The notes beneath the pieces are model-generated. The model searched no databases, was not told the origin of the DNA, and saw nothing but the letters and a program-made list of their open reading frames with translations. The position numbers and the translations under genes were made by a program. Shown in pieces: positions 1 through 61,080 of a stretch of DNA of 61,080 bases. This DNA comes from an uncultured Bacilli bacterium. Its GTDB lineage: Bacteria > Bacillota_I > Bacilli_A > RF39 > UBA660. Within the stretch, counting starts at the first letter, position 1; every line of letters starts with the position of its first letter. The DNA is taken from the NCBI GenBank assembly GCA_947623935.1, contig CANQIE010000003.1, positions 1 to 61,080 on the forward strand. Reading direction: 5' to 3'.

Positions 1-108
1 TTTTATATTCCCCTCAGGATTTCCATAATTAAGTGCACATGAAGTAAAAAACGTGCAGTTAAATAAAAATTTTACGCTTTTTCTTTTGCAAAAAAAATTA
101 ACAAAAAG

Positions 109-136
109 TTGACGTGGGGGGGGGTAGTTTTATAAT
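109..136 (+). promoter_or_regulatory. sigmaA-type promoter with G9 tract in spacer (copy 1)
   Basis: TTGACG (109-114) - T G9 TAGTTT (16 bp) - TATAAT (131-136); same core upstream of three other paralogs. Confidence 0.85.
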
Positions 137-246
137 AAAAATGTAAATAGAATATAAAAACAGTTTCTTTTTAGTTAATTTTGAAGTTTTAATAATAAAA
201 ACAAACTATAATGGAAACTATAAATAATAAAAGGAGAAGTGAAGTT

Positions 247-2184
247 ATGGAAGAGAAAAGGACTAAGAAAGAACTAGTTGCAGTTTGTTTACTTGTATTG
301 AGTCTTATTTTAATTACAATAGGAACCACCTTTGCTTTCTTTCAGTATTCAAAACAAGGACAAATCGAAAATAAATTAGAATCAGGAACATTAACCTTTA
401 TTTATGATGAAAATAGAAAAGACAAAAATGGAGTAAGTCTAACGAATGCTTTTCCAATGAGTGATACTGATGGAACAAAACAAACAGGAACAGGCTTTTT
501 TGAATTCCAAGTAAGATCGAAAGCAAGAGGAGCATCCATTTATTATGAAATCTATTTAACAAAGGATAATAATTCTACTTTACCAGAATATGCGGTAAAG
601 ACTTATTTAACAGAAGTAAGTGATACTGGAACTGAAACAGGAGTATCCAATCTATTTACAAGTGAGGCAATCAATCTATATAGTGAGTTAGGAGAAAGTA
701 AAGTTCCATCGATGTTAAAACAAGAAGTAATTGGAAAGACTTTATATCAAGGAAGTGTAAGTGAAGAAGAGATTACAAAGACATTCCGGTATAGAATGTG
801 GATAGATAATGATGCAAATCAAGTAAGAGGAGGAGAGTGGATTCATAATAATAAAACCTTTTCTGTAAAAGTAAATGTATATGCTCAAAACAATAGTATA
901 CCTGGGCCAACAGATCTAACTGAAATTTGTAATGATAGTAATGTCAATGAACCGAAATTAGTAGAAGGAATGATACCGGTATATTATGATTATGAAGAAG
1001 CAACCTGGAAGAAAGCAAATGCAAAAACCGCTAACTGGTACAATTACTGTAATCAAGAATGGGCGAATGCAGTAACGATAGGATTAGATGCAGATGGAGG
1101 GACCACTCAAAGAGAAGAATATCAAAAAGCATCACCAGATACTCCAATAGAGATGGATGACATTAATACCATGTGGGTATGGATCCCAAGATATGAATAC
1201 AAATATACGAATTTAGGAGAACAGTATGCAGGAGGAACCAAAGAACATCCGGGAGAAATAGAAATTAACTTTATAAATGGAATTAGTGATACACCAAGTA
1301 ATGAAAATTATAAAGTACATCCAGCTTTTACTTTTGGAGATGACAAATTAACAGGCTTCTGGTATGGGAAGTTTGAAACAAGTACAAGCTCTGAGTGTAA
1401 AGAAAGTACAGAAACTTGTAATAAAGCTGATTTAAAACCATACATTAAACCAAATACAACATCCTGGAGGTATGTACAGGTGGCCAATGCATTTTATGCA
1501 TCAAGAAAAATGCAAACAGAAAAATATGCTATTTATGGATTTCCAAATGATGAAAGTTATGATACACATATGAGTAAGGATAGTGAATGGGGTGCAGTTG
1601 CCTACTTATCCCAAAGCCAATATGGCAAATATGGAAATGATGAAGAAGAAGTGTATATCAATAATTGCTCTCAATTGATAACAGGCATCGCAGGAGACAC
1701 TGCTAGTGCGGAGGCAAGTGATAGTACTTGTACTGAAAATACTTATGAAACTTTGAAAGGACAGAAGGCGTCCACGACAGGAAATATTACAGGAGTATAT
1801 GATATGTCTGGAGGAGCAGCTGAATATTCAATGGCTGCACGTAAAGATCCTGATACGGGTAGACTAGCGACATTACTTTCTGGATTTGTTGATGATGAAG
1901 TTAGTGAAAAGAAAATCCCGGACGCTAAATATTATAATTTATATGCAAACAATATATCAACAACAGCATGTGATGGGCAAGTATGTTATGGATATGCCTT
2001 ATCAGAGACTGCATCGTGGTATATTGATTCTGGCTTTTTTGTTGAAAGTCCAACATGGTCTATACGTAGTAATCATTACAACACTGGATTGAATTCAGGT
2101 ATCTTTGCTTGGGCTGTCCTAAGTAATGGATTTGCATGGCCTACCTACTCGTTCCGCATTGTACTTTCTCCTATAGGGGCGTGA
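247..2184 (+). CDS. Surface-anchored protein, family copy 1: N-terminal TM/signal (GTTFAFF), TasA/camelysin-like domain, C-terminal C-type-lectin/FGE-like (DGR-target-like) domain; lacks the two Ig-like repeats of copies 2-4
   Basis: ORF track 211..2184; start moved to ATG 247 after AGGAG RBS. Motifs WVWIPRY, HPAFTFG, WYGKFE, EWGAVAYL, TGNITGVYDMSGG, terminal SFRIVLSP shared with copies 2-4. Confidence 0.8.
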   Translation: MEEKRTKKELVAVCLLVLSLILITIGTTFAFFQYSKQGQIENKLESGTLTFIYDENRKDKNGVSLTNAFPMSDTDGTKQTGTGFFEFQVRSKARGASIYYEIYLTKDNNSTLPEYAVKTYLTEVSDTGTETGVSNLFTSEAINLYSELGESKVPSMLKQEVIGKTLYQGSVSEEEITKTFRYRMWIDNDANQVRGGEWIHNNKTFSVKVNVYAQNNSIPGPTDLTEICNDSNVNEPKLVEGMIPVYYDYEEATWKKANAKTANWYNYCNQEWANAVTIGLDADGGTTQREEYQKASPDTPIEMDDINTMWVWIPRYEYKYTNLGEQYAGGTKEHPGEIEINFINGISDTPSNENYKVHPAFTFGDDKLTGFWYGKFETSTSSECKESTETCNKADLKPYIKPNTTSWRYVQVANAFYASRKMQTEKYAIYGFPNDESYDTHMSKDSEWGAVAYLSQSQYGKYGNDEEEVYINNCSQLITGIAGDTASAEASDSTCTENTYETLKGQKASTTGNITGVYDMSGGAAEYSMAARKDPDTGRLATLLSGFVDDEVSEKKIPDAKYYNLYANNISTTACDGQVCYGYALSETASWYIDSGFFVESPTWSIRSNHYNTGLNSGIFAWAVLSNGFAWPTYSFRIVLSPIGA

Positions 2185-2289
2185 TCAGTATATTCTTATA
2201 AGATACGCACAATAAATTCTATAAATAAATCATGTAAAAATGGTTGAGCATTCTCTATTATTAGTTGTATACTATTATTGAAAAGGAAC

Positions 2290-2316
2290 GTACCTAGGAA
2301 AGATAGGTACTTTTTT
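2290..2316 (+). terminator. Rho-independent terminator
   Basis: GTACCTA-GGAAAGA-TAGGTAC followed by T6. Confidence 0.7.
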
Positions 2317-2327
2317 GTTTGCATATC

Positions 2328-2356
2328 TAGACAAAAATGCTTAATAGTGCTATAAT
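2328..2356 (+). promoter_or_regulatory. sigmaA promoter
   Basis: TAGACA-17 bp-TATAAT with extended -10 TG. Confidence 0.65.
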
Positions 2357-2388
2357 ATAGACTCGTATAGCAGTTAAGGAGGTAGAAC

Positions 2389-2808
2389 ATGACAAAGAAT
2401 CGATTTTTAGTTAAAAACATCTATCTTGGATGGGTACAATATTTAGAAGAGAATGAAAATAAGATTGTAGCTTTTGAGAAGAGAGAAGATTTTTTCTCAA
2501 AAACACCTAGTTATTTACCAGTTCATTCCGATATAGGGTACTATTATGTACAGACTATGGAACCTATTCGTAAAGTGGTATCTAAAAAATTAGGTACTAC
2601 TATTACCCTTCGTAGATTAGATGAAATCATAGATAAAATGAATAGAGAAAAGACGAACTTTATTCTTTCAAAAGAAATGGAACAAGTAGATGAAGTAGTT
2701 ACCGAAAGACCAAAAGATAATTATGAATTTGTTCCTGAAGTAGCAATGGCTAAAGAAGAAGTTAAAGTGATGCGTTACAAAGCAAGAAAAAACCGTAAAG
2801 CTGCTTAG
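2389..2808 (+). CDS. Hypothetical protein
   Basis: 139 aa ORF with AAGGAGG RBS, own promoter and terminator. Confidence 0.75.
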   Translation: MTKNRFLVKNIYLGWVQYLEENENKIVAFEKREDFFSKTPSYLPVHSDIGYYYVQTMEPIRKVVSKKLGTTITLRRLDEIIDKMNREKTNFILSKEMEQVDEVVTERPKDNYEFVPEVAMAKEEVKVMRYKARKNRKAA

Positions 2809-2834
2809 AAAACACGATTAAATTCGTGTTTTTT
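2809..2834 (+). terminator. Rho-independent terminator
   Basis: AAAACACGA-loop-TCGTGTTTT plus T-run. Confidence 0.65.
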
Positions 2835-2884
2835 CTTTAAAAAAGAGGAATTATAAGGTATAATAAAGAACGGAGTGGATAGTA

Positions 2885-5692
2885 ATGGATAAAATTATTA
2901 TTAAGGGAGCAAGAGAAAATAATTTAAAAAATGTAGATATCGAACTTCCTAAAAATAAATTAATAGTTATGACGGGTGTTTCTGGAAGTGGAAAAAGTAG
3001 TTTAGCGTTTGATACTATTTATGCGGAAGGACAACGTCGTTATGTAGAAAGTTTGTCGGCATATGCAAGACAGTTTTTAGGGGGAACGGATAAACCCGAT
3101 GTGGATTCGATTGAAGGATTATCCCCATCGATTAGTATTGATCAAAAAACGACGAGTAAAAATCCACGTTCTACGGTTGGAACCGTTACGGAAATCTATG
3201 ATTATTTTCGTCTTTTGTTTGCCCGTATTGGTACGCCTTACTGTCCAAATCATCATATTCCCATTACTTCTCAATCCGTAGATGAAATTGTGAATAAAAT
3301 TATGGAACGTGAAGTAGGAACAAAACTTATTATTTTATCACCGGTGGTACATGGTGAAAAAGGAACGCATAAAGACTTACTAGACCACTTACGAAGTGAA
3401 GGTTATGTACGGATTCGTATCAATGGCGAAATGATTGATTTAAGTGAAGAAGTAACCTTAGAGAAGAATAAAAAAGATAATATCGATGTCGTGATTGACC
3501 GTATTGTTTTAAAAGAAGATAGCCGGCTTCGTTTAGCCGATTCGGTTGAAAATGCCATTAAATTATCCAAAGGGAAAGTGGTTATCGATTTTGTAGGGGA
3601 TAAAGAGGTGGTATTCTCTGAGAACTTTGCTTGTCCTTACTGTGATTTCTCACTTCCTGAACTAGAGCCTAGAATGTTTAGTTTTAACGCTCCTTTTGGA
3701 GCGTGTCCTGATTGTAAAGGACTTGGTGTTAAACTTAAAATGGATCCGGATTTAGTGGTACCGGACTCCACTAAATCTTTAAATAAAGGCGCTATTAAGA
3801 CTTTAACGGATGATCCAGAAGCCCTTGATTTTAAACGCTTAGAGTGTCTTTGTAAACATTATAAAATCGATATGGACAAGCCCTTTTATAAATTAACAAA
3901 AGCACAACAAGATTATGTTCTTTATGGAAGTGATGAGCCTATTCATTTTAAATATCAATCGAAGAGTGGAAATCTCTATAATAATACGGATTATTACGAA
4001 GGAATTATTAATAATCTAGAACGTCGTTATATGGAAACTTCTTCTACCTGGATTAGAGATTGGCTTGAAAACTATATGATTGAAACCGAATGTGAAACTT
4101 GTCATGGAGCTCGTCTTAAAGATGATGTTTTATCGGTTTTAGTGGGTGGTAAAAACATCTATGAAGTAACGTGCATGAGTATCAAAGAATTAATTCACTT
4201 TTTCGATACATTAAAATTATCGCCTTCTGAAAAAGAAATTGCTGAACTTTTAATTAAAGAAATACAATCTCGTCTTGCTTTCTTATCGAATGTAGGACTC
4301 GATTATTTAACTTTAAGTCGTTCGGCTGGAACGCTTTCTGGAGGAGAAGCACAACGAATAAGACTTGCAACCCAAATTGGCTCGAAACTAACCGGAGTTC
4401 TCTATGTTTTAGATGAACCTTCGATTGGACTTCATCAACGGGATAATGAACGTCTTATTAATTCCCTTAAAGAGATGCGTGATTTAGGAAATACCTTAAT
4501 TGTAGTAGAACACGATACAGATACCATGCTAGCTAGTGACTACTTAGTCGATGTAGGTCCTGGTGCTGGAGAGTATGGTGGCGAAATCGTTGCCAAAGGA
4601 ACTCCTGAAGAAGTCATGAAGAACGAAAACAGTATTACAGGTCGTTACTTATCGGGAAAAGAAAAAATTGATATTCCTAAAACACGTCGTAAAGGAAATG
4701 GAAAGTTTATTGAAATCAAGGGTGCCGAAGAACACAACTTAAAGAAAATCGATGTTAAGATTCCGCTTGGAACGTTTACTTGTGTAACCGGTGTTTCAGG
4801 AAGCGGAAAGAGTAGTTTAATTAATGAGATTCTTTGTAAAGCAGCGAAGGTAGAAATCTATAAATCAAGGATAAAACCAGGTAAATACAAAGATATAAAA
4901 GGTTTAAAAAATATTGATAAAATTGTTGAAATCACGCAAAACCCTATTGGTAGAACGCCACGAAGCAATCCTGCAACATATACGGGTGTTTTCGATGAAA
5001 TTAGAGATTTGTTCACAAATACTAAAGAAGCCAAAATGTTAGGCTATGGTAAAGATCGTTTCTCTTTCAATGTTAAGGGTGGAAGATGTGAAGCTTGTCG
5101 TGGAGATGGTGTTAAGAAAATCGAAATGCACTTCTTACCGGATGTCTATATTCCTTGTGAAGTTTGTCATGGAAGTCGTTATAATCAGGAAACTTTAACG
5201 ATTAAATACAAAGGTAAAAACATTGCCGATGTTCTAGATATGCGGGTAACGGAAGCTTTAAAATTCTTTGAAAATGTGCCTCGTATTAAAAACAAACTAC
5301 AAGTTTTAGAAGATGTAGGAATTGGATATATTAAATTAGGTCAAAGTGCTACTACTTTATCAGGAGGAGAAGCAGGAAGAGTAAAACTTGCTAAAGAACT
5401 ACAGAAAAAACCAACCGGTAAAACCTTATTTGTCTTAGATGAACCAACTACTGGACTTCATTCTCATGACATCAAAAGACTGCTTGCAATATTTCAAAAA
5501 ATAGTAGATAATAAAGATACCGTAGTAATCATTGAACATAACTTAGATGTCATCAAAGTAGCGGATTACATTATCGATTTAGGTCCTGAAGGAGGAGACC
5601 AAGGAGGAACCGTTGTTACTACTGGTACTCCGGAAGAAGTAAGCAAAGTTCAATCCTCTTATACAGGTCAATTCTTAAAAAAGATTTTATAA
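2885..5692 (+). CDS. uvrA: Excinuclease ABC subunit A
   Basis: Two ABC ATPase domains (GVSGSGKS twice, LSGGE signatures), zinc-finger Cys pairs, 935 aa. Confidence 0.98.
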   Translation: MDKIIIKGARENNLKNVDIELPKNKLIVMTGVSGSGKSSLAFDTIYAEGQRRYVESLSAYARQFLGGTDKPDVDSIEGLSPSISIDQKTTSKNPRSTVGTVTEIYDYFRLLFARIGTPYCPNHHIPITSQSVDEIVNKIMEREVGTKLIILSPVVHGEKGTHKDLLDHLRSEGYVRIRINGEMIDLSEEVTLEKNKKDNIDVVIDRIVLKEDSRLRLADSVENAIKLSKGKVVIDFVGDKEVVFSENFACPYCDFSLPELEPRMFSFNAPFGACPDCKGLGVKLKMDPDLVVPDSTKSLNKGAIKTLTDDPEALDFKRLECLCKHYKIDMDKPFYKLTKAQQDYVLYGSDEPIHFKYQSKSGNLYNNTDYYEGIINNLERRYMETSSTWIRDWLENYMIETECETCHGARLKDDVLSVLVGGKNIYEVTCMSIKELIHFFDTLKLSPSEKEIAELLIKEIQSRLAFLSNVGLDYLTLSRSAGTLSGGEAQRIRLATQIGSKLTGVLYVLDEPSIGLHQRDNERLINSLKEMRDLGNTLIVVEHDTDTMLASDYLVDVGPGAGEYGGEIVAKGTPEEVMKNENSITGRYLSGKEKIDIPKTRRKGNGKFIEIKGAEEHNLKKIDVKIPLGTFTCVTGVSGSGKSSLINEILCKAAKVEIYKSRIKPGKYKDIKGLKNIDKIVEITQNPIGRTPRSNPATYTGVFDEIRDLFTNTKEAKMLGYGKDRFSFNVKGGRCEACRGDGVKKIEMHFLPDVYIPCEVCHGSRYNQETLTIKYKGKNIADVLDMRVTEALKFFENVPRIKNKLQVLEDVGIGYIKLGQSATTLSGGEAGRVKLAKELQKKPTGKTLFVLDEPTTGLHSHDIKRLLAIFQKIVDNKDTVVIIEHNLDVIKVADYIIDLGPEGGDQGGTVVTTGTPEEVSKVQSSYTGQFLKKIL

Positions 5693-5701
5693 GGAGAAGC
5701 C

Positions 5702-6133
5702 ATGTCTAAAAAAGAAGAAAAAAAAGAACCCATTGTAACCCCCATTAGTGTTATGGAATGGATTATCTATATGATGGGATATGCCCTTGTTTTACTGGTG
5801 GTATCGCAATTCTTTAAATCGTTTCAGTTGGATTATTCTTATTATGGACTTTATGCTTTTCTAGCAGTAGTTATCATCTATATCTTAAATAAAACGATTA
5901 AACCCATTCTTTTTTACTTAACTTTACCTATTACAGGAGCTACTTTAGGTTTATTTTATCCTGTTTTAAATGTCTTTATTTTAAAGCTTACCGATTGGAT
6001 TTTGTTAGATCACTTTAATTTAACCAATATTTGGATTGCTTTCTTTATAGCGATTTTAATTGCCATTATGAACTTCTTGGTCGAAGGCCTTATTATTAAA
6101 CCTTTAGTAAGGAGGATAAAGAAATATGAGTAG
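5702..6133 (+). CDS. 4-TM phage-holin-family (YvlD-like) membrane protein
   Basis: Four hydrophobic segments, LNKTIKPILFYLTLPITGATLGLF motif, position downstream of uvrA as in Firmicutes. Confidence 0.8.
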   Translation: MSKKEEKKEPIVTPISVMEWIIYMMGYALVLLVVSQFFKSFQLDYSYYGLYAFLAVVIIYILNKTIKPILFYLTLPITGATLGLFYPVLNVFILKLTDWILLDHFNLTNIWIAFFIAILIAIMNFLVEGLIIKPLVRRIKKYE

Positions 6134-6938
6134 AATTGCTCTTGATTTAGGATTTATACAAATTTATTGGTATACGCTTTTCATTTTATTAGCGGTATTA
6201 GTAGGATGTACTGTTATTTATCTAGAGGTTCGTAAGCAAAAATTCAATGTCGATTTTTTCATTAACCTTTTGTTTTATAGCATTCTCTTTGGCTTGATTG
6301 GAGCAAGACTTTACTATGTGTTATTTAACCTTGATTATTATTTAAAATATCCAATCGAAATTTTCGAGGTATGGAATGGTGGGCTTGCAATTCATGGCGG
6401 TATTTTTGCAGGGCTCCTCTTTATTATCATCTATACCCATCGTTACAAAGTAAAAACATTAAAAGTTTTAGATATGGTAACCCCGGGTCTTTTAATTGGA
6501 CAGGCGATTGGTAGATGGGGGAATTTCTTTAATCAAGAAGCTTTTGGTGCTATTACGACAAAAGAAGCCATTGAAAAATTAGGGGTACCGGAGGCCATTG
6601 TCGAAGGAATGAAAATCGATGGATTCTATCGTCAACCTACCTTTTTATACGAATCCATTTGGAACTTCTTTGGTTTTCTCATTCTTTTGATGTTAAGAAG
6701 ATATCGTTATATTAAAACAGGACAATTAACCGGATTCTATTTAATGTGGTATTCTTTTGGAAGATTCTTTATTGAAGGAATGCGTACCGATAGTCTCATG
6801 CTAGGACCTCTTCGTATTGCGCAAGTGGTATCTGTTATCCTCTTTATCGTAGGACTTATCTTATTCTTCTTTGCTAAGAGAGGATCTAAGTTCGATAACT
6901 TATATAAGGAGGAGAACAAGGATGAAGTTAGATTTTGA
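6126..6938 (+). CDS. lgt: Prolipoprotein diacylglyceryl transferase
   Basis: GARLYYV, GGLAIHGG, GQAIGRWGNFFNQE, PTFLYES, RFFIEGMRTD motifs. Confidence 0.97.
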   Translation: MSRIALDLGFIQIYWYTLFILLAVLVGCTVIYLEVRKQKFNVDFFINLLFYSILFGLIGARLYYVLFNLDYYLKYPIEIFEVWNGGLAIHGGIFAGLLFIIIYTHRYKVKTLKVLDMVTPGLLIGQAIGRWGNFFNQEAFGAITTKEAIEKLGVPEAIVEGMKIDGFYRQPTFLYESIWNFFGFLILLMLRRYRYIKTGQLTGFYLMWYSFGRFFIEGMRTDSLMLGPLRIAQVVSVILFIVGLILFFFAKRGSKFDNLYKEENKDEVRF

Positions 6939-7836
6939 TGTTATTGTTATAGGCGCAGGTCTTGGTGGCTTGCTTGCAAGTTTCTATCTTGAAGCAAGAG
7001 AAAAAAGTTGTCTTCTTTTAGAAAAGGAGATTCCAGGTGGACAATTAAATGAAATTTCACTTATGGAAGGATACCCAATTGTAGGGGAAATGAGTGGATC
7101 CCATCTTGCCGAAGAGTTATTAAATCAGGCTCAAGAGATGGGAGTTTGTTACCGGTATGGTGATGTGAAAGAAATAAGGAACCTAGGCGATTATAAAGAA
7201 GTGGTTACTTCTCAAGAAGTGATTTCTTGCAAGTATGTTCTTCTTGCCATGGGAAGTAGACCTATGTTATTAGGGTTAGATAATGAAAAACAACTTTTGG
7301 ATCGTGGCATTCATTATGCTTTCGACGGAAATGAAGCTTTTTATATGAATAAAGAAGTAGCTATTGTTGGTAATAGTGAAGAGGCAGTTCTTGGGGCTAT
7401 TAGGTTAGCAAATCTTGCAAAAGAAGTACATTTAATTGCTTCAACGGAAGATTTAATGGTAGCTCCTTATCTTAAGAAAAGACTTAAAACAAAAGAAAAT
7501 GTTTCTGTTTCTTATTGCACCGAAATTCGTCAATTACTTGAAGAAGAGAGTCATTTGATGGGGCTTCGTCTAGTAAATAGGCGAGCAAATGAAGAGAAAA
7601 TACTTCCGGTTGAAGGATGCTTTGTCTTCATAGGAAGAGTTCCCAATAGTGAGTGTGCCTTATCGCTTGGTATTACAGATGAAGAGGGCTCTATTTTAGT
7701 AGATACGCATAATGAAACGAAGATTCGCAATATTTTTGCAGTCGGAGATGTGGTAAAAAAAGAAGATTATCAATTAGAAACTATTCTTTCCGATTGTGCA
7801 GTTGCATCTCGCGCTATTGTATATCGAAATAATTAA
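6922..7836 (+). CDS. Thioredoxin-reductase-like FAD oxidoreductase lacking the CxxC active site
   Basis: GAGLGG FAD motif, PGGQ, AMGS, IFAVGDV; the canonical CATCDG is replaced by AFDG. Start moved to ATG 6922 after AAGGAGG. Confidence 0.8.
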   Translation: MKLDFDVIVIGAGLGGLLASFYLEAREKSCLLLEKEIPGGQLNEISLMEGYPIVGEMSGSHLAEELLNQAQEMGVCYRYGDVKEIRNLGDYKEVVTSQEVISCKYVLLAMGSRPMLLGLDNEKQLLDRGIHYAFDGNEAFYMNKEVAIVGNSEEAVLGAIRLANLAKEVHLIASTEDLMVAPYLKKRLKTKENVSVSYCTEIRQLLEEESHLMGLRLVNRRANEEKILPVEGCFVFIGRVPNSECALSLGITDEEGSILVDTHNETKIRNIFAVGDVVKKEDYQLETILSDCAVASRAIVYRNN

Positions 7837-7862
7837 TAAAAAGAATAAAAGAGGAGTTATTT

Positions 7863-8072
7863 ATGACATTAATGAATAAATTTTTAATTGGTCTTACGCT
7901 AGTATTATTTATACTGGGAATTATCTTTTTTACGATGTATTTAACGAATCGAAAAAAGGTGGATCCTGAAAATAAAAAGCAAGTACGTAATCAAAAGTTA
8001 AACTTTTATCTTGCACTTTATCTATTGATTGGATCTCTAGTCGTAGGACTATTTCTATTTATTATTTTTTAA
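7863..8072 (+). CDS. Small 2-TM membrane protein
   Basis: 69 aa, two hydrophobic helices flanking a basic loop, GAGGAG RBS. Confidence 0.7.
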   Translation: MTLMNKFLIGLTLVLFILGIIFFTMYLTNRKKVDPENKKQVRNQKLNFYLALYLLIGSLVVGLFLFIIF

Positions 8073-8074
8073 AT

Positions 8075-8100
8075 AAGCATCTAGCGATAGTGCTTTTTTT
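8075..8100 (+). terminator. Rho-independent terminator directly upstream of promoter copy 2
   Basis: AAGCA-T-CTA-GCGA-TAG-TGCTT plus T-run. Confidence 0.65.
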
Positions 8101-8122
8101 GTGAAAAAAAGTAAACAAAAAG

Positions 8123-8150
8123 TTGACGTGGGGGGGGGTAGTTTTATAAT
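8123..8150 (+). promoter_or_regulatory. sigmaA-type promoter with G9 tract in spacer (copy 2)
   Basis: TTGACG (8123-8128), G9 at 8130-8138, TATAAT (8145-8150), 16-bp spacer. Confidence 0.85.
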
Positions 8151-8184
8151 AGAAATAGATAAATAATAAAGGAAGTGTAGAAAG

Positions 8185-10488
8185 GTGAAGATAAAAGGAA
8201 GACAACAGGTAGCCTTGTTTTTATTTTTATTAGGGATGATTTGCTTGTTATCCGGAACTAGTTATGCTTTCTATGAAGTACTTTATGAAGGAAGAACAGA
8301 AAATAAATTAGAAGCAGGAAGTTTTGCGATCGCTTTTGAAAATAAAAGTAATACTATAACACTCGATAATGCATATCCCATGAGTGATGAAGAAGGAAAT
8401 AATCTTGATCCTTTTCGTTTTTCAATAACGAATAATGGAACCCTTGCTTCCAAGTATCAATTAAGTATAGAAGAAGATAGTAAGAACACGTTAAGTCGAG
8501 GATATTTAAAATATAGTTTAAAGAGAAATAATGAAGAAATAACTAGTCCTTCTACTTTATCTAGTTTAATCATAGTAGATAATCAAACATTGGAACCAGA
8601 AGCAGTAGATAATTATGAATTAAGAATATGGTTAGATTATAATACACCAAATGAAGCAATGAATCAAATATGGAAAGGAAAGATAAAGTTAGTAGCCCAT
8701 GATAATGGAGTACAATATATAGAAGACCATATAGCCCCAACCATAGAACTAGAAGGTAAATTAGTCATGACGATTGAAAAAGGAGGAACCTTTACTGATC
8801 CGGGAGTAAAATCTGTAACAGATAATGTAGATAAAACAATAGATAAAAGTAAAGTAACTACTCGTTATGAATATTATGATGGAGATAAAGTAAGTACAGT
8901 AACCAGTGTAGATACAGGAAAAGAAGGAGTATATATCATCTATTATGAAATAAAAGATGAAAGTGGAAATAAAGGAGTAATAGCAAGGACTGTAAATGTA
9001 GTACAAGTAAATAAGAGTGCTCCAACGATTACTTTAGTAGGAGAAAGTACCTTAACGTATGCAAGAGGAAATTACTATGTAGAACCTGGAGCAACAGCTA
9101 AAGATGAACAGAATAATGATTTAACCAATCAAATGATAACAATTCATAATTTAAACTTAAATATAGAAGAAGACCAAGTAGTGAAATACTTTGTAATAGA
9201 TAAAGATGGAAACATAGGAGGGAACACAAGAAATATACATGTAGTGCCTGCCTATAAAGATAATACCAATGCCAATGAACCAAAGATCGTTGAAGGAATG
9301 ATACCAGTAAAGTGGGATGAAGGTTTACAAAAATGGGTCAAAGTAGATATGATAGATCAATGGTACAATTATGAAATACAAGAATGGGCGAATGCGGTAA
9401 CCGTTTCTGAAACAAGAAGAAAAGAATACCAAACTGCAGCAAAAGATACACCAATAGAGATGGATGACATTAATACGATGTGGGTATGGATACCAAGATA
9501 TGAATATAAATATACCAATTTGGGAACACAATATGCAGGAGGAACACAAGAACAACCAGGAGAAATAGGAATCAACTTTATAAATGGAACGAGTAGCAAA
9601 GTAAGTGATGAAAATAATTACAAGATGCATCCAGCATTCACTTTTGGAGATAAAGAACTAACAGGAATCTGGTATGGAAAGTTTGAAACAAGTAATAAAG
9701 AAGAAAAATTTACGACTAATGTGGGTTCTAATAGTTCAACATTAACTCCAATCATAAAGCCGGGAGTAGTATCATGGAGATGGGTGCAAATATCGAATAT
9801 ATTTTATGCCTCAAGAAAGATGCAAACAGAGAAATATGCTGTTTATGGATTTCCAAATAGTGAAAATTATGATACCCATGTAAGTAAGGCCCGTGAATGG
9901 GGAGCAGTTGCTTATTTATCTCAAAGTAAGTATGGAAAATATGGAAATAGTAATTATGATATAGATAGTAAAGAAGTTACTAAAAATAGGTTCAATATAA
10001 CGGGAAATGGCTTCAATAATGCAGAAACTTATGAAACCGAAGGGGGTCAAAAAGCGTCCACGACCGGAAATATCACAGGAGTGTATGATATGAATGGTGG
10101 AATATGGGAATATGTTATGACCGTATATGCTGATAGTGAAGGAAAGCCAAGAAGTGGACAAGATGCTACTAAAAATTCAGGCTTTAATGGAACACTTTCT
10201 GATAATACAAAGTATACTGAAGGGGAAGACTTTCCAGATGCTAAATATTATGATTTATATACAGGAGGTTCTGATACTGCATGTAATGGAGGAATCTGTT
10301 ATGGATATGCTTATTCTGAAACTAGAAGTTGGTATCATAATATGTTCGGAACACCATATTCTTTAAACCCATGGGTTGTTTATGGAGGATCTTTAGATAT
10401 GGCTACATTAACAGGAGTGTTTGCTATTGGTAATATTTCTGGTTATATACAAGTTAACATGTCATTTCGTCTTGTACTTGCTCCATAA
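8185..10488 (+). CDS. Surface protein family copy 2: TM/signal, TasA-like domain, two DUF5011/HYR-like Ig repeats, C-terminal CLec/FGE-like domain
   Basis: GTG start; APTIEL..TFTDPGV and APTITLVG..YVEPGATAKD Ig repeats; N-terminal part nearly identical to copies 3 and 4. Confidence 0.85.
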   Translation: MKIKGRQQVALFLFLLGMICLLSGTSYAFYEVLYEGRTENKLEAGSFAIAFENKSNTITLDNAYPMSDEEGNNLDPFRFSITNNGTLASKYQLSIEEDSKNTLSRGYLKYSLKRNNEEITSPSTLSSLIIVDNQTLEPEAVDNYELRIWLDYNTPNEAMNQIWKGKIKLVAHDNGVQYIEDHIAPTIELEGKLVMTIEKGGTFTDPGVKSVTDNVDKTIDKSKVTTRYEYYDGDKVSTVTSVDTGKEGVYIIYYEIKDESGNKGVIARTVNVVQVNKSAPTITLVGESTLTYARGNYYVEPGATAKDEQNNDLTNQMITIHNLNLNIEEDQVVKYFVIDKDGNIGGNTRNIHVVPAYKDNTNANEPKIVEGMIPVKWDEGLQKWVKVDMIDQWYNYEIQEWANAVTVSETRRKEYQTAAKDTPIEMDDINTMWVWIPRYEYKYTNLGTQYAGGTQEQPGEIGINFINGTSSKVSDENNYKMHPAFTFGDKELTGIWYGKFETSNKEEKFTTNVGSNSSTLTPIIKPGVVSWRWVQISNIFYASRKMQTEKYAVYGFPNSENYDTHVSKAREWGAVAYLSQSKYGKYGNSNYDIDSKEVTKNRFNITGNGFNNAETYETEGGQKASTTGNITGVYDMNGGIWEYVMTVYADSEGKPRSGQDATKNSGFNGTLSDNTKYTEGEDFPDAKYYDLYTGGSDTACNGGICYGYAYSETRSWYHNMFGTPYSLNPWVVYGGSLDMATLTGVFAIGNISGYIQVNMSFRLVLAP

Positions 10489-10544
10489 TAATTTTTGCTA
10501 TTTTTCCTTTTCCTTGTTATACTTAAAACAAGAGGTGAAAAGAG

Positions 10545-11480
10545 ATGTCTTTTTCTACGACTATTAAAAATGAATTAACCAAAATAGATACAACTAGGTC
10601 AGAGAAAATTGCACTTCTTTCTGCCTTTTTTCGTAATAATGCCATTTATACTAGTGATAAGATTGAACTGGTCACTGAAAATAGTACAGTGGCTAAATAT
10701 TTGTTTCAATTATTAAAAGATACCTATCAAGTCACCTTGCAAATAGAAAAAAAGAAAAATAATAACTTTACTCGAGGTAATCTTTATATGATGACGGTGG
10801 TAGAAAAAATTGATCTTATTTTGAAAGATTTATCCGTTATTAGTGAGCATGGATATTATTTGGTAGAACCGATGGATTATATTGTTTCAACATTAGAAGA
10901 TCAAGCAGCTTATCTTAGAGGGTTGTTTCTTGCCAAAGGAAGTATCAACGATCCTAAGACTTCTAGATATCATTTAGCATTCTCAATAGACACGATTGAG
11001 GAAGCTACCTTTGATCAAGATTTACTTAATAACTTTGATTTAAATAGTAAAATTATTACCCGTGATAAAGGCTATATGGTCTATATTAAGGAAGCAGAAA
11101 AGATAGGTGACTTTTTACGATTGATTCGTGCAAGTAATGCCCTTTTCTATTATGAAGATATTCGTATTTATAGAGATCATAAAAATATGGCAAATCGTCT
11201 TAATAACTGTGAACAAGCAAATATTGATAAGACCATTGAAACCGCTACAAAACAGGTTCGGGATATTGAATATTTAATCGATGAAGTAGGACTCGATTTA
11301 TTGGATGATAAGACCAAAGAAGCGGCCACTTATCGACTTAAGTATCCAGAAAGTTCACTAATCGAATTAAGTGAAATTATTTCTTTAGAAACCGGAAATA
11401 AAATAACGAAGTCGGGTCTTAATCATCGTTTTCGTAAGATTCGAGATTTAGTTAGCAGAATGAAGCAAACAAAAAGATAG
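10545..11480 (+). CDS. whiA: DNA-binding protein WhiA
   Basis: YLRGLFLAKGSINDP, NRLNNCEQANIDKT, ITKSGLNHRFRKI motifs. Confidence 0.95.
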   Translation: MSFSTTIKNELTKIDTTRSEKIALLSAFFRNNAIYTSDKIELVTENSTVAKYLFQLLKDTYQVTLQIEKKKNNNFTRGNLYMMTVVEKIDLILKDLSVISEHGYYLVEPMDYIVSTLEDQAAYLRGLFLAKGSINDPKTSRYHLAFSIDTIEEATFDQDLLNNFDLNSKIITRDKGYMVYIKEAEKIGDFLRLIRASNALFYYEDIRIYRDHKNMANRLNNCEQANIDKTIETATKQVRDIEYLIDEVGLDLLDDKTKEAATYRLKYPESSLIELSEIISLETGNKITKSGLNHRFRKIRDLVSRMKQTKR

Positions 11481-11485
11481 AAGCC

Positions 11486-12064
11486 CTATCTTTTTTCTAT
11501 AATATCATCAATTAATCCATATTCTTTTGCTTCTTTGGCATCTAAGAAATGATCTCGTTCGGTATCTTGTTCAATTTTTTCTAATGGTTTTCCGGTATTT
11601 TTGGCAAGCATTTCATTGAGACGTTTTTTCATTTTTAAAATATGTTCGGCAGCAATTTGAATTTCGGTTGCTTGTCCTTTTGCTCCACCTAGGGGTTGAT
11701 GAATCATTACTTCGGCATTAGGAAGTGCAAATCTTTTTCCTTTGCTTCCACAGGAAAGGAGAAAAGCGGCCATACTTGCAGCCATTCCGACACATATAGT
11801 GGAGACATCACTTTTAATAAAGTTCATGGTATCCAATATTGCCATTCCAGCAGTGATAACGCCTCCTGGAGAGTTAATATATAACGAGATATCATCATGA
11901 TTTAAAGAATCCAAATAAAGAAGTTGAGCCACTACTAAATTAGCAGAGTCATCATCGATTTCACCGCTTAACAAAATAATTCGATTTTTTAAGAGTCTTG
12001 AGAAAATATCGTAGCTTCGTTCTCCATTTGCTTCTCTTTCAACTACCATAGGTACTAAATTCAT
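11486..12064 (-). CDS. clpP: ATP-dependent Clp protease proteolytic subunit
   Basis: [26 protein letters not shown] (catalytic Ser), MIHQPLGG. Confidence 0.98.
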
Positions 12065-12222
12065 AAAATAATCACCTATTAATAAGATTAGAAAAATAGA
12101 TACATTTTATTCCATTTCTTTCTGATTATGGAAAGTAAAATCTCGACAAAATATCTTTCCAATGTGTCCTCTTTTTTTTTCTTCTTATTTATGGTACAAT
12201 AGGCATAGAATAGAATAAGTGG

Positions 12223-13887
12223 GTGACTTTTGTGATGGAAAATATTAAAGTTAAAGTCCAAGATCAAATGTTGGAAATAGGAAAAAATACAACTTTTTTA
12301 GAACTTAGCAAAAACTATGAAAAAGACTTTGCTTATCCTATTGTTATTGCGTCTTTTAATGGAGTATATCAAGAATTAAATCAACCTATTAAAAAAGAAG
12401 GTGTTATTTCTTTTTATGATTTAAAAGATCGAACAGCCAATCGTATTTATTTAAATGGACTTATCTTTTTAACTTTGTGTGCAGGTAAGGAATTGTTTGG
12501 TCCATCTTCAAATTACAAGGTACTTCATTCTCTTGATAAAGGACTCTATATTGAGACGGACGTTTCTTTAACGGAAGAAAAAGTTACAAGATTAGAACAA
12601 AAAATGCATGAGTTAGTAGCTCTTGAACTTCCAATTACCAAGATGAATGTTACTAGAATTGATGCTATTCAGTATTTCGATAGCATAGGGGATACGGCAA
12701 AAGCAGATATTATGCGCTATAACACCAATACTTATGTTACTTTATACAAATTAGGAAACAACTATAGCTATTTCTATGGATTAATGCCGGTTAATACCAA
12801 ACAATTATCTTCTTTTGAACTTACTTATTTAAATGAAGAAGGCTTTGTTTTAAGATTTCCTACTATCTATATGGAAAAGGGCATTAAACCTTATGAGCAT
12901 CGTGAAAAAATGTTCCAAGCCTTTAACGAATCTAGAACTTGGGAAAAAGTAATGCATCTTGAAAATGTTGGGGAATTAAACAAAGTTGTTTCGCAAGGAA
13001 ACATAGGTGATATTATTCGTATCTCTGAAACATTACAAAATCAAAAACTTTTGGAGATTGCAAGAGCGATTGAACAAAGAAGAAATGAGATTAAAGTCAT
13101 TTTAATCGCGGGGCCTACTTCTTCCGGAAAAACGACAACGAACCGTAAATTATCGATGTATTTACGCAGTTTTGGAATGAATCCGATTCCTTTATCGATG
13201 GATGATTACTTTAAAGATCGAAACGATACACCGCTTGGAAGTGATGGAGAACCTGATTTTGAATGTTTAGAAGCAGTTGATTTGGAATTATTTAATAATC
13301 AAATAGCCGCTCTTTTAAAAGGAGAAACAGTTACGGTTCCAACCTTCAATTTTTTAGTAGGTATGAAAGAATTTAAGAACAAAATTCACTTGGGCGAAAA
13401 TGAACTCTTATTGATTGAAGGAATTCATGGATTAAATCCTGCTATTTTAAAGGATATTCCTAAGAGTCAAAAATGTAAGATTTACTTATCGCCTTTAACG
13501 ACATTAAGTATTGATAATCAAAATCGTATTCCATCTACTGATAACCGTCTTCTAAGAAGAATTGTAAGAGATAATAAAACAAGAGGTTACAAAGTGGAAG
13601 ATACGCTTAAAATATGGTCTAAAGTAAGAGCCGGAGAAGAAAAATATATTTTCCCATATCAAGATGAAGGTGATTTTATTTTTAACACCTCTTTAATCTA
13701 TGAATTAGGCGTTTTAAAAACCTATGTTGAACCACTTCTTTATTCTGTTGATGCATCTAGTCCTTATTACGAAGAAGCGAAACGGCTTATTAATTTTTTA
13801 AGGGCTTTTTTACCGATTCCATCGGAAGATATTCCAGACGATTCCATATTACGAGAATTTATTGGAAAAAGTTGTTTCCATGAATAA
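12223..13887 (+). CDS. Uridine/nucleoside kinase with N-terminal ThrRS-like domain
   Basis: AGPTSSGKTT P-loop, SMDDYF, EGIHGLNP, RLLRRIVRD..TRG, EEKYIFPYQ. Confidence 0.88.
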   Translation: MTFVMENIKVKVQDQMLEIGKNTTFLELSKNYEKDFAYPIVIASFNGVYQELNQPIKKEGVISFYDLKDRTANRIYLNGLIFLTLCAGKELFGPSSNYKVLHSLDKGLYIETDVSLTEEKVTRLEQKMHELVALELPITKMNVTRIDAIQYFDSIGDTAKADIMRYNTNTYVTLYKLGNNYSYFYGLMPVNTKQLSSFELTYLNEEGFVLRFPTIYMEKGIKPYEHREKMFQAFNESRTWEKVMHLENVGELNKVVSQGNIGDIIRISETLQNQKLLEIARAIEQRRNEIKVILIAGPTSSGKTTTNRKLSMYLRSFGMNPIPLSMDDYFKDRNDTPLGSDGEPDFECLEAVDLELFNNQIAALLKGETVTVPTFNFLVGMKEFKNKIHLGENELLLIEGIHGLNPAILKDIPKSQKCKIYLSPLTTLSIDNQNRIPSTDNRLLRRIVRDNKTRGYKVEDTLKIWSKVRAGEEKYIFPYQDEGDFIFNTSLIYELGVLKTYVEPLLYSVDASSPYYEEAKRLINFLRAFLPIPSEDIPDDSILREFIGKSCFHE

Positions 13888-14379
13888 AAAGATATTCACA
13901 AGTCTTGTGCATATCTTTTTTTCGTTAAATTAAGAGATAAAGTCACGGTAAGGGAAAAAATAAATTTTTAGTTGAAAGTTCTCTAAAATCAAAGAAAATA
14001 AAGAAAAAAATTTAGAAAAATTTAAAGGAAATGATGAAAAACAGAGAAAATTACATAAAAAATTACATCCAAAAAGAACGAGAAGTTAAAAAAATTTTTT
14101 TGAAAAGAAGAAACTTCTCGCCAAATAAATAATAGATTTGCTATATTATAACAAATATTATGATAGATAACAAATAAAGGAGAACTTTATTTGCAAGAAT
14201 ATTATATAAGGGAAAAGAAAAAATACAAGGGTCAAGATAAACAAATAAATTTGTCCTTGTATTTATTTCTTTTCCCCTTTGATAGTTAAAAAGTAACGTC
14301 TCGTAAGAGTAAAAACGTGACGTTAAGTAAATAATTTACAGCATATCTTTTTTTCTTTTGAAAAAAAATTAACAAAAAG

Positions 14380-14407
14380 TTGACGTGGGGGGGGGTAGTT
14401 TTATAAT
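14380..14407 (+). promoter_or_regulatory. sigmaA-type promoter with G9 tract in spacer (copy 3)
   Basis: TTGACG (14380-14385), G9 at 14387-14395, TATAAT (14402-14407), 16-bp spacer. Confidence 0.85.
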
Positions 14408-14441
14408 AAAAATAGATAAATAATAAAGGAAGTGTAGAGCG

Positions 14442-16775
14442 ATGAAGATAAAAGGAAGACAACAGGTAGCCTTGTTTCTATTTTTATTGGGAATGATCTG
14501 CTTGTTATCAGGAACAAGTTATGCTTTCTATGAAGTACTTTATGAAGGAAGAACAGAAAATAAATTGGAAGCAGGAAGCTTTGCCATCGCTTTTGAAAAT
14601 AAAAGTAATACTATAACACTAGATAATGCATATCCCATGAGTGATGAAGAAGGAAATAATTTGGATCCTTTTCGTTTTTCAATAACGAATAATGGAACCC
14701 TTGCTTCCAAGTATCAATTAAGTATAGAAGAAGATAATAAGAACACGTTAAGTCGAGGATATTTAAAATATAGTTTAAAGAGAAATAATATAGAAGTAAC
14801 TGGTCCTTCTACTTTATCTAGTTTAATCATAGTAGATAATCAAACATTAGCACCAGAAGCAGTAGATAATTATGAATTAAGGATATGGTTAGATTATAAT
14901 ACGCCTAATGAAGCCATGAATCAGATATGGAAAGGGAAGATAAAGTTAGTAGCTCATGATAATGGAGTACAATATATAGAAGACCATATAGCCCCAACCA
15001 TAGAACTAGAAAAAGAATTAGTCATGACGATTGAAAAAGGAGGGACCTTTACTGATCCGGGAGTAAAATCTGTAACAGATAATAAAGATACAAATTTAGA
15101 TAAAGAAAAAGTAACTAGAAGATATGAGTATTATGATGGAGATAAAGTAAGTACAGTAACTGGTGTAGATACAGGAAAAGAAGGAGTATACATTATTTAT
15201 TATGAAATAAAAGATGAAAGTGGAAACAAAGGAGTAATAGCAAGGACTGTAAATGTAGTACAAGTCAATGAGAAAGCTCCAACAATAACTTTAGTAGGAG
15301 AAAGTACCTTAACGTATGCCAAAGGGAATTATTATGTAGAGCCTGGAGTAGAAGCCAAAGATGAACAGAATAATGATTTAACAAATCAAGTGATAACAAT
15401 TCATAATTTGAACTTAAATATAGAAGAAGACCAAGTAGTCAAATACTTTGTAATAGATAAAGATGGAAACATAGGAGGAGCAACGAGAACAATTAAAGTA
15501 GTTCCAGCTTATAAAGATAATACCAATGCCAATGAACCAAAGATAGTTGAAGGAATGATACCAGTAAAGTGGGATAAAAGTTTACAAAAATGGGTCAAAG
15601 TAGATATGATAGATCAATGGTACAATTATGAAATACAAGAATGGGCGAATGCGGTAACCGTTTCTGAAACAAGAAGAAAAGAATACCAAACAGCAGCAAA
15701 AGATACGCCAATAGAGATGGATGACATTAATACGATGTGGGTATGGATACCAAGATATGAATACAATTATGTAAGTATTGCAAATTATGCAGGAGGAACT
15801 CAAGCTCAACCAGGAGAAATAAAAGTTAACTTTATAAGTGGGACCAGTAGCAAAGTAAGTGATGAATATAATTACAAGATGCATCCAGCATTCACTTTTG
15901 GAGATAAAGAACTAACAGGAATCTGGTGTGGAAAATTTGAACCAAGTAACGAAGAAGGAATATATGGAGATAATAATGATGAAAAAGCTAATGATGCAAT
16001 GTTAACACCCATCATAAAACCAAATGTTCCTTCATGGAGAAATATACAAGTAGCAAACGCCTTTTATGCATCAAGAAAGATGCAAACTGAGAAGTATGAT
16101 GTCTATGGATTTCCAAATAACGAAACTTATGATACCCATATGAGTAAGAATAGTGAATGGGGTGCAGTTGCCTATCTATCTCAAAGTAAGTATGGAAAAT
16201 ATGGAAAAGATAAACAAGAAGTATACATCAATAACTGTTCTCAATTTATTACAGGAATAGCAGGAAATACAGCAAGTGAAAGTTCAAGTGCAGAAACTTG
16301 TAAAACAAATACTTATGAAACAGAAGCAGGCCAAAAAGCATCTACAACGGGCAACATATATGGAATCTACGATATGCATGGTGGAGCTAGGGACTATGTC
16401 ATGGGAGCATTAAATGATAATGGCAAACCAAAAATAGCAAGTTCAGGATTTACTGATGATACTAATGAGAATACAAAATTACCGAATGCTAAATATTATG
16501 ACTTATATACGAGTGCCAATCCTGATTCCGATGATGTAAGTTCATACATGACGGCTTGTAATAACGGAGTATGTTACGGTCATGCCTTATCTGAAACTGC
16601 AAGGTGGTATTGGGCTTCTTGGTCTTTTATAACTTCTTCGAGTCCGTGGCTCATGCACGGCGGTCGAGGTGGCGGTAGCGGTAGCGGTGGCATTGGAGAA
16701 GGAATGTATCGTGTTGACCATCAAACTGGCGCCATGAATTCCGTCTTTACATTTCGTCTCATGCTTGCCCCTTAA
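14442..16775 (+). CDS. Surface protein family copy 3 (same architecture as copy 2)
   Basis: Near-identical N-terminus to copies 2 and 4; divergent C-terminus ending TFRLMLAP. Confidence 0.85.
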   Translation: MKIKGRQQVALFLFLLGMICLLSGTSYAFYEVLYEGRTENKLEAGSFAIAFENKSNTITLDNAYPMSDEEGNNLDPFRFSITNNGTLASKYQLSIEEDNKNTLSRGYLKYSLKRNNIEVTGPSTLSSLIIVDNQTLAPEAVDNYELRIWLDYNTPNEAMNQIWKGKIKLVAHDNGVQYIEDHIAPTIELEKELVMTIEKGGTFTDPGVKSVTDNKDTNLDKEKVTRRYEYYDGDKVSTVTGVDTGKEGVYIIYYEIKDESGNKGVIARTVNVVQVNEKAPTITLVGESTLTYAKGNYYVEPGVEAKDEQNNDLTNQVITIHNLNLNIEEDQVVKYFVIDKDGNIGGATRTIKVVPAYKDNTNANEPKIVEGMIPVKWDKSLQKWVKVDMIDQWYNYEIQEWANAVTVSETRRKEYQTAAKDTPIEMDDINTMWVWIPRYEYNYVSIANYAGGTQAQPGEIKVNFISGTSSKVSDEYNYKMHPAFTFGDKELTGIWCGKFEPSNEEGIYGDNNDEKANDAMLTPIIKPNVPSWRNIQVANAFYASRKMQTEKYDVYGFPNNETYDTHMSKNSEWGAVAYLSQSKYGKYGKDKQEVYINNCSQFITGIAGNTASESSSAETCKTNTYETEAGQKASTTGNIYGIYDMHGGARDYVMGALNDNGKPKIASSGFTDDTNENTKLPNAKYYDLYTSANPDSDDVSSYMTACNNGVCYGHALSETARWYWASWSFITSSSPWLMHGGRGGGSGSGGIGEGMYRVDHQTGAMNSVFTFRLMLAP
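15723..15866 (+). repeat. 144-bp perfect identity patch shared with 35056-35199
   Basis: Manual base-by-base comparison; copies 1 and 2 carry a different sequence in this segment. Confidence 0.85.
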
Positions 16776-16863
16776 TACTTCTTTATTCTATTTATTCATT
16801 TTATTTACTTGTATAAATTAAAAAAAATGGGTATAATGAGTATGATAGAAAGGATAGAGGAAA

Positions 16864-17874
16864 ATGGTTAGAGTAGCAATTAATGGATTTGGTCGTATTG
16901 GAAGATTAATCTTTCGTATAATGGATCAAGATCCAGAAATGGAAGTTGTTGCCATCAACGATTTAACGGATGCCGAACAACTTGCCTATTTATTGAAGTA
17001 TGATTCAAATCATCGTAATTACAAGGTGGAGGATATCTCTTTTGATAACGATGAAATTATTGTGTCAGGTAAAAGAATTAAAGTATATTCTTGTATGGAT
17101 CCAAAAGAATTACCTTGGAAAGAATTAAATGTTGATGTTGTAATGGAGTGTACTGGAAAATTCACTGATGTCGAAAAAGCACATGCACATATTGATGCTG
17201 GAGCTAAAAAAGTTATAATTTCAGCACCTGCTAAAGGAGATCTTAAGACCATTGTTTATAATGTAAATGAAGATACCTTAGATGGTACTGAACAAATTAT
17301 TTCGGCAGCCTCTTGTACTACCAACTGTCTTGCTCCGGTATTAAAAGTGATGGATGATTTCTTTGGTGTTAAAAGAGGTTTTATGACTACAGTTCATGCT
17401 TATACAAACGACCAAGCAACATTGGATGTTCCTCATAAAAAAGGAATTCTTGCTCGTCGTGGAAGAAGTGCTGCTAGTAATATTATTCCAGCATCTACTG
17501 GTGCTGCTAAAGCAATTGGAGAAGTACTTCCTACACTTAAAGGAAAATTAGATGGAACCGCTATGCGTGTACCAGTGGCAACAGGATCAGTAATCGATTT
17601 AACGCTAGAATTAAAACAACCAGTTACCAAAGAAGAAATCAATTTAGCTTTTATGCAAAACACAAATGAAACACTTAGATTTACGATGGATCCGGTTGTA
17701 TCAAGCGATATTATTGGCTCCAGTTGTGGGGCTTTAGTCGATGGCTTGTCGACCAGTGTTTTAGAAACCGAAGATGGTCAACTTGTCAAAGTAGTAGCCT
17801 GGTATGATAATGAGATGGGATATTCTTACCAAATGGTTCGGACTGCCAAACACTTAATGGAAATTGCTAAATAG
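16864..17874 (+). CDS. gap: Glyceraldehyde-3-phosphate dehydrogenase (type I)
   Basis: INGFGRIGR, ASCTTNCLAP, WYDNE. Confidence 0.98.
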   Translation: MVRVAINGFGRIGRLIFRIMDQDPEMEVVAINDLTDAEQLAYLLKYDSNHRNYKVEDISFDNDEIIVSGKRIKVYSCMDPKELPWKELNVDVVMECTGKFTDVEKAHAHIDAGAKKVIISAPAKGDLKTIVYNVNEDTLDGTEQIISAASCTTNCLAPVLKVMDDFFGVKRGFMTTVHAYTNDQATLDVPHKKGILARRGRSAASNIIPASTGAAKAIGEVLPTLKGKLDGTAMRVPVATGSVIDLTLELKQPVTKEEINLAFMQNTNETLRFTMDPVVSSDIIGSSCGALVDGLSTSVLETEDGQLVKVVAWYDNEMGYSYQMVRTAKHLMEIAK

Positions 17875-17952
17875 AAAACGTCAACCAACGTTTTCTTTTT
17901 TTGATTTTATATACTTTGTTTTTCTTTTTTGTTATACTGAAAATAATAAGAG

Positions 17953-18396
17953 GTGATTATAGTGGAAAAACAAGAAAGAGATAAATGTGCATCTACTTTT
18001 ATTATTGATCGAAAAAGAAATAAAATATTACTTATTTATCATAAAAAGTTTCAAAATTGGATTCAACCAGGAGGACATTTAAAAGAAGGAGAGACCCCTC
18101 AAGAAGGAGCGGTTCGTGAAGCTTTTGAAGAAACAGGTATTAAAGTACGCTTAGTAGAGGATCATCCTTTTATTATTGAAGAATACAATAATTTTGTAGG
18201 AAATATCTTAGATTATCAATATTTAGCAGAACCTGTAGATAGCAATATTATCCCTACCAATAGTGAAGAAAGTTTTGCTGTCGATTGGTTTTCTTTGGAA
18301 GAGTTAAGTTCCATTCCCGTATTTCCTGATGTAAAAACCAAGGCAAGAATGTTTTTAGTACCGGCTTATCGAATGATTAATGAAGAGATTTCATAG
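17953..18396 (+). CDS. NUDIX hydrolase
   Basis: Nudix box GGHLKEGETPQEGAVREAFEETG. Confidence 0.92.
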   Translation: MIIVEKQERDKCASTFIIDRKRNKILLIYHKKFQNWIQPGGHLKEGETPQEGAVREAFEETGIKVRLVEDHPFIIEEYNNFVGNILDYQYLAEPVDSNIIPTNSEESFAVDWFSLEELSSIPVFPDVKTKARMFLVPAYRMINEEIS

Positions 18397-18456
18397 AATC
18401 TCTTTTTTATTTGTCCTTTTTTTGGTATAATGAATTTAAGATAGTGAGGGGAAACG

Positions 18457-19641
18457 ATGAAAAAAACAATTAAAGATTATGATTTAAAAGGAAAGAAAGT
18501 AATCATTCGTGTCGATTTTAATGTACCTATTAAAGAGGGTAAAATTATAGATGATACCCGTATTAAAGAAAGTTTAGAGACAATTCATTATGCCATCGAG
18601 CACGATGCCAAAGTTATTCTTTTAGCCCATCTTGGACGTGTTAAAGAAAAAAGCGATTTAGAAAAGAACAATTTAGAAATAGTGGCCCATCGTTTAAGCG
18701 ATCTTTTAGAAAAAGAAATCTTATTTAGTAAAAAAACGCGTGGAGAAGGACTTGAAGAAGCAGTCCAAAATTTAGAGGAGCAAGAAGTTTTATTAATTCA
18801 AAATACCCGCTATGAAGATTTAGATGGACAAAAAGAAAGTAAGAACGATAAAGATCTTGCTTCTTATTGGGCAAGTCTTGGAGACCTTTTCATTAACGAT
18901 GCTTTTGGAACTGTTCATAGATCACATGCTTCTAATGTAGGGATTGCCAAACTTCTTCCTAATGGCGTAGGCTTCTTAATTGAAAAAGAATTAAATGCCC
19001 TAAAGACTTTAGATCAACCTAAAAAACCGTACACGCTTATTTTAGGTGGAGCTAAAGTAAGTGATAAGATTGGGGTTATTGAAAATCTTCTTCCTAAAGT
19101 AGATCATGTCTTAATTGGGGGAGGAATGGCCTTTACTTTCTTAAAAGCAAAGGGATTAGAAGTAGGAAAATCGCTTGTCGAAGAAGATAAAATCGAATTT
19201 TGTAAAGAAATGCTTGAAAAATATGAGGAAAAAATCGTTTTACCAGTCGATGTAAATGTGACTACGGAGTTTGATGAAAATGCTAAAAATCATGTAGTAG
19301 CAGTCGATGAGATAGAAGAAGATGAAATGGGGATGGATATAGGTCCTAAAACCATCGATTTATATCGCCCTATTTTAACGGAATCAAAGACCATTTTATG
19401 GAATGGTCCTTTGGGCGTTTATGAGATGAAAAAGTATCAAAAAGGAACGAAAGATACTTTAAGTATTGCTGTTCGGGGAAATAGAAGATTGATTCTTGGA
19501 GGAGGAGACATAGTAGCAGCTGCTAAAGAATTAGGTTTCCTTCATCGTGTAAAACATGCATCAACTGGAGGAGGGGCTATGTTAGAGTACTTAGAAGGAA
19601 GAGATCTTCCTGGAATTGATGCTATTAGTGAAGAAGAATAA
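18457..19641 (+). CDS. pgk: Phosphoglycerate kinase
   Basis: RVDFNVP, NDAFGTVHR, GGAKVSDK, WNGPLGVYE, STGGGA. Confidence 0.98.
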   Translation: MKKTIKDYDLKGKKVIIRVDFNVPIKEGKIIDDTRIKESLETIHYAIEHDAKVILLAHLGRVKEKSDLEKNNLEIVAHRLSDLLEKEILFSKKTRGEGLEEAVQNLEEQEVLLIQNTRYEDLDGQKESKNDKDLASYWASLGDLFINDAFGTVHRSHASNVGIAKLLPNGVGFLIEKELNALKTLDQPKKPYTLILGGAKVSDKIGVIENLLPKVDHVLIGGGMAFTFLKAKGLEVGKSLVEEDKIEFCKEMLEKYEEKIVLPVDVNVTTEFDENAKNHVVAVDEIEEDEMGMDIGPKTIDLYRPILTESKTILWNGPLGVYEMKKYQKGTKDTLSIAVRGNRRLILGGGDIVAAAKELGFLHRVKHASTGGGAMLEYLEGRDLPGIDAISEEE

Positions 19642-19643
19642 TT

Positions 19644-20096
19644 ATGCTAAAGATGTTGTTGGGAACAAAATTAAAAAAAGTAGAAGAAGTAGGAAATATT
19701 GATGCTTCTCTTATAGATTTAAAAGATAAGTTATCTTCTTTTTTAGTGACACCTGAAACTTCTTATCAAGTAGAAGAATATCTTTTGTTTACCGAAAAAG
19801 GAAACTTGTTAGGATATACCTATTTAGAAGGACAAAAGGATTTAAAAAATATGATGGCTACCTTTAAAGTGGGAAATAATGTTCCTTTAGAGACACAAGA
19901 AGAAATGGTCAGTGAAAGCGTCCACTATGCCTTAGATACTTTGGATATGGTGGATTTAAACTTCTTGCATGGAGGAAGTGTGGATCCTTTTTTGAAAGCT
20001 GCGACTGATCATGATTTGGATATTTCCGTAGACCATGATATGATAGTATTTAGTAAAGATTATGAAATGGAATTAGAAAGTAAAAAACAATATTAG
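19644..20096 (+). CDS. Hypothetical protein
   Basis: 150 aa ORF immediately after pgk; no recognised motif. Confidence 0.65.
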   Translation: MLKMLLGTKLKKVEEVGNIDASLIDLKDKLSSFLVTPETSYQVEEYLLFTEKGNLLGYTYLEGQKDLKNMMATFKVGNNVPLETQEEMVSESVHYALDTLDMVDLNFLHGGSVDPFLKAATDHDLDISVDHDMIVFSKDYEMELESKKQY

Positions 20097-20106
20097 AGGA
20101 AAAACT

Positions 20107-21114
20107 ATGAAACAAGCTAAAAGAAACGGAATTATACTAGCACTTATTACTTTGTTAGTTTTATATTTTGTATTAAGAGATAATTTTCAATCAGTGGTGT
20201 ATGAACTCCAAAGAGCAAATCTTTTTTGGATTCTTTTGGCATTAGTAGTAACGGCTATCTATGTTTTATTTCAGTCCCTTGGACTTCATGTCATCGTTCA
20301 AACGTATGAAAAGAAATACACCTATAAAAAGACATTGCAACTTACTTTGATTACGAACTTTTTTAATGGGATTACTCCTTTTGCAACAGGAGGACAACCC
20401 ATGCAAGTGTATCTTTTAAAAAGAGATGGAATTCGTGTCAGTAGTGGAACCAATATCATTATGCAAAACTTTATTTTGTACCAATTGGCACTAGTGGTGT
20501 TAGGACTTATTGCTTTAGGACTCAATTTCTTCTTTAATATATTTGATAATCTTCCTATTTTAGGGGGACTTATTGCGGTAGGTTTTTCGATTAATACATT
20601 AATCATGGTATTTCTTTTTATCATCAGTTTTGGTAAAAAATTTAATGCTTGGGTTATCAAACTAGGAATTAATCTGTTGACTACTTTAAAACTCGTTAAA
20701 GATAAAGAGGCTACTTTAAAAAAATGGAATGAGCGACTAGCAGATTTTCATCAAGGAGCCGTTAATTTAGGAAAGAATAAAAAAGTATGTATTCAAGGCT
20801 TCTTATATCAATTTTTTAGTTTATTTTGCTTATATGTACTCCCTTTCTTTATTTTTAAAGCTTTAGGAGTAGGAGGAGAAATCGGTATCATGCGTTCCGT
20901 CGTAGCGTCGGCTTACATCATGCTTATTGGTTCTTTTGTTCCTATTCCTGGAGCATCCGGGGGTATTGAATATGGATTCCTTCAATTCTTTGGCACCTTT
21001 GTAAGTGGAGGCGTTTTATCGGCAGGCCTTCTATTGTGGAGATTTATTTACTACTACTTATTGATGATTGTAGGAGGCATTGCCTTATCTTTCCGAAAGG
21101 AGGAGAAAGCCTAA
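20107..21114 (+). CDS. Lysylphosphatidylglycerol-synthase-TM/flippase-like (UPF0104) membrane protein
   Basis: FFNGITPFATGGQP, PIPGASGGIEYGF, WRFIYYY; multiple TM helices. Confidence 0.88.
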   Translation: MKQAKRNGIILALITLLVLYFVLRDNFQSVVYELQRANLFWILLALVVTAIYVLFQSLGLHVIVQTYEKKYTYKKTLQLTLITNFFNGITPFATGGQPMQVYLLKRDGIRVSSGTNIIMQNFILYQLALVVLGLIALGLNFFFNIFDNLPILGGLIAVGFSINTLIMVFLFIISFGKKFNAWVIKLGINLLTTLKLVKDKEATLKKWNERLADFHQGAVNLGKNKKVCIQGFLYQFFSLFCLYVLPFFIFKALGVGGEIGIMRSVVASAYIMLIGSFVPIPGASGGIEYGFLQFFGTFVSGGVLSAGLLLWRFIYYYLLMIVGGIALSFRKEEKA

Positions 21115-22343
21115 TGCGAATTGGTATTTTTACAGAAACATATACCCCTTATATTAGTGGTTTAGTAACTTCCGAAGTCATGCTTAAACAAGCGCTTGAA
21201 AAAATGGGGCATGAAGTCTATGTCGTGACCGCGAACCTAGAAAGTTTTCATTACGAATACGACGAAAAAGAACATGTGCTTAGAATTCCAGGTGTTAAAA
21301 CAGGGATTTACGACTCTCGTCTTACGTCCATTTACCCTATCCAAGCGATTAATAAAGTTAAAAGTTGGAACTTAGATGTTATTCACTCTCAAACTGAATT
21401 TGCGATTGGAACTTTTGCTCGCATCTTTGCTAAACAATATGATATTCCCATTGTGCACACCTATCATACGATGTATGAAGATTATGTTCATTACATAACG
21501 AAAGGTCACTTTAAAAAATCAAGTAAAAAATTGGTCGAATACTTGACGCTTTTCTACTGTGATAAAACGATTACCGAACTGATTGTGCCAACTAAAAAAG
21601 CGTACGACTTATTTAAAGAAAAATACAATGTAACCAGAAATATCCACATTATTCCAACCGGTATTGAGGTAGATCGTTTTTATAAAGAGAATATTCCTTT
21701 AAAGAATGTTATTCCGCTTCGTAAAAAATATGCACTTACTCAAAATGACTTTGTGGGTATCTTCGTAGGACGTCTTGCTGAAGAGAAAAATGTAGAATTC
21801 CTTTTAAACATGATGAAGGAATTAATTAAAGATTATCCGTTTATGAAACTTTTAATTGTAGGCGATGGACCTGATAAAGAAAAGTATGAACAGAGGTCTA
21901 TCGATAATGGAACGGATAAAAATATTATTTTTACAGGCAAAGTTCCTTGGGAAGAGATTCCTAAATATTATCAGGTAGCCAATTACTTTATTACGGCTTC
22001 TAAAACAGAGACCCAAGGACTAACGGTGATCGAAGCTATGGCTGCGGGCCTTCCTGCTATTTGTATCGATGATGAAAGTTTCCATTTAGTGGTGGTCGAT
22101 GACTTGGATGGTAAGTTTTTTAGAACACAGAAAGAAGCCATTAAAAAGATTTTAGACCTTTATAACAATAAAGAAGAATGGAAGCGTATTTCGAACCAAG
22201 CACGGATTAAGGCCGATGCGTTTAGTGCTCAAAATTTTGCTTCCCAAGTGTTAAGAGTTTACGAAAGAGCAATTATACAAAACGATAAAAACAAGAATTT
22301 TCTTCAAAGAATGTGGAAAAAGATACGGAGGCGTGTTAAATGA
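21114..22343 (+). CDS. GT4 glycosyltransferase, probable diacylglycerol glucosyltransferase
   Basis: MRIGIFTETYTPYISG, HTYHTMYEDYVHY, GRLAEEKN, ETQGLTVIEAMAAG; start at ATG 21114 overlapping upstream stop. Confidence 0.9.
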   Translation: MRIGIFTETYTPYISGLVTSEVMLKQALEKMGHEVYVVTANLESFHYEYDEKEHVLRIPGVKTGIYDSRLTSIYPIQAINKVKSWNLDVIHSQTEFAIGTFARIFAKQYDIPIVHTYHTMYEDYVHYITKGHFKKSSKKLVEYLTLFYCDKTITELIVPTKKAYDLFKEKYNVTRNIHIIPTGIEVDRFYKENIPLKNVIPLRKKYALTQNDFVGIFVGRLAEEKNVEFLLNMMKELIKDYPFMKLLIVGDGPDKEKYEQRSIDNGTDKNIIFTGKVPWEEIPKYYQVANYFITASKTETQGLTVIEAMAAGLPAICIDDESFHLVVVDDLDGKFFRTQKEAIKKILDLYNNKEEWKRISNQARIKADAFSAQNFASQVLRVYERAIIQNDKNKNFLQRMWKKIRRRVK

Positions 22344-23050
22344 AATTAGTGGTTGCCAATCATAAAATGAATTTAACGAAGGAAGAAGTTCTTTCTTATG
22401 TGGATTCTGTTAAAGATTTTGCATCTAATACGGTTGAATTCGTCTTTTGCCCCTCTACTTTATACTTACCTTACTTTTCATCTCTTCCTTTAGGTAGTCA
22501 AGATGTAAGCTATCTAAAAGAAGGAAGTCTAACGGGAGATGTGAGTGCGAAACAATTAAAATCGATGGGTGTTTTATATACCCTTGTAGGTCACTCCGAA
22601 AGAAGAGTGAAACTTCATGAAAATCCTGAGATGATTCAAAAGAAAATAGAAAACTTACTTAATGAAGGAATTATTCCTATTCTTTGTATAGGCGAATCGA
22701 TTGATGAGAAAGAACAAGGAAAAGTAGAAGAAGTTTTAGATAGAGAACTTGCTATCCTTTCTTCCTTTACTAAAGAAGAGATTGCTTCCATCGTTATTGC
22801 CTATGAACCTATGTGGGCGATTGGAACAGGAGTGCTTCCTACCAATCAAGAGATAGAGAACCGGGTTCGTTATATTAAAGAAAAAGTTTCCTCTCTTTAC
22901 CAAGTATCTATAAGAGTGTTATATGGAGGAAGCGTTAACATAGATAACATAGATACTTTAGAAAAAGTATCTAATATGGATGGATATTTAGTGGGAGGAG
23001 CAAGTCTTGATGGACCTCGGTTTCTTTCATTAATGGAAAGGATGCGATAA
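22340..23050 (+). CDS. tpiA: Triosephosphate isomerase
   Basis: ANHKMN, GHSERR, AYEPMWAIGTG, LYGGSV, LVGGASL. Confidence 0.97.
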   Translation: MKLVVANHKMNLTKEEVLSYVDSVKDFASNTVEFVFCPSTLYLPYFSSLPLGSQDVSYLKEGSLTGDVSAKQLKSMGVLYTLVGHSERRVKLHENPEMIQKKIENLLNEGIIPILCIGESIDEKEQGKVEEVLDRELAILSSFTKEEIASIVIAYEPMWAIGTGVLPTNQEIENRVRYIKEKVSSLYQVSIRVLYGGSVNIDNIDTLEKVSNMDGYLVGGASLDGPRFLSLMERMR

Positions 23051-23052
23051 TC

Positions 23053-23217
23053 ATGATGCTTTTAGATTTCATGGAACAAGTTAACGGGAAATGGAATGAA
23101 CTTCAGTTCTGGTTCAATAGTCATTATGATGATCCACTTTTATGGGGTGGAATTGTATTAGGTATCGTTCTTTTCATGGTGGTTTGTTCTTCCTACTTAG
23201 GAAAGACGAAAAGGTAG
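23053..23217 (+). CDS. Small single-TM protein (54 aa), not in ORF track
   Basis: MMLLDFMEQVNGKWNELQFWFNSHYDDPLLWGGIVLGIVLFMVVCSSYLGKTKR*; fills the gap between tpiA and the next gene; TM followed by basic tail. Confidence 0.6.
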   Translation: MMLLDFMEQVNGKWNELQFWFNSHYDDPLLWGGIVLGIVLFMVVCSSYLGKTKR

Positions 23218-23222
23218 ATTTT

Positions 23223-23996
23223 ATGGCCTCTTTTATTATGCACTATGTCATGGGAAAAGAATTTTTGCACCTTTTAGAAAAAACGTACTCCTATCCTTTA
23301 AAAGAAGAAGAAAAGAATGCTTTCTTGTTAGGTAATTTAATTCCAGACTCAAGAAGTTTTAAAGCAGAAGCCTCTACTGTTCAAGGAGAAAAATTTTATA
23401 CCCATTTTAAAAGTAAAGAAAACTTGGGACGCTGTATTCAAACACCTGTCTTAGAAATTTTTATTTCCAAATATAAATCTTTATTTAAAGAAGATTTTTC
23501 GGTTTTAGGTTATTTATTTCATTTATATACGGATAAACTATTTTATGAAGAATTCTTTCCAAAAAACATCATTCATTTAGATGCAAAAGGGGACCCTACT
23601 TTATATCAGAAGGATGTTTGCTTTATAAAAGTATTAAAAAATGGGAAAGTATATACACCCCAAGCGTTTTGGAGTAGAGAGGGAATTTATCATGAATATA
23701 CTCTACTAAATAAGTGGGTATTAAAAGAATATAAGACTACTTTTGAAAAAGAAGCTTTGATATCTTATATGCCTTACTTTAAGAATCCTGGAATTAGCGA
23801 AGTAGATTATCAAAAAGGATACGAAATTATTCAAAAAACAGCTTCTTATGTAGAAGAAAGTAATAATCTCTCGTCGGATGAACCTTTTGCTATTTTTTCA
23901 ATGGACGTGATAAAGTCTTTTATGAGTCAAGTAGGACCTCATTTTTTAACTACTTATAAAGATGTTGTAGAGCAAACATTAAAGAAAAGATACTAA
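23223..23996 (+). CDS. Zinc-dependent phospholipase C-like / HD-type metal hydrolase
   Basis: N-terminal H (MASFIMHY), FLLGNLIPD, THF, GYLFHLYTD; start moved to ATG 23223. Confidence 0.6.
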   Translation: MASFIMHYVMGKEFLHLLEKTYSYPLKEEEKNAFLLGNLIPDSRSFKAEASTVQGEKFYTHFKSKENLGRCIQTPVLEIFISKYKSLFKEDFSVLGYLFHLYTDKLFYEEFFPKNIIHLDAKGDPTLYQKDVCFIKVLKNGKVYTPQAFWSREGIYHEYTLLNKWVLKEYKTTFEKEALISYMPYFKNPGISEVDYQKGYEIIQKTASYVEESNNLSSDEPFAIFSMDVIKSFMSQVGPHFLTTYKDVVEQTLKKRY

Positions 23997-24042
23997 GATG
24001 TATCTTTTTGTTTGGTAATTTTTTCTAAAAGCCTTATTATAG

Positions 24043-24071
24043 TTGACTTTTGGCTTTTTTTAGTCTATACT
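24043..24071 (+). promoter_or_regulatory. sigmaA promoter
   Basis: TTGACT-17 bp-TATACT, overlapped by AAAAGCC/GGCTTTT inverted repeat. Confidence 0.6.
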
Positions 24072-24098
24072 AACTAACAAATGAAAGGGAAGATTTTT

Positions 24099-25544
24099 AT
24101 GAAAAAATTAACATTAAAAACCATTACCGGAATATTCTTAGTTTCAGGTCTTGCGGGAGCGGGTACGTATGCTTTAGCGATGAATGCTAGTAATGGATAC
24201 AATACGTATTCGAATGAAGTTAGCAACAAGGAAGCTTTTAATTATACTGAGAAAGAACTTCTTGAAAAAATGGCTAACGGCGTTCAAGGAATCGAAACTT
24301 CTGAAATAAAGGAAGCCCTTGAAGATGCGCGTAATAAAGTAGAGAAGAGTGAAGCTTTAGAACAAGAAGTTAAGGAAGTAGCAGCTCAAGTTGAAGTAGC
24401 GAAGGAAGAAGAAAAGAAGGCTGTAGAAGAACAACGAGCTGCTGTAGAGGAAGTACAAGAAGCTACGAAAGCTGTTGAGAAAATAGAAGAAGAGAAAAAA
24501 GTTTTAGAACAAGAAGTAAAAAATGCTAAAAACGAAGAAGCTAAAAAAGAAGCAGAAGCTAAAGTAAAAAAGATAGAAGACGAAGCAAAGAAATTAGAAC
24601 AAGCTAAGAAAGATGCCGAAGCAAAAGCGCAAAGAGCCAAAGAAGAGGCTTTAAGAAAAGAACAGGAAAGAAAGGCTGCTGAAGCTGAAAAAGTAAGAAA
24701 AGAAGAGGAAGCAAGAAAGGCTCAAGAAGAAAAAGACGCAGCCTTAAAAGAAGCACAAAGACTTGCGGAAGAAGCTAAAAAGGCGGAGGAAGCTAGAAAA
24801 CAAGCTGAAGCCGAAGAAGAGGCAAGACGAGTAGAACAAGAAAGACAAACAGCCGAAGCTGAAAAGGTCAAAAAGGTTGCAGAAGAGCAAGCCTTAAAGG
24901 AAGCAGAAGAAAAAACTGCTAAGGAACAAGCAGAAAAAGAACGTTTTGAAAGAATGTTAGAAATGGCTAAAAAAGGTGAAGAAGCCGACCGGAAAGCCTA
25001 TGAAGAACAACTAAAAGCAATTGAAGAAGAAGTAGCAGCTAAAAGAGCTGCACGTGAAGCCCAAGAACAAGCTGCTAAAGAACAAGCAGAACGTGAAGCA
25101 AGAGAAAGAAAAGAAAGAGAGTCTACAGCGGGACTTGAAGCAAGACTAAAAGCAGAACAAGAAAGAATTGAAAACTCAAGTGTATTATCACAGGCTAAGA
25201 GTCAATCGAATAATTCTGTTAAGACTCCTAGTAGGGAATATCCTATTGAGGCTATTCCTGCAGATGATCCCGAACTTAATAGATTAATTGATAAGTATAG
25301 TTATGGTGTTGTTTGGTTTGCACGATTTACTTGTGATTTAAACATGTGTGATGGTTTCTCTCAATCAGGATCAAATAAACTTTCAGGAGATGTATTTATC
25401 GGTCGAAGAGGAGACAAAACAAGTTTTACTATGTATGCTCCTAATGCAAAACAAGGATTTACGTTTGTTGAGTGGAAAGTATCTCAAATAACCTATAATG
25501 GCGTAGTAATGAATCAATATACTGCTATCTACAAAGCTATTTAA
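24099..25544 (+). CDS. Secreted/anchored long coiled-coil (E/K/A-rich) protein with small C-terminal globular domain
   Basis: Signal peptide MKKLTLKTITGIFLVSGLAGAGTYALA, about 300 aa EKA-rich helix, C-terminal beta-rich region. Confidence 0.75.
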   Translation: MKKLTLKTITGIFLVSGLAGAGTYALAMNASNGYNTYSNEVSNKEAFNYTEKELLEKMANGVQGIETSEIKEALEDARNKVEKSEALEQEVKEVAAQVEVAKEEEKKAVEEQRAAVEEVQEATKAVEKIEEEKKVLEQEVKNAKNEEAKKEAEAKVKKIEDEAKKLEQAKKDAEAKAQRAKEEALRKEQERKAAEAEKVRKEEEARKAQEEKDAALKEAQRLAEEAKKAEEARKQAEAEEEARRVEQERQTAEAEKVKKVAEEQALKEAEEKTAKEQAEKERFERMLEMAKKGEEADRKAYEEQLKAIEEEVAAKRAAREAQEQAAKEQAEREARERKERESTAGLEARLKAEQERIENSSVLSQAKSQSNNSVKTPSREYPIEAIPADDPELNRLIDKYSYGVVWFARFTCDLNMCDGFSQSGSNKLSGDVFIGRRGDKTSFTMYAPNAKQGFTFVEWKVSQITYNGVVMNQYTAIYKAI

Positions 25545-25621
25545 TTAATATCGTTTAAACAAAGGAGACTATATAGTCTTTCTTTTTTTGGCTAAAAAAT
25601 TAATTTTTTTAAGAATTATAG

Positions 25622-25661
25622 TTGACAAATACTTACATATAGTATAAAATACCATATGTAA
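25622..25661 (+). promoter_or_regulatory. sigmaA promoter with overlapping 8-bp inverted repeat (operator candidate)
   Basis: TTGACA (25622-27)-17 bp-TAAAAT (25645-50); TTACATAT (25633-40) / ATATGTAA (25654-61). Confidence 0.65.
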
Positions 25662-25675
25662 AGAGGTGATTTGCC

Positions 25676-27448
25676 ATGGAACTTTCAAGAGATTTCTTCA
25701 AGGATTCCATAGACGAATGTAAAGAAAGCCTCGTTTGTGAAATTCCTTACAATATAAGTAATCCTATAACAACGATTGGGAAGGAAGCTTTTTACGATTG
25801 GGAAAGTTGTCGTTATGTTGTTATTCCTCCTTCGGTAAAAGAAATTGCTATTGATGCCTTTCATTGGGAAAATATAAAAATTGTTATTTCGAATACTAAA
25901 CTCCCTGAAGCTTATAAGGGAGTTGTTCTTCCTTTTAATGCTTATAGTAAAGCACTTCTTGAAGCACTTGTTACGATTGATAAAGTAGAAGAAAATGTTC
26001 ATTTGAATTCGGACCAATTTTATAAGAAAAAAGAGGAAGTAAATGAAACGATTGATTCGCTTGTAAAAGATTTTGTTTCGAAAGAAGAAAAATTAAAAGA
26101 ACAGGCTACGACGTTAGAAAAGGCATATCAATCGCTTGAAAAACTTTTTAGTGAAAAACAAGGTTTGTCCGATGAACAACTTCATTTGATTGAACAAGAA
26201 ACCTTGAAAAGAATTAAAGATACACTTGTTAAATTAGATGAACAAGAAAAACGGTTTGAAGAACAGAAAAGTGAAATAAACAAGTCTATTCAAAAAGGAA
26301 TTAATCGTTTTCAATCTACTTTCATGGAGATCCAATCACAAAGAGATAAAATGATGGATCAAACAAGAGCGGATTTAACGAAATTATTACAAGATAAGAC
26401 CAAAGAAGCGAATGGTTTAAAAGAAAAGTTAAATACAATGCTTGATCATTTAAGTGCAAGAGAAGATGAACTTACGGATGCGGTTGTCGATCGTGCTGTC
26501 GAAAAAGTAAGAGAAAAATCGCCTTTTAAAAACGTTAATATTTATATCAATAATATTCTTCATGGTTCGACTAAGAAAAAAATCGTTCATAAAAACTTTG
26601 AACAGGTTGTAAAAGTTTTAGCTTTGCACTTACATCCTTTGTTGGTTGGTCCTGCTGGATGTGGAAAGAACGTTATGTTGGAACATGCTTCCGAAGCTTT
26701 AGGACTTGAATTTCGCTATGTAAACGATGTAACAGAAGAACATAAGGTCATGGGCTTTGTCGATGCTAACGGAAGATTCCAACAGACACAATTCTTTAAG
26801 GCTTTTACCGAGGGTGGACTTATGATGATCGATGAAATTGATAACTCTCATCCATCGGCTTTACTAGCTATCAATGCTGCTCTTGGAACAGGATACAATC
26901 AATACCTTGCTTTCCCTGATGGAAAACTTTATCCATGTCATAAAGACTTCTACTGTGCTGCTGCAGCAAACACCTATGGAACAGGATCCGATCAAATCTA
27001 TTGTGGAAGAAGTGCTTTGGATGGAGCAAGTTTGAACCGTTTCGTTCCGATTTTCATCGATTACGACCGAGATCTTGAAACCCACTTAGTTTCTCATGAA
27101 AAAATGCTTCCACTTTATTGGGCCGTAAGAGAATCTGTTCAAGCCAATAAAATAAGACACGTTATTTCGACTCGTAATATTGTTAATGCCGATAAAATGC
27201 TTTCGAGCGGTGTATTCACTAATGGCGAAATTTTCGATATGACGATTATTCAAAGCATGACCGATGACGACTTACGTATGGTAGTAAATGATTTAGAAAA
27301 TAGAAGCCTTGATTCTTTTGAAAAAGAATTCATCTACTACTTGAAAAACAAAAGAAATATTTCCTATAACGAATATAGAGAACAAAATCAACGTCAAAGT
27401 ACACGTGGTCGAAGTTATGCTTATAGTGATGATGGATACAGTTATTAA
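25676..27448 (+). CDS. MoxR/CbbQ-type AAA+ ATPase with N-terminal BspA-like LRR remnant and coiled coil
   Basis: ITTIGKEAF..VVIPPSVKEIAIDAF (LRR_5-like); GPAGCGKN Walker A, MIDEIDN Walker B, AAANTYG sensor 1, LDGASLNRF Arg finger. Confidence 0.8.
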   Translation: MELSRDFFKDSIDECKESLVCEIPYNISNPITTIGKEAFYDWESCRYVVIPPSVKEIAIDAFHWENIKIVISNTKLPEAYKGVVLPFNAYSKALLEALVTIDKVEENVHLNSDQFYKKKEEVNETIDSLVKDFVSKEEKLKEQATTLEKAYQSLEKLFSEKQGLSDEQLHLIEQETLKRIKDTLVKLDEQEKRFEEQKSEINKSIQKGINRFQSTFMEIQSQRDKMMDQTRADLTKLLQDKTKEANGLKEKLNTMLDHLSAREDELTDAVVDRAVEKVREKSPFKNVNIYINNILHGSTKKKIVHKNFEQVVKVLALHLHPLLVGPAGCGKNVMLEHASEALGLEFRYVNDVTEEHKVMGFVDANGRFQQTQFFKAFTEGGLMMIDEIDNSHPSALLAINAALGTGYNQYLAFPDGKLYPCHKDFYCAAAANTYGTGSDQIYCGRSALDGASLNRFVPIFIDYDRDLETHLVSHEKMLPLYWAVRESVQANKIRHVISTRNIVNADKMLSSGVFTNGEIFDMTIIQSMTDDDLRMVVNDLENRSLDSFEKEFIYYLKNKRNISYNEYREQNQRQSTRGRSYAYSDDGYSY

Positions 27449-27455
27449 ATAGGAG

Positions 27456-28367
27456 ATGGTGGAGATGTTTTCGCATGTTACTAAGATTCCTTATAAAGAC
27501 TCGACGGTTTATATCATGAACTTTAAAAACTTAGATCATTTCTTGGAAGAAGTAAAAGATGACTTTGAGTTAAATCCTATTTTTGAAAACGAACATAGCC
27601 TAACGGGAGATGCTTCTTTTACAGGAACTTCTTCTTATGAAGAAGCCTGGAAATTATGTAGGTTCACGATGAATAAAGGATTTGAACAATTCTATAAAAA
27701 GTTTCAATCACTAAATTACAAATTGAGTTATCATGAAAAGAAAATAGATTCCTTTAGTGTGGTTGGGTATGTTCCTAGTGTTCCAAGATACTTATTAGGA
27801 ATTCCTACTAGTATGCATAGTTACCGGACGGAGAAAGAAGAAAAAGCGATTCACATTTATATGAACATGGCGTATTCTTGCTATCAAAATGAAAAACAAA
27901 TTGAAAATCGTGGTTTAATTGTGTTAAACTTGGTTACTTATTTAGAGTCTCGTGGTTACAAAGTCGATTTATTTACATATGAATTTTCTGCCTGCGATGA
28001 CGAAAAAATATTAATTACTGTTCCTATTAAAACAGCTCTAGAAAAGTTAAACATTAAGAAAGCTTATTTTCCACTCGTACATCCCTCTTTTTTACGAAGG
28101 CTTTTGTTTCGGGCTAAGGAAAAAATGCCTGTTAAAAATTGGGAATGGAAGTATGGATACGGCTATCCTATGGAATATCAAGAAGCAGTTCAGTTCTTCG
28201 ACTATTATCACCCTGATTTTGAAAAAGAAAAAACACTTTATATTTCTACACCAAGTGAAATGGGTGTAAAGGGCGAAAACTTAGATCTCGATTTTGACCG
28301 GTTTCTAGAAACTTTAAATACGAATTATCAAAATAGAGAAAAACAAAAAGTAAAGACGAAAGGATGA
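27456..28367 (+). CDS. Degenerate vWA-like partner of MoxR AAA ATPase
   Basis: GYVPSVPRYLLGIP, IYMNMAYS (MIDAS-like position), HPSFLRRLLFR; directly downstream of the AAA gene. Confidence 0.6.
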   Translation: MVEMFSHVTKIPYKDSTVYIMNFKNLDHFLEEVKDDFELNPIFENEHSLTGDASFTGTSSYEEAWKLCRFTMNKGFEQFYKKFQSLNYKLSYHEKKIDSFSVVGYVPSVPRYLLGIPTSMHSYRTEKEEKAIHIYMNMAYSCYQNEKQIENRGLIVLNLVTYLESRGYKVDLFTYEFSACDDEKILITVPIKTALEKLNIKKAYFPLVHPSFLRRLLFRAKEKMPVKNWEWKYGYGYPMEYQEAVQFFDYYHPDFEKEKTLYISTPSEMGVKGENLDLDFDRFLETLNTNYQNREKQKVKTKG

Positions 28368-29287
28368 TGTTGATGAGTGCTCAAGATATATGGAAAAATA
28401 TGCCCAAAGAAGAAAATCCAATGGGACGTGCACCTAGCATTATCAATGGGGAAAAGAAAACTTTAACGAAAAGTAATTTAAAAATGTATGTGAATAGTAC
28501 CCCTATTGAGGATATCAATAAAGACACCTTTTTAGATTTCTTTGATGCATCTACTTTAGATAAAGTCATTCCTTCTACAACACTCTATCTACCGCACCTT
28601 ATATTTCATGCATATTACACCGATGAACAGATTTTAGCCCTTACGAATTTTATCTTTGAACTTGTATCTTGTCATCTTTTAACAACCGGTACAGGAATGA
28701 ATTACTTGCAATGTATATTTAATCGTCCAGAAGCATTACGTGAGGATACGGTTAAAAAGTTACTTGATCAAGGCATGGAAATAGGTGCTAACTTTGATCA
28801 TCGTGATGAAAATTGGAACACTGTTCTAGAATGGGCTTTAGTAGGAAATGGTTATCCTGGTGCCATAAGTGATATCTATCCTTATATGCCTCCTAGTTTT
28901 CATCCCAATATAAAGGATGGTAGTTATTATGATTTTAATCGAGATGAATTATTGTTTACAGATTTGGCAGAAATTACTTTAGGAAAAATATACTTCAACT
29001 ATGATGCAGAAAGTGAGGTTTATGATAAATATAAAACAATAAGACGTTATCAAAACCGCTATAAAAATTATAAAAATAGCAATAATAGTTATTTATTAAA
29101 AGTTTTGTGTAGTCATACGAATAATTTTTATCTTAGGTGTCATTTAAAGCCTTATGCTTTTGATGAAATTTCTTGTTGGAGTAAAGAATTAGCAGATTTT
29201 GCTGGTGTGTTTAAAAAAACAAAACTGAATACGATGGGAAGTTATTGGAAAGATAAGGAAAAAGAAAAGATATTAGTTAAAGAATAA
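28364..29287 (+). CDS. Hypothetical protein with degenerate ankyrin-like repeats (paralog A)
   Basis: GMNYLQCIF..TVKKLLDQGMEIGANFDHRDENWNTVLEWAL resembles the ANK consensus; paralog of 29297. Confidence 0.55.
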   Translation: MMLMSAQDIWKNMPKEENPMGRAPSIINGEKKTLTKSNLKMYVNSTPIEDINKDTFLDFFDASTLDKVIPSTTLYLPHLIFHAYYTDEQILALTNFIFELVSCHLLTTGTGMNYLQCIFNRPEALREDTVKKLLDQGMEIGANFDHRDENWNTVLEWALVGNGYPGAISDIYPYMPPSFHPNIKDGSYYDFNRDELLFTDLAEITLGKIYFNYDAESEVYDKYKTIRRYQNRYKNYKNSNNSYLLKVLCSHTNNFYLRCHLKPYAFDEISCWSKELADFAGVFKKTKLNTMGSYWKDKEKEKILVKE

Positions 29288-29296
29288 TAGGAAAGG

Positions 29297-30205
29297 ATGA
29301 TGTTGATGAGTGCTCAAGACATATGGAAAAATATGCCCCAAGAAGAAAATCCAATGGGATGTGCACCTGGTATTCTAAATGAGCAAAAGAAGCCTTTAAC
29401 GAGGAATCATTTAAGAATGTATACTTCTATTACACCTGTTAAGGATATCAATAAAGACACCTTTTTGGATTACTTTGATGAATCCACTTTAGATAAAGTA
29501 ATTCCATCAACTGAACTTTATTTACCTCATCTTATCTTTTATGATCATTATACAGATGAACAAATTTTAGCATTAACCAGTTTCATCTTTGATCTAGTAT
29601 CTTGTCACCTTTTAACGGAAAATACAGGTATGAATTACTTACAATGTATGTTTAATCGTCCACAGGCCTTATATGTTGCTACCATTATTGAACTACTTAA
29701 ACAAGGAATTGAAATTGGTGCTAATTTTGATCACCTTGATAATGATTGGAATTCTCTTCTTTCGTGGGCTTTGGTAGGAAATGGTTGTCCTGGTGAAATA
29801 AGTAAACTTTATCCCTATATATCTCCTGATTTTCATCCCGATAGGGTTAGTTATTATAAATTTAATCGAGATGAATTAATGTTTACGGGTTTGGTTAGTA
29901 TTGCTTTGGGAAAAATATATATTGATTATGATACAAAAGGTGAAAAAAAATATAGAGATGGAAATATAGGCGACTTTCAAGACCTTTACAACCGATTTAA
30001 GAAAAGAAATAACAATAGTTATTTATTAACTGTTTTACTTAATCACACGAGTGATTGTTATCTTAAAAGACATTTAAATGCTTATAAACCTAATGAGATT
30101 CCATACATGGCTAATGAATTATCAGCATTTGCTGGTGTATTTGAAAAAGATTTACTTGATACGATGGGAAGTTACTGGAAAGAAAAAGTTTTAACCAAAG
30201 AATAA
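29297..30205 (+). CDS. Hypothetical protein with degenerate ankyrin-like repeats (paralog B)
   Basis: Colinear with paralog A over its full length; first ~80 bp including RBS almost identical. Confidence 0.55.
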   Translation: MMLMSAQDIWKNMPQEENPMGCAPGILNEQKKPLTRNHLRMYTSITPVKDINKDTFLDYFDESTLDKVIPSTELYLPHLIFYDHYTDEQILALTSFIFDLVSCHLLTENTGMNYLQCMFNRPQALYVATIIELLKQGIEIGANFDHLDNDWNSLLSWALVGNGCPGEISKLYPYISPDFHPDRVSYYKFNRDELMFTGLVSIALGKIYIDYDTKGEKKYRDGNIGDFQDLYNRFKKRNNNSYLLTVLLNHTSDCYLKRHLNAYKPNEIPYMANELSAFAGVFEKDLLDTMGSYWKEKVLTKE

Positions 30206-30233
30206 GGCCTTACTTTACGTCAATTAAAAGGGC

Positions 30234-30270
30234 TTCGACCTTATTCGATGGTATTCGACATAAGTTGACA
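30234..30270 (+). promoter_or_regulatory. Tandem Spo0A boxes upstream of spo0A
   Basis: TTCGACC (30234), TTCGATG (30244), TTCGACA (30254, exact reverse complement of TGTCGAA), GTTGACA (30264); exact 10-bp period. Confidence 0.7.
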
Positions 30271-30352
30271 AAACTAGCTAATAATCGCTGTTCCTTTTTG
30301 TACTTATTTCGTGTATAATGATAATTGCGTGGTAGTAAGAAAGGAATAAGGT

Positions 30353-31132
30353 ATGAATAAAATAAGACTACTAATGGTGGACGACAATGTCGAACTCATC
30401 AAAATGATCGAGGAGTACTTTAAAAATCACGCTACTATTGAGCTAGCATTATCGGCAAATAATGGCGAAGAGGGAATCAAGATGATTGAAGAGCATCAAG
30501 AGGAATACGATATTTTAATACTAGACTTAGTAATGCCTAAGAAAGATGGTGTTTCGGTATTAGAAGATATGCGAAGAAAGAACATTGATAAAAAGACAAT
30601 TGTTTTAACTTCGTATAACGCTCCAGATATGATTCGTAAAGTATCCGAACTAGGAGCTAGTTACTTTATATTAAAACCTTTTGAATTGACCGAATTTGAA
30701 AGTAAGATTCTGGATTGTGTAAGACCTTCTAATACCAGTAGAAAAGCGATTGATATTTATCATAACAATTTGCAAATATCGATTACAAAGATTCTACATG
30801 AATTAGGTGTTCCATCGCATATCAAAGGATATCAATATATTAGGGAAGGTATCATCATTTTATATGAACATCCTGAAATTGTAGGAGGAATTACCAAAGA
30901 ACTTTATCCCGATATTGCCAAGAAGTTTGATACCACAGTATCCAGAGTTGAGCGAGCAATAAGACATGCCATTGAAGTCAGTTGGAATCGTGGTAATTGG
31001 CAATTAATGGAAGATATCTTCGGTCATAGTGTCGATATCGATAAAGCGAAACCAACGAATTCTGAATTTGTAGTTACTGTTGCCGATAAATTAAGACTTG
31101 AATTTCATAAACAAGGTGCCTATCAAGACTAG
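30353..31132 (+). CDS. spo0A: Sporulation master regulator Spo0A
   Basis: Receiver domain (VDDN, LDLVMP) plus [44 protein letters not shown]. Confidence 0.96.
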
Positions 31133-31208
31133 CAGTTATGGTCTTTTTTTGTTTGTTCTTTTTTACGTTCTATGGTATAGTAAAAATAGGGAAGAAAGGA
31201 AGTAGAAT

Positions 31209-31508
31209 ATGGATAACAAAGCTTTATATTTAAAAAAGAAAATGGAGATTAAAGAGAACTTAGCTTCTTTGCATCAAGAGGTCATCGATACTTTATATTT
31301 GATTGATCAACTTAAAGATGATCCAGCGTATACAGAGTTATTAAATGATGAAGATTATGAACTATTATGTAACTTGTATTTTAGATTACCTGGAAAGCAT
31401 CCTAATGTATCAGAAGCTATGAAAGCAAAAGTAGAAACGCCTAAGCAAGAAGAAGCACCAAAAGAAAAAGTATTAAATTTTGGGAGGACAATCGTTATTA
31501 TGCCTTAA
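31209..31508 (+). CDS. Hypothetical protein
   Basis: 99 aa with RBS and downstream terminator. Confidence 0.7.
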   Translation: MDNKALYLKKKMEIKENLASLHQEVIDTLYLIDQLKDDPAYTELLNDEDYELLCNLYFRLPGKHPNVSEAMKAKVETPKQEEAPKEKVLNFGRTIVIMP

Positions 31509-31617
31509 CGAGTACCAATAAAAATGGTACTTTTTTTAATTTGTAGACAACTTCTTGACTATTTTTTTTTGTTATATTATACTTTAACTATAGAAAATTG
31601 TTAGGAGGATACGATTT

Positions 31618-32892
31618 ATGGAACGAAAAATAATGAATGATTTACTACGCTGGAAAAGAGACGATAACCGTAAACCTTTGTTAATTTATGGCAATAAGCA
31701 AGTAGGAAAAACCTATACTGTTTTAGAGTTTGGAAAAAAAGAGTACAAGAGCTGTGCCTATTTTAATTGTGAAAACAATATTGAACTTTTAGAAATCTTT
31801 AAAAAAGAAAGTAGCATCGATAAACTTATTTTAAAATTATCCATGATCTCTGGAGAACAAATCATTAAACAAGATACCCTTTTGGTTTTTGATAATGTGC
31901 AAGATATCGAAATTGTAAGGGTAGTGAAACGATTTGCTAAGGAACAAAATAGTTACCATATCATTATGATTACGTCTTCAAGAGAGAACTTAAATAAATT
32001 TAAGTCAGAAGAACTTCAGTTTAAGTACATGTTTGCTCTTGATTTTGAAGAATATTTAAAAGCCATTAAACAAGAGCAACTTATTGACTTTATTAGAGAT
32101 TCTTATAAAAACAACAAACCCATGCCTTTTCATAACATTGCTCTTGATTACTATGAGAACTATATGATGACTGGAGGGTTCCCTGAAGCGGTGGAAGTAT
32201 CGCTTGCTAGTGATAATCCTCTTGCTCTAGCATCGGTTCATCAAAAGATTCTAGATACCTATCCTAAAGAGTTTTTAAGACAAGAACAATTAATCGATAT
32301 GTCTAGAGCAATGGAAGTCTACCGTATTGCACCTTATCAATTAGTAAAACCTAATAAAAAGTTCCAGTATGGACTTATGAAGATGGGAAGTCGTGCCAAA
32401 GAGTATACTTCTTCAATCGATTTTTTAAGCGAAAACCATTACTTAAATCGTTCTTATAAAGTGAGTGAAGTTAAAGCTCCTCTAAGTAAATGCAAGGATG
32501 ATGAAAGTTTTAAACTTTATCTTCCCGATACCGGTATCTTATTTCATATGCTTCATTTAAGTAAGATACGGTTTTTAGGAGATGACCGATATAAATATCT
32601 ACTCTATGAAAATGCTCTTGCAAATACTATTTTAATGTGTGGTTATAGTCTTTATTATTACCAGTCGGAAGGAAAAGCCGAGATTTCGTTTGTCGTTCAA
32701 ACACGAAATGGAAAGATCATTCCGATTGAGTTAGTTAATAAAAATGTAGCCAAAGCAAAGTCCCTTACTTTATTTATGAATAAATTTAAAGTAGAAGAAG
32801 CTATTAGAGTAACCGAAGAGAATTTTAGCATGAAAAAAGGAATTAAATATGTTCCCGTTTATGCAACATTCTTATTTAAAGAAAACTTATAG
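31618..32892 (+). CDS. AAA_14/DUF4143-family ATP-binding protein, degenerate motifs
   Basis: [36 protein letters not shown]; Walker B reads FDNVQ. Confidence 0.85.
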
Positions 32893-32905
32893 AAAAGAGG
32901 ATAAT

Positions 32906-33592
32906 ATGATTAAATTAGTTTTGGTACGACATGGTCAAAGTATTTGGAATTTAGAAAATCGTTTTACAGGATGGACCGATGTGGGATTAAGTGAACAAGG
33001 TGTGAAAGAAGCAATTGATGCCGGAAAAGTTTTAAAGGAGAAAGGTTTTACCTTTGATGTTGCTTATACCTCCGTCTTAAAAAGAGCTATTGATACATTA
33101 GAATATATTTTAAAAGAATTGGATTTGAAGATTCCTATTTATTATAGTTGGAAATTGAATGAGCGCCATTACGGAGCTTTACAAGGACTTAATAAAGATG
33201 AAACAAGAGTAAAGTATGGAGAAGAACAGGTTCATTTATGGAGAAGAAGTACTTCTGTTAGACCTCCTGCTTTAACAAAAGAAGATGAACGTTATCCGGG
33301 GAATGACTCAAAATACAAAGACTTAAAAGAAGAAGAGATTCCTTTAACTGAGAATTTAGTAGATACGATCAAACGTGTTTCTTCCTACTGGGAATCTACT
33401 ATTAAGCAAGATCTTCTAGATCATAAAAAAGTGCTTATTGTTGCTCATGGAAATAGTTTAAGAGGACTTATTAAGTATTTAGATGAATTAACGGAAGAAG
33501 AAGTCATGACCCTAGAACTTGAAACAGGAAATCCTATTTGTTATGAGTTAGATGATAACTTAAAACCAATCAAACATTATTATTTAAAGTAA
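32906..33592 (+). CDS. gpmA: 2,3-BPG-dependent phosphoglycerate mutase
   Basis: [36 protein letters not shown]; start moved to ATG 32906. Confidence 0.97.
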
Positions 33593-33617
33593 TTCACTGT
33601 AAAAAGTGGATTTTTTT
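33592..33617 (+). terminator. Rho-independent terminator directly upstream of promoter copy 4
   Basis: ATTCACT-loop-AGTGGAT plus T-run. Confidence 0.6.
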
Positions 33618-33638
33618 GCCCAAAAAATTAACAAAAAG

Positions 33639-33666
33639 TTGACGTGGGGGGGGGTAGTTTTATAAT
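33639..33666 (+). promoter_or_regulatory. sigmaA-type promoter with G9 tract in spacer (copy 4)
   Basis: TTGACG (33639-44), G9 at 33646-54, TATAAT (33661-66), 16-bp spacer. Confidence 0.85.
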
Positions 33667-33765
33667 AAAAATAGAATAGGAAGTTTCTTTTTAGTTAACT
33701 TTTGTGTTTTAATAATAAAAATAAACTATAATGGAAAGTATAAATAATAAAGGAAGTGTAGAGCG

Positions 33766-36108
33766 ATGAAGATAAAAGGAAGACAACAGGTAGCCTTGTT
33801 TCTATTTTTATTGGGAATGATCTGTTTGTTATCCGGAACAAGTTATGCTTTCTATGAAGTACTTTATGAAGGAAGAACAGAAAATAAATTGGAAGCAGGA
33901 AGCTTTGCTATAGCCTTTGAAAATAAAAGTAATACTATCACTTTAGATAATGCTTATCCCATGAGTGATGAAGAAGGAAATAATCTTGATCCTTTTCGTT
34001 TTTCAATAACGAATAATGGAACCCTTGCTTCCAAGTATCAATTAAGTATAGAAGAAGATAGTAAGAATACCTTAAGTCGAGGATATTTAAAATATAGTTT
34101 AAAGAGAAATAATGAAGAAATAACTAGTTCTTCTACTTTATCTAGTTTAATCATAGTAGATAATCAAACATTAGCACCAGAAGCAGTAGATAATTATGAA
34201 TTAAGGATATGGATTGATTATAATACGCCTAATGAAGCGATGAATCAAATATGGAAAGGAAAGATAAAGTTAGTAGCCCATGATAATGGAGTACAATATA
34301 TAGAAGACCATATAGCCCCAACCATAGAACTAGAAAAAGAATTAGTCATGACGGTTGAAAAGGGAGAAACCTTTACTGATCCAGGGGTAAAATCTGTAAC
34401 AGATAATGTAGATAAAACAATAGATAAAAGTAAAGTAACTATTCGTTATGAATATTATGATGGAGATAAAGTAAGTACAGTAACTGGTGTAGATACAGGA
34501 AAAGAAGGAGTATATATCATCTATTATGAAATAAAAGATGAAAGTGGAAATAAAGGAGTAGTAGCAAGGACTGTAAATGTAGTCCAAGTTAATAAAAATG
34601 CCCCAACGATTACTTTGATAGGAGAAAGTACCTTAACGTATGCAAGAGGAAATTACTATGTAGAACCTGGAGCAACCGCCAAAGATGAACAGAATAATGA
34701 TTTAACGAATCAAGTAATAACAATTCATAATTTGAACTTAAACATAGAAGGAGACCAAATAGTCAAGTACTTTGTAATAGATAAAGATGGAAACATAGGA
34801 GGGAACACAAGAAATATACATGTAGTGCCTGCCTATAAAGATAGTACGAATGCCAATGAACCAAAGATCGTTGAAGGAATGATACCAGTAAGGTATGACG
34901 ATAATTTACAAAAATGGGTCAAAGTAGATATGATAGATCAATGGTACAATTATGAAATACAAGAATGGGCGAATGCCGTAACAGTAAAAGAAACAGGAAC
35001 CAAGACAAGAAAAGAATATCAAACAGCAGCAAAAGATACACCAATAGAGATGGAAGACATTAATACGATGTGGGTATGGATACCAAGATATGAATACAAT
35101 TATGTAAGTATTGCAAATTATGCAGGAGGAACTCAAGCTCAACCAGGAGAAATAAAAGTTAACTTTATAAGTGGGACCAGTAGCAAAGTAAGTGATGAAA
35201 ATAATTATAAAATGCATCCAGCGTTTACTTTTGGAGATAAAGAACTAACAGGAATCTGGTATGGAAAGTTTGAAACAAGTACAAAAGAAACATGTGTTGC
35301 AGGAGATTATTCAGTTGATAAAGCCTGTGATATAGAAACGTATACTCCAGAAATAAAACCGAATGTAACTTCATGGAGAGGAATCCGATTATCAACTGCT
35401 TTTGAAGTAAGTAGAAGAATGCAAACGACAAATTATAATATTTACGGATTTTCTAATAGTCAAACCAGTTATGATACACATATGAGTAAGAATAGTGACT
35501 GGGCTTCAGCTGCCTACCTATCTCAAAGTAAGTATGGAAAATACGGAAAAGATAAACAAGAAGTATATATAAACAACTGTTTAAATGATATAACAGGAAT
35601 AGCAGGAGATACAGCAAGTGCAAGTCGTGATTCTGTTTGTAAAAATACTTATGAAACAGAAGCAGGACAAAAAGCATCTACCACAGGAAATATTACAGGA
35701 ATCTATGATATGAGTGGCGGAGCATATGAATATGTAATGGGCGCTTTAAGTGATGAAAATGGTAAACCAAGAAGTGGTAGAAATGGTGAATATAATTCAG
35801 GATTCAATGGAGCATTAGAAAGTGATTTAGTATCTAAAGGAAGGATATTACCTGACGCCAAGTATTATGATTTATATACAGGTACTACTTTAGCAACAGC
35901 ATGTGGGAGTGGAATATGTTATGGAGATGCTTTTTCAGAGACTGTAAGATGGGGGTTTGATCATCAACTTTTTATGAGTTCTTCGAGCCCATGGGTAGCT
36001 CGTGGTGACCGTTGGACGGGTGGCACGGTAGCTGGTGTGTTTGGTGCGGCGGGTTCCGCAGGCGGTGCGACTATCAGCACGGGTTTCCGCTTGGTACTTA
36101 CTCCTTAA
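33766..36108 (+). CDS. Surface protein family copy 4 (same architecture as copies 2 and 3)
   Basis: Near-identical N-terminus; C-terminus PWVARGDRWTGGTVAGVFGAAGSAGGATISTGFRLVLTP resembles a DGR variable region. Confidence 0.85.
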   Translation: MKIKGRQQVALFLFLLGMICLLSGTSYAFYEVLYEGRTENKLEAGSFAIAFENKSNTITLDNAYPMSDEEGNNLDPFRFSITNNGTLASKYQLSIEEDSKNTLSRGYLKYSLKRNNEEITSSSTLSSLIIVDNQTLAPEAVDNYELRIWIDYNTPNEAMNQIWKGKIKLVAHDNGVQYIEDHIAPTIELEKELVMTVEKGETFTDPGVKSVTDNVDKTIDKSKVTIRYEYYDGDKVSTVTGVDTGKEGVYIIYYEIKDESGNKGVVARTVNVVQVNKNAPTITLIGESTLTYARGNYYVEPGATAKDEQNNDLTNQVITIHNLNLNIEGDQIVKYFVIDKDGNIGGNTRNIHVVPAYKDSTNANEPKIVEGMIPVRYDDNLQKWVKVDMIDQWYNYEIQEWANAVTVKETGTKTRKEYQTAAKDTPIEMEDINTMWVWIPRYEYNYVSIANYAGGTQAQPGEIKVNFISGTSSKVSDENNYKMHPAFTFGDKELTGIWYGKFETSTKETCVAGDYSVDKACDIETYTPEIKPNVTSWRGIRLSTAFEVSRRMQTTNYNIYGFSNSQTSYDTHMSKNSDWASAAYLSQSKYGKYGKDKQEVYINNCLNDITGIAGDTASASRDSVCKNTYETEAGQKASTTGNITGIYDMSGGAYEYVMGALSDENGKPRSGRNGEYNSGFNGALESDLVSKGRILPDAKYYDLYTGTTLATACGSGICYGDAFSETVRWGFDHQLFMSSSSPWVARGDRWTGGTVAGVFGAAGSAGGATISTGFRLVLTP

Positions 36109-36152
36109 TGATTTTGCAAAATGAACTATGGAAGAGATAGAAATAAAAAAAT

Positions 36153-36258
36153 GACTTTGTCAAGTTAACTGTGTAAAAAATTGATATGAACCCTATTTCT
36201 TGGGAAAAGAAATGAGATTCATATTAAAAAATAATTACACAGTTTTTTTATTGAAAGC
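36153..36258. mobile_element. Possible 106-bp MITE-like remnant (IS256-like ends) or long hairpin
   Basis: Nested inverted repeats AACTGTGTAA/TTACACAGTT, ATATGAA/TTCATAT, ATTTCTT/AAGAAAT; no clear target-site duplication. Confidence 0.3.
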
Positions 36259-36302
36259 AGAAAACAAACGTTTTATAATAAAGATAAGAGGAGGTATTAT
36301 TT

Positions 36303-37514
36303 ATGGAGAAAAAGAGAATTATTTTTCATGTCGATGTAAATAATGCCTTTTTGTCTTGGACCGCAGTTAAGATGTTGGAAGAGGGCTCAAGTATTGATAT
36401 TCGTACCATTCCTTCTGTTATTGGGGGAGACGAAGAGAACAGACACGGTATTGTTTTAGCGAAATCTCCTGTTGCTAAAAAGTATGGCATTAAGACTGCA
36501 GAGACCCTTTATGAAGCAAGGAAAAAGTGTTCTTCTCTTAAGACTTATCCATCGGACCATGCTTATTATAAGATGAAGTCTCATGAACTCTACCAATATT
36601 TTTTAACGATTACTCCTAATGTAGAACCTTTCTCGATTGATGAAAGTTTTTTAGATATGAGTGGTATGCGTTATCTACATAAAGATTTGATTCAGTTTGC
36701 GTACGAGATGAAAGATGAAATCAAGAAACGATTTGGATACACCGTCAATATTGGAATTGCAAATTGTAAACTGTGTGCAAAGATGGCTTCTGACTTTGAA
36801 AAACCAGATAAAGTACATACCCTTTTTGATGAAGAGATTAAAACAAAGATGTGGCCTTTACCTGTCGAAGACTTATTTATGGTGGGAAAGTCTACGAGTG
36901 AGAAATTAAAACAATTGGGAATTAAAACGATTGGAGACTTAGCAAGTAAAGATTTAAATTACTTACGTAAATACTTTAAATCGTTTGCTGTAACCTTACA
37001 CGAATATGCCAATGGAATTGACAACAGTTTAGTAGGAAAGAAAAAAACAGAGAGTAAAAGTATTTCTACTACGGAGACGTTATCCACCGATGTTGTGGAT
37101 AAAGCTATTTTAAAAAAGATTCTTTTAAAACAAGTAGATGAAGTAGGAAGAGATTTAAGACGTCAGGGATTTTATGCATCGACCATTGCGGTTATTTTAA
37201 GAACAAAAGACTTTGTCGATTATTCGCATCAAACGAAACTGGTAAATGCGACCAATGTGAATGAAGAAATCTATAAAACCGTTTGCCAATTATTAGACCA
37301 TGTTTATAGAGGAGAACCTATTCGTCTTATTGGTGTTCGGCTTGCTGATTTTACGAAAGAACGGATTAAACAAGTTTCTCTTTTTGAACGACCTAGTGAT
37401 GTTGAAAATGAAAAAGTGCAAAAGACCATGGATGAAATCAATGACCGTTTTGGGTCTACAAGTATTATTCCTGCTAGCCTTTTAAAACAAGAAAAAAAGA
37501 TTGACAAGAACTAA
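36303..37514 (+). CDS. dinB: DNA polymerase IV (Y family)
   Basis: FHVDVNNAF, SIDESFLD, CAKMASDFEKPD, IRLIGVR. Confidence 0.95.
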   Translation: MEKKRIIFHVDVNNAFLSWTAVKMLEEGSSIDIRTIPSVIGGDEENRHGIVLAKSPVAKKYGIKTAETLYEARKKCSSLKTYPSDHAYYKMKSHELYQYFLTITPNVEPFSIDESFLDMSGMRYLHKDLIQFAYEMKDEIKKRFGYTVNIGIANCKLCAKMASDFEKPDKVHTLFDEEIKTKMWPLPVEDLFMVGKSTSEKLKQLGIKTIGDLASKDLNYLRKYFKSFAVTLHEYANGIDNSLVGKKKTESKSISTTETLSTDVVDKAILKKILLKQVDEVGRDLRRQGFYASTIAVILRTKDFVDYSHQTKLVNATNVNEEIYKTVCQLLDHVYRGEPIRLIGVRLADFTKERIKQVSLFERPSDVENEKVQKTMDEINDRFGSTSIIPASLLKQEKKIDKN

Positions 37515-37553
37515 TTATTTTATTAATATAATAAACTATCGAAAAGAGGGAGA

Positions 37554-37949
37554 ATGGATATGGAAATGAAAAAAGATTTTGATAATACACTAGCAGAGGT
37601 GGTATCGGATGTTAAAGACAAAAAACAAGCACTTTTAACCGTGGTAGCAGAACTTTTAGGTTCAGGTGTACTTTCAGTAGATGCTTTGCCCTCTGATTTA
37701 AAAGATAAACTTTTAACTATGACGGAAGATTTAGCCTACGATGAAAGAGAAATTGATCTTATTAAAGAACATATGACTCATGCCATTGATCAAAACATCG
37801 ATGAAGTAGAAGATGAGTTCCTTAAATTTTTAGATGAAGCTAGGGAAAGAGAACGTGAAGAGGCTACCCAAAAAGAGATTGCTGACTATTATCAAGAACG
37901 CCCTCGTCGTCTTATGATTACCGTTCGTATTGGGAAGAAACAAAAATAA
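37554..37949 (+). CDS. Hypothetical protein
   Basis: 131 aa acidic helical ORF with RBS. Confidence 0.7.
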   Translation: MDMEMKKDFDNTLAEVVSDVKDKKQALLTVVAELLGSGVLSVDALPSDLKDKLLTMTEDLAYDEREIDLIKEHMTHAIDQNIDEVEDEFLKFLDEAREREREEATQKEIADYYQERPRRLMITVRIGKKQK

Positions 37950-37970
37950 ACCTATTTTTAGGGGGAGTAT

Positions 37971-38606
37971 TTGATGACGAGTCAAGAATTAACAGAAAAA
38001 ATTAAAAGTGTAGAAAATGAAATAGCAAAATGCGAAGAAGAAATAACTTCTTATGAAAACAATTATCAACAATCTCTTAGCAAGCTTATTCAAGAAAAAG
38101 AACAACTACTAGAAGAGCGAAAAAGAGTTGATCGCTTAATTACGATTAAAAAATATAGAATGCCTTTTTCAATTTTAAAAATTGCTCTTACTTTGCTATT
38201 TTCTCTTACTTTAGGGGGAATAACCATTGCTGTACCTGATTTGATATTGAAAGCACCTATGGGTATTATTTGGTTTATCTCTAGTCTTTTAGGAGCCGGT
38301 ATCGTTATAAGTTCTATTAATCATATTATTAAAGATCATAAACAAATGGAGCTTGCATCTTTTCCAACCTTTGCCAATTTATATCAATCGGAAGATGAAT
38401 TAACTAAGAAAATAAATGAACAAGATGAACAAATTGAATATCAAGAAGAGTGTCATGATATGATGCGCCCTTCTAAAGATAGAATTCGTTATTTACAAAA
38501 AGAATTAAAAGGTTATCAAAGTGCATTTGATCAATTGATGGGATTAGTTGATAGTCCTAGTTTAGAAATGGAAAAACCACCAATGCAGAAAAGGAGGGAT
38601 TCATAA
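37971..38606 (+). CDS. Hypothetical coiled-coil protein with 2 TM segments
   Basis: Coiled coil - two hydrophobic helices - coiled coil. Confidence 0.7.
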   Translation: MMTSQELTEKIKSVENEIAKCEEEITSYENNYQQSLSKLIQEKEQLLEERKRVDRLITIKKYRMPFSILKIALTLLFSLTLGGITIAVPDLILKAPMGIIWFISSLLGAGIVISSINHIIKDHKQMELASFPTFANLYQSEDELTKKINEQDEQIEYQEECHDMMRPSKDRIRYLQKELKGYQSAFDQLMGLVDSPSLEMEKPPMQKRRDS

Positions 38607-38607
38607 T

Positions 38608-39198
38608 ATGGGAAAAGATTTACATGCTACTTTAGGTGAAGGAATGACGAAATTAAAAGAAAATCCTAATTTGCCTGAAGAGATTAAAGATCTTGTAGAT
38701 ATATTAGCTCAAGAATACGATGAAGCAAGTATTTTAGATATGGCCCCTTCTAATATAGAAAGAGAATTAACTGATAAAGAAAAAGCCAAACTAGAAAAAT
38801 TAGAACATCAAGGCTTGATGGCTTACTATCGCTTAGTTTGTGCTGTTGATAAAAATGAACGAAAGATGTATTTACGTTTGCTACGTGCAACGATTTTATC
38901 TTGCATTTTGGAAAGCAATGGTAAATATGGTATGCGCAATTTCCGTTATTTCTATAATAAAGCTTCAGATATGGTGGAAGGAAATACTGGAAAAAGTCTT
39001 TTATATCCCGACATGTATCAATGTGATGACTTAACGGATAATGAAAAATTAGAATTACTTCGAAAAGGTAGCATTGCTAAGACGAAAGACTTTTTATGTA
39101 AAAGAGGTTATTTGAAAGTAGAAAAGCCAGGCGAAATTTTTGAAGATTTAAGAGTTACGGAAAAAGGAAAAGAATACATTAAACGATTTGGAAATTAG
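38608..39198 (+). CDS. Hypothetical protein, possible C-terminal winged helix
   Basis: C-terminal FLCKRGYLKVE..LRVTEKGKEY pattern typical of wHTH wings. Confidence 0.6.
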   Translation: MGKDLHATLGEGMTKLKENPNLPEEIKDLVDILAQEYDEASILDMAPSNIERELTDKEKAKLEKLEHQGLMAYYRLVCAVDKNERKMYLRLLRATILSCILESNGKYGMRNFRYFYNKASDMVEGNTGKSLLYPDMYQCDDLTDNEKLELLRKGSIAKTKDFLCKRGYLKVEKPGEIFEDLRVTEKGKEYIKRFGN

Positions 39199-39260
39199 AA
39201 GGAAGGTGCCCCTTGCCTTTTTCTTTGCTTCAATTTTTTAAAAAAGTTTTTAAAAAAGCC

Positions 39261-39412
39261 TTGTCAAATAAGGAAATGCTATGTTATAATTAATTTCGTG
39301 TGGCTGCTTAGATGTGGGAGGTTGTCGATACACCCGGATAAGTTGTTCGAATGTATCGGGTTATTCACACGGAGCAAGTCTATACTAGATATAGGCGAAG
39401 GGAGGATTTAAA
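39261..39412 (+). promoter_or_regulatory. S10 operon promoter and conserved Firmicutes rpsJ leader
   Basis: TTGTCA-18 bp-TATAAT with extended TG; leader GATGTGGGAGGTTGTCGATACACCCGG...CACGGAG...TAGGCGAAGGGAGG resembles the B. subtilis rpsJ leader as recalled. Confidence 0.75.
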
Positions 39413-39721
39413 ATGTCAAAAGAAAAGGTTCGTATCAAATTAAAAAGTTATGAACACGGAATGCTAGATAATGCCGCAACAAAAATAGTAGAAACTGTAA
39501 AAAGATCAGGTGGAGAAATCAGTGGACCAGTACCACTTCCTACTGAAATTGAAAAATATACTATTTTAAGAGCTGTACACAAAGACAAAGATTCTCGTGA
39601 ACAATTCGAGATGCGTACACACAAAAGACTTATTGATATCAAGAATCCAAGCAAGGAAACCATTGAGGCACTTACTCATTTGGATTTACCAAGCGGTGTT
39701 GATATTGAAATCAAACTATAA
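39413..39721 (+). CDS. rpsJ: 30S ribosomal protein S10
   Basis: [25 protein letters not shown]. Confidence 0.98.
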
Positions 39722-39746
39722 CAAATATTATTAGGAGGAAAAGAAA

Positions 39747-40565
39747 ATGAAAGGAATCTTAGGTAAAAAGATAGGAATGACTCAAGTTTTTGCTAAGAAC
39801 GGAAAATTAATTCCTGTTACCGTTATCGAAGTTGAACCTAATGTGGTTACGCAAATCAAAACCATGGAAAACGATGGTTATGAAGCAATCCAATTAGGAA
39901 CCGGAACGGTAAGAGAAAAACTTAGTAACAAACCTAAAATGGGTCATACAAAGAAAGCGAATACAGAACCTAAGCGCTTCTTAAGAGAAATTAGGGGAGT
40001 AAATGTAAGCGACTATACATTAGGTCAAGTACTTGATGCAAGCCTCTTCCAAGAAGGGGAAATGGTCGATGTTACAGGAGTTAGTAAAGGTAAAGGATAC
40101 CAAGGTGTTATTAAACGTTGGAATCAAACAAGAGGTCCTATGGGACACGGATCACAATACCATAGAGGTGTGGGATCTATGGGAACCCTTTTACCAATGC
40201 ACGTATTAAAAGGTAAGAAATTACCTGGTCACATGGGTCATCAAACGAGAACGGTACAAAATCTTGAAATAGTAGCCGTTGATTTAGAAAACAATGTTAT
40301 CTTAGTTAAAGGTAATGTTCCAGGTCCAAAGAAGTCTTTAGTCATCATTCGTACAGCAGTTAAAAATCCAAACAAAGTAAATCCAAAAGTAGAACTTATG
40401 GTTTACGAAGTTGAGCAGGAAGAAGCAACAAGTGAAGAAGTTGCACCTGCTACTGAAGAGACTGCTGAAGAGGCTGAAGTAGCATCTCAAGAAGAAACAA
40501 CTGAAGAAGTTACAGAAGAATCAACCGATGCACAAGAAGAATCATCACAAGAAGTTAGCGAATAA
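39747..40565 (+). CDS. rplC: 50S ribosomal protein L3 with acidic C-terminal extension
   Basis: [23 protein letters not shown]; extra ~55 aa E/T/A/S-rich tail. Confidence 0.98.
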
Positions 40566-40602
40566 GCAATGAGACTAAGTGGAATTGTGATGAAAGGAGG
40601 AA

Positions 40603-41232
40603 ATGAAGATGGAAAAGGTAAAACTTTTAAATACGAAAGGTGAAAAACTTAAAGACATTAACTTAAAAGAAGAAGTGTTCGGAATCGAACCAAATGATAA
40701 AGTTTTATATGATGCCGTTATTTTAGCAAGAGCATCATTAAGACAAGGAACCCATAGTACGAAGAATCGTAGTGAAGTAAGCGGTGGTGGAAGAAAACCA
40801 TGGCGTCAAAAAGGAACAGGACATGCTCGTCAAGGATCGATCCGTGCTGTTCAATGGGTAGGTGGAGGAAGATACGGAACTCCAGTACCACGTGATTATA
40901 GTAAAAAACAAAACCGTAAAGAACGTCGTTTAGCATTAAGAACGGCTTTAACGACCCTTGCTAAAGAAGGAAGAATTATCGCTTTAGACAATCTTACTTT
41001 AAAAACACCAAAGACCAAAGAATTAGTTGAAGTATTACAAAACTTAAAGATTGATGATAAAAAAGATTTAATCGTTGTTAAAGAATTAGAAGAAAATACG
41101 ATTTTAGCATCACGTAACCTTCAAAATGTAATGCTTATGGAACCAAGCGAAATCAATTCCTTAGATTTAGTGGCTTGTGACTATTTAGTTGTAACCGAAG
41201 AAGCCCTAAAAACCATTGAGGAGGTGTGCTAG
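40603..41232 (+). CDS. rplD: 50S ribosomal protein L4
   Basis: GGGRKPWRQKGTGHARQGS. Confidence 0.98.
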   Translation: MKMEKVKLLNTKGEKLKDINLKEEVFGIEPNDKVLYDAVILARASLRQGTHSTKNRSEVSGGGRKPWRQKGTGHARQGSIRAVQWVGGGRYGTPVPRDYSKKQNRKERRLALRTALTTLAKEGRIIALDNLTLKTPKTKELVEVLQNLKIDDKKDLIVVKELEENTILASRNLQNVMLMEPSEINSLDLVACDYLVVTEEALKTIEEVC

Positions 41233-41235
41233 TTT

Positions 41236-41517
41236 ATGGATACCAAGTATTTAGAAATCATTAAAGCACCTGTTATCACTGAAAAAAGTGGAATGGCTGC
41301 TCAAGACAATGGAACTTATACTTTTAAAGTAGACGTAAGAGCAAACAAAACCGAAATTAAATTGGCTATTGAAAAATTATTCAATGTCAAAGTTGAAAGT
41401 ATTCGTACTATCAACGTAAAACCAAAGAAAAAGAGAGTTGGACGTTATCCTGGTTTAACCAATCGTACTAAGAAAGCGATTGTTAAATTAGCCGACGGAC
41501 AATCTATTGATCTATAG
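41236..41517 (+). CDS. rplW: 50S ribosomal protein L23
   Basis: PVITEKS, YTFKVD..ANKTEIK, KKAIVKL. Confidence 0.97.
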
Positions 41518-41531
41518 AAGGAGGGTTAAAT

Positions 41532-42362
41532 ATGGCAATTAAAGTAAAGAAACCCAATACTCCGGGTCAAAGAGGAATGACCGTTTTAGATTATTCTGAA
41601 CTTACCAAAACACGTCCTTTAAAAAGCCTTACGGAAACACGTAAGAAAAATGCAGGACGTAACAACCAAGGAAGAATTACCGTAAGACATCAAGGTGGAG
41701 CTGTTAAACGTAAATATCGTATTATCGATTTCAAACGTAATAAGTTTGATATTCCTGGTAAAGTAGCCAGTGTAGAATACGATCCGAATAGAACAGCTAA
41801 TATCGCCTTAATCAATTATGTCGATGGAGAAAAGAGATACATCATTGCTCCTAAAGGCTTAAAAGTAGGCGATATGGTAGAAAGCGGTCAAAACGTAGAT
41901 ATTCGTGTAGGAAATGCACTTCCTATTATGAACATCCCTGTTGGTACTGTTATTCACAATATCGAACTTCGTCCAGGAAAAGGTGGAGAACTTGCAAGAA
42001 GTGCAGGAAGCTCTGCTCAAATATTAGGTAGAGAAGGTGCTTACGTTATGATTCGTTTAGCATCTGGTGAACAAAGAAAAGTTTTAGGAACTTGCATGGC
42101 TACCGTTGGAGAAGTTGGAAACGAAGACTATGAATTAGTCAATATCGGAAAAGCAGGACGTAAACGTTATATGGGAATAAGACCTACCGTTCGTGGTTCT
42201 GTTATGAACCCTAATGACCACCCACATGGTGGTGGAGAAGGTCGTGCTCCTGTTGGACGTAAAACACCAGTTACACCTTGGGGTAAACCTGCTCTTGGAT
42301 ATAAGACACGTAATAACAAGATGTCTGATAAATTTATCGTACGTCGTCGTAATAGTAAATAG
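41532..42362 (+). CDS. rplB: 50S ribosomal protein L2
   Basis: [27 protein letters not shown]. Confidence 0.98.
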
Positions 42363-42378
42363 GAAAGGATGAAGAAAC

Positions 42379-42645
42379 ATGGCTAGAAGTTTAAAAAAGA
42401 AACCTTATGTATTCGATCGATTACTTAATAAGGTAAAAGAATTAAATAAATCTGGAAAAAAAGAAGTCATCAAGACTTGGTCACGTCGCTCAACCATTTA
42501 TCCTGATTTTATCGGACATACATTTGCCGTACATAATGGAAAAGAATTTATTCCGGTTTATGTAACAGAAGATATGGTTGGACACAAATTAGGTGAATTT
42601 GCATTAACACGTAAATTTGGTGGACACGGCGAAAATAAAGCTTAA
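42379..42645 (+). CDS. rpsS: 30S ribosomal protein S19
   Basis: [17 protein letters not shown]. Confidence 0.98.
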
Positions 42646-42667
42646 TTAATATAGGAGGAAATGAAAT

Positions 42668-43003
42668 ATGGAAGCAAAAGCAATTGCTAAGTCACTTCGC
42701 GTTTCACCTATTAAAGCACGCCTTGTCGTTGATTTAATTCGTGGAAAGAATGTAAGTGATGCATTAATTATTTTATCGAATATGAATAAAAAACCAGCAC
42801 GTCTTACTAAAAAAGTATTAGATTCTGCTGTTGCCAATGCCGTAAACAATATGAGTATGGATGAAAATACACTTTATGTTAAAGAGGCAAGAGTAGATGC
42901 AGGTCCGGTAATGAAAAGAGGAATGTTCGATTCCCGTGGACGTATTGGACACAAAGATAAGAGAACTAGTCACATCGTTATTACGGTTGCTAGTAGAGAC
43001 TAA
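42668..43003 (+). CDS. rplV: 50S ribosomal protein L22
   Basis: SPIKARLVVDLIRG, KRTSHIVI. Confidence 0.97.
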   Translation: MEAKAIAKSLRVSPIKARLVVDLIRGKNVSDALIILSNMNKKPARLTKKVLDSAVANAVNNMSMDENTLYVKEARVDAGPVMKRGMFDSRGRIGHKDKRTSHIVITVASRD

Positions 43004-43017
43004 AGGAGGAACTATAG

Positions 43018-43671
43018 ATGGGTCAGAAAGTAAATCCGAATGGAATGAGACTCGGAATCAACAAAACTTGGGAATCTCGTTGGTATGCTGACAAAAAGGA
43101 TTTTAAGAAATATCTAAATAACGATGTTAAAATCCGTGACTTCTTTAAGAAGAACATGAAGGATGCCGGAATTGCTAAAGTAGAAGTTGAAAGAAACAAC
43201 AAAAGAACTGAAATCATCGTTCATACTTCAAAACCAGGAGTTATCATTGGTCGTGGTGGAGAAGAAATCGACAAATTAAAGAAAACCATTCAAAAAGAAA
43301 TCGATGAAGAAGTTCAAATCTCAATCGTAGATATTAAGAAACCAGACTTAAATGCACAAATCGTTGCTGATTCCATTGCTAACCAAATTGAAAATAGAGC
43401 ATCGTTCAGAATGGCACAAAAAAGAGCTATTCGTAATGCCATGAAAGCAGGAGCAAAAGGAATTAAGACGGTAGTGTCTGGAAGATTAAATGGAGCCGAT
43501 ATTGCGCGTAGTGAAGGATATTCTGAAGGAACTACCCCACTACATACTTTAAGAGCCGATATCGATTATGCAACCAGTGAAGCAGATACGACTTATGGAA
43601 AAATCGGTGTAAAAGTATGGATTTATAAAGGAGAAATTCTTCCTAGCAAAAAGGCTAAAGGAGGTAATTAA
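43018..43671 (+). CDS. rpsC: 30S ribosomal protein S3
   Basis: [28 protein letters not shown]. Confidence 0.98.
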
Positions 43672-43672
43672 G

Positions 43673-44110
43673 ATGTTATTACCATCAAGAACAAAATATC
43701 GTCGTGTTCACCGATTACCTTATGAAGGACATTCAAAAGGGAACACGAAATTAGATAAAGGTGACTTTGGTCTAGTTGCTAAAGAAGGAGCTTGGATCAC
43801 AGCGAACCAAATCGAAGCAGCGCGTGTTGCTATGACACGTTACATGAAACGTGGAGGAAAAGTATGGATCAATATTTTCCCTCATATGCCTATTACTAAG
43901 AAACCCGTTGGTACTCGTCAAGGTAAAGGTAAAGGTAACGTAGAAGCATGGGTTGCCGTTGTTAAAGAAGGAAAAATTTTGTTTGAAATCGCAGGAGTCG
44001 ATGAAGCCACTGCACGTGAAGCATTAAGATTAGCCGCTCACAAACTACCAATTCAAACAAAGTTTATAACGAGAGAATCTGAAAATGGTGGTGAAAAAAA
44101 TGAAGGTTAA
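43673..44110 (+). CDS. rplP: 50S ribosomal protein L16
   Basis: [26 protein letters not shown]. Confidence 0.98.
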
Positions 44111-44297
44111 GGAAATTAGAGAACTAACCACTGAACAAATCAACCAAAAGTTGAAAGAATCAAAAGAAGAATTATTCAATTTGCGTTTCCAACAAGCAAC
44201 GGGTAATCTAGAAAAACCTTCAAGAATTAGAGAGTTAAGACACACCGTCGCAAGAATGAAAACCGTTCTTCGCGAACGTGAATTAAACGAAAAGTAG
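44100..44297 (+). CDS. rpmC: 50S ribosomal protein L29
   Basis: [11 protein letters not shown], start moved to ATG 44100. Confidence 0.97.
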
Positions 44298-44307
44298 GAG
44301 GGGCAAA

Positions 44308-44568
44308 ATGGAAAAAAGAGAAGCAAGAAACCTTGTTGGAAAGGTTGTAAGCGATAAAGGAGAAAAGACCGTTACCGTATTAGTTGAAACCTATAAAAAA
44401 GATCCTAAATATGGAAAACGTGTTCGTTATTCAAAGAAATACGCTGCTCATGACGAATCCAATAAAGCCAAAGTGGGAGATGTTGTTCGTATCGTTGAAA
44501 CAAAACCTATTTCTAAGACGAAACATTTCTATGTAGCTGAGATTGTTAAAGAAGCAGTTATTATCTAA
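44308..44568 (+). CDS. rpsQ: 30S ribosomal protein S17
   Basis: GKVVSDK, YGKRV, AHDE, PISKTK. Confidence 0.98.
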
Positions 44569-44590
44569 ATTAGGTGAAGGAGGATAAATT

Positions 44591-44959
44591 ATGTTACAAA
44601 CAGAAAGCCGTTTAAAAGTAGCGGATAACTCTGGTGCGAAAGAACTATTAGTCATTCGTGTCATGGGTGGAAGCAAAAGAAAATTTGGTAATATCGGTGA
44701 TGTTGTTGTTGGAACCATAAAGAAAGCCACACCTAATGGAACTGTTAAAAAAGGAAAAGTGGTAAAAGCCGTCATCGTTAGAAGCGTACAAGGTGTTAAA
44801 CGTGAAGACGGAAGTTACATTAAGTTCGACGACAATGCTTGCGTAATTATCAGAGATGATAAGAGTCCTGTTGGAACTCGTATCTTTGGACCTGTAGCAC
44901 GTGAACTTCGTGATGCAGATTATATGAAAATAGTATCTTTAGCTAAAGAAGTGCTATAA
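44591..44959 (+). CDS. rplN: 50S ribosomal protein L14
   Basis: [20 protein letters not shown]. Confidence 0.98.
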
Positions 44960-44974
44960 GGAAGGAGATTATTT

Positions 44975-45283
44975 ATGAACTTAAAAGTAGGAGATAAGGT
45001 AAGAGTAATCGCCGGAGCTAGTAAAGGTAAAGAAGGAAAAATTATCAAAACCTTAAAGAAAGATAACACAGTAATCGTTGAAGGTGCTAATATTGTAAAA
45101 AAACATATGAAAGGAAACGGACAAGTAAGCGGTGGAATTCAAGAAGTCGCTCATCCTATCCATGTTTCAAACGTTATGTTAATTGATCCGAAGACGAAAA
45201 AACCTACTAGAATCGGAAAAAGTCAAGATAAAAACAATAAAAAGATTAGAATTGCAAAAAAATCAAGCGAAAAGCTTGACTAG
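44975..45283 (+). CDS. rplX: 50S ribosomal protein L24
   Basis: KVGDKVRVIAG, PIHVSNV. Confidence 0.97.
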   Translation: MNLKVGDKVRVIAGASKGKEGKIIKTLKKDNTVIVEGANIVKKHMKGNGQVSGGIQEVAHPIHVSNVMLIDPKTKKPTRIGKSQDKNNKKIRIAKKSSEKLD

Positions 45284-45301
45284 TTGGAAGGAGGGTAATT
45301 T

Positions 45302-45841
45302 ATGAACCGCCTAAAAGAAAAATACTTGAAAGAAATCATTCCAAGTTTAACAAAGAAACATAACTATAAGACTGTTATGGAAGTTCCAAAATTAGAGAAA
45401 ATCGTTATCAATATGGGAGTAGGAGATGCTACTCAAAATTCCAAATTAATGGAAGCAGCAGTTAAAGATCTTGAAGTTATTTCAGGACAAAAACCGGTTG
45501 TAACGAAAGCTAAAAAATCCATCGCTGGATTTAAAGTAAGAGAAGGTCAATCGATTGGTTGCAAAGTAACCCTTCGTGGAGAAAATATGTATACCTTTAT
45601 GGATAAGTTATTTTCTATAGGACTTCCTCGTGTAAGAGACTTCCGTGGAGTTAGCCCTAGAGCTTTCGATGGAAGAGGAAACTACACTTTAGGAATTAAA
45701 GAACAATTAATCTTCTCAGAAATCGAATTCGATAATGTCGTAAAAGTTCGTGGTATGGATATTGTTTTTGTAACCAGTGCTAAAACGAACGAAGAAGCTT
45801 ACGATTTGTTAAGCGAATTAGGAATGCCTTTCAGAAAGTAA
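45302..45841 (+). CDS. rplE: 50S ribosomal protein L5
   Basis: [24 protein letters not shown]. Confidence 0.98.
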
Positions 45842-45854
45842 TTGGAGGAAATTT

Positions 45855-46040
45855 ATGGCAAAGAAAAGTATGATTGTAAAAGCGAATCGTCCAAAGAAAT
45901 ACAAAGTACGTGAATATACGCGTTGCCAAAGATGTGGTCGTCCACATGCCGTAATGAGTAAATTCGGAATCTGTCGTATTTGCTTTAGAGAATTAGCTTA
46001 TAAAGGACAAATACCAGGTGTTAAGAAATCAAGCTGGTAA
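45855..46040 (+). CDS. rpsN: 30S ribosomal protein S14 type Z
   Basis: CQRC...CRIC zinc-binding form, 61 aa. Confidence 0.97.
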
Positions 46041-46061
46041 TTGGGAAGGAGGAAAATAATT

Positions 46062-46463
46062 ATGGCTGTAGTAACAGATACCATTGCGGATATGCTAACG
46101 AGAATTCGTAATGCAAATCAAATGCGATACAAAGAAGTTCATGTTCCTGCTTCTAAATTAAAACTAGAACTTGCTAAGATTTTAAAAGAAGAGGGATTTA
46201 TTGAAGATTACAAAGTGCTTAAAGATAACCGTCAAGGAGATATTCTTTTAACACTTAAATATGGACACAATAAAGAAAGAGTAATTACAGGATTAAAGCG
46301 TATTTCAAAACCAGGATTACGTGTATATGCGAAGAAAGAAGAAGTACCTAAAGTACTTAACGGTTTAGGAATTGCTATTATCTCTACCTCAAAAGGAATT
46401 ATGACGGATAAAGAAGCAAGACGTCAAAATCTTGGTGGAGAAGTATTAGCTTATATCTGGTAA
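46062..46463 (+). CDS. rpsH: 30S ribosomal protein S8
   Basis: [26 protein letters not shown]; start moved to ATG 46062. Confidence 0.98.
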
Positions 46464-46487
46464 TTAAATATATAAGGAGGTGTCAAT

Positions 46488-47027
46488 ATGAGTCGTATTG
46501 GTAATAGAAAACTAGTAGTACCTGAAGGGGTTACTGTGACAGTAGATAATAATGTTGTTACCGTTAAAGGACCAAAAGGAGAACTTTCTACCACCATTGA
46601 TAGTAAAGACGTTACTGTTGAAGTAAATGAAAATGAAGTCGTTGTTAAAAGAAGTAACGATGAAATTAAGACAAGATCTATGCATGGAACGGTTAATGCC
46701 AATATCAATAATATGATTGTTGGTGTTACTAAAGGCTATGAAAAAGAACTTGAAATTATCGGTGTTGGATATCGTTTTGCTTTAAAAGGAAATACCTTAG
46801 TAATTAATGCAGGTTTTTCACATCCTGTAGAATTAGCTATCCCAGAAGGAATTAAAGTAGAATCCCCAAGTAATACAGAACTTACTTTAAAGGGAATCGA
46901 TAAAATTAAAATTGGTGAATTTGCTGCTAATGTAAGAAAGGTTAAACCACCTGAACCTTACAAAGGAAAAGGAATTCGTTATAAGGACGAGCAAGTTCGT
47001 CGTAAAGAAGGAAAGAAAGCTGCATAG
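46488..47027 (+). CDS. rplF: 50S ribosomal protein L6
   Basis: MSRIGNR, PEPYKGKGIRY. Confidence 0.98.
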   Translation: MSRIGNRKLVVPEGVTVTVDNNVVTVKGPKGELSTTIDSKDVTVEVNENEVVVKRSNDEIKTRSMHGTVNANINNMIVGVTKGYEKELEIIGVGYRFALKGNTLVINAGFSHPVELAIPEGIKVESPSNTELTLKGIDKIKIGEFAANVRKVKPPEPYKGKGIRYKDEQVRRKEGKKAA

Positions 47028-47064
47028 TTAGGCAGTAAAATAAGTAAGAAGGGAGAGTTTACTT

Positions 47065-47421
47065 ATGATAAAAAAAGAATCACGCAACGAAATGCGTCTT
47101 ATCCGTCATGAGCGTGTTCGTGAGAATCTTAAGGGAACGAAAGAGATGCCAAGACTTAACGTATTCCGTTCCAATAAGAATATCACCGCTCAAATTATCG
47201 ATGACGAGACAGGTTCTACCTTAGTAAGTGCTTCAAGTATGGAATTAAACCTTAAAAATGGTGGAAACAAAGAAGCAGCTGCTAAAGTAGGAGAAAAGAT
47301 TGCTGAAAAAGCATTAAAAGCTGGAATTAAAACAGTTGTATTCGATAGAGGTGGATACCTTTATCATGGTCGTGTAGAAAGTCTTGCAGAAGCTGCACGT
47401 AATAAAGGATTAGAATTCTAA
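47065..47421 (+). CDS. rplR: 50S ribosomal protein L18
   Basis: [22 protein letters not shown]. Confidence 0.98.
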
Positions 47422-47433
47422 TAGGAGGGTATT

Positions 47434-47949
47434 ATGCAAAATAAAAACATGGACCCAAAGAAACAAGAGAAGCAATTAGAAGAACAAGTTGTCGAAATCA
47501 AAGCCGTAACTAAAGTAACGACTGGAGGACGTCAACGTAGATTCTCTGCAACTGTTGTTGTTGGGGATAGACATGGTCAAGTAGGATTAGGAATCGGTAA
47601 AGCTGCCGAAGTACCTGATGCTATTAAAAAGGCAATTCAAGCTGCCAATAAAAACCTAGTTAAAATACCGCTAGTAGAAGATAGAACGATTGCCCACGAA
47701 GTAATTGGTGTATCGGGTGCTGCAAAGGTTATGTTAAAACCTGCTCATGCCGGTACTGGAGTTATTGCTGGTGGAGCTGTTCGTGCTATCCTTGAGTTAG
47801 CGGGAGTCCGCGATATTCTTTCTAAATCACTTGGTTCAAGAACGAAACTTAATATGGCAATGGCAACCGTCAATGCATTAAAATCGACAAAGACGGTTGA
47901 TGAAGTAGCTAAATTAAGAGGAAAAACTAAAGAGGAGATTTTAGGATAA
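47434..47949 (+). CDS. rpsE: 30S ribosomal protein S5
   Basis: [21 protein letters not shown]. Confidence 0.98.
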
Positions 47950-48392
47950 TGAAGTTACATGAATTAAAGAAAAATGAGGGAGCAACGTTCAAAGCTAAAA
48001 GAGTTGGACGTGGTTCTGGAAGTGGTTTAGGAAAGACTAGTGGAAAAGGACACAAAGGACAAAACGCTCGTAGTGGTGGAGGAGTAAGACCTGTATTCGA
48101 AGGTGGACAATTACCACTCTATAGACGTTTACCAAAAAGAGGATTTAGTAATGCAAGATTTAAGTTAACGTACGCGGTCGTTAATTTAGATGATCTAAAT
48201 CAATTTGATGATAAAACAGTAGTAACTCCTGCTTTATTGAAAGAAAGAGGTTTAGTAACCAAAGAGTTATGTGGCATTAAAGTATTAGGGGACGGTGAAT
48301 TAACGAAGAAGTTAACAATCCAAGCTCATAAGTTCTCTCGTAATGCTATAGAAAAGATTGAAAAGTCGGGTAGCAAGATTGAGGTGATTTAA
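47949..48392 (+). CDS. rplO: 50S ribosomal protein L15
   Basis: [26 protein letters not shown]. Confidence 0.98.
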
Positions 48393-48393
48393 G

Positions 48394-49677
48394 ATGTTTC
48401 AAACGATGAAGCAAATCTTTGCAAAAACGAATAAAGACTTGCGCAAAAGAATTTGGTTTACGTTAGGAGCCTTATTTATCTTTATCGTAGGTACGACTAT
48501 TCAAGTTCCTGGAACGACCAATATTACAGGAAACTTAGGATTCCTTGATCTAATTAACGTTATGGGTGGAGGAGCCTTAAGACAATTCTCTATCTTTGCT
48601 CTTGGTGTTATGCCTTACATTACGGCTACCATCATTATGCAACTACTAGAGATGGATATTGTTCCATATTTCAGTGAATTAGCAGATCAAGGACCAGTAG
48701 GTCGTCAAAAGATTAATCAAATTAGCCGTTATATGGGTATTGCTTTTGCCTTTATTGAAGGTTTTGCTTTCGCTTATGCGTTCATGGGTAAAACTGCAAC
48801 GACATTTGATTACTTATATGTTGCAACGGTATTAACCGCAGGTACTGCTTTCACTTTATGGTTAGGAGATCAAATTACACAAAAAGGAATTGGTAATGGC
48901 ATTTCGTTAATCATTATGGCTGGTATTATTGCCACCCTTCCACAAATGTTTATTGAAGCATTCCAAGGATTGGTATTAAATTCAAGCCTTAATCAAATTT
49001 TAGGAATTGTCTTATTTGTTGCTTTTGTAATCGTTTATTTCTTAATTATTATTGGTGTTATCTGGGTACAAGAAGCTGATCGTAAAGTACCTATTCAATA
49101 TGCGAATAAATCAACAACGGCCTTTGGTGGACAACAATCGTTTATTCCATTAAAGATCAATGCCGCAGGCGTTGTTCCAGTTATCTTCGCATCTACTTTA
49201 CTATCGATTCCTGCAGCGATAGCTCAATTTATGGGTAACGAAGGATTCCAAAACTTCGTCAATAGTTATTTATCTTATACAACCCCAGTTGGATTTATTA
49301 TCTATATTGTACTTATTTTCTTCTTTGGATATTTCTATACGTTTATTCAAATGAAACCGGATGATCTTGCTAAGAACTTACAAAATAATGGTGGTTATAT
49401 TCCAGGTGTTCGTCCCGGAAAAGATACCGAAAATTATATCAGTAAAGTATTATCAAGACTTACTGTAGTAGGTTCTATCTTCTTAATTATTATTGCAGGA
49501 CTTCCAATTCTATTCTCTGCACTTATTCATCTATTCCCAAATATTAATCTTTCTAGTAGTGTGACTATTGGAGGAACGGGATTATTAATCGTTGTAGGTG
49601 TAGCACTTGAAACGTATAAACAATTAGAAGGAAGCTTAGTTACAAGAAGTTATAAAAAAGGATACTCAAGAAGATGA
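48394..49677 (+). CDS. secY: Preprotein translocase subunit SecY
   Basis: FSIFALGVMPYI, GIGNG, IPGVRPG, GGTGLLIVVGV. Confidence 0.98.
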   Translation: MFQTMKQIFAKTNKDLRKRIWFTLGALFIFIVGTTIQVPGTTNITGNLGFLDLINVMGGGALRQFSIFALGVMPYITATIIMQLLEMDIVPYFSELADQGPVGRQKINQISRYMGIAFAFIEGFAFAYAFMGKTATTFDYLYVATVLTAGTAFTLWLGDQITQKGIGNGISLIIMAGIIATLPQMFIEAFQGLVLNSSLNQILGIVLFVAFVIVYFLIIIGVIWVQEADRKVPIQYANKSTTAFGGQQSFIPLKINAAGVVPVIFASTLLSIPAAIAQFMGNEGFQNFVNSYLSYTTPVGFIIYIVLIFFFGYFYTFIQMKPDDLAKNLQNNGGYIPGVRPGKDTENYISKVLSRLTVVGSIFLIIIAGLPILFSALIHLFPNINLSSSVTIGGTGLLIVVGVALETYKQLEGSLVTRSYKKGYSRR

Positions 49678-50333
49678 AAAACTTAATTTTAATTGCGATT
49701 CAAGGGGCTGGAAAAGGAACCCTTGCCAAAGAGTTAAGTAAAAAGTACGGTTATGTTCATATTTCCACAGGAGACCTCTTAAGAGAAAGAGCCATGGTAA
49801 GAGATGAGTTGGGGGATCAAATTAGAGATTTAATCGATCAAGGAAAGTTTGTTTCCGATGAAATTATATTCGATGCGATTTCTGATAAGATTACAAGTCC
49901 TGCTTGTCAAAATGGTTACATCTTAGATGGCTTTCCAAGAAATATGACCCAGGCCGTAGGATACGATGAACTTTTAAAGAAAGTAAATCAAGATATTGGA
50001 ATTGTGATTCATTTGACGGTTCCAGAAGAAATACTAGAAAGCCGCATCTTAGGAAGAAGAACTTGTCTAGAATGTGGAAGTATCTACAATATTTATAGCA
50101 AGGACTTTTGTCCTAAGGTGGAAGGTATTTGTGATAAGTGTGGAAGTACTTTAACCGCTAGGAAAGATGATAATCTCGAATCTTTAAAGAAGAGATTAGA
50201 AACCTATCATGAAGTAACGAAGCCCCTTATCGATTATTACAAAAATAAAGGAATTCTATACGAAGTCGAATCGGTCGATAGTAAAAAAACACTTATTAAA
50301 GTGGATAAGATTTTAGAAGAATTAGGTGATTAA
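49674..50333 (+). CDS. adk: Adenylate kinase (Zn-lid type)
   Basis: GAGKGT, ISTGDLLR, LDGFPR, CLEC..CDKC lid. Confidence 0.96.
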   Translation: MKNLILIAIQGAGKGTLAKELSKKYGYVHISTGDLLRERAMVRDELGDQIRDLIDQGKFVSDEIIFDAISDKITSPACQNGYILDGFPRNMTQAVGYDELLKKVNQDIGIVIHLTVPEEILESRILGRRTCLECGSIYNIYSKDFCPKVEGICDKCGSTLTARKDDNLESLKKRLETYHEVTKPLIDYYKNKGILYEVESVDSKKTLIKVDKILEELGD

Positions 50334-51081
50334 ATTGATTAGTCTAAAAAGCGATCGAGAAATAGAATTATTAAGAAAAGCTGGTCATATTGTTTACTTG
50401 ACCCATCAATATTTAATTCCCTTTGTCAAAGAAGGAATTACAACGAAGGAATTAGACCGTTTAGCTGAAGACTTTATAAGAAGTCAAGGGGCTACGCCTT
50501 CTTTTAAGGGATACGAAGGATTTCCTGCTACCTTATGTACAAGCGTCAATCAAGAAGTGGTACATGGTATTCCAGGAAACTATAAATTAAAAAATGGAGA
50601 TATTATCTCTATCGATATCGGTGCTTGCTATAAAGGCTATCATGGAGATTCTGCTTGGACGTATGCCGTAGGTGAAATTAGTGATGAGAAAAAGTATCTG
50701 ATGGAACATACGAAAAAAGCCTTGTTCGAAGGACTTGCTCAAGTGAAACCAGGAAATCGTATTGGTGATATAGGTCATGCGATTGAGGTGTATGCGAAAG
50801 CACATCACTTAGGTGTAGTCGAAGAATTAGTAGGACATGGCGTAGGTACCAATGTACATGAAGAACCAGATGTTCCTAATTATGGAAAAGCAGGAACGGG
50901 CCCTCTTTTACGAGAAGGCATGGTGATTGCTGTTGAACCTATGTTGAACTTAGGGAGTAAAGATATCGTAATCTTAGATAATGATTGGACCATCGAAACG
51001 GAAGACGGAAGACCTTCTGCTCATTTTGAACACACGGTTGCCGTTACCAAAGATGGCTACCAAATATTAACAGGAGAGTGA
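50326..51081 (+). CDS. map: Methionine aminopeptidase type I
   Basis: [28 protein letters not shown]. Confidence 0.97.
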
Positions 51082-51085
51082 GAAT

Positions 51086-51301
51086 ATGGCTAAAGAAGAT
51101 ACCATTGAAGTCGAAGGAAAAGTACTTGAAATTATTCCCGGTGGAAAATTTAAAGTCGAACTCGTCAATGGGCATATGATAGAAGCTCACGTTTCTGGTA
51201 AAATCCGAATGAATTACATTCGCATTTTACCGGGGGACACAGTAACGATAGAATTATCGCCATACGATTTAACACGTGGGCGTATAACCTATAGGAAATA
51301 G
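51086..51301 (+). CDS. infA: Translation initiation factor IF-1
   Basis: [23 protein letters not shown]. Confidence 0.98.
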
Positions 51302-51311
51302 GAGGGATATT

Positions 51312-51425
51312 ATGAAAGTTAAACCATCTGTAAAACCAATTTGCGCAAAATGTAAAATTATTAAGCGCCATGGAAGAGTAATGATTATTTGCTCTAATCC
51401 AAAACACAAACAAAGACAAGGATAA
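51312..51425 (+). CDS. rpmJ: 50S ribosomal protein L36 (not in ORF track)
   Basis: Manual translation [45 protein letters not shown]. Confidence 0.97.
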
Positions 51426-51440
51426 TAGGAGGTGTAAGAT

Positions 51441-51806
51441 ATGGCACGTATTAAAGGTGTAGACATTCCCAATGATAAACAAGTAGGAATTTCATTAACT
51501 TATATCTATGGTATTGGAAGAAGTCTAGGAAAGAAAATTGCAATGGATGCAAAAGTAGATCCAATGAAGAAAGTGGCAGATCTTGATAACGATGAATTGA
51601 ATCGTATCCGTGATGAAGTTAATAAACACATGGTAGAAGGAGACTTACGTCGTGAAGTTTCTATGAACATCAAGACGAAAATGGAAATTAATTCTTATCA
51701 AGGTACTCGTCATAAAAAAGGTCTTCCTGTAAGAGGGCAGAGAACCAACCGTAATGCAAGAACGCGTAAAGGTAAAGGTAAGACTGTTGCTAACAAGAAG
51801 AAATAA
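51441..51806 (+). CDS. rpsM: 30S ribosomal protein S13
   Basis: [23 protein letters not shown]. Confidence 0.98.
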
Positions 51807-51837
51807 TATTAAGTATTTATAAAAAGGAGGTAAGAAT

Positions 51838-52221
51838 ATGGCTTACAAATCGAGAAAAAGAAAAGTAAAGAAAAATGTTCCTGAAGGAATCGCACATATT
51901 CATTCAACATTTAATAATACGATTACGACGATTACCGATAAAGAAGGTAATGCAATCTCTTGGGCATCAAGTGGTGCTTTAGGATTTAAAGGAAGTAAAA
52001 AATCAACTCCATTTGCGGCTGGTCTTGCTGCCGAGGCTGCAGGAAAAGCTGCTTATGATTTAGGCATGAGAAAAGTTGAAGTATATGTTAGAGGTTTGGG
52101 ACCAGGACGTGAAACAGCTATTCGTTCTTTACAAACCGCGGGATTAGAAGTAACGGCTATTACCGATGTTACTCCAATTCCACATAATGGATGTCGTCCA
52201 CCAAAACGCCCACGTGGATAA
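51838..52221 (+). CDS. rpsK: 30S ribosomal protein S11
   Basis: [24 protein letters not shown]. Confidence 0.98.
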
Positions 52222-52239
52222 AATAAGGAGGGAAGTTTC

Positions 52240-53190
52240 ATGTTACAATTTGAAAAACCAGTCTATAAAATAACGGACTATGTAGAAAGTAATTTTTTTG
52301 GAAAGTTTGAATTAGAACCCCTTGAAAGAGGATTTGGAACCACTCTTGGTAATGCTTTAAGAAGAGTAATGTTATCTTCTCTTCCTGGAAGCGCTATTTC
52401 AAGTGTTAAAATCGAAGGGGTATCTCATGAATTCCAAACCATCGATGGAGTTATCGAAGATGTAGCACTTATCATTCTTAACTTAAAAGGAATTGTTATT
52501 AAGAACCATTCTGAAGAGTCTAAGACGATTCGTTTAAATGCTACTAAAGAAGGAGTTGTTAAGGCTTCCGATATTGAGCATGATGCCGATATCGAAATCA
52601 TGAACCCAGATCAAGAAATCGCAACTCTTGCAAAAGGCGGAAAATTAGTCATGGAAATGACCGTTACCAATGGACGCGGTTATGTAAGAAGCGAAGAAAA
52701 TAAGAAATTATTAGATAATAAGAAAATGGGAACGATTGCCATTGACTCTTTATATTCTCCAATTGAGAGAGTATCTTATGAAGTAGAACCTGCTCGTGTT
52801 GGACAAAATGAAAATTACGACCGTTTAATTTTAAATGTATGGACCAATGGTTCAATGAAACCAGAAGAAGCAGTAGCACTTGCATCTCGTATCTTAATTG
52901 AACACTTTGAATTACTTACCGATTTAAGTAGCATTGCTGATATGACCGGTCTTATGATTGAAAAGACAGAAGATCCTAAAGTAAAAGCTTTAGAGACGAC
53001 CATCGAAGACTTGGATTTCTCAGTTCGTGCATACAACTGCTTGAAAAGAGCAGGCATTCATACCTTACAAGATTTAGTTAATAAGTCTGAAAATGATATG
53101 ATGAAGATTCGTAATCTAGGAAAGAAATCTCTTAAAGAAGTCTTAGACAAGATTAGAGAACTTGGACTAGCTTTACGTGAAGATGACTAG
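52240..53190 (+). CDS. rpoA: RNA polymerase alpha subunit
   Basis: EPLERGFGTTLGNALRR, SVRAYNCLKR, RNLGKKS. Confidence 0.98.
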   Translation: MLQFEKPVYKITDYVESNFFGKFELEPLERGFGTTLGNALRRVMLSSLPGSAISSVKIEGVSHEFQTIDGVIEDVALIILNLKGIVIKNHSEESKTIRLNATKEGVVKASDIEHDADIEIMNPDQEIATLAKGGKLVMEMTVTNGRGYVRSEENKKLLDNKKMGTIAIDSLYSPIERVSYEVEPARVGQNENYDRLILNVWTNGSMKPEEAVALASRILIEHFELLTDLSSIADMTGLMIEKTEDPKVKALETTIEDLDFSVRAYNCLKRAGIHTLQDLVNKSENDMMKIRNLGKKSLKEVLDKIRELGLALREDD

Positions 53191-53211
53191 AAGGAAGGAG
53201 AAGCGATTAGA

Positions 53212-53556
53212 ATGGCCTATAGAAAATTAGGACGCGTAAGCAAACATAGAAAATCTATGTTAGCAAACCTAACCATTGATTTAATTAATAACGAAAAGAT
53301 TGAAACGACAGAAACGCGTGCAAAAGAAGTTCGTAAGTTCTTAGATAAAATGGTTACGTATGGTAAAAAAGGCGATTTAGTATCGCGTAGAAAGGCAATC
53401 GCTTTTCTACACAACGATAGCGAAGTCGTAAAGAAAGTATTTGATGATTTAGCTGTTCGATACAAAGATCGTAACGGTGGATACACTAGAATTTTAAAGA
53501 TGACTGAACGTAAGGGCGATGATGCCTTAATGGTTATCTTAGAATTAGTAAAATAG
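53212..53556 (+). CDS. rplQ: 50S ribosomal protein L17
   Basis: [24 protein letters not shown]. Confidence 0.98.
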
Positions 53557-53591
53557 GACCTTTTCATAAAGGTTCTTTTTTTGTCTTTTTC

Positions 53592-53620
53592 TTGACGAAA
53601 AGAGATCCTTTATCTATAAT
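53592..53620 (+). promoter_or_regulatory. sigmaA promoter of the five-gene paralog array
   Basis: TTGACG-17 bp-TATAAT downstream of the rplQ terminator. Confidence 0.7.
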
Positions 53621-53656
53621 AAAAAGTTATCAGATTAGGGGATTGGAGGGATTTTG

Positions 53657-54532
53657 ATGAACGAGATAGAATTAACTTTACTCGAAGAAGAACAACTGGT
53701 TGGAAGTGACAAATGCGATTGCTTGGATCTTTTTAAACATACCAGCGTAGAAAGAGGATGTACGGATTATTGTATTCTTACTGGAGCTTCTTCGATTCCT
53801 ATGCGTATTAATGGTCAATTGGATTATAGTAAAAAGTCTATTCCTTTTTGGACTAAATCAGGATTTGGGGGTGAAGTGGTACGTGTTTGTCATCATCAAA
53901 AAATAGAGACGATCATTGTATATGATGATTATGTTTCGATTGTTCCTGTTTTTAAAGTGGATCCTCATTTGCTATCTACTCTTCCTCAAGTAAAGAATAA
54001 CGGTATTATAGAAGTTCAATATGGAGAATATCCCTCCTTTATAGTGGAAGAAGAACTCTTTAGTAAGTTAGAAACAGCCCTCCAGGAAGGAAAATTGAGT
54101 GAGACAGGGAAAGTTTATACGAAAGATCCAATTCCTCGAATGTTTTGTAATAGAATTCCCACTTTAACCGAATTTCTTTATGGAGGAAAAAAATATATTC
54201 GACTAAAAATGGATAGGGATAGATGGGGACATCTTTCCAACGGAGTAATTGTTCAAAAAGGAATAGTTTATTGGCTAAAAGTAGAACCTATTGTTTGGCA
54301 ATACGATGCTCCATCGGGTTTTCTTATCTCTAAAACAGGTTTAGTCTCAGGCGTTCCTTTTTGTGATGAACCTACTAACTCTATTGAAGATGCCTATATG
54401 TATCATTATTTAAATACCTATCTTGCAAAAGAAATCATTCCTTCTCAAATGGTAGAAGACAAATCAAGTGTATTTGATAACAATGAGTCCTTAAAAAAAT
54501 ACGTTTATAAAAACTATGGAAAGAAGAGATAG
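53657..54532 (+). CDS. DUF6273-like paralog 1 of 5
   Basis: TDYCILTG, YGEYP, YWLKVEPIVW, LVSG, tail LKKYVYKNYG; family label from memory. Confidence 0.6.
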   Translation: MNEIELTLLEEEQLVGSDKCDCLDLFKHTSVERGCTDYCILTGASSIPMRINGQLDYSKKSIPFWTKSGFGGEVVRVCHHQKIETIIVYDDYVSIVPVFKVDPHLLSTLPQVKNNGIIEVQYGEYPSFIVEEELFSKLETALQEGKLSETGKVYTKDPIPRMFCNRIPTLTEFLYGGKKYIRLKMDRDRWGHLSNGVIVQKGIVYWLKVEPIVWQYDAPSGFLISKTGLVSGVPFCDEPTNSIEDAYMYHYLNTYLAKEIIPSQMVEDKSSVFDNNESLKKYVYKNYGKKR

Positions 54533-54533
54533 C

Positions 54534-55448
54534 ATGGACAATTTTGAATTAAGATTTTTAACCAAAGAAGAAATTTATGTGAATCAGTATGATGAAGATG
54601 AAACCACAGCTCTTGATGTATTACAAAAATATTGTACTGGTGTTGCTGCTAGGAATACGGACTTTTCTTGTTTAACGGGAGGATTACGTTCAGGGAGCAG
54701 TGCTTTTTATTATCTTGAATCCAATTATTCAAATGGTAGATTTTATTTTATGGGTGACTATGCTAATTATAATTCTTGTGATCAATATCAATTGGTTGAA
54801 AGTTACAAAGGACATCTACCTATTCGTCCTGTTCTTTATTTTCCAAATAGAAAAGTAAGTAAAGAGAATTTAAATTTTGATTGGGAACAAAAAATCTATT
54901 GGTGGGAGTATGGAGAATATCCTCAATTTGTTTTGGATGGGAATAATGCACTAGAACGAAACATAATCGAAGTTTTAAATCAAAAACTTTGTATGCAATC
55001 TTTGGATAAAACAGGAAAAACCTATTGCTTCTATCAAAGTAAAAAGAATGCTCCTTGTTCTATAAACTATGTAAGTGAATATGTTTATGAAGGAAAGAAA
55101 TATGTTCCTTTGGTAGCGAATGGCATAAAGACGGGAGCCTTGCTTTCTACCGGCGAGAAGATTGTAGATTTTAAACTTTATTGGTTAAAAGTAGAGCCTA
55201 TTGTTTGGCTATATGATGAAGAAAAGGACCTTTTTATTTCGGAACATGCACTTGTTTCAGGGCCTAGTTTCGATTTTGTCAAAAAAGGAGATGGCTTTGA
55301 AGCAACAGAGATGTACGAATATATCCATAATCATTTGAAACGAGATATCATCCCATCTCGTGTTATGGAAGAAGATAAATCAAGTTTATTAGATAGCAGT
55401 AAAACTTTAAAAAAGTATGTTTATAAAAACTATGGAAGAAGAGGATAA
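54534..55448 (+). CDS. DUF6273-like paralog 2 of 5
   Basis: Same motifs; start moved to ATG 54534 (MDNFELR). Confidence 0.6.
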   Translation: MDNFELRFLTKEEIYVNQYDEDETTALDVLQKYCTGVAARNTDFSCLTGGLRSGSSAFYYLESNYSNGRFYFMGDYANYNSCDQYQLVESYKGHLPIRPVLYFPNRKVSKENLNFDWEQKIYWWEYGEYPQFVLDGNNALERNIIEVLNQKLCMQSLDKTGKTYCFYQSKKNAPCSINYVSEYVYEGKKYVPLVANGIKTGALLSTGEKIVDFKLYWLKVEPIVWLYDEEKDLFISEHALVSGPSFDFVKKGDGFEATEMYEYIHNHLKRDIIPSRVMEEDKSSLLDSSKTLKKYVYKNYGRRG

Positions 55449-55449
55449 C

Positions 55450-56343
55450 ATGGACGATTTTGAATTAAGATTACTAACTAAGGAAGAAGCTTATATAGAT
55501 GATGAAGATGAAAATGAGACTACAGCACTTGAAGTATTACGAAAAAAGGATAATGTATCTGCTGACAACACCGATTTATCTTGTTTGACGGGAAGTTATA
55601 CAGATGCAAATGATACATCTTTTTATAGTCTTCAACCTGATTTAAGTCATAAAAAATTTTATTATGTGGATGATGATTGTTATATTGATGATAAAGAATT
55701 CTATAGTAGGTTTAATGCTGTTCGTCCTGTTCTCTATTTCTTAAATTCAACCGCTTATCGGGACCACCTCATTTATGATAAGCATAGATTGACCAGACTC
55801 AAATATGGAGAATATCCTCAATATGTTTTAAATGAGAACTCAAATGAAAAGAAAATAATGAATGAATTAAATAAAAAACTCATAGAGCAAACTTTAACCA
55901 AAACAGGAAAAACGTATTGCTTTTATTACGGGGAAAGTGGTAAACGACCTTCTATGTGTTATGGAATAGAGTATCTCTATAAAGGAAAAAAATATATGCC
56001 ATTTATATCAACAATTTATCAGGGAGCCGATATTTATCTTTCTACAGGAGATACTATTGATCCGTATAGAATTTATTGGTTAAAAGTAGAACCCATCACG
56101 TGGTTATATGATGAAAATACAGCACTTTTTATTTCAGAAAAGGCTTTAGTTTCAGGAGTAGGATTTGAATTTGTAAAAAAAGGAAATAATTATGAAGCAA
56201 CCGAAATGTATGAATTTTTAAATATGCATTTGAAACAAGATATTATTCCATCCCGTATTATAAAAGAAGATAAATCCAGTTTATTAGATGGTAGTGAGTC
56301 TTTAAAAAAATACGTTTATAAAAACTATGGAAGAAGAGGATAA
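55450..56343 (+). CDS. DUF6273-like paralog 3 of 5
   Basis: Same motifs; start moved to ATG 55450 (MDDFELR). Confidence 0.6.
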   Translation: MDDFELRLLTKEEAYIDDEDENETTALEVLRKKDNVSADNTDLSCLTGSYTDANDTSFYSLQPDLSHKKFYYVDDDCYIDDKEFYSRFNAVRPVLYFLNSTAYRDHLIYDKHRLTRLKYGEYPQYVLNENSNEKKIMNELNKKLIEQTLTKTGKTYCFYYGESGKRPSMCYGIEYLYKGKKYMPFISTIYQGADIYLSTGDTIDPYRIYWLKVEPITWLYDENTALFISEKALVSGVGFEFVKKGNNYEATEMYEFLNMHLKQDIIPSRIIKEDKSSLLDGSESLKKYVYKNYGRRG

Positions 56344-56344
56344 G

Positions 56345-57256
56345 ATGGATGACTTTGAACTAAGAATCTTAAAAAGAGAAGAAGTTTCAACAAAGACATC
56401 TCTTGAAGTGTTTAAAAGAGAAGAAGTTTCAACAAAGACATCTCTTGAAGTGTTTAAAAGAAATGATCCGGTTTTTACTACCAACACTGATTTGGCTATT
56501 TTAACGGGAGGAGCTACTTATGTAGATGATATAGGTTATTATAGTCTTCAACCTGATTTGAAAAAGAAAGAATTTTATTATATGGATGTAGGACATCATT
56601 ATGTCAATGTAGGAAATGCCCATCATCGAGTAGAATCTGTTCGCCCTGTTTTACATTTTATTAATTCAACTGCTTATCGAAATAACCTATTTTATGATGA
56701 AAATAAAATACCCAAACTTCAATTTGGAGAATATCCTCAATATGTTTTGAAAAGCAATGATGCAAAAATAGTGAACGAATTGAATGAAAAACTGATGGAT
56801 CAAACGTTGAAGAAAACGGGAAAGAAGTATTGCTTTTATTATGGAGAGGACGATAAACCAGCTTCCATTCGTTATGGAATAGAGTATTTTTATAACGATA
56901 AAAAATATATGCCATTTACAGCCATCGTCTATAACTCTCCCAATAGGAGACGTCTTTCTATCGGGGAGATTTGTCCTTCTAGAATTTATTGGCTAAAAGT
57001 AGAACCTATTACGTGGTTATATGATGAAGAAACGGATCTTTTTATAGCTGAAAAAGCGTTAGTTGCAGGAGTAGGATTAGGACTTATAAAAGAGGGAAAT
57101 GATTTTGAATCCACAGAAATGTATGAATTTCTAAATACGCATATGAAGCAGGATATGCTTCCATTCCAAGGAGATAAATCCAATTTATTAGATGAAAGTG
57201 AATCTTTAAAAAAATATGTGTATAAAAACTATGGAAGGAAGAGGCAATATGGATGA
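56345..57256 (+). CDS. DUF6273-like paralog 4 of 5
   Basis: Same motifs; start moved to ATG 56345; internal 14-aa duplication. Confidence 0.6.
   Translation: MDDFELRILKREEVSTKTSLEVFKREEVSTKTSLEVFKRNDPVFTTNTDLAILTGGATYVDDIGYYSLQPDLKKKEFYYMDVGHHYVNVGNAHHRVESVRPVLHFINSTAYRNNLFYDENKIPKLQFGEYPQYVLKSNDAKIVNELNEKLMDQTLKKTGKKYCFYYGEDDKPASIRYGIEYFYNDKKYMPFTAIVYNSPNRRRLSIGEICPSRIYWLKVEPITWLYDEETDLFIAEKALVAGVGLGLIKEGNDFESTEMYEFLNTHMKQDMLPFQGDKSNLLDESESLKKYVYKNYGRKRQYG
56372..56455 (+). repeat. Perfect 42-bp tandem duplication (in frame, KREEVSTKTSLEVF x2)
   Basis: 56372-56413 identical to 56414-56455, plus 6 nt of a third unit. Confidence 0.92.
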
Positions 57257-58154
57257 CTTTGAACTAAGACTCTTAACGAAAGAAGAAGTTTATGTAGATA
57301 AGTATGACTCTACTAAGACTACGGCTCTTAAGGTATTACAAAACTATGGTAATGTTTGTGCTCAAAGTACCGATTTAGCTTGCTTAGCAGGAGGAATTGA
57401 TTCTTATAATGAAACCATGGCTGAGTACTGGCTTCAACCGAATCTAGAGAAGAAAGAATTTTATTATTTAAATAGTGATGGTGAAGTTAAAAAAGCATCT
57501 AGTAATTGTAGAGATAATTCTATTCGTTTAGTTTTACGGTTCTTAGATAAGAAAGTGGATGAGTATGATTTGCATTTTACTTCTATTAATGGAGGACTTT
57601 ACTGGTTCGAATTTGGCGAATATCCACAATATATTTTGAGTGCTCATCACATAAAACTGATTAATGAATTAAATACCAAGTTCTGTGAACAAAAGTTGCA
57701 ACTTACCGGAAAAGGCTATTGCTTTTACTATGGGAGGGATAAAGAGGCTTCCATGCGTTATATGGCAGAGTATCAATACAATGGAGCAAAGTATATACCC
57801 TTTATACCCTTTACCACGTCTTCTCATTTATCAAAATCTCTTTCTACAGGCGTGGATGTAGATTTTGAAAAAATGTATTGGTTAAAAGTTGATCCTATTA
57901 TTTGGTTGTACGATGAAGAGACAGGATTATGTGTATCTGAAAATGCCCTTGTTGCAGGCGCAGGTTTCGACTTTGTCAAAGGAGGAGGAAGTATGGAATC
58001 TACCGAGATGTATCAATATTTAAATATCCATTTGAAACAAGACATCCTTCCATCTGGTGCTATGAAAGAGAATAAGTCAAATGTACTCGATAGTAATTCT
58101 TCTTTGAAAAAATACGTTTATAAACAGTATGGAAAGAAATCGAATGTAAAGTAA
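57249..58154 (+). CDS. DUF6273-like paralog 5 of 5
   Basis: Same motifs; start moved to ATG 57249. Confidence 0.6.
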   Translation: MDDFELRLLTKEEVYVDKYDSTKTTALKVLQNYGNVCAQSTDLACLAGGIDSYNETMAEYWLQPNLEKKEFYYLNSDGEVKKASSNCRDNSIRLVLRFLDKKVDEYDLHFTSINGGLYWFEFGEYPQYILSAHHIKLINELNTKFCEQKLQLTGKGYCFYYGRDKEASMRYMAEYQYNGAKYIPFIPFTTSSHLSKSLSTGVDVDFEKMYWLKVDPIIWLYDEETGLCVSENALVAGAGFDFVKGGGSMESTEMYQYLNIHLKQDILPSGAMKENKSNVLDSNSSLKKYVYKQYGKKSNVK

Positions 58155-58228
58155 CCAGTAAATAGAAGAACAGTTATCCTATGTTCTTCTTTTCTTATGG
58201 TATAATGATTTTAAGGTAGGTAAGTAGT

Positions 58229-59296
58229 ATGAGTAAAGGAAGAAGAAAGAAGAAAAATAATTTTTATACGGTTGTTCTTATTGTGGGTTTAGGACTTTTA
58301 CTGGGAATTTCATTATGGCTATGGAAGGGAGAATCTAAACAAGAACTAGCTTCTAGTGAAGAAGCATCACAAGAAGAGGTAGAGCCTACACCTAGTCCTA
58401 GTCCTACACCTAAATTAAAAATAGTAGATCCCGATAGTAAAAGTCGTCCTATTGCGGTAATGATCGATACTAATGTAGGAAACAATAACCATGTGGGATT
58501 ACTTGATGCTTATCTTCAATACGAGGCTGTGGTAGAAGGTGGATTAACTCGTATTATGGCTATTTTTAAAGATCAAGATACGTCTTTAATTGGACCCATT
58601 CGAAGTTCTAGACATTACTTTCTAGATTATGCTTTGGAAAATGATGCCATCTATGCCCATTACGGATGGAGTCCTTATGCCAAGACCGATATTGCGGCGC
58701 TTAAAGTAAATAATATTAATGGCATGACGAATGGGGGAAGTGCTTATTGGCGAGATAAGACGATAGCATCTCCGCACAATGTTTTTACTTCGATTGAAAA
58801 ATTGACGACAAGAGCCAAAGAATTAAAATACGATCTTACAACGGATCAAGGTTTAGTCTTTGACTATAGTGTAGATGCGATTGATTTGGATACCATGGAG
58901 GATGCCGTGGAAGCGGATTCGGTACTCGTTCGTTATAGTCCTACTCAAACAAGAGGTTATACGTACGATAGTAAGAATCAAGTTTATTTAAGAGAAATGA
59001 ATGGCAGTGCTCATATCGATAAACAAAGTAAAAAACAATTAAGTTATAAGAACGTTATCATCATGCAAATCGAAAATATTACATTAGATACAAAAGAACA
59101 CCAAGACTTGAAAAACATCAAATCTGGAAATGGTTACTTCTTAACTAATGGCTATAGTGTACCTATCAAATGGAGTAAGAGTAGTCGTAGTAGTAAGACT
59201 AAATATACCTATCTCGATGGAAGTGAAATTGTTTTAAACGATGGAAGGACTTTTGTACAAATCGTTCCTACTACTTACAAAGTTTCTATTGAATAA
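58229..59296 (+). CDS. DUF3048 (YerB-like) membrane-anchored protein
   Basis: N-terminal TM, PTPSPSPTP linker, RPIAVMID, YEAVVEGGLTR, GPIRSSR, APHN-like SPHNVF. Confidence 0.85.
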   Translation: MSKGRRKKKNNFYTVVLIVGLGLLLGISLWLWKGESKQELASSEEASQEEVEPTPSPSPTPKLKIVDPDSKSRPIAVMIDTNVGNNNHVGLLDAYLQYEAVVEGGLTRIMAIFKDQDTSLIGPIRSSRHYFLDYALENDAIYAHYGWSPYAKTDIAALKVNNINGMTNGGSAYWRDKTIASPHNVFTSIEKLTTRAKELKYDLTTDQGLVFDYSVDAIDLDTMEDAVEADSVLVRYSPTQTRGYTYDSKNQVYLREMNGSAHIDKQSKKQLSYKNVIIMQIENITLDTKEHQDLKNIKSGNGYFLTNGYSVPIKWSKSSRSSKTKYTYLDGSEIVLNDGRTFVQIVPTTYKVSIE

Positions 59297-59366
59297 AGAA
59301 AATCCGTAAAATAAAGGCTAGAAATAGTCTTTTACTTTTGCTATACTAGTAGTAGAGGTGGGTAGT

Positions 59367-60122
59367 ATGAAGGTCTTAATTACAGGAGCCTCTTCTGGAA
59401 TTGGAAGAGACATGGCTAAGTATTTAAGTAGCCAAGGACACGAACTTATTTTAGTGGCTCGTGATAAAGCCAAGTTAGAAGAACTTCAACAGACACTTAA
59501 AACGAGAACTACCATCATAGTCATGGATTTAACGGTGATGAGCAATGTTAAATCACTTTATGTCGTATGTAAAAATGAAAATATTGATGTTTTGATTAAC
59601 AATGCCGGTTTTGGGTTATGGGGTAAATTTAGTGAAACCGATAACACCAAGGATCTTGAAATGATTGATTTAAATGTGAAAGCGCTTCACTTGCTCACCA
59701 AAATGTTTTTGAAAGATATGAAAAGGAGGAACCATGGTTATATTTTAAATGTGGCATCGATGGCTTCTTTCTATCCAGGACCTTTAATGGCCAATTACTA
59801 TGCAACGAAAGCATATGTGTTGCGCTTAACGGAAGCCATTGCCTACGAATTAAAGAAAGAAAAATCGAATGTGGTGATCTCCTGTCTTTGCCCAGGGCCG
59901 GTGGATACGAATTTTAGTGCTACGGCCGGTGTTCATTTTGCTGTAAAACCCTTAAAGAGTGAAAAAGTGGCAAGGTATGCGCTTGACCAACTTTTAAGAA
60001 AAAAGAAGCTTGTTATTATTCCAGGATTCAAGATGAAATGTGTTCATTTCTTTAGTCGTTTTTTAAGCGATAAAATGTTAATGCGTTTTTGTTATCGTAT
60101 TCAAAAAAAGAAAATGGAATAA
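59367..60122 (+). CDS. Short-chain dehydrogenase/reductase
   Basis: ITGASSGIG, NNAG, YYATK, LCPGPV. Confidence 0.93.
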   Translation: MKVLITGASSGIGRDMAKYLSSQGHELILVARDKAKLEELQQTLKTRTTIIVMDLTVMSNVKSLYVVCKNENIDVLINNAGFGLWGKFSETDNTKDLEMIDLNVKALHLLTKMFLKDMKRRNHGYILNVASMASFYPGPLMANYYATKAYVLRLTEAIAYELKKEKSNVVISCLCPGPVDTNFSATAGVHFAVKPLKSEKVARYALDQLLRKKKLVIIPGFKMKCVHFFSRFLSDKMLMRFCYRIQKKKME

Positions 60123-60142
60123 ATTATAAGTAGATAGGAAGG

Positions 60143-60592
60143 ATGATTCTAATGAGTGCTTATAAATATTTAATTATTCCGGTGGTAAGTGTTATCTTAG
60201 CACAAATTGTGAAGTTCATAATCGAGACCATTCGTACGCGTTCTTTTAACTGGCCACGTTTGTTTAATGGAAATGGAGGAATGCCTAGTTCGCATACGGC
60301 TTTCACCTTTTCACTTGCTTTTGCAATTGGCTTCACCGAAGGTTTTACGTCCTCTATTTTTGCGGTGTCTTTGATTCTTGCTTGTATTGTGGCCTATGAT
60401 TCGATGGGACTTCGTATGGAAAGTGGAAAACAAGCGGTAGCAATTAACTTGTTGATGGAACGTACCTTTAAAGAAGATCCGCAAAAAGGATTTAAAAAGT
60501 TACAAGAAAAATTAGGACATAAACCTTTAGAAGTATTAATGGGTGCCATCTTTGGTTGCCTTGTAGCCTATGGAATGCTATTCATTCTTTAA
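60143..60592 (+). CDS. Divergent PAP2 family (DUF212/YuiD-like) protein
   Basis: GGMPSSH, YDSMGLR..GKQA, GHKPLEV. Confidence 0.9.
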   Translation: MILMSAYKYLIIPVVSVILAQIVKFIIETIRTRSFNWPRLFNGNGGMPSSHTAFTFSLAFAIGFTEGFTSSIFAVSLILACIVAYDSMGLRMESGKQAVAINLLMERTFKEDPQKGFKKLQEKLGHKPLEVLMGAIFGCLVAYGMLFIL

Positions 60593-60610
60593 TTTTGAGG
60601 GGGAGTAAAG

Positions 60611-60961
60611 ATGGAAAATTTAACGGAAAGTATTTTAGATGGGTTAGCAAAACTGATATTAAACGATAAGATTTCTTTAGATAGAGAGTTGTATCAATTA
60701 TTAGAAGAATATAACTATCAAAGATATAATGAGCAAATTCCTTCTTATGAAGTTTCTTCGATTGATACTATTCAGGATTTGGATAATCCCGTTGTAAATG
60801 GTTATTTTCAAGCGCACTTTTTTGATGATATACGTTTTAGTTGGATACCTCTTGATTATCTAAGTGAAAAAGATGCCCAAGCCGAAAAAGAAGGATTAAG
60901 AGAATACTTAAATAGTCAACCTAGTTTTTTAGATGATATAAAAGTAATGGTTAAAAAATAA
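60611..60961 (+). CDS. Hypothetical protein
   Basis: 116 aa with RBS and downstream AAGAGG/CCTCTT terminator. Confidence 0.7.
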   Translation: MENLTESILDGLAKLILNDKISLDRELYQLLEEYNYQRYNEQIPSYEVSSIDTIQDLDNPVVNGYFQAHFFDDIRFSWIPLDYLSEKDAQAEKEGLREYLNSQPSFLDDIKVMVKK

Positions 60962-61080
60962 GAGGATAACCTCTTTTTTATTTGAAAAATGTTAAAAAAA
61001 GCAATGTCAAATTTTTTTAAAAATGTCAGTAAATCATTTTGAGAAAATGTCAGATGAGTATTTAATAGATAACATCAAAA

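Follow-up and report, generated by a model that had tools for sequence, protein, structure and literature searches.

Homopolymer-controlled variation of surface structures is textbook knowledge in Neisseria, Campylobacter, Helicobacter, Treponema and Mycoplasma. Among the Mollicutes, promoter repeats include the poly-A tract of Mycoplasma hyorhinis vlp, the TA repeats of M. mycoides Vmm and M. capricolum Vmc, and the GAA repeat of M. gallisepticum vlhA, and a spacer-length mechanism applies in vlp, Vmm and Vmc. For uncultured commensal gut lineages, descriptions of such variation are, to our knowledge, very few. In Neisseria meningitidis, a poly-G tract lies between the -35 and -10 elements of porA, and poly-C tracts occur in the promoters of opc and fetA (PMC3639595). 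Single-unit slippage at porA alters this spacing, grades expression of the surface protein and has been tied to immune escape (PMC3639595). The Treponema pallidum gene tp0126 also has a poly-G tract between -35 and -10, with activity best at a 17-nt spacer (PMC7864442), and the promoters of the tpr paralogs carry poly-G tracts of ~7-12 nt whose length affects the level of transcription (PMC7864442 and work cited there). In reporter constructs, the tprL promoter was active with G8 and near background with G10, and isolates read mostly G9 (~81%) at tprL, with G7-G11 minorities within isolates (PMC7864442). In Helicobacter pylori, a poly-T 'rheostat' adjoins the -35 of a single locus, sabA, and acts via the axial alignment of upstream elements (PMC4081817).

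We have analysed a set of poly-G promoters in a 61,080-nt stretch of an uncultured Bacilli bacterium (contig CANQIE010000003.1), the whole of which is referred to as the window. An initial annotation had reported four identical TTGACG-T-G9-TAGTTT-TATAAT sites. The 28-mer TTGACGTGGGGGGGGGTAGTTTTATAAT was indeed recovered as four exact matches (0 mismatches) starting at 109, 8123, 14380 and 33639, all on the + strand (spans 109-136, 8123-8150, 14380-14407 and 33639-33666), and the spacer in each, T + G9 + TAGTTT, comes to 16 nt. Allowing up to 3 mismatches revealed no further TTGACGTGGGGGGGGGTAGTTTTATAAT site in the window, and 100 dinucleotide-preserving shuffles contained none. The promoter copies and the genes that follow them are located as listed here.

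100..137, + strand: promoter core copy 1, with the -35 at 109-114, G9 at 116-124 and the -10 at 131-136
145..220 (copy 1) and ~33675-33745 (copy 4), + strand: extra leader segment of ~75 nt, from alignment, in copies 1 and 4 only
247..2184, + strand: family gene 1, 645 aa, with an N-terminal anchor/signal (...GTTFAFFQ) and the conserved C-terminal domain
8114..8151, + strand: promoter core copy 2, with the -35 at 8123-8128, G9 at 8130-8138 and the -10 at 8145-8150
8185..10488, + strand: family gene 2, 767 aa, with two Bact_surface_Ig-like domains and a C-terminal domain with a weak FGE-sulfatase match
14371..14408, + strand: promoter core copy 3, with the -35 at 14380-14385, G9 at 14387-14395 and the -10 at 14402-14407
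14442..16775, + strand: family gene 3, 777 aa, with an AlphaFold2 model of pLDDT 88
33630..33667, + strand: promoter core copy 4, with the -35 at 33639-33644, G9 at 33646-33654 and the -10 at 33661-33666
33766..36108, + strand: family gene 4, 780 aa, with two Bact_surface_Ig-like domains

A 38-nt core (aacaaaaag + 28-mer + a) aligns at 100% identity in all four copies, and the 62-nt block around it at 89-95%. An A-rich stretch lies 5' of the core; homology reaches 25-30 nt upstream of the G run, and farther upstream the sequences are unrelated (50-64% identity). The coding sequence behind copy 1 shares 66-73% nucleotide identity with the other three. Because the core is fully identical against this background of divergent coding sequence, the promoter including its G9 must be maintained by selection, gene conversion or both. 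The block lies 46 nt before the start codon in copies 2 and 3 and 111-122 nt before it in copies 4 and 1, the latter two sharing the extra leader segment despite the divergence of their coding sequences. Rfam covariance models gave no match at the gathering score across the whole window, the leader segment included.

The window, of 33% GC, contains 41 G4 runs, 15 G5 runs, no G6-G8 runs and four G9 runs (0.02 expected), and its longest C run is 5; the earlier statement that long G runs are otherwise absent is therefore accurate. In a sigma-70-like scan of positions 1-17000, the three promoter copies within that range were the joint-top matches, at 11/12 hexamer positions; promoter-like sites as a whole were no more numerous than in shuffles of this AT-rich DNA. 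The hexamer matches, together with a location 46-122 nt before paralogous genes for putative surface proteins, support the assignment of the sites as promoters of this family, most probably of the housekeeping-sigma type. Other promoter classes (SigB, SigH, SigD, sigma-54, the sporulation sigmas and the Bacteroidetes -7 motif), compared by eye with the motif, do not fit its order and spacing. A reading of the run as part of a transcribed leader, or as a site of reiterative transcription, was likewise rejected, because no conserved promoter lies upstream of the block, its flanks being unrelated, and because several of the promoter types described below have only ~20-30 nt between the -10 and the start codon.

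The arrangement resembles that of porA in placing a G homopolymer between the -35 and -10 of a surface-protein gene. However, porA, opc and fetA are single genes of a Gram-negative pathogen in which length variation between strains and within culture is well documented, whereas here the window's lineage shows a single consensus length and the element recurs throughout a large gene family. The tpr/tp0126 system is similar in having poly-G promoters on a paralogous family of putative surface proteins with a modal G9. T. pallidum, in contrast, is a pathogenic spirochaete whose GC-rich genome encodes some dozen tpr genes, while the present organism is an AT-rich commensal member of the Bacilli with dozens of identical promoters. 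The run touches or overlaps the -10 in tprE/G/J/L, and in the window it lies within the -35/-10 spacer; length dependence has been demonstrated in T. pallidum and is predicted for the window promoters.

Each of the four promoter copies precedes a paralogous open reading frame with a product of 645-780 aa. The N-terminal hydrophobic helix of the family proteins ends in ...G(T/A)(S/T)(Y/F)AF(Y/F) and resembles a TasA/camelysin-type signal, and PF12389 is present in some homologs. Two PF16403 Ig-like domains occur in the products of genes 2-4; the product of gene 1 lacks both and shares 48% amino acid identity with that of gene 3. The conserved C-terminal domain of ~400 aa has a weak FGE-sulfatase match as its Pfam assignment. 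NCBIfam and PDB sequence searches returned no relative. The protein database contains over 2,900 members of the family, all of them unnamed. The model of the gene 3 product contains an N-terminal helix, a beta-sandwich, two Ig-like domains and a C-terminal domain resembling TaqVP, which was also the best PDB match of the AlphaFold2 model in Foldseek (5vf4, E 6e-9, TM 0.44 on target); the remaining fold matches were Ig-like adhesin and S-layer domains. Signal, domains and fold together point to anchored surface proteins, possibly adhesins or lectin-like, with a C-type-lectin/FGE-like C-terminal domain. As is usual for contingency loci, the genes are putatively surface-exposed and diversifying, given their anchor/signal, PF16403 domains, lectin fold and divergent paralogs. 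Like the variable protein TaqVP of diversity-generating retroelements, the family would use a ligand-binding C-type lectin/FGE fold for surface diversification; those elements act by mutagenic retrohoming, while diversity here would come from paralog number and possibly from promoter tracts. Housekeeping genes (uvrA, lgt, whiA, clpP, gap, pgk, tpiA, dinB and a ribosomal protein operon) adjoin the family genes.

The Mollicutes offer a further parallel, as reduced-genome, low-GC relatives of the Bacilli with surface multigene families in which each gene has a repeat-bearing promoter. Their products are lipoproteins with repetitive regions, their tracts consist of A or TA, and tract lengths typically differ among the paralogs of one clone. 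The window family instead combines Ig-like and C-type-lectin-fold domains with a TasA/camelysin-like signal, a G tract and one length in nearly all paralogs.

The window was found in four runs of one rabbit gut metagenome sample. All 30 runs that we examined were taken as Logan contigs, which are consensus sequences (k=31) from which rare variants are dropped and which break inside the 55-nt repeat, so that a run length can usually not be linked to a unique flank. Word depth in the source sample was ~15 for single-copy flanks and 780-1,870 in sum for the promoter block, varying with the identity threshold. From these summed contig depths the block is estimated at ~60-100 copy-equivalents in the sample, a ceiling for any one genome, since part of the depth could stem from related strains or species. 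Contigs that lead into or out of the block number in the dozens, and many contigs splice pieces of different paralogs together, indicating further mosaic members of the family. Two runs (X5 and X6, 'organism A') had 2-5x depth and were too divergent, and no tract-length information was taken from them.

Species-representative genomes and metagenome contigs each yielded 80 loci in a protein-guided retrieval. A scan with the window's own promoter type (type A, GTTGACGTG5-N0-12-TAGTTTTATAAT) gave no match in the GTDB representative genomes or in the metagenome contigs, neither of which collections holds the window's species. Carriers of the family were uncultured gut MAGs from rabbit, chicken, human and mouse, with records labelled Bacilli, Tenericutes, Mycoplasma sp. 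CAG:611 or Ca. Onthousia, the last being Bacilli incertae sedis in NCBI; we take them to belong to the GTDB order RF39. Uninterrupted runs of G6-G13 precede family genes, always on the sense strand, in many of these reduced-genome MAGs, and a run of at least G6 was present at 25 of the 55 family genes with complete 5' ends. Runs of at least G7 were distributed 33:0 between sense and antisense strands in 568 kb of related loci and 23:1 in 420 kb. Where a downstream reading frame could be recognised, nearly all runs of at least G8 lay 27-180 nt 5' of the gene for a family member or for some other secreted protein, and one of these other proteins has a prepilin-like leader. The tract is therefore over-represented relative to composition, both in the window and in related loci, as is expected at a contingency locus. 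At least seven mutually unalignable types of promoter flank were distinguished.

Type A: TTGAC[GAC]T-G9-T[AG]GTTT-TATAAT
Type B: TTGACT-G9-TATGTTTGGNN-TATAAT
Type C: GTTTACAAnnnGTTACYT-G6-11-YAsTTTA
Type D: TTGACAAYACCCAAT-G10-TATGMT
Type E: TTGACWTTTTYRAT-G10-TAsTAT
Type F: AATAAAAYY-G8-TAGTTTWAAAGATATAAT
Type G: TTGACAACCT- or TTGACAT-G8-TRTWTTA-TATAAT

The run is uninterrupted in all cases but one, L002, which reads GGGGTGGGG. Its persistence while the flanks become unalignable shows selection on the homopolymer itself and rules out a chance origin.

At the window's own promoter type, the tract reads G9 at nine distinct loci, namely the four window copies, L004, L005, L009, L173 and L176. 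Three of these (L004, L005 and L009) come from another rabbit MAG and have substitutions in their flanks. Orthologs of copy 2 (in L087), copy 3 (in L001, L087 and L088) and copy 4 (in L090, L091 and L092) read G9 in 1/1, 3/3 and 3/3 cases, or 7/7 comparisons across three other samples, although these strains are near-clonal (99.3-100% identical), come from one study and are represented by consensus contigs. Length was thus constant between strains of the window's lineage, in a comparison whose power is low for the same reasons. By copy depth in the source sample, G9 accounts for ~96-99% and G10 for 1-4%, and no G8 was seen at this promoter type in the ~60-100 copy-equivalents of the source-sample Logan contigs. 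One G10 form lies at the end of a 6.5-kb contig in several runs and belongs to a distinct locus. Another is a 53-nt contig identical to copy 1 over 98-146 apart from one extra G, present at about single-copy depth in 3/4 replicate runs, and is either allelic or paralogous.

Relatives with near-identical flanks differ in tract length, the behaviour expected at a contingency locus. At P0043, an identical 650-aa protein with identical synteny was found in two samples with one substitution in the flank, and the run reads G10 in one and G7 in the other. At L054, from a chicken-gut Ca. Onthousia, the run is G9 with 0 gaps in X15, X22, X23 and the MAG; in X11, a contig tied to the unique flank has 0 mismatches and one gap, which we read as G10 from depths and gap counts because an added G is the only compatible indel listed. 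Tandem paralogs read G6/G9/G9 at L029 and G9/G10 at L125. Three copies at P0066 read G11/G11/G13, with the G13 copy at a low-coverage contig end. In chicken samples with ~25-55 copies per genome-equivalent, the share of G10 ranged from 0 to 29% and that of G8 from 0 to 17%, depending on the sample, and a G6 form was also present. These differences, from P0043, L054, L029, L125 and the sample shares, support the view that G runs of this kind can change length on short timescales in relatives. The human-gut type G(a), by comparison, reads G8 in 14/14 copies despite several flank substitutions, so that its length diversity is lower than its substitution diversity.

The constant G9 of type A (nine loci, 7/7 orthologs, 96-99% of depth) and the G8 of type G(a) in 14/14 copies together exclude neutral hypervariation and place the consensus tract length under purifying selection. 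Given the precedent of tprL, an invariant consensus length is compatible with switching within the population. The proposal of a phase-variable tract is therefore supported in part: lengths change in relatives, and the window's own type was constant at G9. Invariance, which the initial annotation had named as grounds for abandoning the idea, was found at the strain level for this type (in consensus contigs of strains 99.3-100% identical), while relatives vary.

For spacer geometry, each run was paired with its best match to TTGACA in the 12 nt upstream and its best match to TATAAT in the 14 nt downstream. A uniform geometry of -35, run and -10 across types was rejected, since the spacers fell into two groups: 17 copies, of types A and G(b), had 16 nt, and 19 copies, from G(a), B, D, L044 and L085, had 19-20 nt, many of this second group with perfect hexamers. 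A 17-nt spacer was seen in one case, L158, which is type G(b) with G9 in place of G8, and 18 nt in none. The added-G variants with a 17-nt spacer that had been envisaged for the window thus do exist, as G10 copies in the source sample and as L158 in a sister promoter type. Types C and F are without a usable -35, and the G6 form of type C would put TTACTT 17 nt from TAAAAT. The gap between -35 and run varies from 0 to 9 nt and that between run and -10 from 0 to 12 nt, yet the totals stay within 15-21 nt; these compensating gaps support the run as part of a real spacer. In the window, a homopolymer of at least 8 nt lies between recognisable -35 and -10 elements (G9, spacer 16, 11/12 hexamer positions), again as in described contingency loci. 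The near-absence of 17-18 nt spacers despite perfect hexamers suggests that the modal spacer state may be deliberately sub-optimal; it is also the main hook for an explanation by an accessory factor or by DNA structure.

We propose, with a probability of roughly 0.55, that the G run is a mutable, slippage-prone spacer of the porA / tp0126 / tpr kind that tunes expression of surface proteins. Each site would be a housekeeping-sigma promoter for one member of a very large paralogous surface-protein family in an uncultured, reduced-genome gut Bacilli bacterium from rabbit, with transcription presumably starting downstream of the TATAAT. The G9 run would be the selected, slippage-prone part of the -35/-10 spacer, and its 16-nt spacer would give a working, sub-optimal promoter, presumably of moderate activity. 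Slipped-strand gain of one G would bring the spacer to the 17-nt optimum and raise activity, and losses would shorten it and lower activity. Since one-G gains and losses change the spacer, each paralog could drift stochastically, heritably and reversibly between expression levels, as a contingency-type 'volume control', while in the population most copies would stay at one modal, selected length. On this proposal, length changes would alter expression and the four window loci would themselves switch. A graded control would fit better than an ON/OFF switch, because a promoter with near-consensus hexamers 16 nt apart is unlikely to be fully OFF; by analogy, the system may resemble sabA, in which a promoter-proximal homopolymer tunes rather than switches an adhesin gene.

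The main rival, which we consider less likely, is that the run is a cis element of fixed length. It would serve as the site of a regulator specific to the family or of a factor associated with sigma, or else form a rigid, A-form-prone poly(dG).poly(dC) segment setting promoter geometry or the response to supercoiling. The whole family would then be co-regulated, and the occasional length changes would be mildly deleterious mutations and no switch. Tract lengths are type-specific and tightly conserved (G9 in A, G8 in G, G10 in D and E), the copies within one genome are all in one state, and the runs are strictly oriented on the sense strand, as such an element would be, although common descent of promoter and gene also explains the strand bias. 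The 3' flank G(n)-[TC]A[GC]TTT is kept across otherwise unalignable types, and the run together with the gap to TATAAT spans 15 nt in type A (9+6) as in type G (8+7), while the TTGACA is displaced by 3 nt from G(a) to G(b). The many copies with perfect hexamers at 19-20 nt have a spacing that normally needs an accessory factor. However, no candidate regulator was identified, and the run, as read from sequence, lacks the dyad symmetry that MerR-type spacer binders need: the spacers ACCT-G8-TGTTTTA and T-G9-TAGTTT contain no inverted repeat, and that of the window is 16 nt rather than the over-long 19-20 nt. A fixed length also accords poorly with the spread of G6-G13 across and within types with near-identical flanks and with G10 versus G7 at one orthologous gene, and what is conserved is a pure homopolymer, interrupted only in L002, and not a G-rich consensus with degenerate positions.

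That the run is a functionless relic, copied with promoter and gene and homogenised by gene conversion, seems improbable. The family is highly recombinogenic and mosaic, with many paralog 'joints' in contigs, and its promoter and leader modules are common to paralogs with divergent coding sequences, but an unselected G9 should decay in a genome of 33% GC, and the run is intact in rabbit, chicken, human and mouse lineages with unalignable flanks and is restricted to genes for secreted proteins. The same mosaicism, and the strict orientation of the G-rich strand, would suit a recombination signal or breakpoint at which family members are prompted to exchange promoters or genes, in the manner of the G-rich element upstream of gonococcal pilE. 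At P0066, coding sequences 99.95% identical in two samples lose homology exactly at the run, with unrelated sequence upstream; these junctions coincide with contig ends or repeats and could have arisen through chimeric assembly, and among the window copies homology continues past the run. An intramolecular quadruplex needs four G tracts, so a single G9 with AT-rich flanks cannot form one, and we regard a role in recombination as very improbable. Some runs do sit at contig ends (L076 at position 1; L086 at position 11, with 2.5x coverage), as might be expected of a sequencing or assembly artefact such as the poly-G of two-colour chemistry. The same internal run and flanks were nevertheless recovered from independent studies, assemblers and hosts, and also in contigs linked to single-copy sequence, which effectively refutes an artefact.

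A slippage-prone spacer would belong to a known class of mechanism. Apparently undescribed are the lineage and protein family concerned, the scale, with dozens of identical promoters, and the conservation of the run across the clade; we found no literature linking these lineages to homopolymer-based or phase variation. A wider and more tentative reading, which we are inclined to doubt at present, is of an RF39-wide 'phasome' with dozens, possibly 50-100, lectin-fold paralogs per ~2-Mb genome, each with its own poly-G tract, or else, equally new, of an undescribed promoter element in the form of the G run, read by a dedicated factor. In such a phasome, the spacer classes of 16 and 19-20 nt would represent a poised, mostly low state from which few copies escape, and widespread commensals of rabbits, chickens, mice and humans would vary their surfaces combinatorially, much as Mycoplasma does. 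A run of G8 or longer 5' of family genes provides a simple sequence handle for finding and counting this repertoire, and the consensus sequences of MAGs would conceal such variation if it occurs. If the tracts act as in porA and tpr, a common, uncultivated gut order would spend a large share of its small genome on a stochastically tuned, lectin-like repertoire, with a bearing on persistence against host immunity and phages and perhaps on resistance to cultivation.

Of the four identical TTGACG-T-G9-TAGTTT-TATAAT promoters that precede the surface-protein paralogs of the window, copies 1 and 4 alone have in common an extra leader segment of about 75 nt, at the following positions:

Window 145-220: leader segment of copy 1
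Window about 33675-33745: leader segment of copy 4

This segment includes …AGTTTCTTTTTAGTTAA…TTTTAATAATAAAAAnAAACTATAATGGAAA… and contains a second TATAAT; comparison of the window with Rfam returned no match to it. The leader is held in common despite a nucleotide identity of only 66-73% between the coding sequences behind the two copies, and promoter and leader modules therefore seem, from this sequence comparison, to be exchanged separately from the coding parts.

Upon comparison with window 1-17000, many contigs assembled from the four sequencing runs of the source rabbit gut sample (X1-X4) were found to fuse pieces of different window paralogs, with joints such as 1077>15718, 9702>16074 and 9781>1491. 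These joints imply that the sample contains many more mosaic family members, a sign that recombination or gene conversion is frequent in the surface-protein family. A homology edge was also found at the G run itself, in two loci encoding one protein, P0066, whose coding sequence is 99.95% identical between two samples (L084:1-120 versus L085:1022-1145). Homology starts exactly at the run, upstream of which the two loci have unrelated flanks, as seen in the promoter regions:

L084: TTGACAacatt-G11-ATAATG
L085: TTGCAAaaatcactt-G11-TATAATG

Two origins are possible for this edge: the sequences recombined at the run, or assembly produced a chimera at a repeat.

The conserved C-terminal domain of the family occurs in a further combination in a related locus (L044:1831-1900), where it is joined to an N-terminus resembling that of type IV prepilins (VKEKGFTLIELLAVIVIL…) in a gene lying behind a TTGACAGGTA-G10-TAATGC-TATAAT promoter. 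In the model of the protein encoded at window 14442-16775, the best structural match of this domain was the DGR variable protein TaqVP, which it resembles in its C-type lectin/FGE fold.

Among the related loci, the spacers that separate perfect TTGACA and TATAAT hexamers cluster at 16 and 19-20 nt and are almost never 17-18 nt. In the human-gut lineage, the -35 position moves by 3 nt between sub-types, although run length (G8) and run-to-TATAAT distance (7 nt) stay constant. Loci of flank type C (e.g. L018:2830-2870 and L029:4368-4400) carry a small AT-rich hairpin, AGTAA-N3-5-TTACT, downstream of the run, followed by TTTCTTTC; GTTACYT occurs both directly before the run and within the hairpin, a region that may serve as a leader attenuator or second regulatory layer. 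A family member with 65% amino acid identity, located between rluD and a rhomboid gene (L083:2850-3010) in a rabbit sample that also holds the window's species, has the same TTGACG and leader without a G run; its promoter, TTGACG-18 nt-TAAAAT, is possibly a constitutive version.

The window also encodes a Spo0A equivalog (30353-31132; TIGR02875, 276.8 bits, cut-off 200), and relatives of this lineage bear the labels Tenericutes or Mycoplasma. Together with Coat_F on one related contig (L173) and a SpoIIGA-like Peptidase_U4 adjoining a sigma factor gene on another (L174), this gene suggests that these reduced-genome gut Bacilli may sporulate.

Follow-up and report, generated by a model that had tools for sequence, protein, structure and literature searches.

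The DNA analysed here (the window) is a stretch of 61,080 nt from an uncultured member of the Bacilli, and it carries four paralogous genes on the forward strand, as a preliminary description of the sequence had proposed. The paralogs end in C-terminal tips that differ in both length and sequence. Copy 1 (211-2184, 657 aa) lacks the Ig-like domain pair and shows only a weak tip signature (82 nt, GC 0.49). Copy 2 (8185-10488, 767 aa) has a tip of the same length as that of copy 4, with host-like codons and no signature of a variable region (VR). Copy 3 (14442-16775, 777 aa) ends in a second VR-like segment at 16577-16773 (GC 0.51, A 0.18), which contains a Gly/Ser-rich insertion of 4 codons. 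Copy 4 (33766-36108, 780 aa), delimited by its open reading frame, translation and alignment to the paralogs, is the main subject of this work. Its exact protein sequence had no match on record in a protein look-up. The locus is chromosomal and lies among housekeeping genes. The gene adjoining copy 4 encodes a Y-family polymerase (DinB), and this synteny is kept in a congener; the polymerase was considered as a local mutator and, with the synteny kept there and no link to the tip, its position is treated as a coincidence.

The product of copy 4 has a four-part layout. A hydrophobic N-terminal signal or anchor, read from the sequence as MKIKGRQQVALFLFLLGMICLLSGTSYAF, suggests a secreted or surface protein. 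It is followed by a beta-rich N-terminal region and by a pair of bacterial surface Ig-like domains (PF16403, 34324-34824, forward strand), which match in two stretches at about residues 187-272 and 282-353 (Pfam E 1e-20; 7e-22 in a further run). The C-terminal part (34831-36105, forward strand, residues 356-780) is a CLec/FGE-like domain, defined by AF2 and Foldseek and putatively ligand-binding. At its very end lies the VR-like tip (35978-36106, forward strand), which comprises 129 nt with GC 0.61 and A 0.11 and encodes the 43 residues SSSSPWVARGDRWTGGTVAGVFGAAGSAGGATISTGFRLVLTP.

Downstream of the gene, 59 nt past the stop codon, an AT-rich hairpin with a U-run begins (36167-36252, forward strand; -27.6 kcal/mol, z -5.4), which is probably the intrinsic terminator of copy 4. 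A simple consensus terminator scan missed it because its stem is GC-poor. The outer stem is shared with the syntenic ortholog in the congener (L006), and the loop holds about 50 extra nt. The earlier statement that no shared hairpin follows the stop codons is amended to this extent, but copy 4 does lack the GC-rich stem seen directly 3' of verified VRs in relatives.

The C-terminal 425 residues were modelled by AF2 from an alignment of 68 sequences, with a pLDDT of 94.7 and a pTM of 0.94. The best Foldseek match in the PDB is the DGR variable protein TaqVP (5vf4, E 1.5e-11, probability 1.0), with further matches to TvpA (2y3c), Mtd (1yu4), FGE (2q17), PvdO, EgtB and PorK. The model thus bears out the CLec/FGE-like fold for which a structural comparison with TvpA and Mtd had been suggested, and it supports the reading of the tip as a DGR-type VR on such a fold. 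At the sequence level, searches of the PDB and Pfam gave no significant match for this domain. The FGE-sulfatase family PF03781 stayed below its gathering threshold of 23.3 bits (15.2 for copy 4, 20.5 for copy 2, no match for copies 1 and 3), and the likeness to FGE-sulfatase, as judged from the model, is one of fold only. A phage origin of the domain was also considered and set aside, as tblastn found no match among 50,697 phage records.

Base composition of the tip

The tip of copy 4 stands out from its 34%-GC gene and from the whole window. The interval 36001-36090 contains 9 A, 21 C, 39 G and 21 T (60 of 90 G+C), against 19 of 60 G+C and 23 A in a sample of the gene body (34441-34500), and these values agree exactly with those first reported. 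Across the window, 90-mers contain on average 30.5 G+C (sd 5.0). The interval 36001-36090 is the most GC-rich 90-mer of the 61 kb, and only 8 of about 61,000 reach 60 or more G+C, every one of them overlapping this site. Apart from this site, 90-mers with 52 or more cluster only at the tip of copy 3 (16602-16745). When the whole window was scanned by log-odds for VR-like against gene-body composition, the best segment was 35978-36106, nearly coinciding with the interval 35981-36108 delimited in the preliminary description.

This composition was compared with random codon choices for the same 40 residues, drawn according to codon usage in the window. The tip of copy 4 has 14 A, against 25.0±3.2 expected (p 4.5e-4), and 5 A-ending codons, against 15.0±2.8 (p 2.5e-4), so that adenine is avoided at synonymous sites with a p of about 3e-4. 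Amino-acid content explains about half of the GC excess (64.6 of 120 expected, 75 observed). The tip of copy 3 shows the same synonymous A-avoidance (p about 6e-4), and copies 1 and 2 do not. An A-depleted 3'-end patch of approximately 100-150 nt, synonymous sites included, is therefore found in copies 4 and 3 and is missing from copies 1 and 2, which use host-like codons. For this reason, the original attribution of a DGR signature to all four tips was too broad.

At the protein level, the CLec motif given in the preliminary description fits only roughly, with RGD in place of RGG and a spacing that is off by one residue. The tip does fit a family consensus derived in the present analysis, PW.xRGG(7x)AGVF(6x)G.A(4x)SFRLVL. 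Its scaffold codons (CGT GGT, GCT GGY GTR TTY, TTC CGC) match those of verified VRs and TRs of the same domain family, with which the tip is colinear. The variable codons of copy 4 mostly end in T or G and are not of the classic NNC type, and the tip has no DNA similarity to about 90 other tips of the family.

These data bear on an explanation without any DGR, in which the tip would be a Gly/Ala/Arg-rich loop, GC-rich on account of its amino acids, gained by recombination or horizontal transfer from a homolog of higher GC and kept by selection on the protein. The contribution of amino-acid composition and the scarcity of NNC codons agree with such an origin and, to our knowledge, many proteins of the CLec/FGE fold are not DGR targets. 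We nevertheless regard it as improbable. Against it stands the synonymous A-avoidance, significant here and absent from copies 1 and 2, and the 129-nt length, the extreme 3' position and the scaffold codons match those of verified VRs and TRs. Moreover, patches of the same type occur in the ortholog and in dozens of the relatives' paralogs, some with a TR alongside, and the relatives found are all low-GC organisms, so that no high-GC donor is in sight.

DGR cassettes and tips in related Bacilli

Related gut Bacilli provide proof that this domain family is targeted by DGRs, with TR, Avd and RT adjacent. The cassette L078 consists of a target with its VR, a TR, a bAvd gene (PF22296, E 7e-16) and an RT gene with GNFTSQ and YMDD motifs; all 10 mismatches between TR and VR over 150 nt fall at TR adenines. 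In L083 and L089, a MutS_I-like gene stands between the TR and the bAvd and RT genes, and the A-specific mismatches number 18 of 22 and 18 of 18, respectively. Their target domains are 34-37% identical to that of copy 4 across the whole domain (E 6e-63 for L083 and 1.6e-52 for L089). Taken over L078, L083 and L087-L090, the targets show full-length domain homology to copy 4 with 30-42% identity. Verified TR/VR pairs of the family are 84-93% identical, and GC-rich, A-poor tips are common in it, reaching a GC of up to 0.66 against 0.35 in the gene body. In L078, L030 and L005, GC-rich stems of 11-12 bp lie within about 60 nt of the stop codon, where copy 4 has only its AT-rich, terminator-like hairpin. 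Four RT homologs (P0218, P0168, P0193 and P0204) were considered as the RT of copy 4 and rejected, as none comes from the source organism and no cognate TR accompanies them; two of the four stem from samples whose names point to the human gut. Nor were the TRs of three relatives cognate to the tip.

The components can be dispersed in this lineage. At L030, a TR lies 137 nt past the VR, with 12 of 15 mismatches A-specific, and no RT or Avd gene was found within 14 kb. The VR allele of this locus still differs at 7 sites between the MAG and sample S6. At 5 of them the base is that of the TR (A at four, G at one), a sixth has changed anew at a TR adenine and the seventh is a non-A site.

The ortholog of copy 4 in the congener, L006, occupies the same setting (DinB, two ORFs and the S10 operon), with flanks 89.9% identical at the nucleotide level. 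Its VR is GC-rich and built mostly of NNC codons, and its scaffold codons and 3' block recur in other paralogs of the same MAG; it shares a VR template with at least 4 other scattered paralogs. One exact TR for these five similar tips was tried and rejected (60 variable columns, synonymous third-position changes and a forced in-frame stop), and they are therefore described only as a shared template family. Copy 4 and L006 are non-homologous not only in the tip but for about 120 nt past the stop codon, which points to a swap by recombination and not to homing alone; the same observation speaks for the explanation without a DGR. Taken together, these loci represent a large family of surface-protein paralogs in uncultured herbivore-gut Bacilli that is tied to DGRs.

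The search for a template and the origin of the tip

No TR is present in the window, as previously stated: an ungapped scan with all four tips and their sub-segments on both strands found nothing at up to 45% mismatch. The reported absence of an RT from the window also holds, and Avd is absent as well: neither turned up in a motif scan or in tblastn searches with the RT, Avd and MSL proteins of L078 and L089. Outside the window, an A-tolerant pattern for 36001-36075, in which each base could be itself or A with third codon positions fixed, gave 0 matches in the viral, genome and JGI metagenome collections. The VR itself is unmatched there too, which indicates that the source genome is absent from these three collections and that the negative result for the TR pattern carries little weight.

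The metagenome S1 is the only one containing the source organism; it is a single sample, assembled into unitigs with a depth of 12-18x, and was searched with an 80% identity floor. There, the VR of copy 4 is found on a single 475-nt unitig with a depth of 11.6-17.9, compared with 13.9-16.4 in the flank. A 701-nt query revealed no variants, no branches and no other contig for the VR at 80% identity or above. In the same alignment, contigs of 11-23 kb were matched over stretches of 86-96 nt at about 80-85% identity, which shows the method to be sensitive enough; as a positive control, a TR-bearing contig was aligned onto its VR by the same method. Given the 84-93% identity of TR/VR pairs in the family, a cognate TR should have shown up in S1, the search being blind to a TR less than 80% identical or of the genus's possibly A-rich type. 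Unitigs at 12-18x also drop rare variants. A 166-nt query of copy 4 gave a clean negative in S1; a 191-nt query of copy 3 returned nothing, despite a 17-kb contig that covers the region perfectly and on which the tip of copy 3 is invariant, and short-query negatives are consequently unreliable. The runs X5-X8 contained only divergent relatives or had too low a coverage over the VR.

The preliminary description had left two options, namely remote targets of DGR cassettes, or relics of past DGR activity now varied by recombination, and unmatched tips with monomorphic reads, which it named as a refuting outcome, would count against the first of these. In the available data (one sample, 12-18x unitigs, 80% floor), no TR matches any tip and the reads are monomorphic, which favours the relic option.

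Recombination among the copies, the second element of that option, is evident. A second assembly, essentially of the same clone, has an identical tip in copy 4, and all 56 of the 56 differences lie in the gene body and carry alleles of copy 2 or copy 3. The C-terminal 850 nt of the copies form a mosaic among paralogs, and S1 contains a fifth paralog whose tip resembles that of copy 2 and whose 3' flank resembles that of copy 4.

The first option describes an active remote target, whose tip a DGR (TR, Avd and RT) elsewhere in the genome would rewrite in trans, perhaps along with that of copy 3 from a second TR, at a rate too low or from a TR too diverged to appear in the data at hand. Non-phage DGRs are known to have remote targets (PMC5758913), which surveys overlook (PMC8144416). 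The dispersed components at L030 and the template shared by L006 with scattered paralogs fit such an arrangement, as do the undecayed GC3 and A-avoidance of the tip; minor variants would be invisible in the unitig data. On the other side, the S1 metagenome as a whole yielded no contig resembling a TR at 80% identity or above, although the method did find the TR in the control and TR/VR pairs of the family lie within this range of identity, and the VR unitig is unbranched at full genome depth. The tip is also identical in two assemblies and, unlike at L078, L030 and L005, no GC-rich inverted repeat directly follows the VR. A single TR for copies 3 and 4 is ruled out, as one tip is 4 codons longer than the other and the two disagree in most columns, so that two TRs would be required. 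Overall, we consider ongoing rewriting in trans possible but rather unlikely.

A broader variant, which we judge unlikely, makes copy 4 a node of a genus-wide trans-acting DGR network, its tip still addressable by a TR below the 80% floor. In this uncultured rabbit-gut lineage of Bacilli, dozens of paralogous CLec surface-protein genes may be scattered among housekeeping genes. An RT gene at another site may serve to rewrite their tips from TRs that are themselves dispersed; a number of targets would have a TR of their own and no RT, as at L030, and paralog recombination may move written tips between loci.

The explanation we favour, and hold to be fairly probable, is that the tip of copy 4 is a VR once written by a DGR and since orphaned, and that the copies differ by paralog recombination. 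It draws on what was observed of composition, fold, family membership, DGR cassettes in relatives, the absence of TR and RT from the data searched, and mosaicism. The CLec/FGE-like domain of copy 4 would present a variable tip of 43 residues, its protein family being a DGR target in related gut Bacilli. At some time, the 129-nt tip (35978-36106) would have been written by mutagenic retrohoming, in which cDNA made from a GC-rich TR, with errors where the template has adenines, took the place of the gene's 3' end, leaving an A-poor, GC-rich patch inside a 34%-GC gene. The patch would now be an orphan and static, with TR, Avd and RT outside the 61 kb, nothing TR-like detected in S1 and the tip fixed there. 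Given this absence and fixation, the tip was most likely either frozen after earlier DGR activity or imported by recombination from a DGR-bearing lineage, and the present differences among the four copies would stem mainly from paralog recombination or gene conversion.

Counted against the orphan reading are the missing cognate TR, an absence from the window, the three collections and S1 that also agrees with an origin without a DGR, and the variable codons, most of which have T or G at the third position. The signal in GC3 and A-avoidance, strong and unameliorated, also counts here: it suggests recent writing, which fits an active system or a recent loss equally.

Comparison with known systems and implications

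DGR surveys anchor on an RT and nearby TR/VR pairs, so that VRs with remote or lost machinery are systematically missed (PMC8144416). The present case shows that sequence alone can suffice to recognise such a VR, the useful marks being a GC-rich patch poor in A even at synonymous sites, the CLec fold and the family scaffold. As a relic, the tip would place a loss of hypermutation at a conserved chromosomal locus in the recent past; as a live remote target, it would extend trans-acting DGR networks to this clade and, were the genus-wide network true, remote multi-target diversification would exceed in scale the seven remote targets known from Treponema. Under both readings, the product of copy 4 is a candidate for a variable adhesin or ligand-binding protein of a commensal gut bacterium. 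The tip adds a further case to a known class of hypervariable genes and leaves knowledge of the DGR mechanism unchanged.

Among known systems, TaqVP of Thermus aquaticus (PDB 5VF4) is the closest structure to the domain of copy 4, being of the CLec/FGE type with its variable residues at the C-terminus. The two are only 14-15% identical (TM 0.40-0.45), and sequence searches do not link them. TaqVP has its own TR and RT alongside, whereas copy 4 has an additional signal or anchor and two Ig-like domains.

The mechanistic paradigm is Mtd of the Bordetella phage BPP-1, in which TR RNA is copied into adenine-mutagenised cDNA that replaces the VR. Mtd is likewise a CLec-fold receptor-binding protein with a C-terminal VR, matched by the domain of copy 4 (1yu4). 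It is, however, a phage tail-fibre protein, with an IMH and a GC-rich hairpin directly past the VR, whereas copy 4 is chromosomal, has a domain without a phage match and lacks such a hairpin.

TvpA of Treponema denticola is another variable protein of the CLec fold, matched by the copy 4 domain (2y3c). Treponema is the textbook example of a single DGR acting on multiple chromosomal targets that do not adjoin it, of which the survey lists seven (PMC5758913); this is the arrangement suspected for copy 4 and suggested by the congener's set of paralogs. The TR is known there, and adenines are the only positions at which the remote VRs depart from it, whereas no TR was found for copy 4 in the data searched.

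In Thiohalocapsa PB-PSB1, several DGR loci, some without RT and/or TR, are still diversified in trans (PMC10907252), a precedent for dispersed components as at L030. The RT there is of another lineage, the targets are STAND-type sensors and diversification was demonstrated with population data, whereas the population evidence on copy 4 comes from unitigs of one sample.

The nearest relatives are the cassettes of gut Bacilli and Firmicutes, L078 (target-TR-Avd-RT) and L083 and L087-L090 (target-TR-MutS_I-like-bAvd-RT). In contrast to copy 4, which has none of these elements within 61 kb, they have an adjacent TR with A-specific mismatches, Avd and RT, and their N-termini are often pilin-like (N_methyl), without the Ig-like pair. 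Their target domains are homologous to that of copy 4, and they share with it the placement of a GC-rich VR at a gene's 3' end within a genome of about 30-35% GC, the VR measuring 131-150 nt in the cassettes and 129 nt in copy 4.

Composition and architecture of the four copies

The window carries four paralogous surface-protein genes, copy 1 (211-2184), copy 2 (8185-10488), copy 3 (14442-16775) and copy 4 (33766-36108), scattered among housekeeping genes (uvrA, lgt, trxB, whiA, clpP, gap, spo0A and the S10 operon). In copies 2-4, a pair of PF16403 Ig-like domains precedes a C-terminal domain of approximately 425 residues, for which PF03781 gave sub-threshold matches only; the hydrophobic N-terminus of each probably serves as a signal or anchor, judging by its sequence. 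These three genes are 85-100% identical across the first 1.4 kb and mosaic (40-80%) in the last 850 nt, and the 3' ends (tips) of all four copies differ in length and sequence, as the preliminary description had stated. The copy 3 tip contains at 16653-16700 a Gly/Ser-rich run (GGC GGT CGA GGT GGC GGT AGC GGT AGC GGT GGC), to which it owes a length 4 codons greater than that of the others; indels of 3n length opposite repeats have been reported for certain diversity-generating retroelements (DGRs). Two tandem arrays of paralogous ORFs, each ORF about 300 aa long, are unrelated to the tip: three at 27456-30205, one of which encodes a DUF7192 protein and the second and third of which (28364-30205) share 76% DNA identity, and five at 53654-58154.

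The tip of copy 4 is compositionally exceptional. Direct counting gives A9 C21 G39 T21 (60/90 G+C) at 36001-36090 and 19/60 G+C with 23 A in the gene-body sample 34441-34500, exactly the values reported previously. The mean G+C count per 90-mer in the window is 30.5 (sd 5.0); just eight overlapping 90-mers reach at least 60, all at this tip, and the only other cluster with at least 52 lies at the copy 3 tip. When the whole 61 kb was scanned by log-odds for VR-like (variable region) versus gene-body composition, the top-scoring segment was 35978-36106 (129 nt, GC 0.61, A 0.11). Codons for the same 40 residues of the tip were also redrawn from the window's own usage. About half of the compositional excess is accounted for by amino-acid content; the tip nevertheless holds 14 A against an expected 25.0±3.2 (p 4.5e-4) and 5 A-ending codons against 15.0±2.8 (p 2.5e-4). 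Copy 3 behaves in the same way, while the tips of copies 1 and 2 show no such A-avoidance.

A protein family targeted by DGRs

Homologs of the copy 4 protein number more than 3,300. Of its 372 matches in GTDB representative genomes, most come from uncultured Bacilli MAGs of rabbit gut, where a genome carries dozens of paralogs. Among 92 family tips, GC rises as far as 0.66 and A falls as far as 0.10 in the final 120 nt, compared with 0.35 and 0.40 in gene bodies. Comparing each tip against all fetched loci uncovered template repeats (TRs). In locus L078 the order is target, TR, bAvd accessory gene (PF22296, E 7e-16), reverse transcriptase (RT, with GNFTSQ and YMDD) and a further paralog, and 10/10 VR/TR mismatches over 150 nt lie at TR adenines. 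The RT of this otherwise complete cassette (L078:8178-9211) is split in the MAG by a single frameshift near 8625, between CDVK and KYFYSID, which is either a sequencing error or the mark of a pseudogene; intact homologs have about 345 aa. L083 and L089 present target, TR, a MutS_I-like gene, bAvd and RT, with 18/22 and 18/18 mismatches at TR adenines, and the layout recurs in L087, L088 and L090; MutS-like genes are a known class of DGR accessory (PMC5758913). The target domains of these five cassettes are homologous to that of copy 4 over its full length. The L089 cassette (124-6387), from a relative at greater distance (60-84% identity in ribosomal proteins), lies directly upstream of the S10 operon, which is also the neighbourhood of copy 4; the site may be an old one that both share or, since paralogs are so numerous, the agreement may be coincidence.

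Another target, L030:9239-11560 (MAG Lapin-003-2 bin48), has a TR 137 nt past its stop (12/15 mismatches at TR adenines), followed by a RecD2-like helicase; neither RT nor Avd was found in the 14-kb locus. Its VR allele in X10, a run of another rabbit sample, differs from the MAG at 7 sites: five show the base present in the TR (four A, one G), one TR adenine is newly changed, and one is a non-A site. The allele thus differs between samples mostly toward TR bases without a local RT, which suggests that the VR is still being diversified, with the RT working in trans.

The verified pairs are 84-93% identical, with GC 0.44-0.58 in both TR and VR in genomes of about 30-35% GC; their TRs contain 34-38 A per 131-150 nt, 27-47% of which are changed. 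The copy 4 tip matches them in length class, position and scaffold codons (CGT GGT ... GCT GGY GTR TTY ... TTC CGC). Its C-terminal 425 residues, modelled from a 68-sequence alignment with pLDDT 94.7 and pTM 0.94, gave the DGR variable protein TaqVP as the first Foldseek match in the PDB (E 1.5e-11), followed by PorK, TvpA, ToxD, Mtd, EgtB, PvdO and FGE; sequence-only comparison with the PDB returned nothing significant. The predicted fold is therefore CLec/FGE-like, the fold that the preliminary description had asked to be checked. A purely non-DGR origin of the tip is unlikely, since its A-avoidance is synonymous and its family is one of DGR targets.

Search for a template and variation in the population

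The window contains no TR-like copy of any of the four tips and no RT, Avd or MutS-like accessory gene, so the earlier statement that it lacks RT and TR holds. An A-tolerant pattern for 36001-36075 had 0 matches in IMG/VR, GTDB genomes and JGI metagenomes; as the VR itself was also unmatched, the source genome lies outside those collections. The TRs of three relatives are cognate to no window tip, and the copy 4 tip has DNA similarity to none of the other tips fetched.

The organism was found in one sample only, a rabbit gut metagenome (S1) of four runs, searched as Logan unitigs. There, one 475-nt unitig (35688-36162) spans the tip with zero differences, at a depth (11.6-17.9) equal to that of flanking unitigs (13.9-16.4). 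No other S1 contig aligned to 35972-36091 at 80% identity or more; the same search aligned 11-23-kb contigs on 86-96-nt stretches at about 80-85%, so its sensitivity was adequate. As a positive control, a TR-bearing X10 contig aligned onto the L030 VR over 58 nt with 7 differences, four at TR adenines for which the MAG VR has another base and three non-A differences already known in that pair; a cognate TR at the usual 84-93% identity should thus have appeared. Read alignment with a 191-nt query for copy 3 placed nothing, though a 17-kb contig covers the region perfectly with a 1.4-kb query; very short queries proved unreliable, and a negative from a 166-nt query for copy 4 was discounted.

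That copy 4 is a live remote target is a possible but rather doubtful reading. There are precedents for remote targets and for targets diversified in trans (PMC5758913, PMC10907252), the L030 allele seems to change from sample to sample with no RT in the locus, and the synonymous signature of the tip is undecayed. Against this stand the invariant S1 tip and the lack of a TR-like contig at 80% or above, the two outcomes that the preliminary description had regarded as adverse; they stand only in part, because rare variants and any TR below 80% identity escape these data.

Recombination, the orthologous locus and interpretation

Apart from 56 differences, a second assembly (ERZ27249187, NODE_381) matches the window exactly over 22.3 kb, tip included. 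Every one of the 56 falls in the copy 4 body (33825-35226) and has, in that assembly, the copy-2 or copy-3 allele; the cause is either conversion among the paralogous genes or chimeric assembly of repeats that are almost identical. In S1, a full-depth 311-nt contig corresponding to 36100-36213 fuses a copy-2-like tip (CAAGTTAACGTGTCATTCCGTCTTGTATTG) to sequence 94% like the copy 4 3' flank and then enters a different 9-kb contig; it is a fifth paralog, outside the window, with a common recombination-prone 3' flank. Given the mosaic C-terminal halves, the conversion tracts and this paralog, copy-to-copy differences arose largely by recombination, which bears out the earlier proposal.

Downstream of copy 4, at a distance of 195 nt, lies a Y-family (ImpB/MucB/DinB-type) DNA polymerase gene (36303-37514); nothing connects it with tip variation. 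The congener MAG Lapin-032 bin119 keeps this arrangement at the orthologous locus L006: family gene, polymerase (97% aa identity), two small ORFs and S10 operon. The flank is 89.9% identical in DNA to 36227-39874 and the CLec domain just 72% identical to that of copy 4; the tip and about 120 nt past the stop, GC-rich in the tip with NNC codons predominating, cannot be aligned with copy 4. At least five scattered paralogs of this MAG (L005, L006, L035, L076, L080) have in common their scaffold codons and a 21-nt 3' block (TCGTTCCGCCTAGTGCTCGTC) that is identical in all, with variation concentrated in NNC codons, and resemble multiple remote targets served by a single TR or by closely related TRs. 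One exact TR does not account for them, as synonymous third positions differ too; because they are not exact A-site variants, we term these tips a shared template family and only candidate co-targets.

The most plausible reading of the copy 4 tip is a DGR-written VR, now orphan and static in this organism. Past mutagenic retrohoming from a GC-rich TR would have acted on the ligand-binding face of the CLec domain. CLec-type DGR target families are a category already familiar; what is added here is the recognition of an RT-less, TR-less VR from sequence alone, the connection of DGRs with a large family of surface proteins in Bacilli, and a conserved locus where VR gain, loss or replacement is datable.
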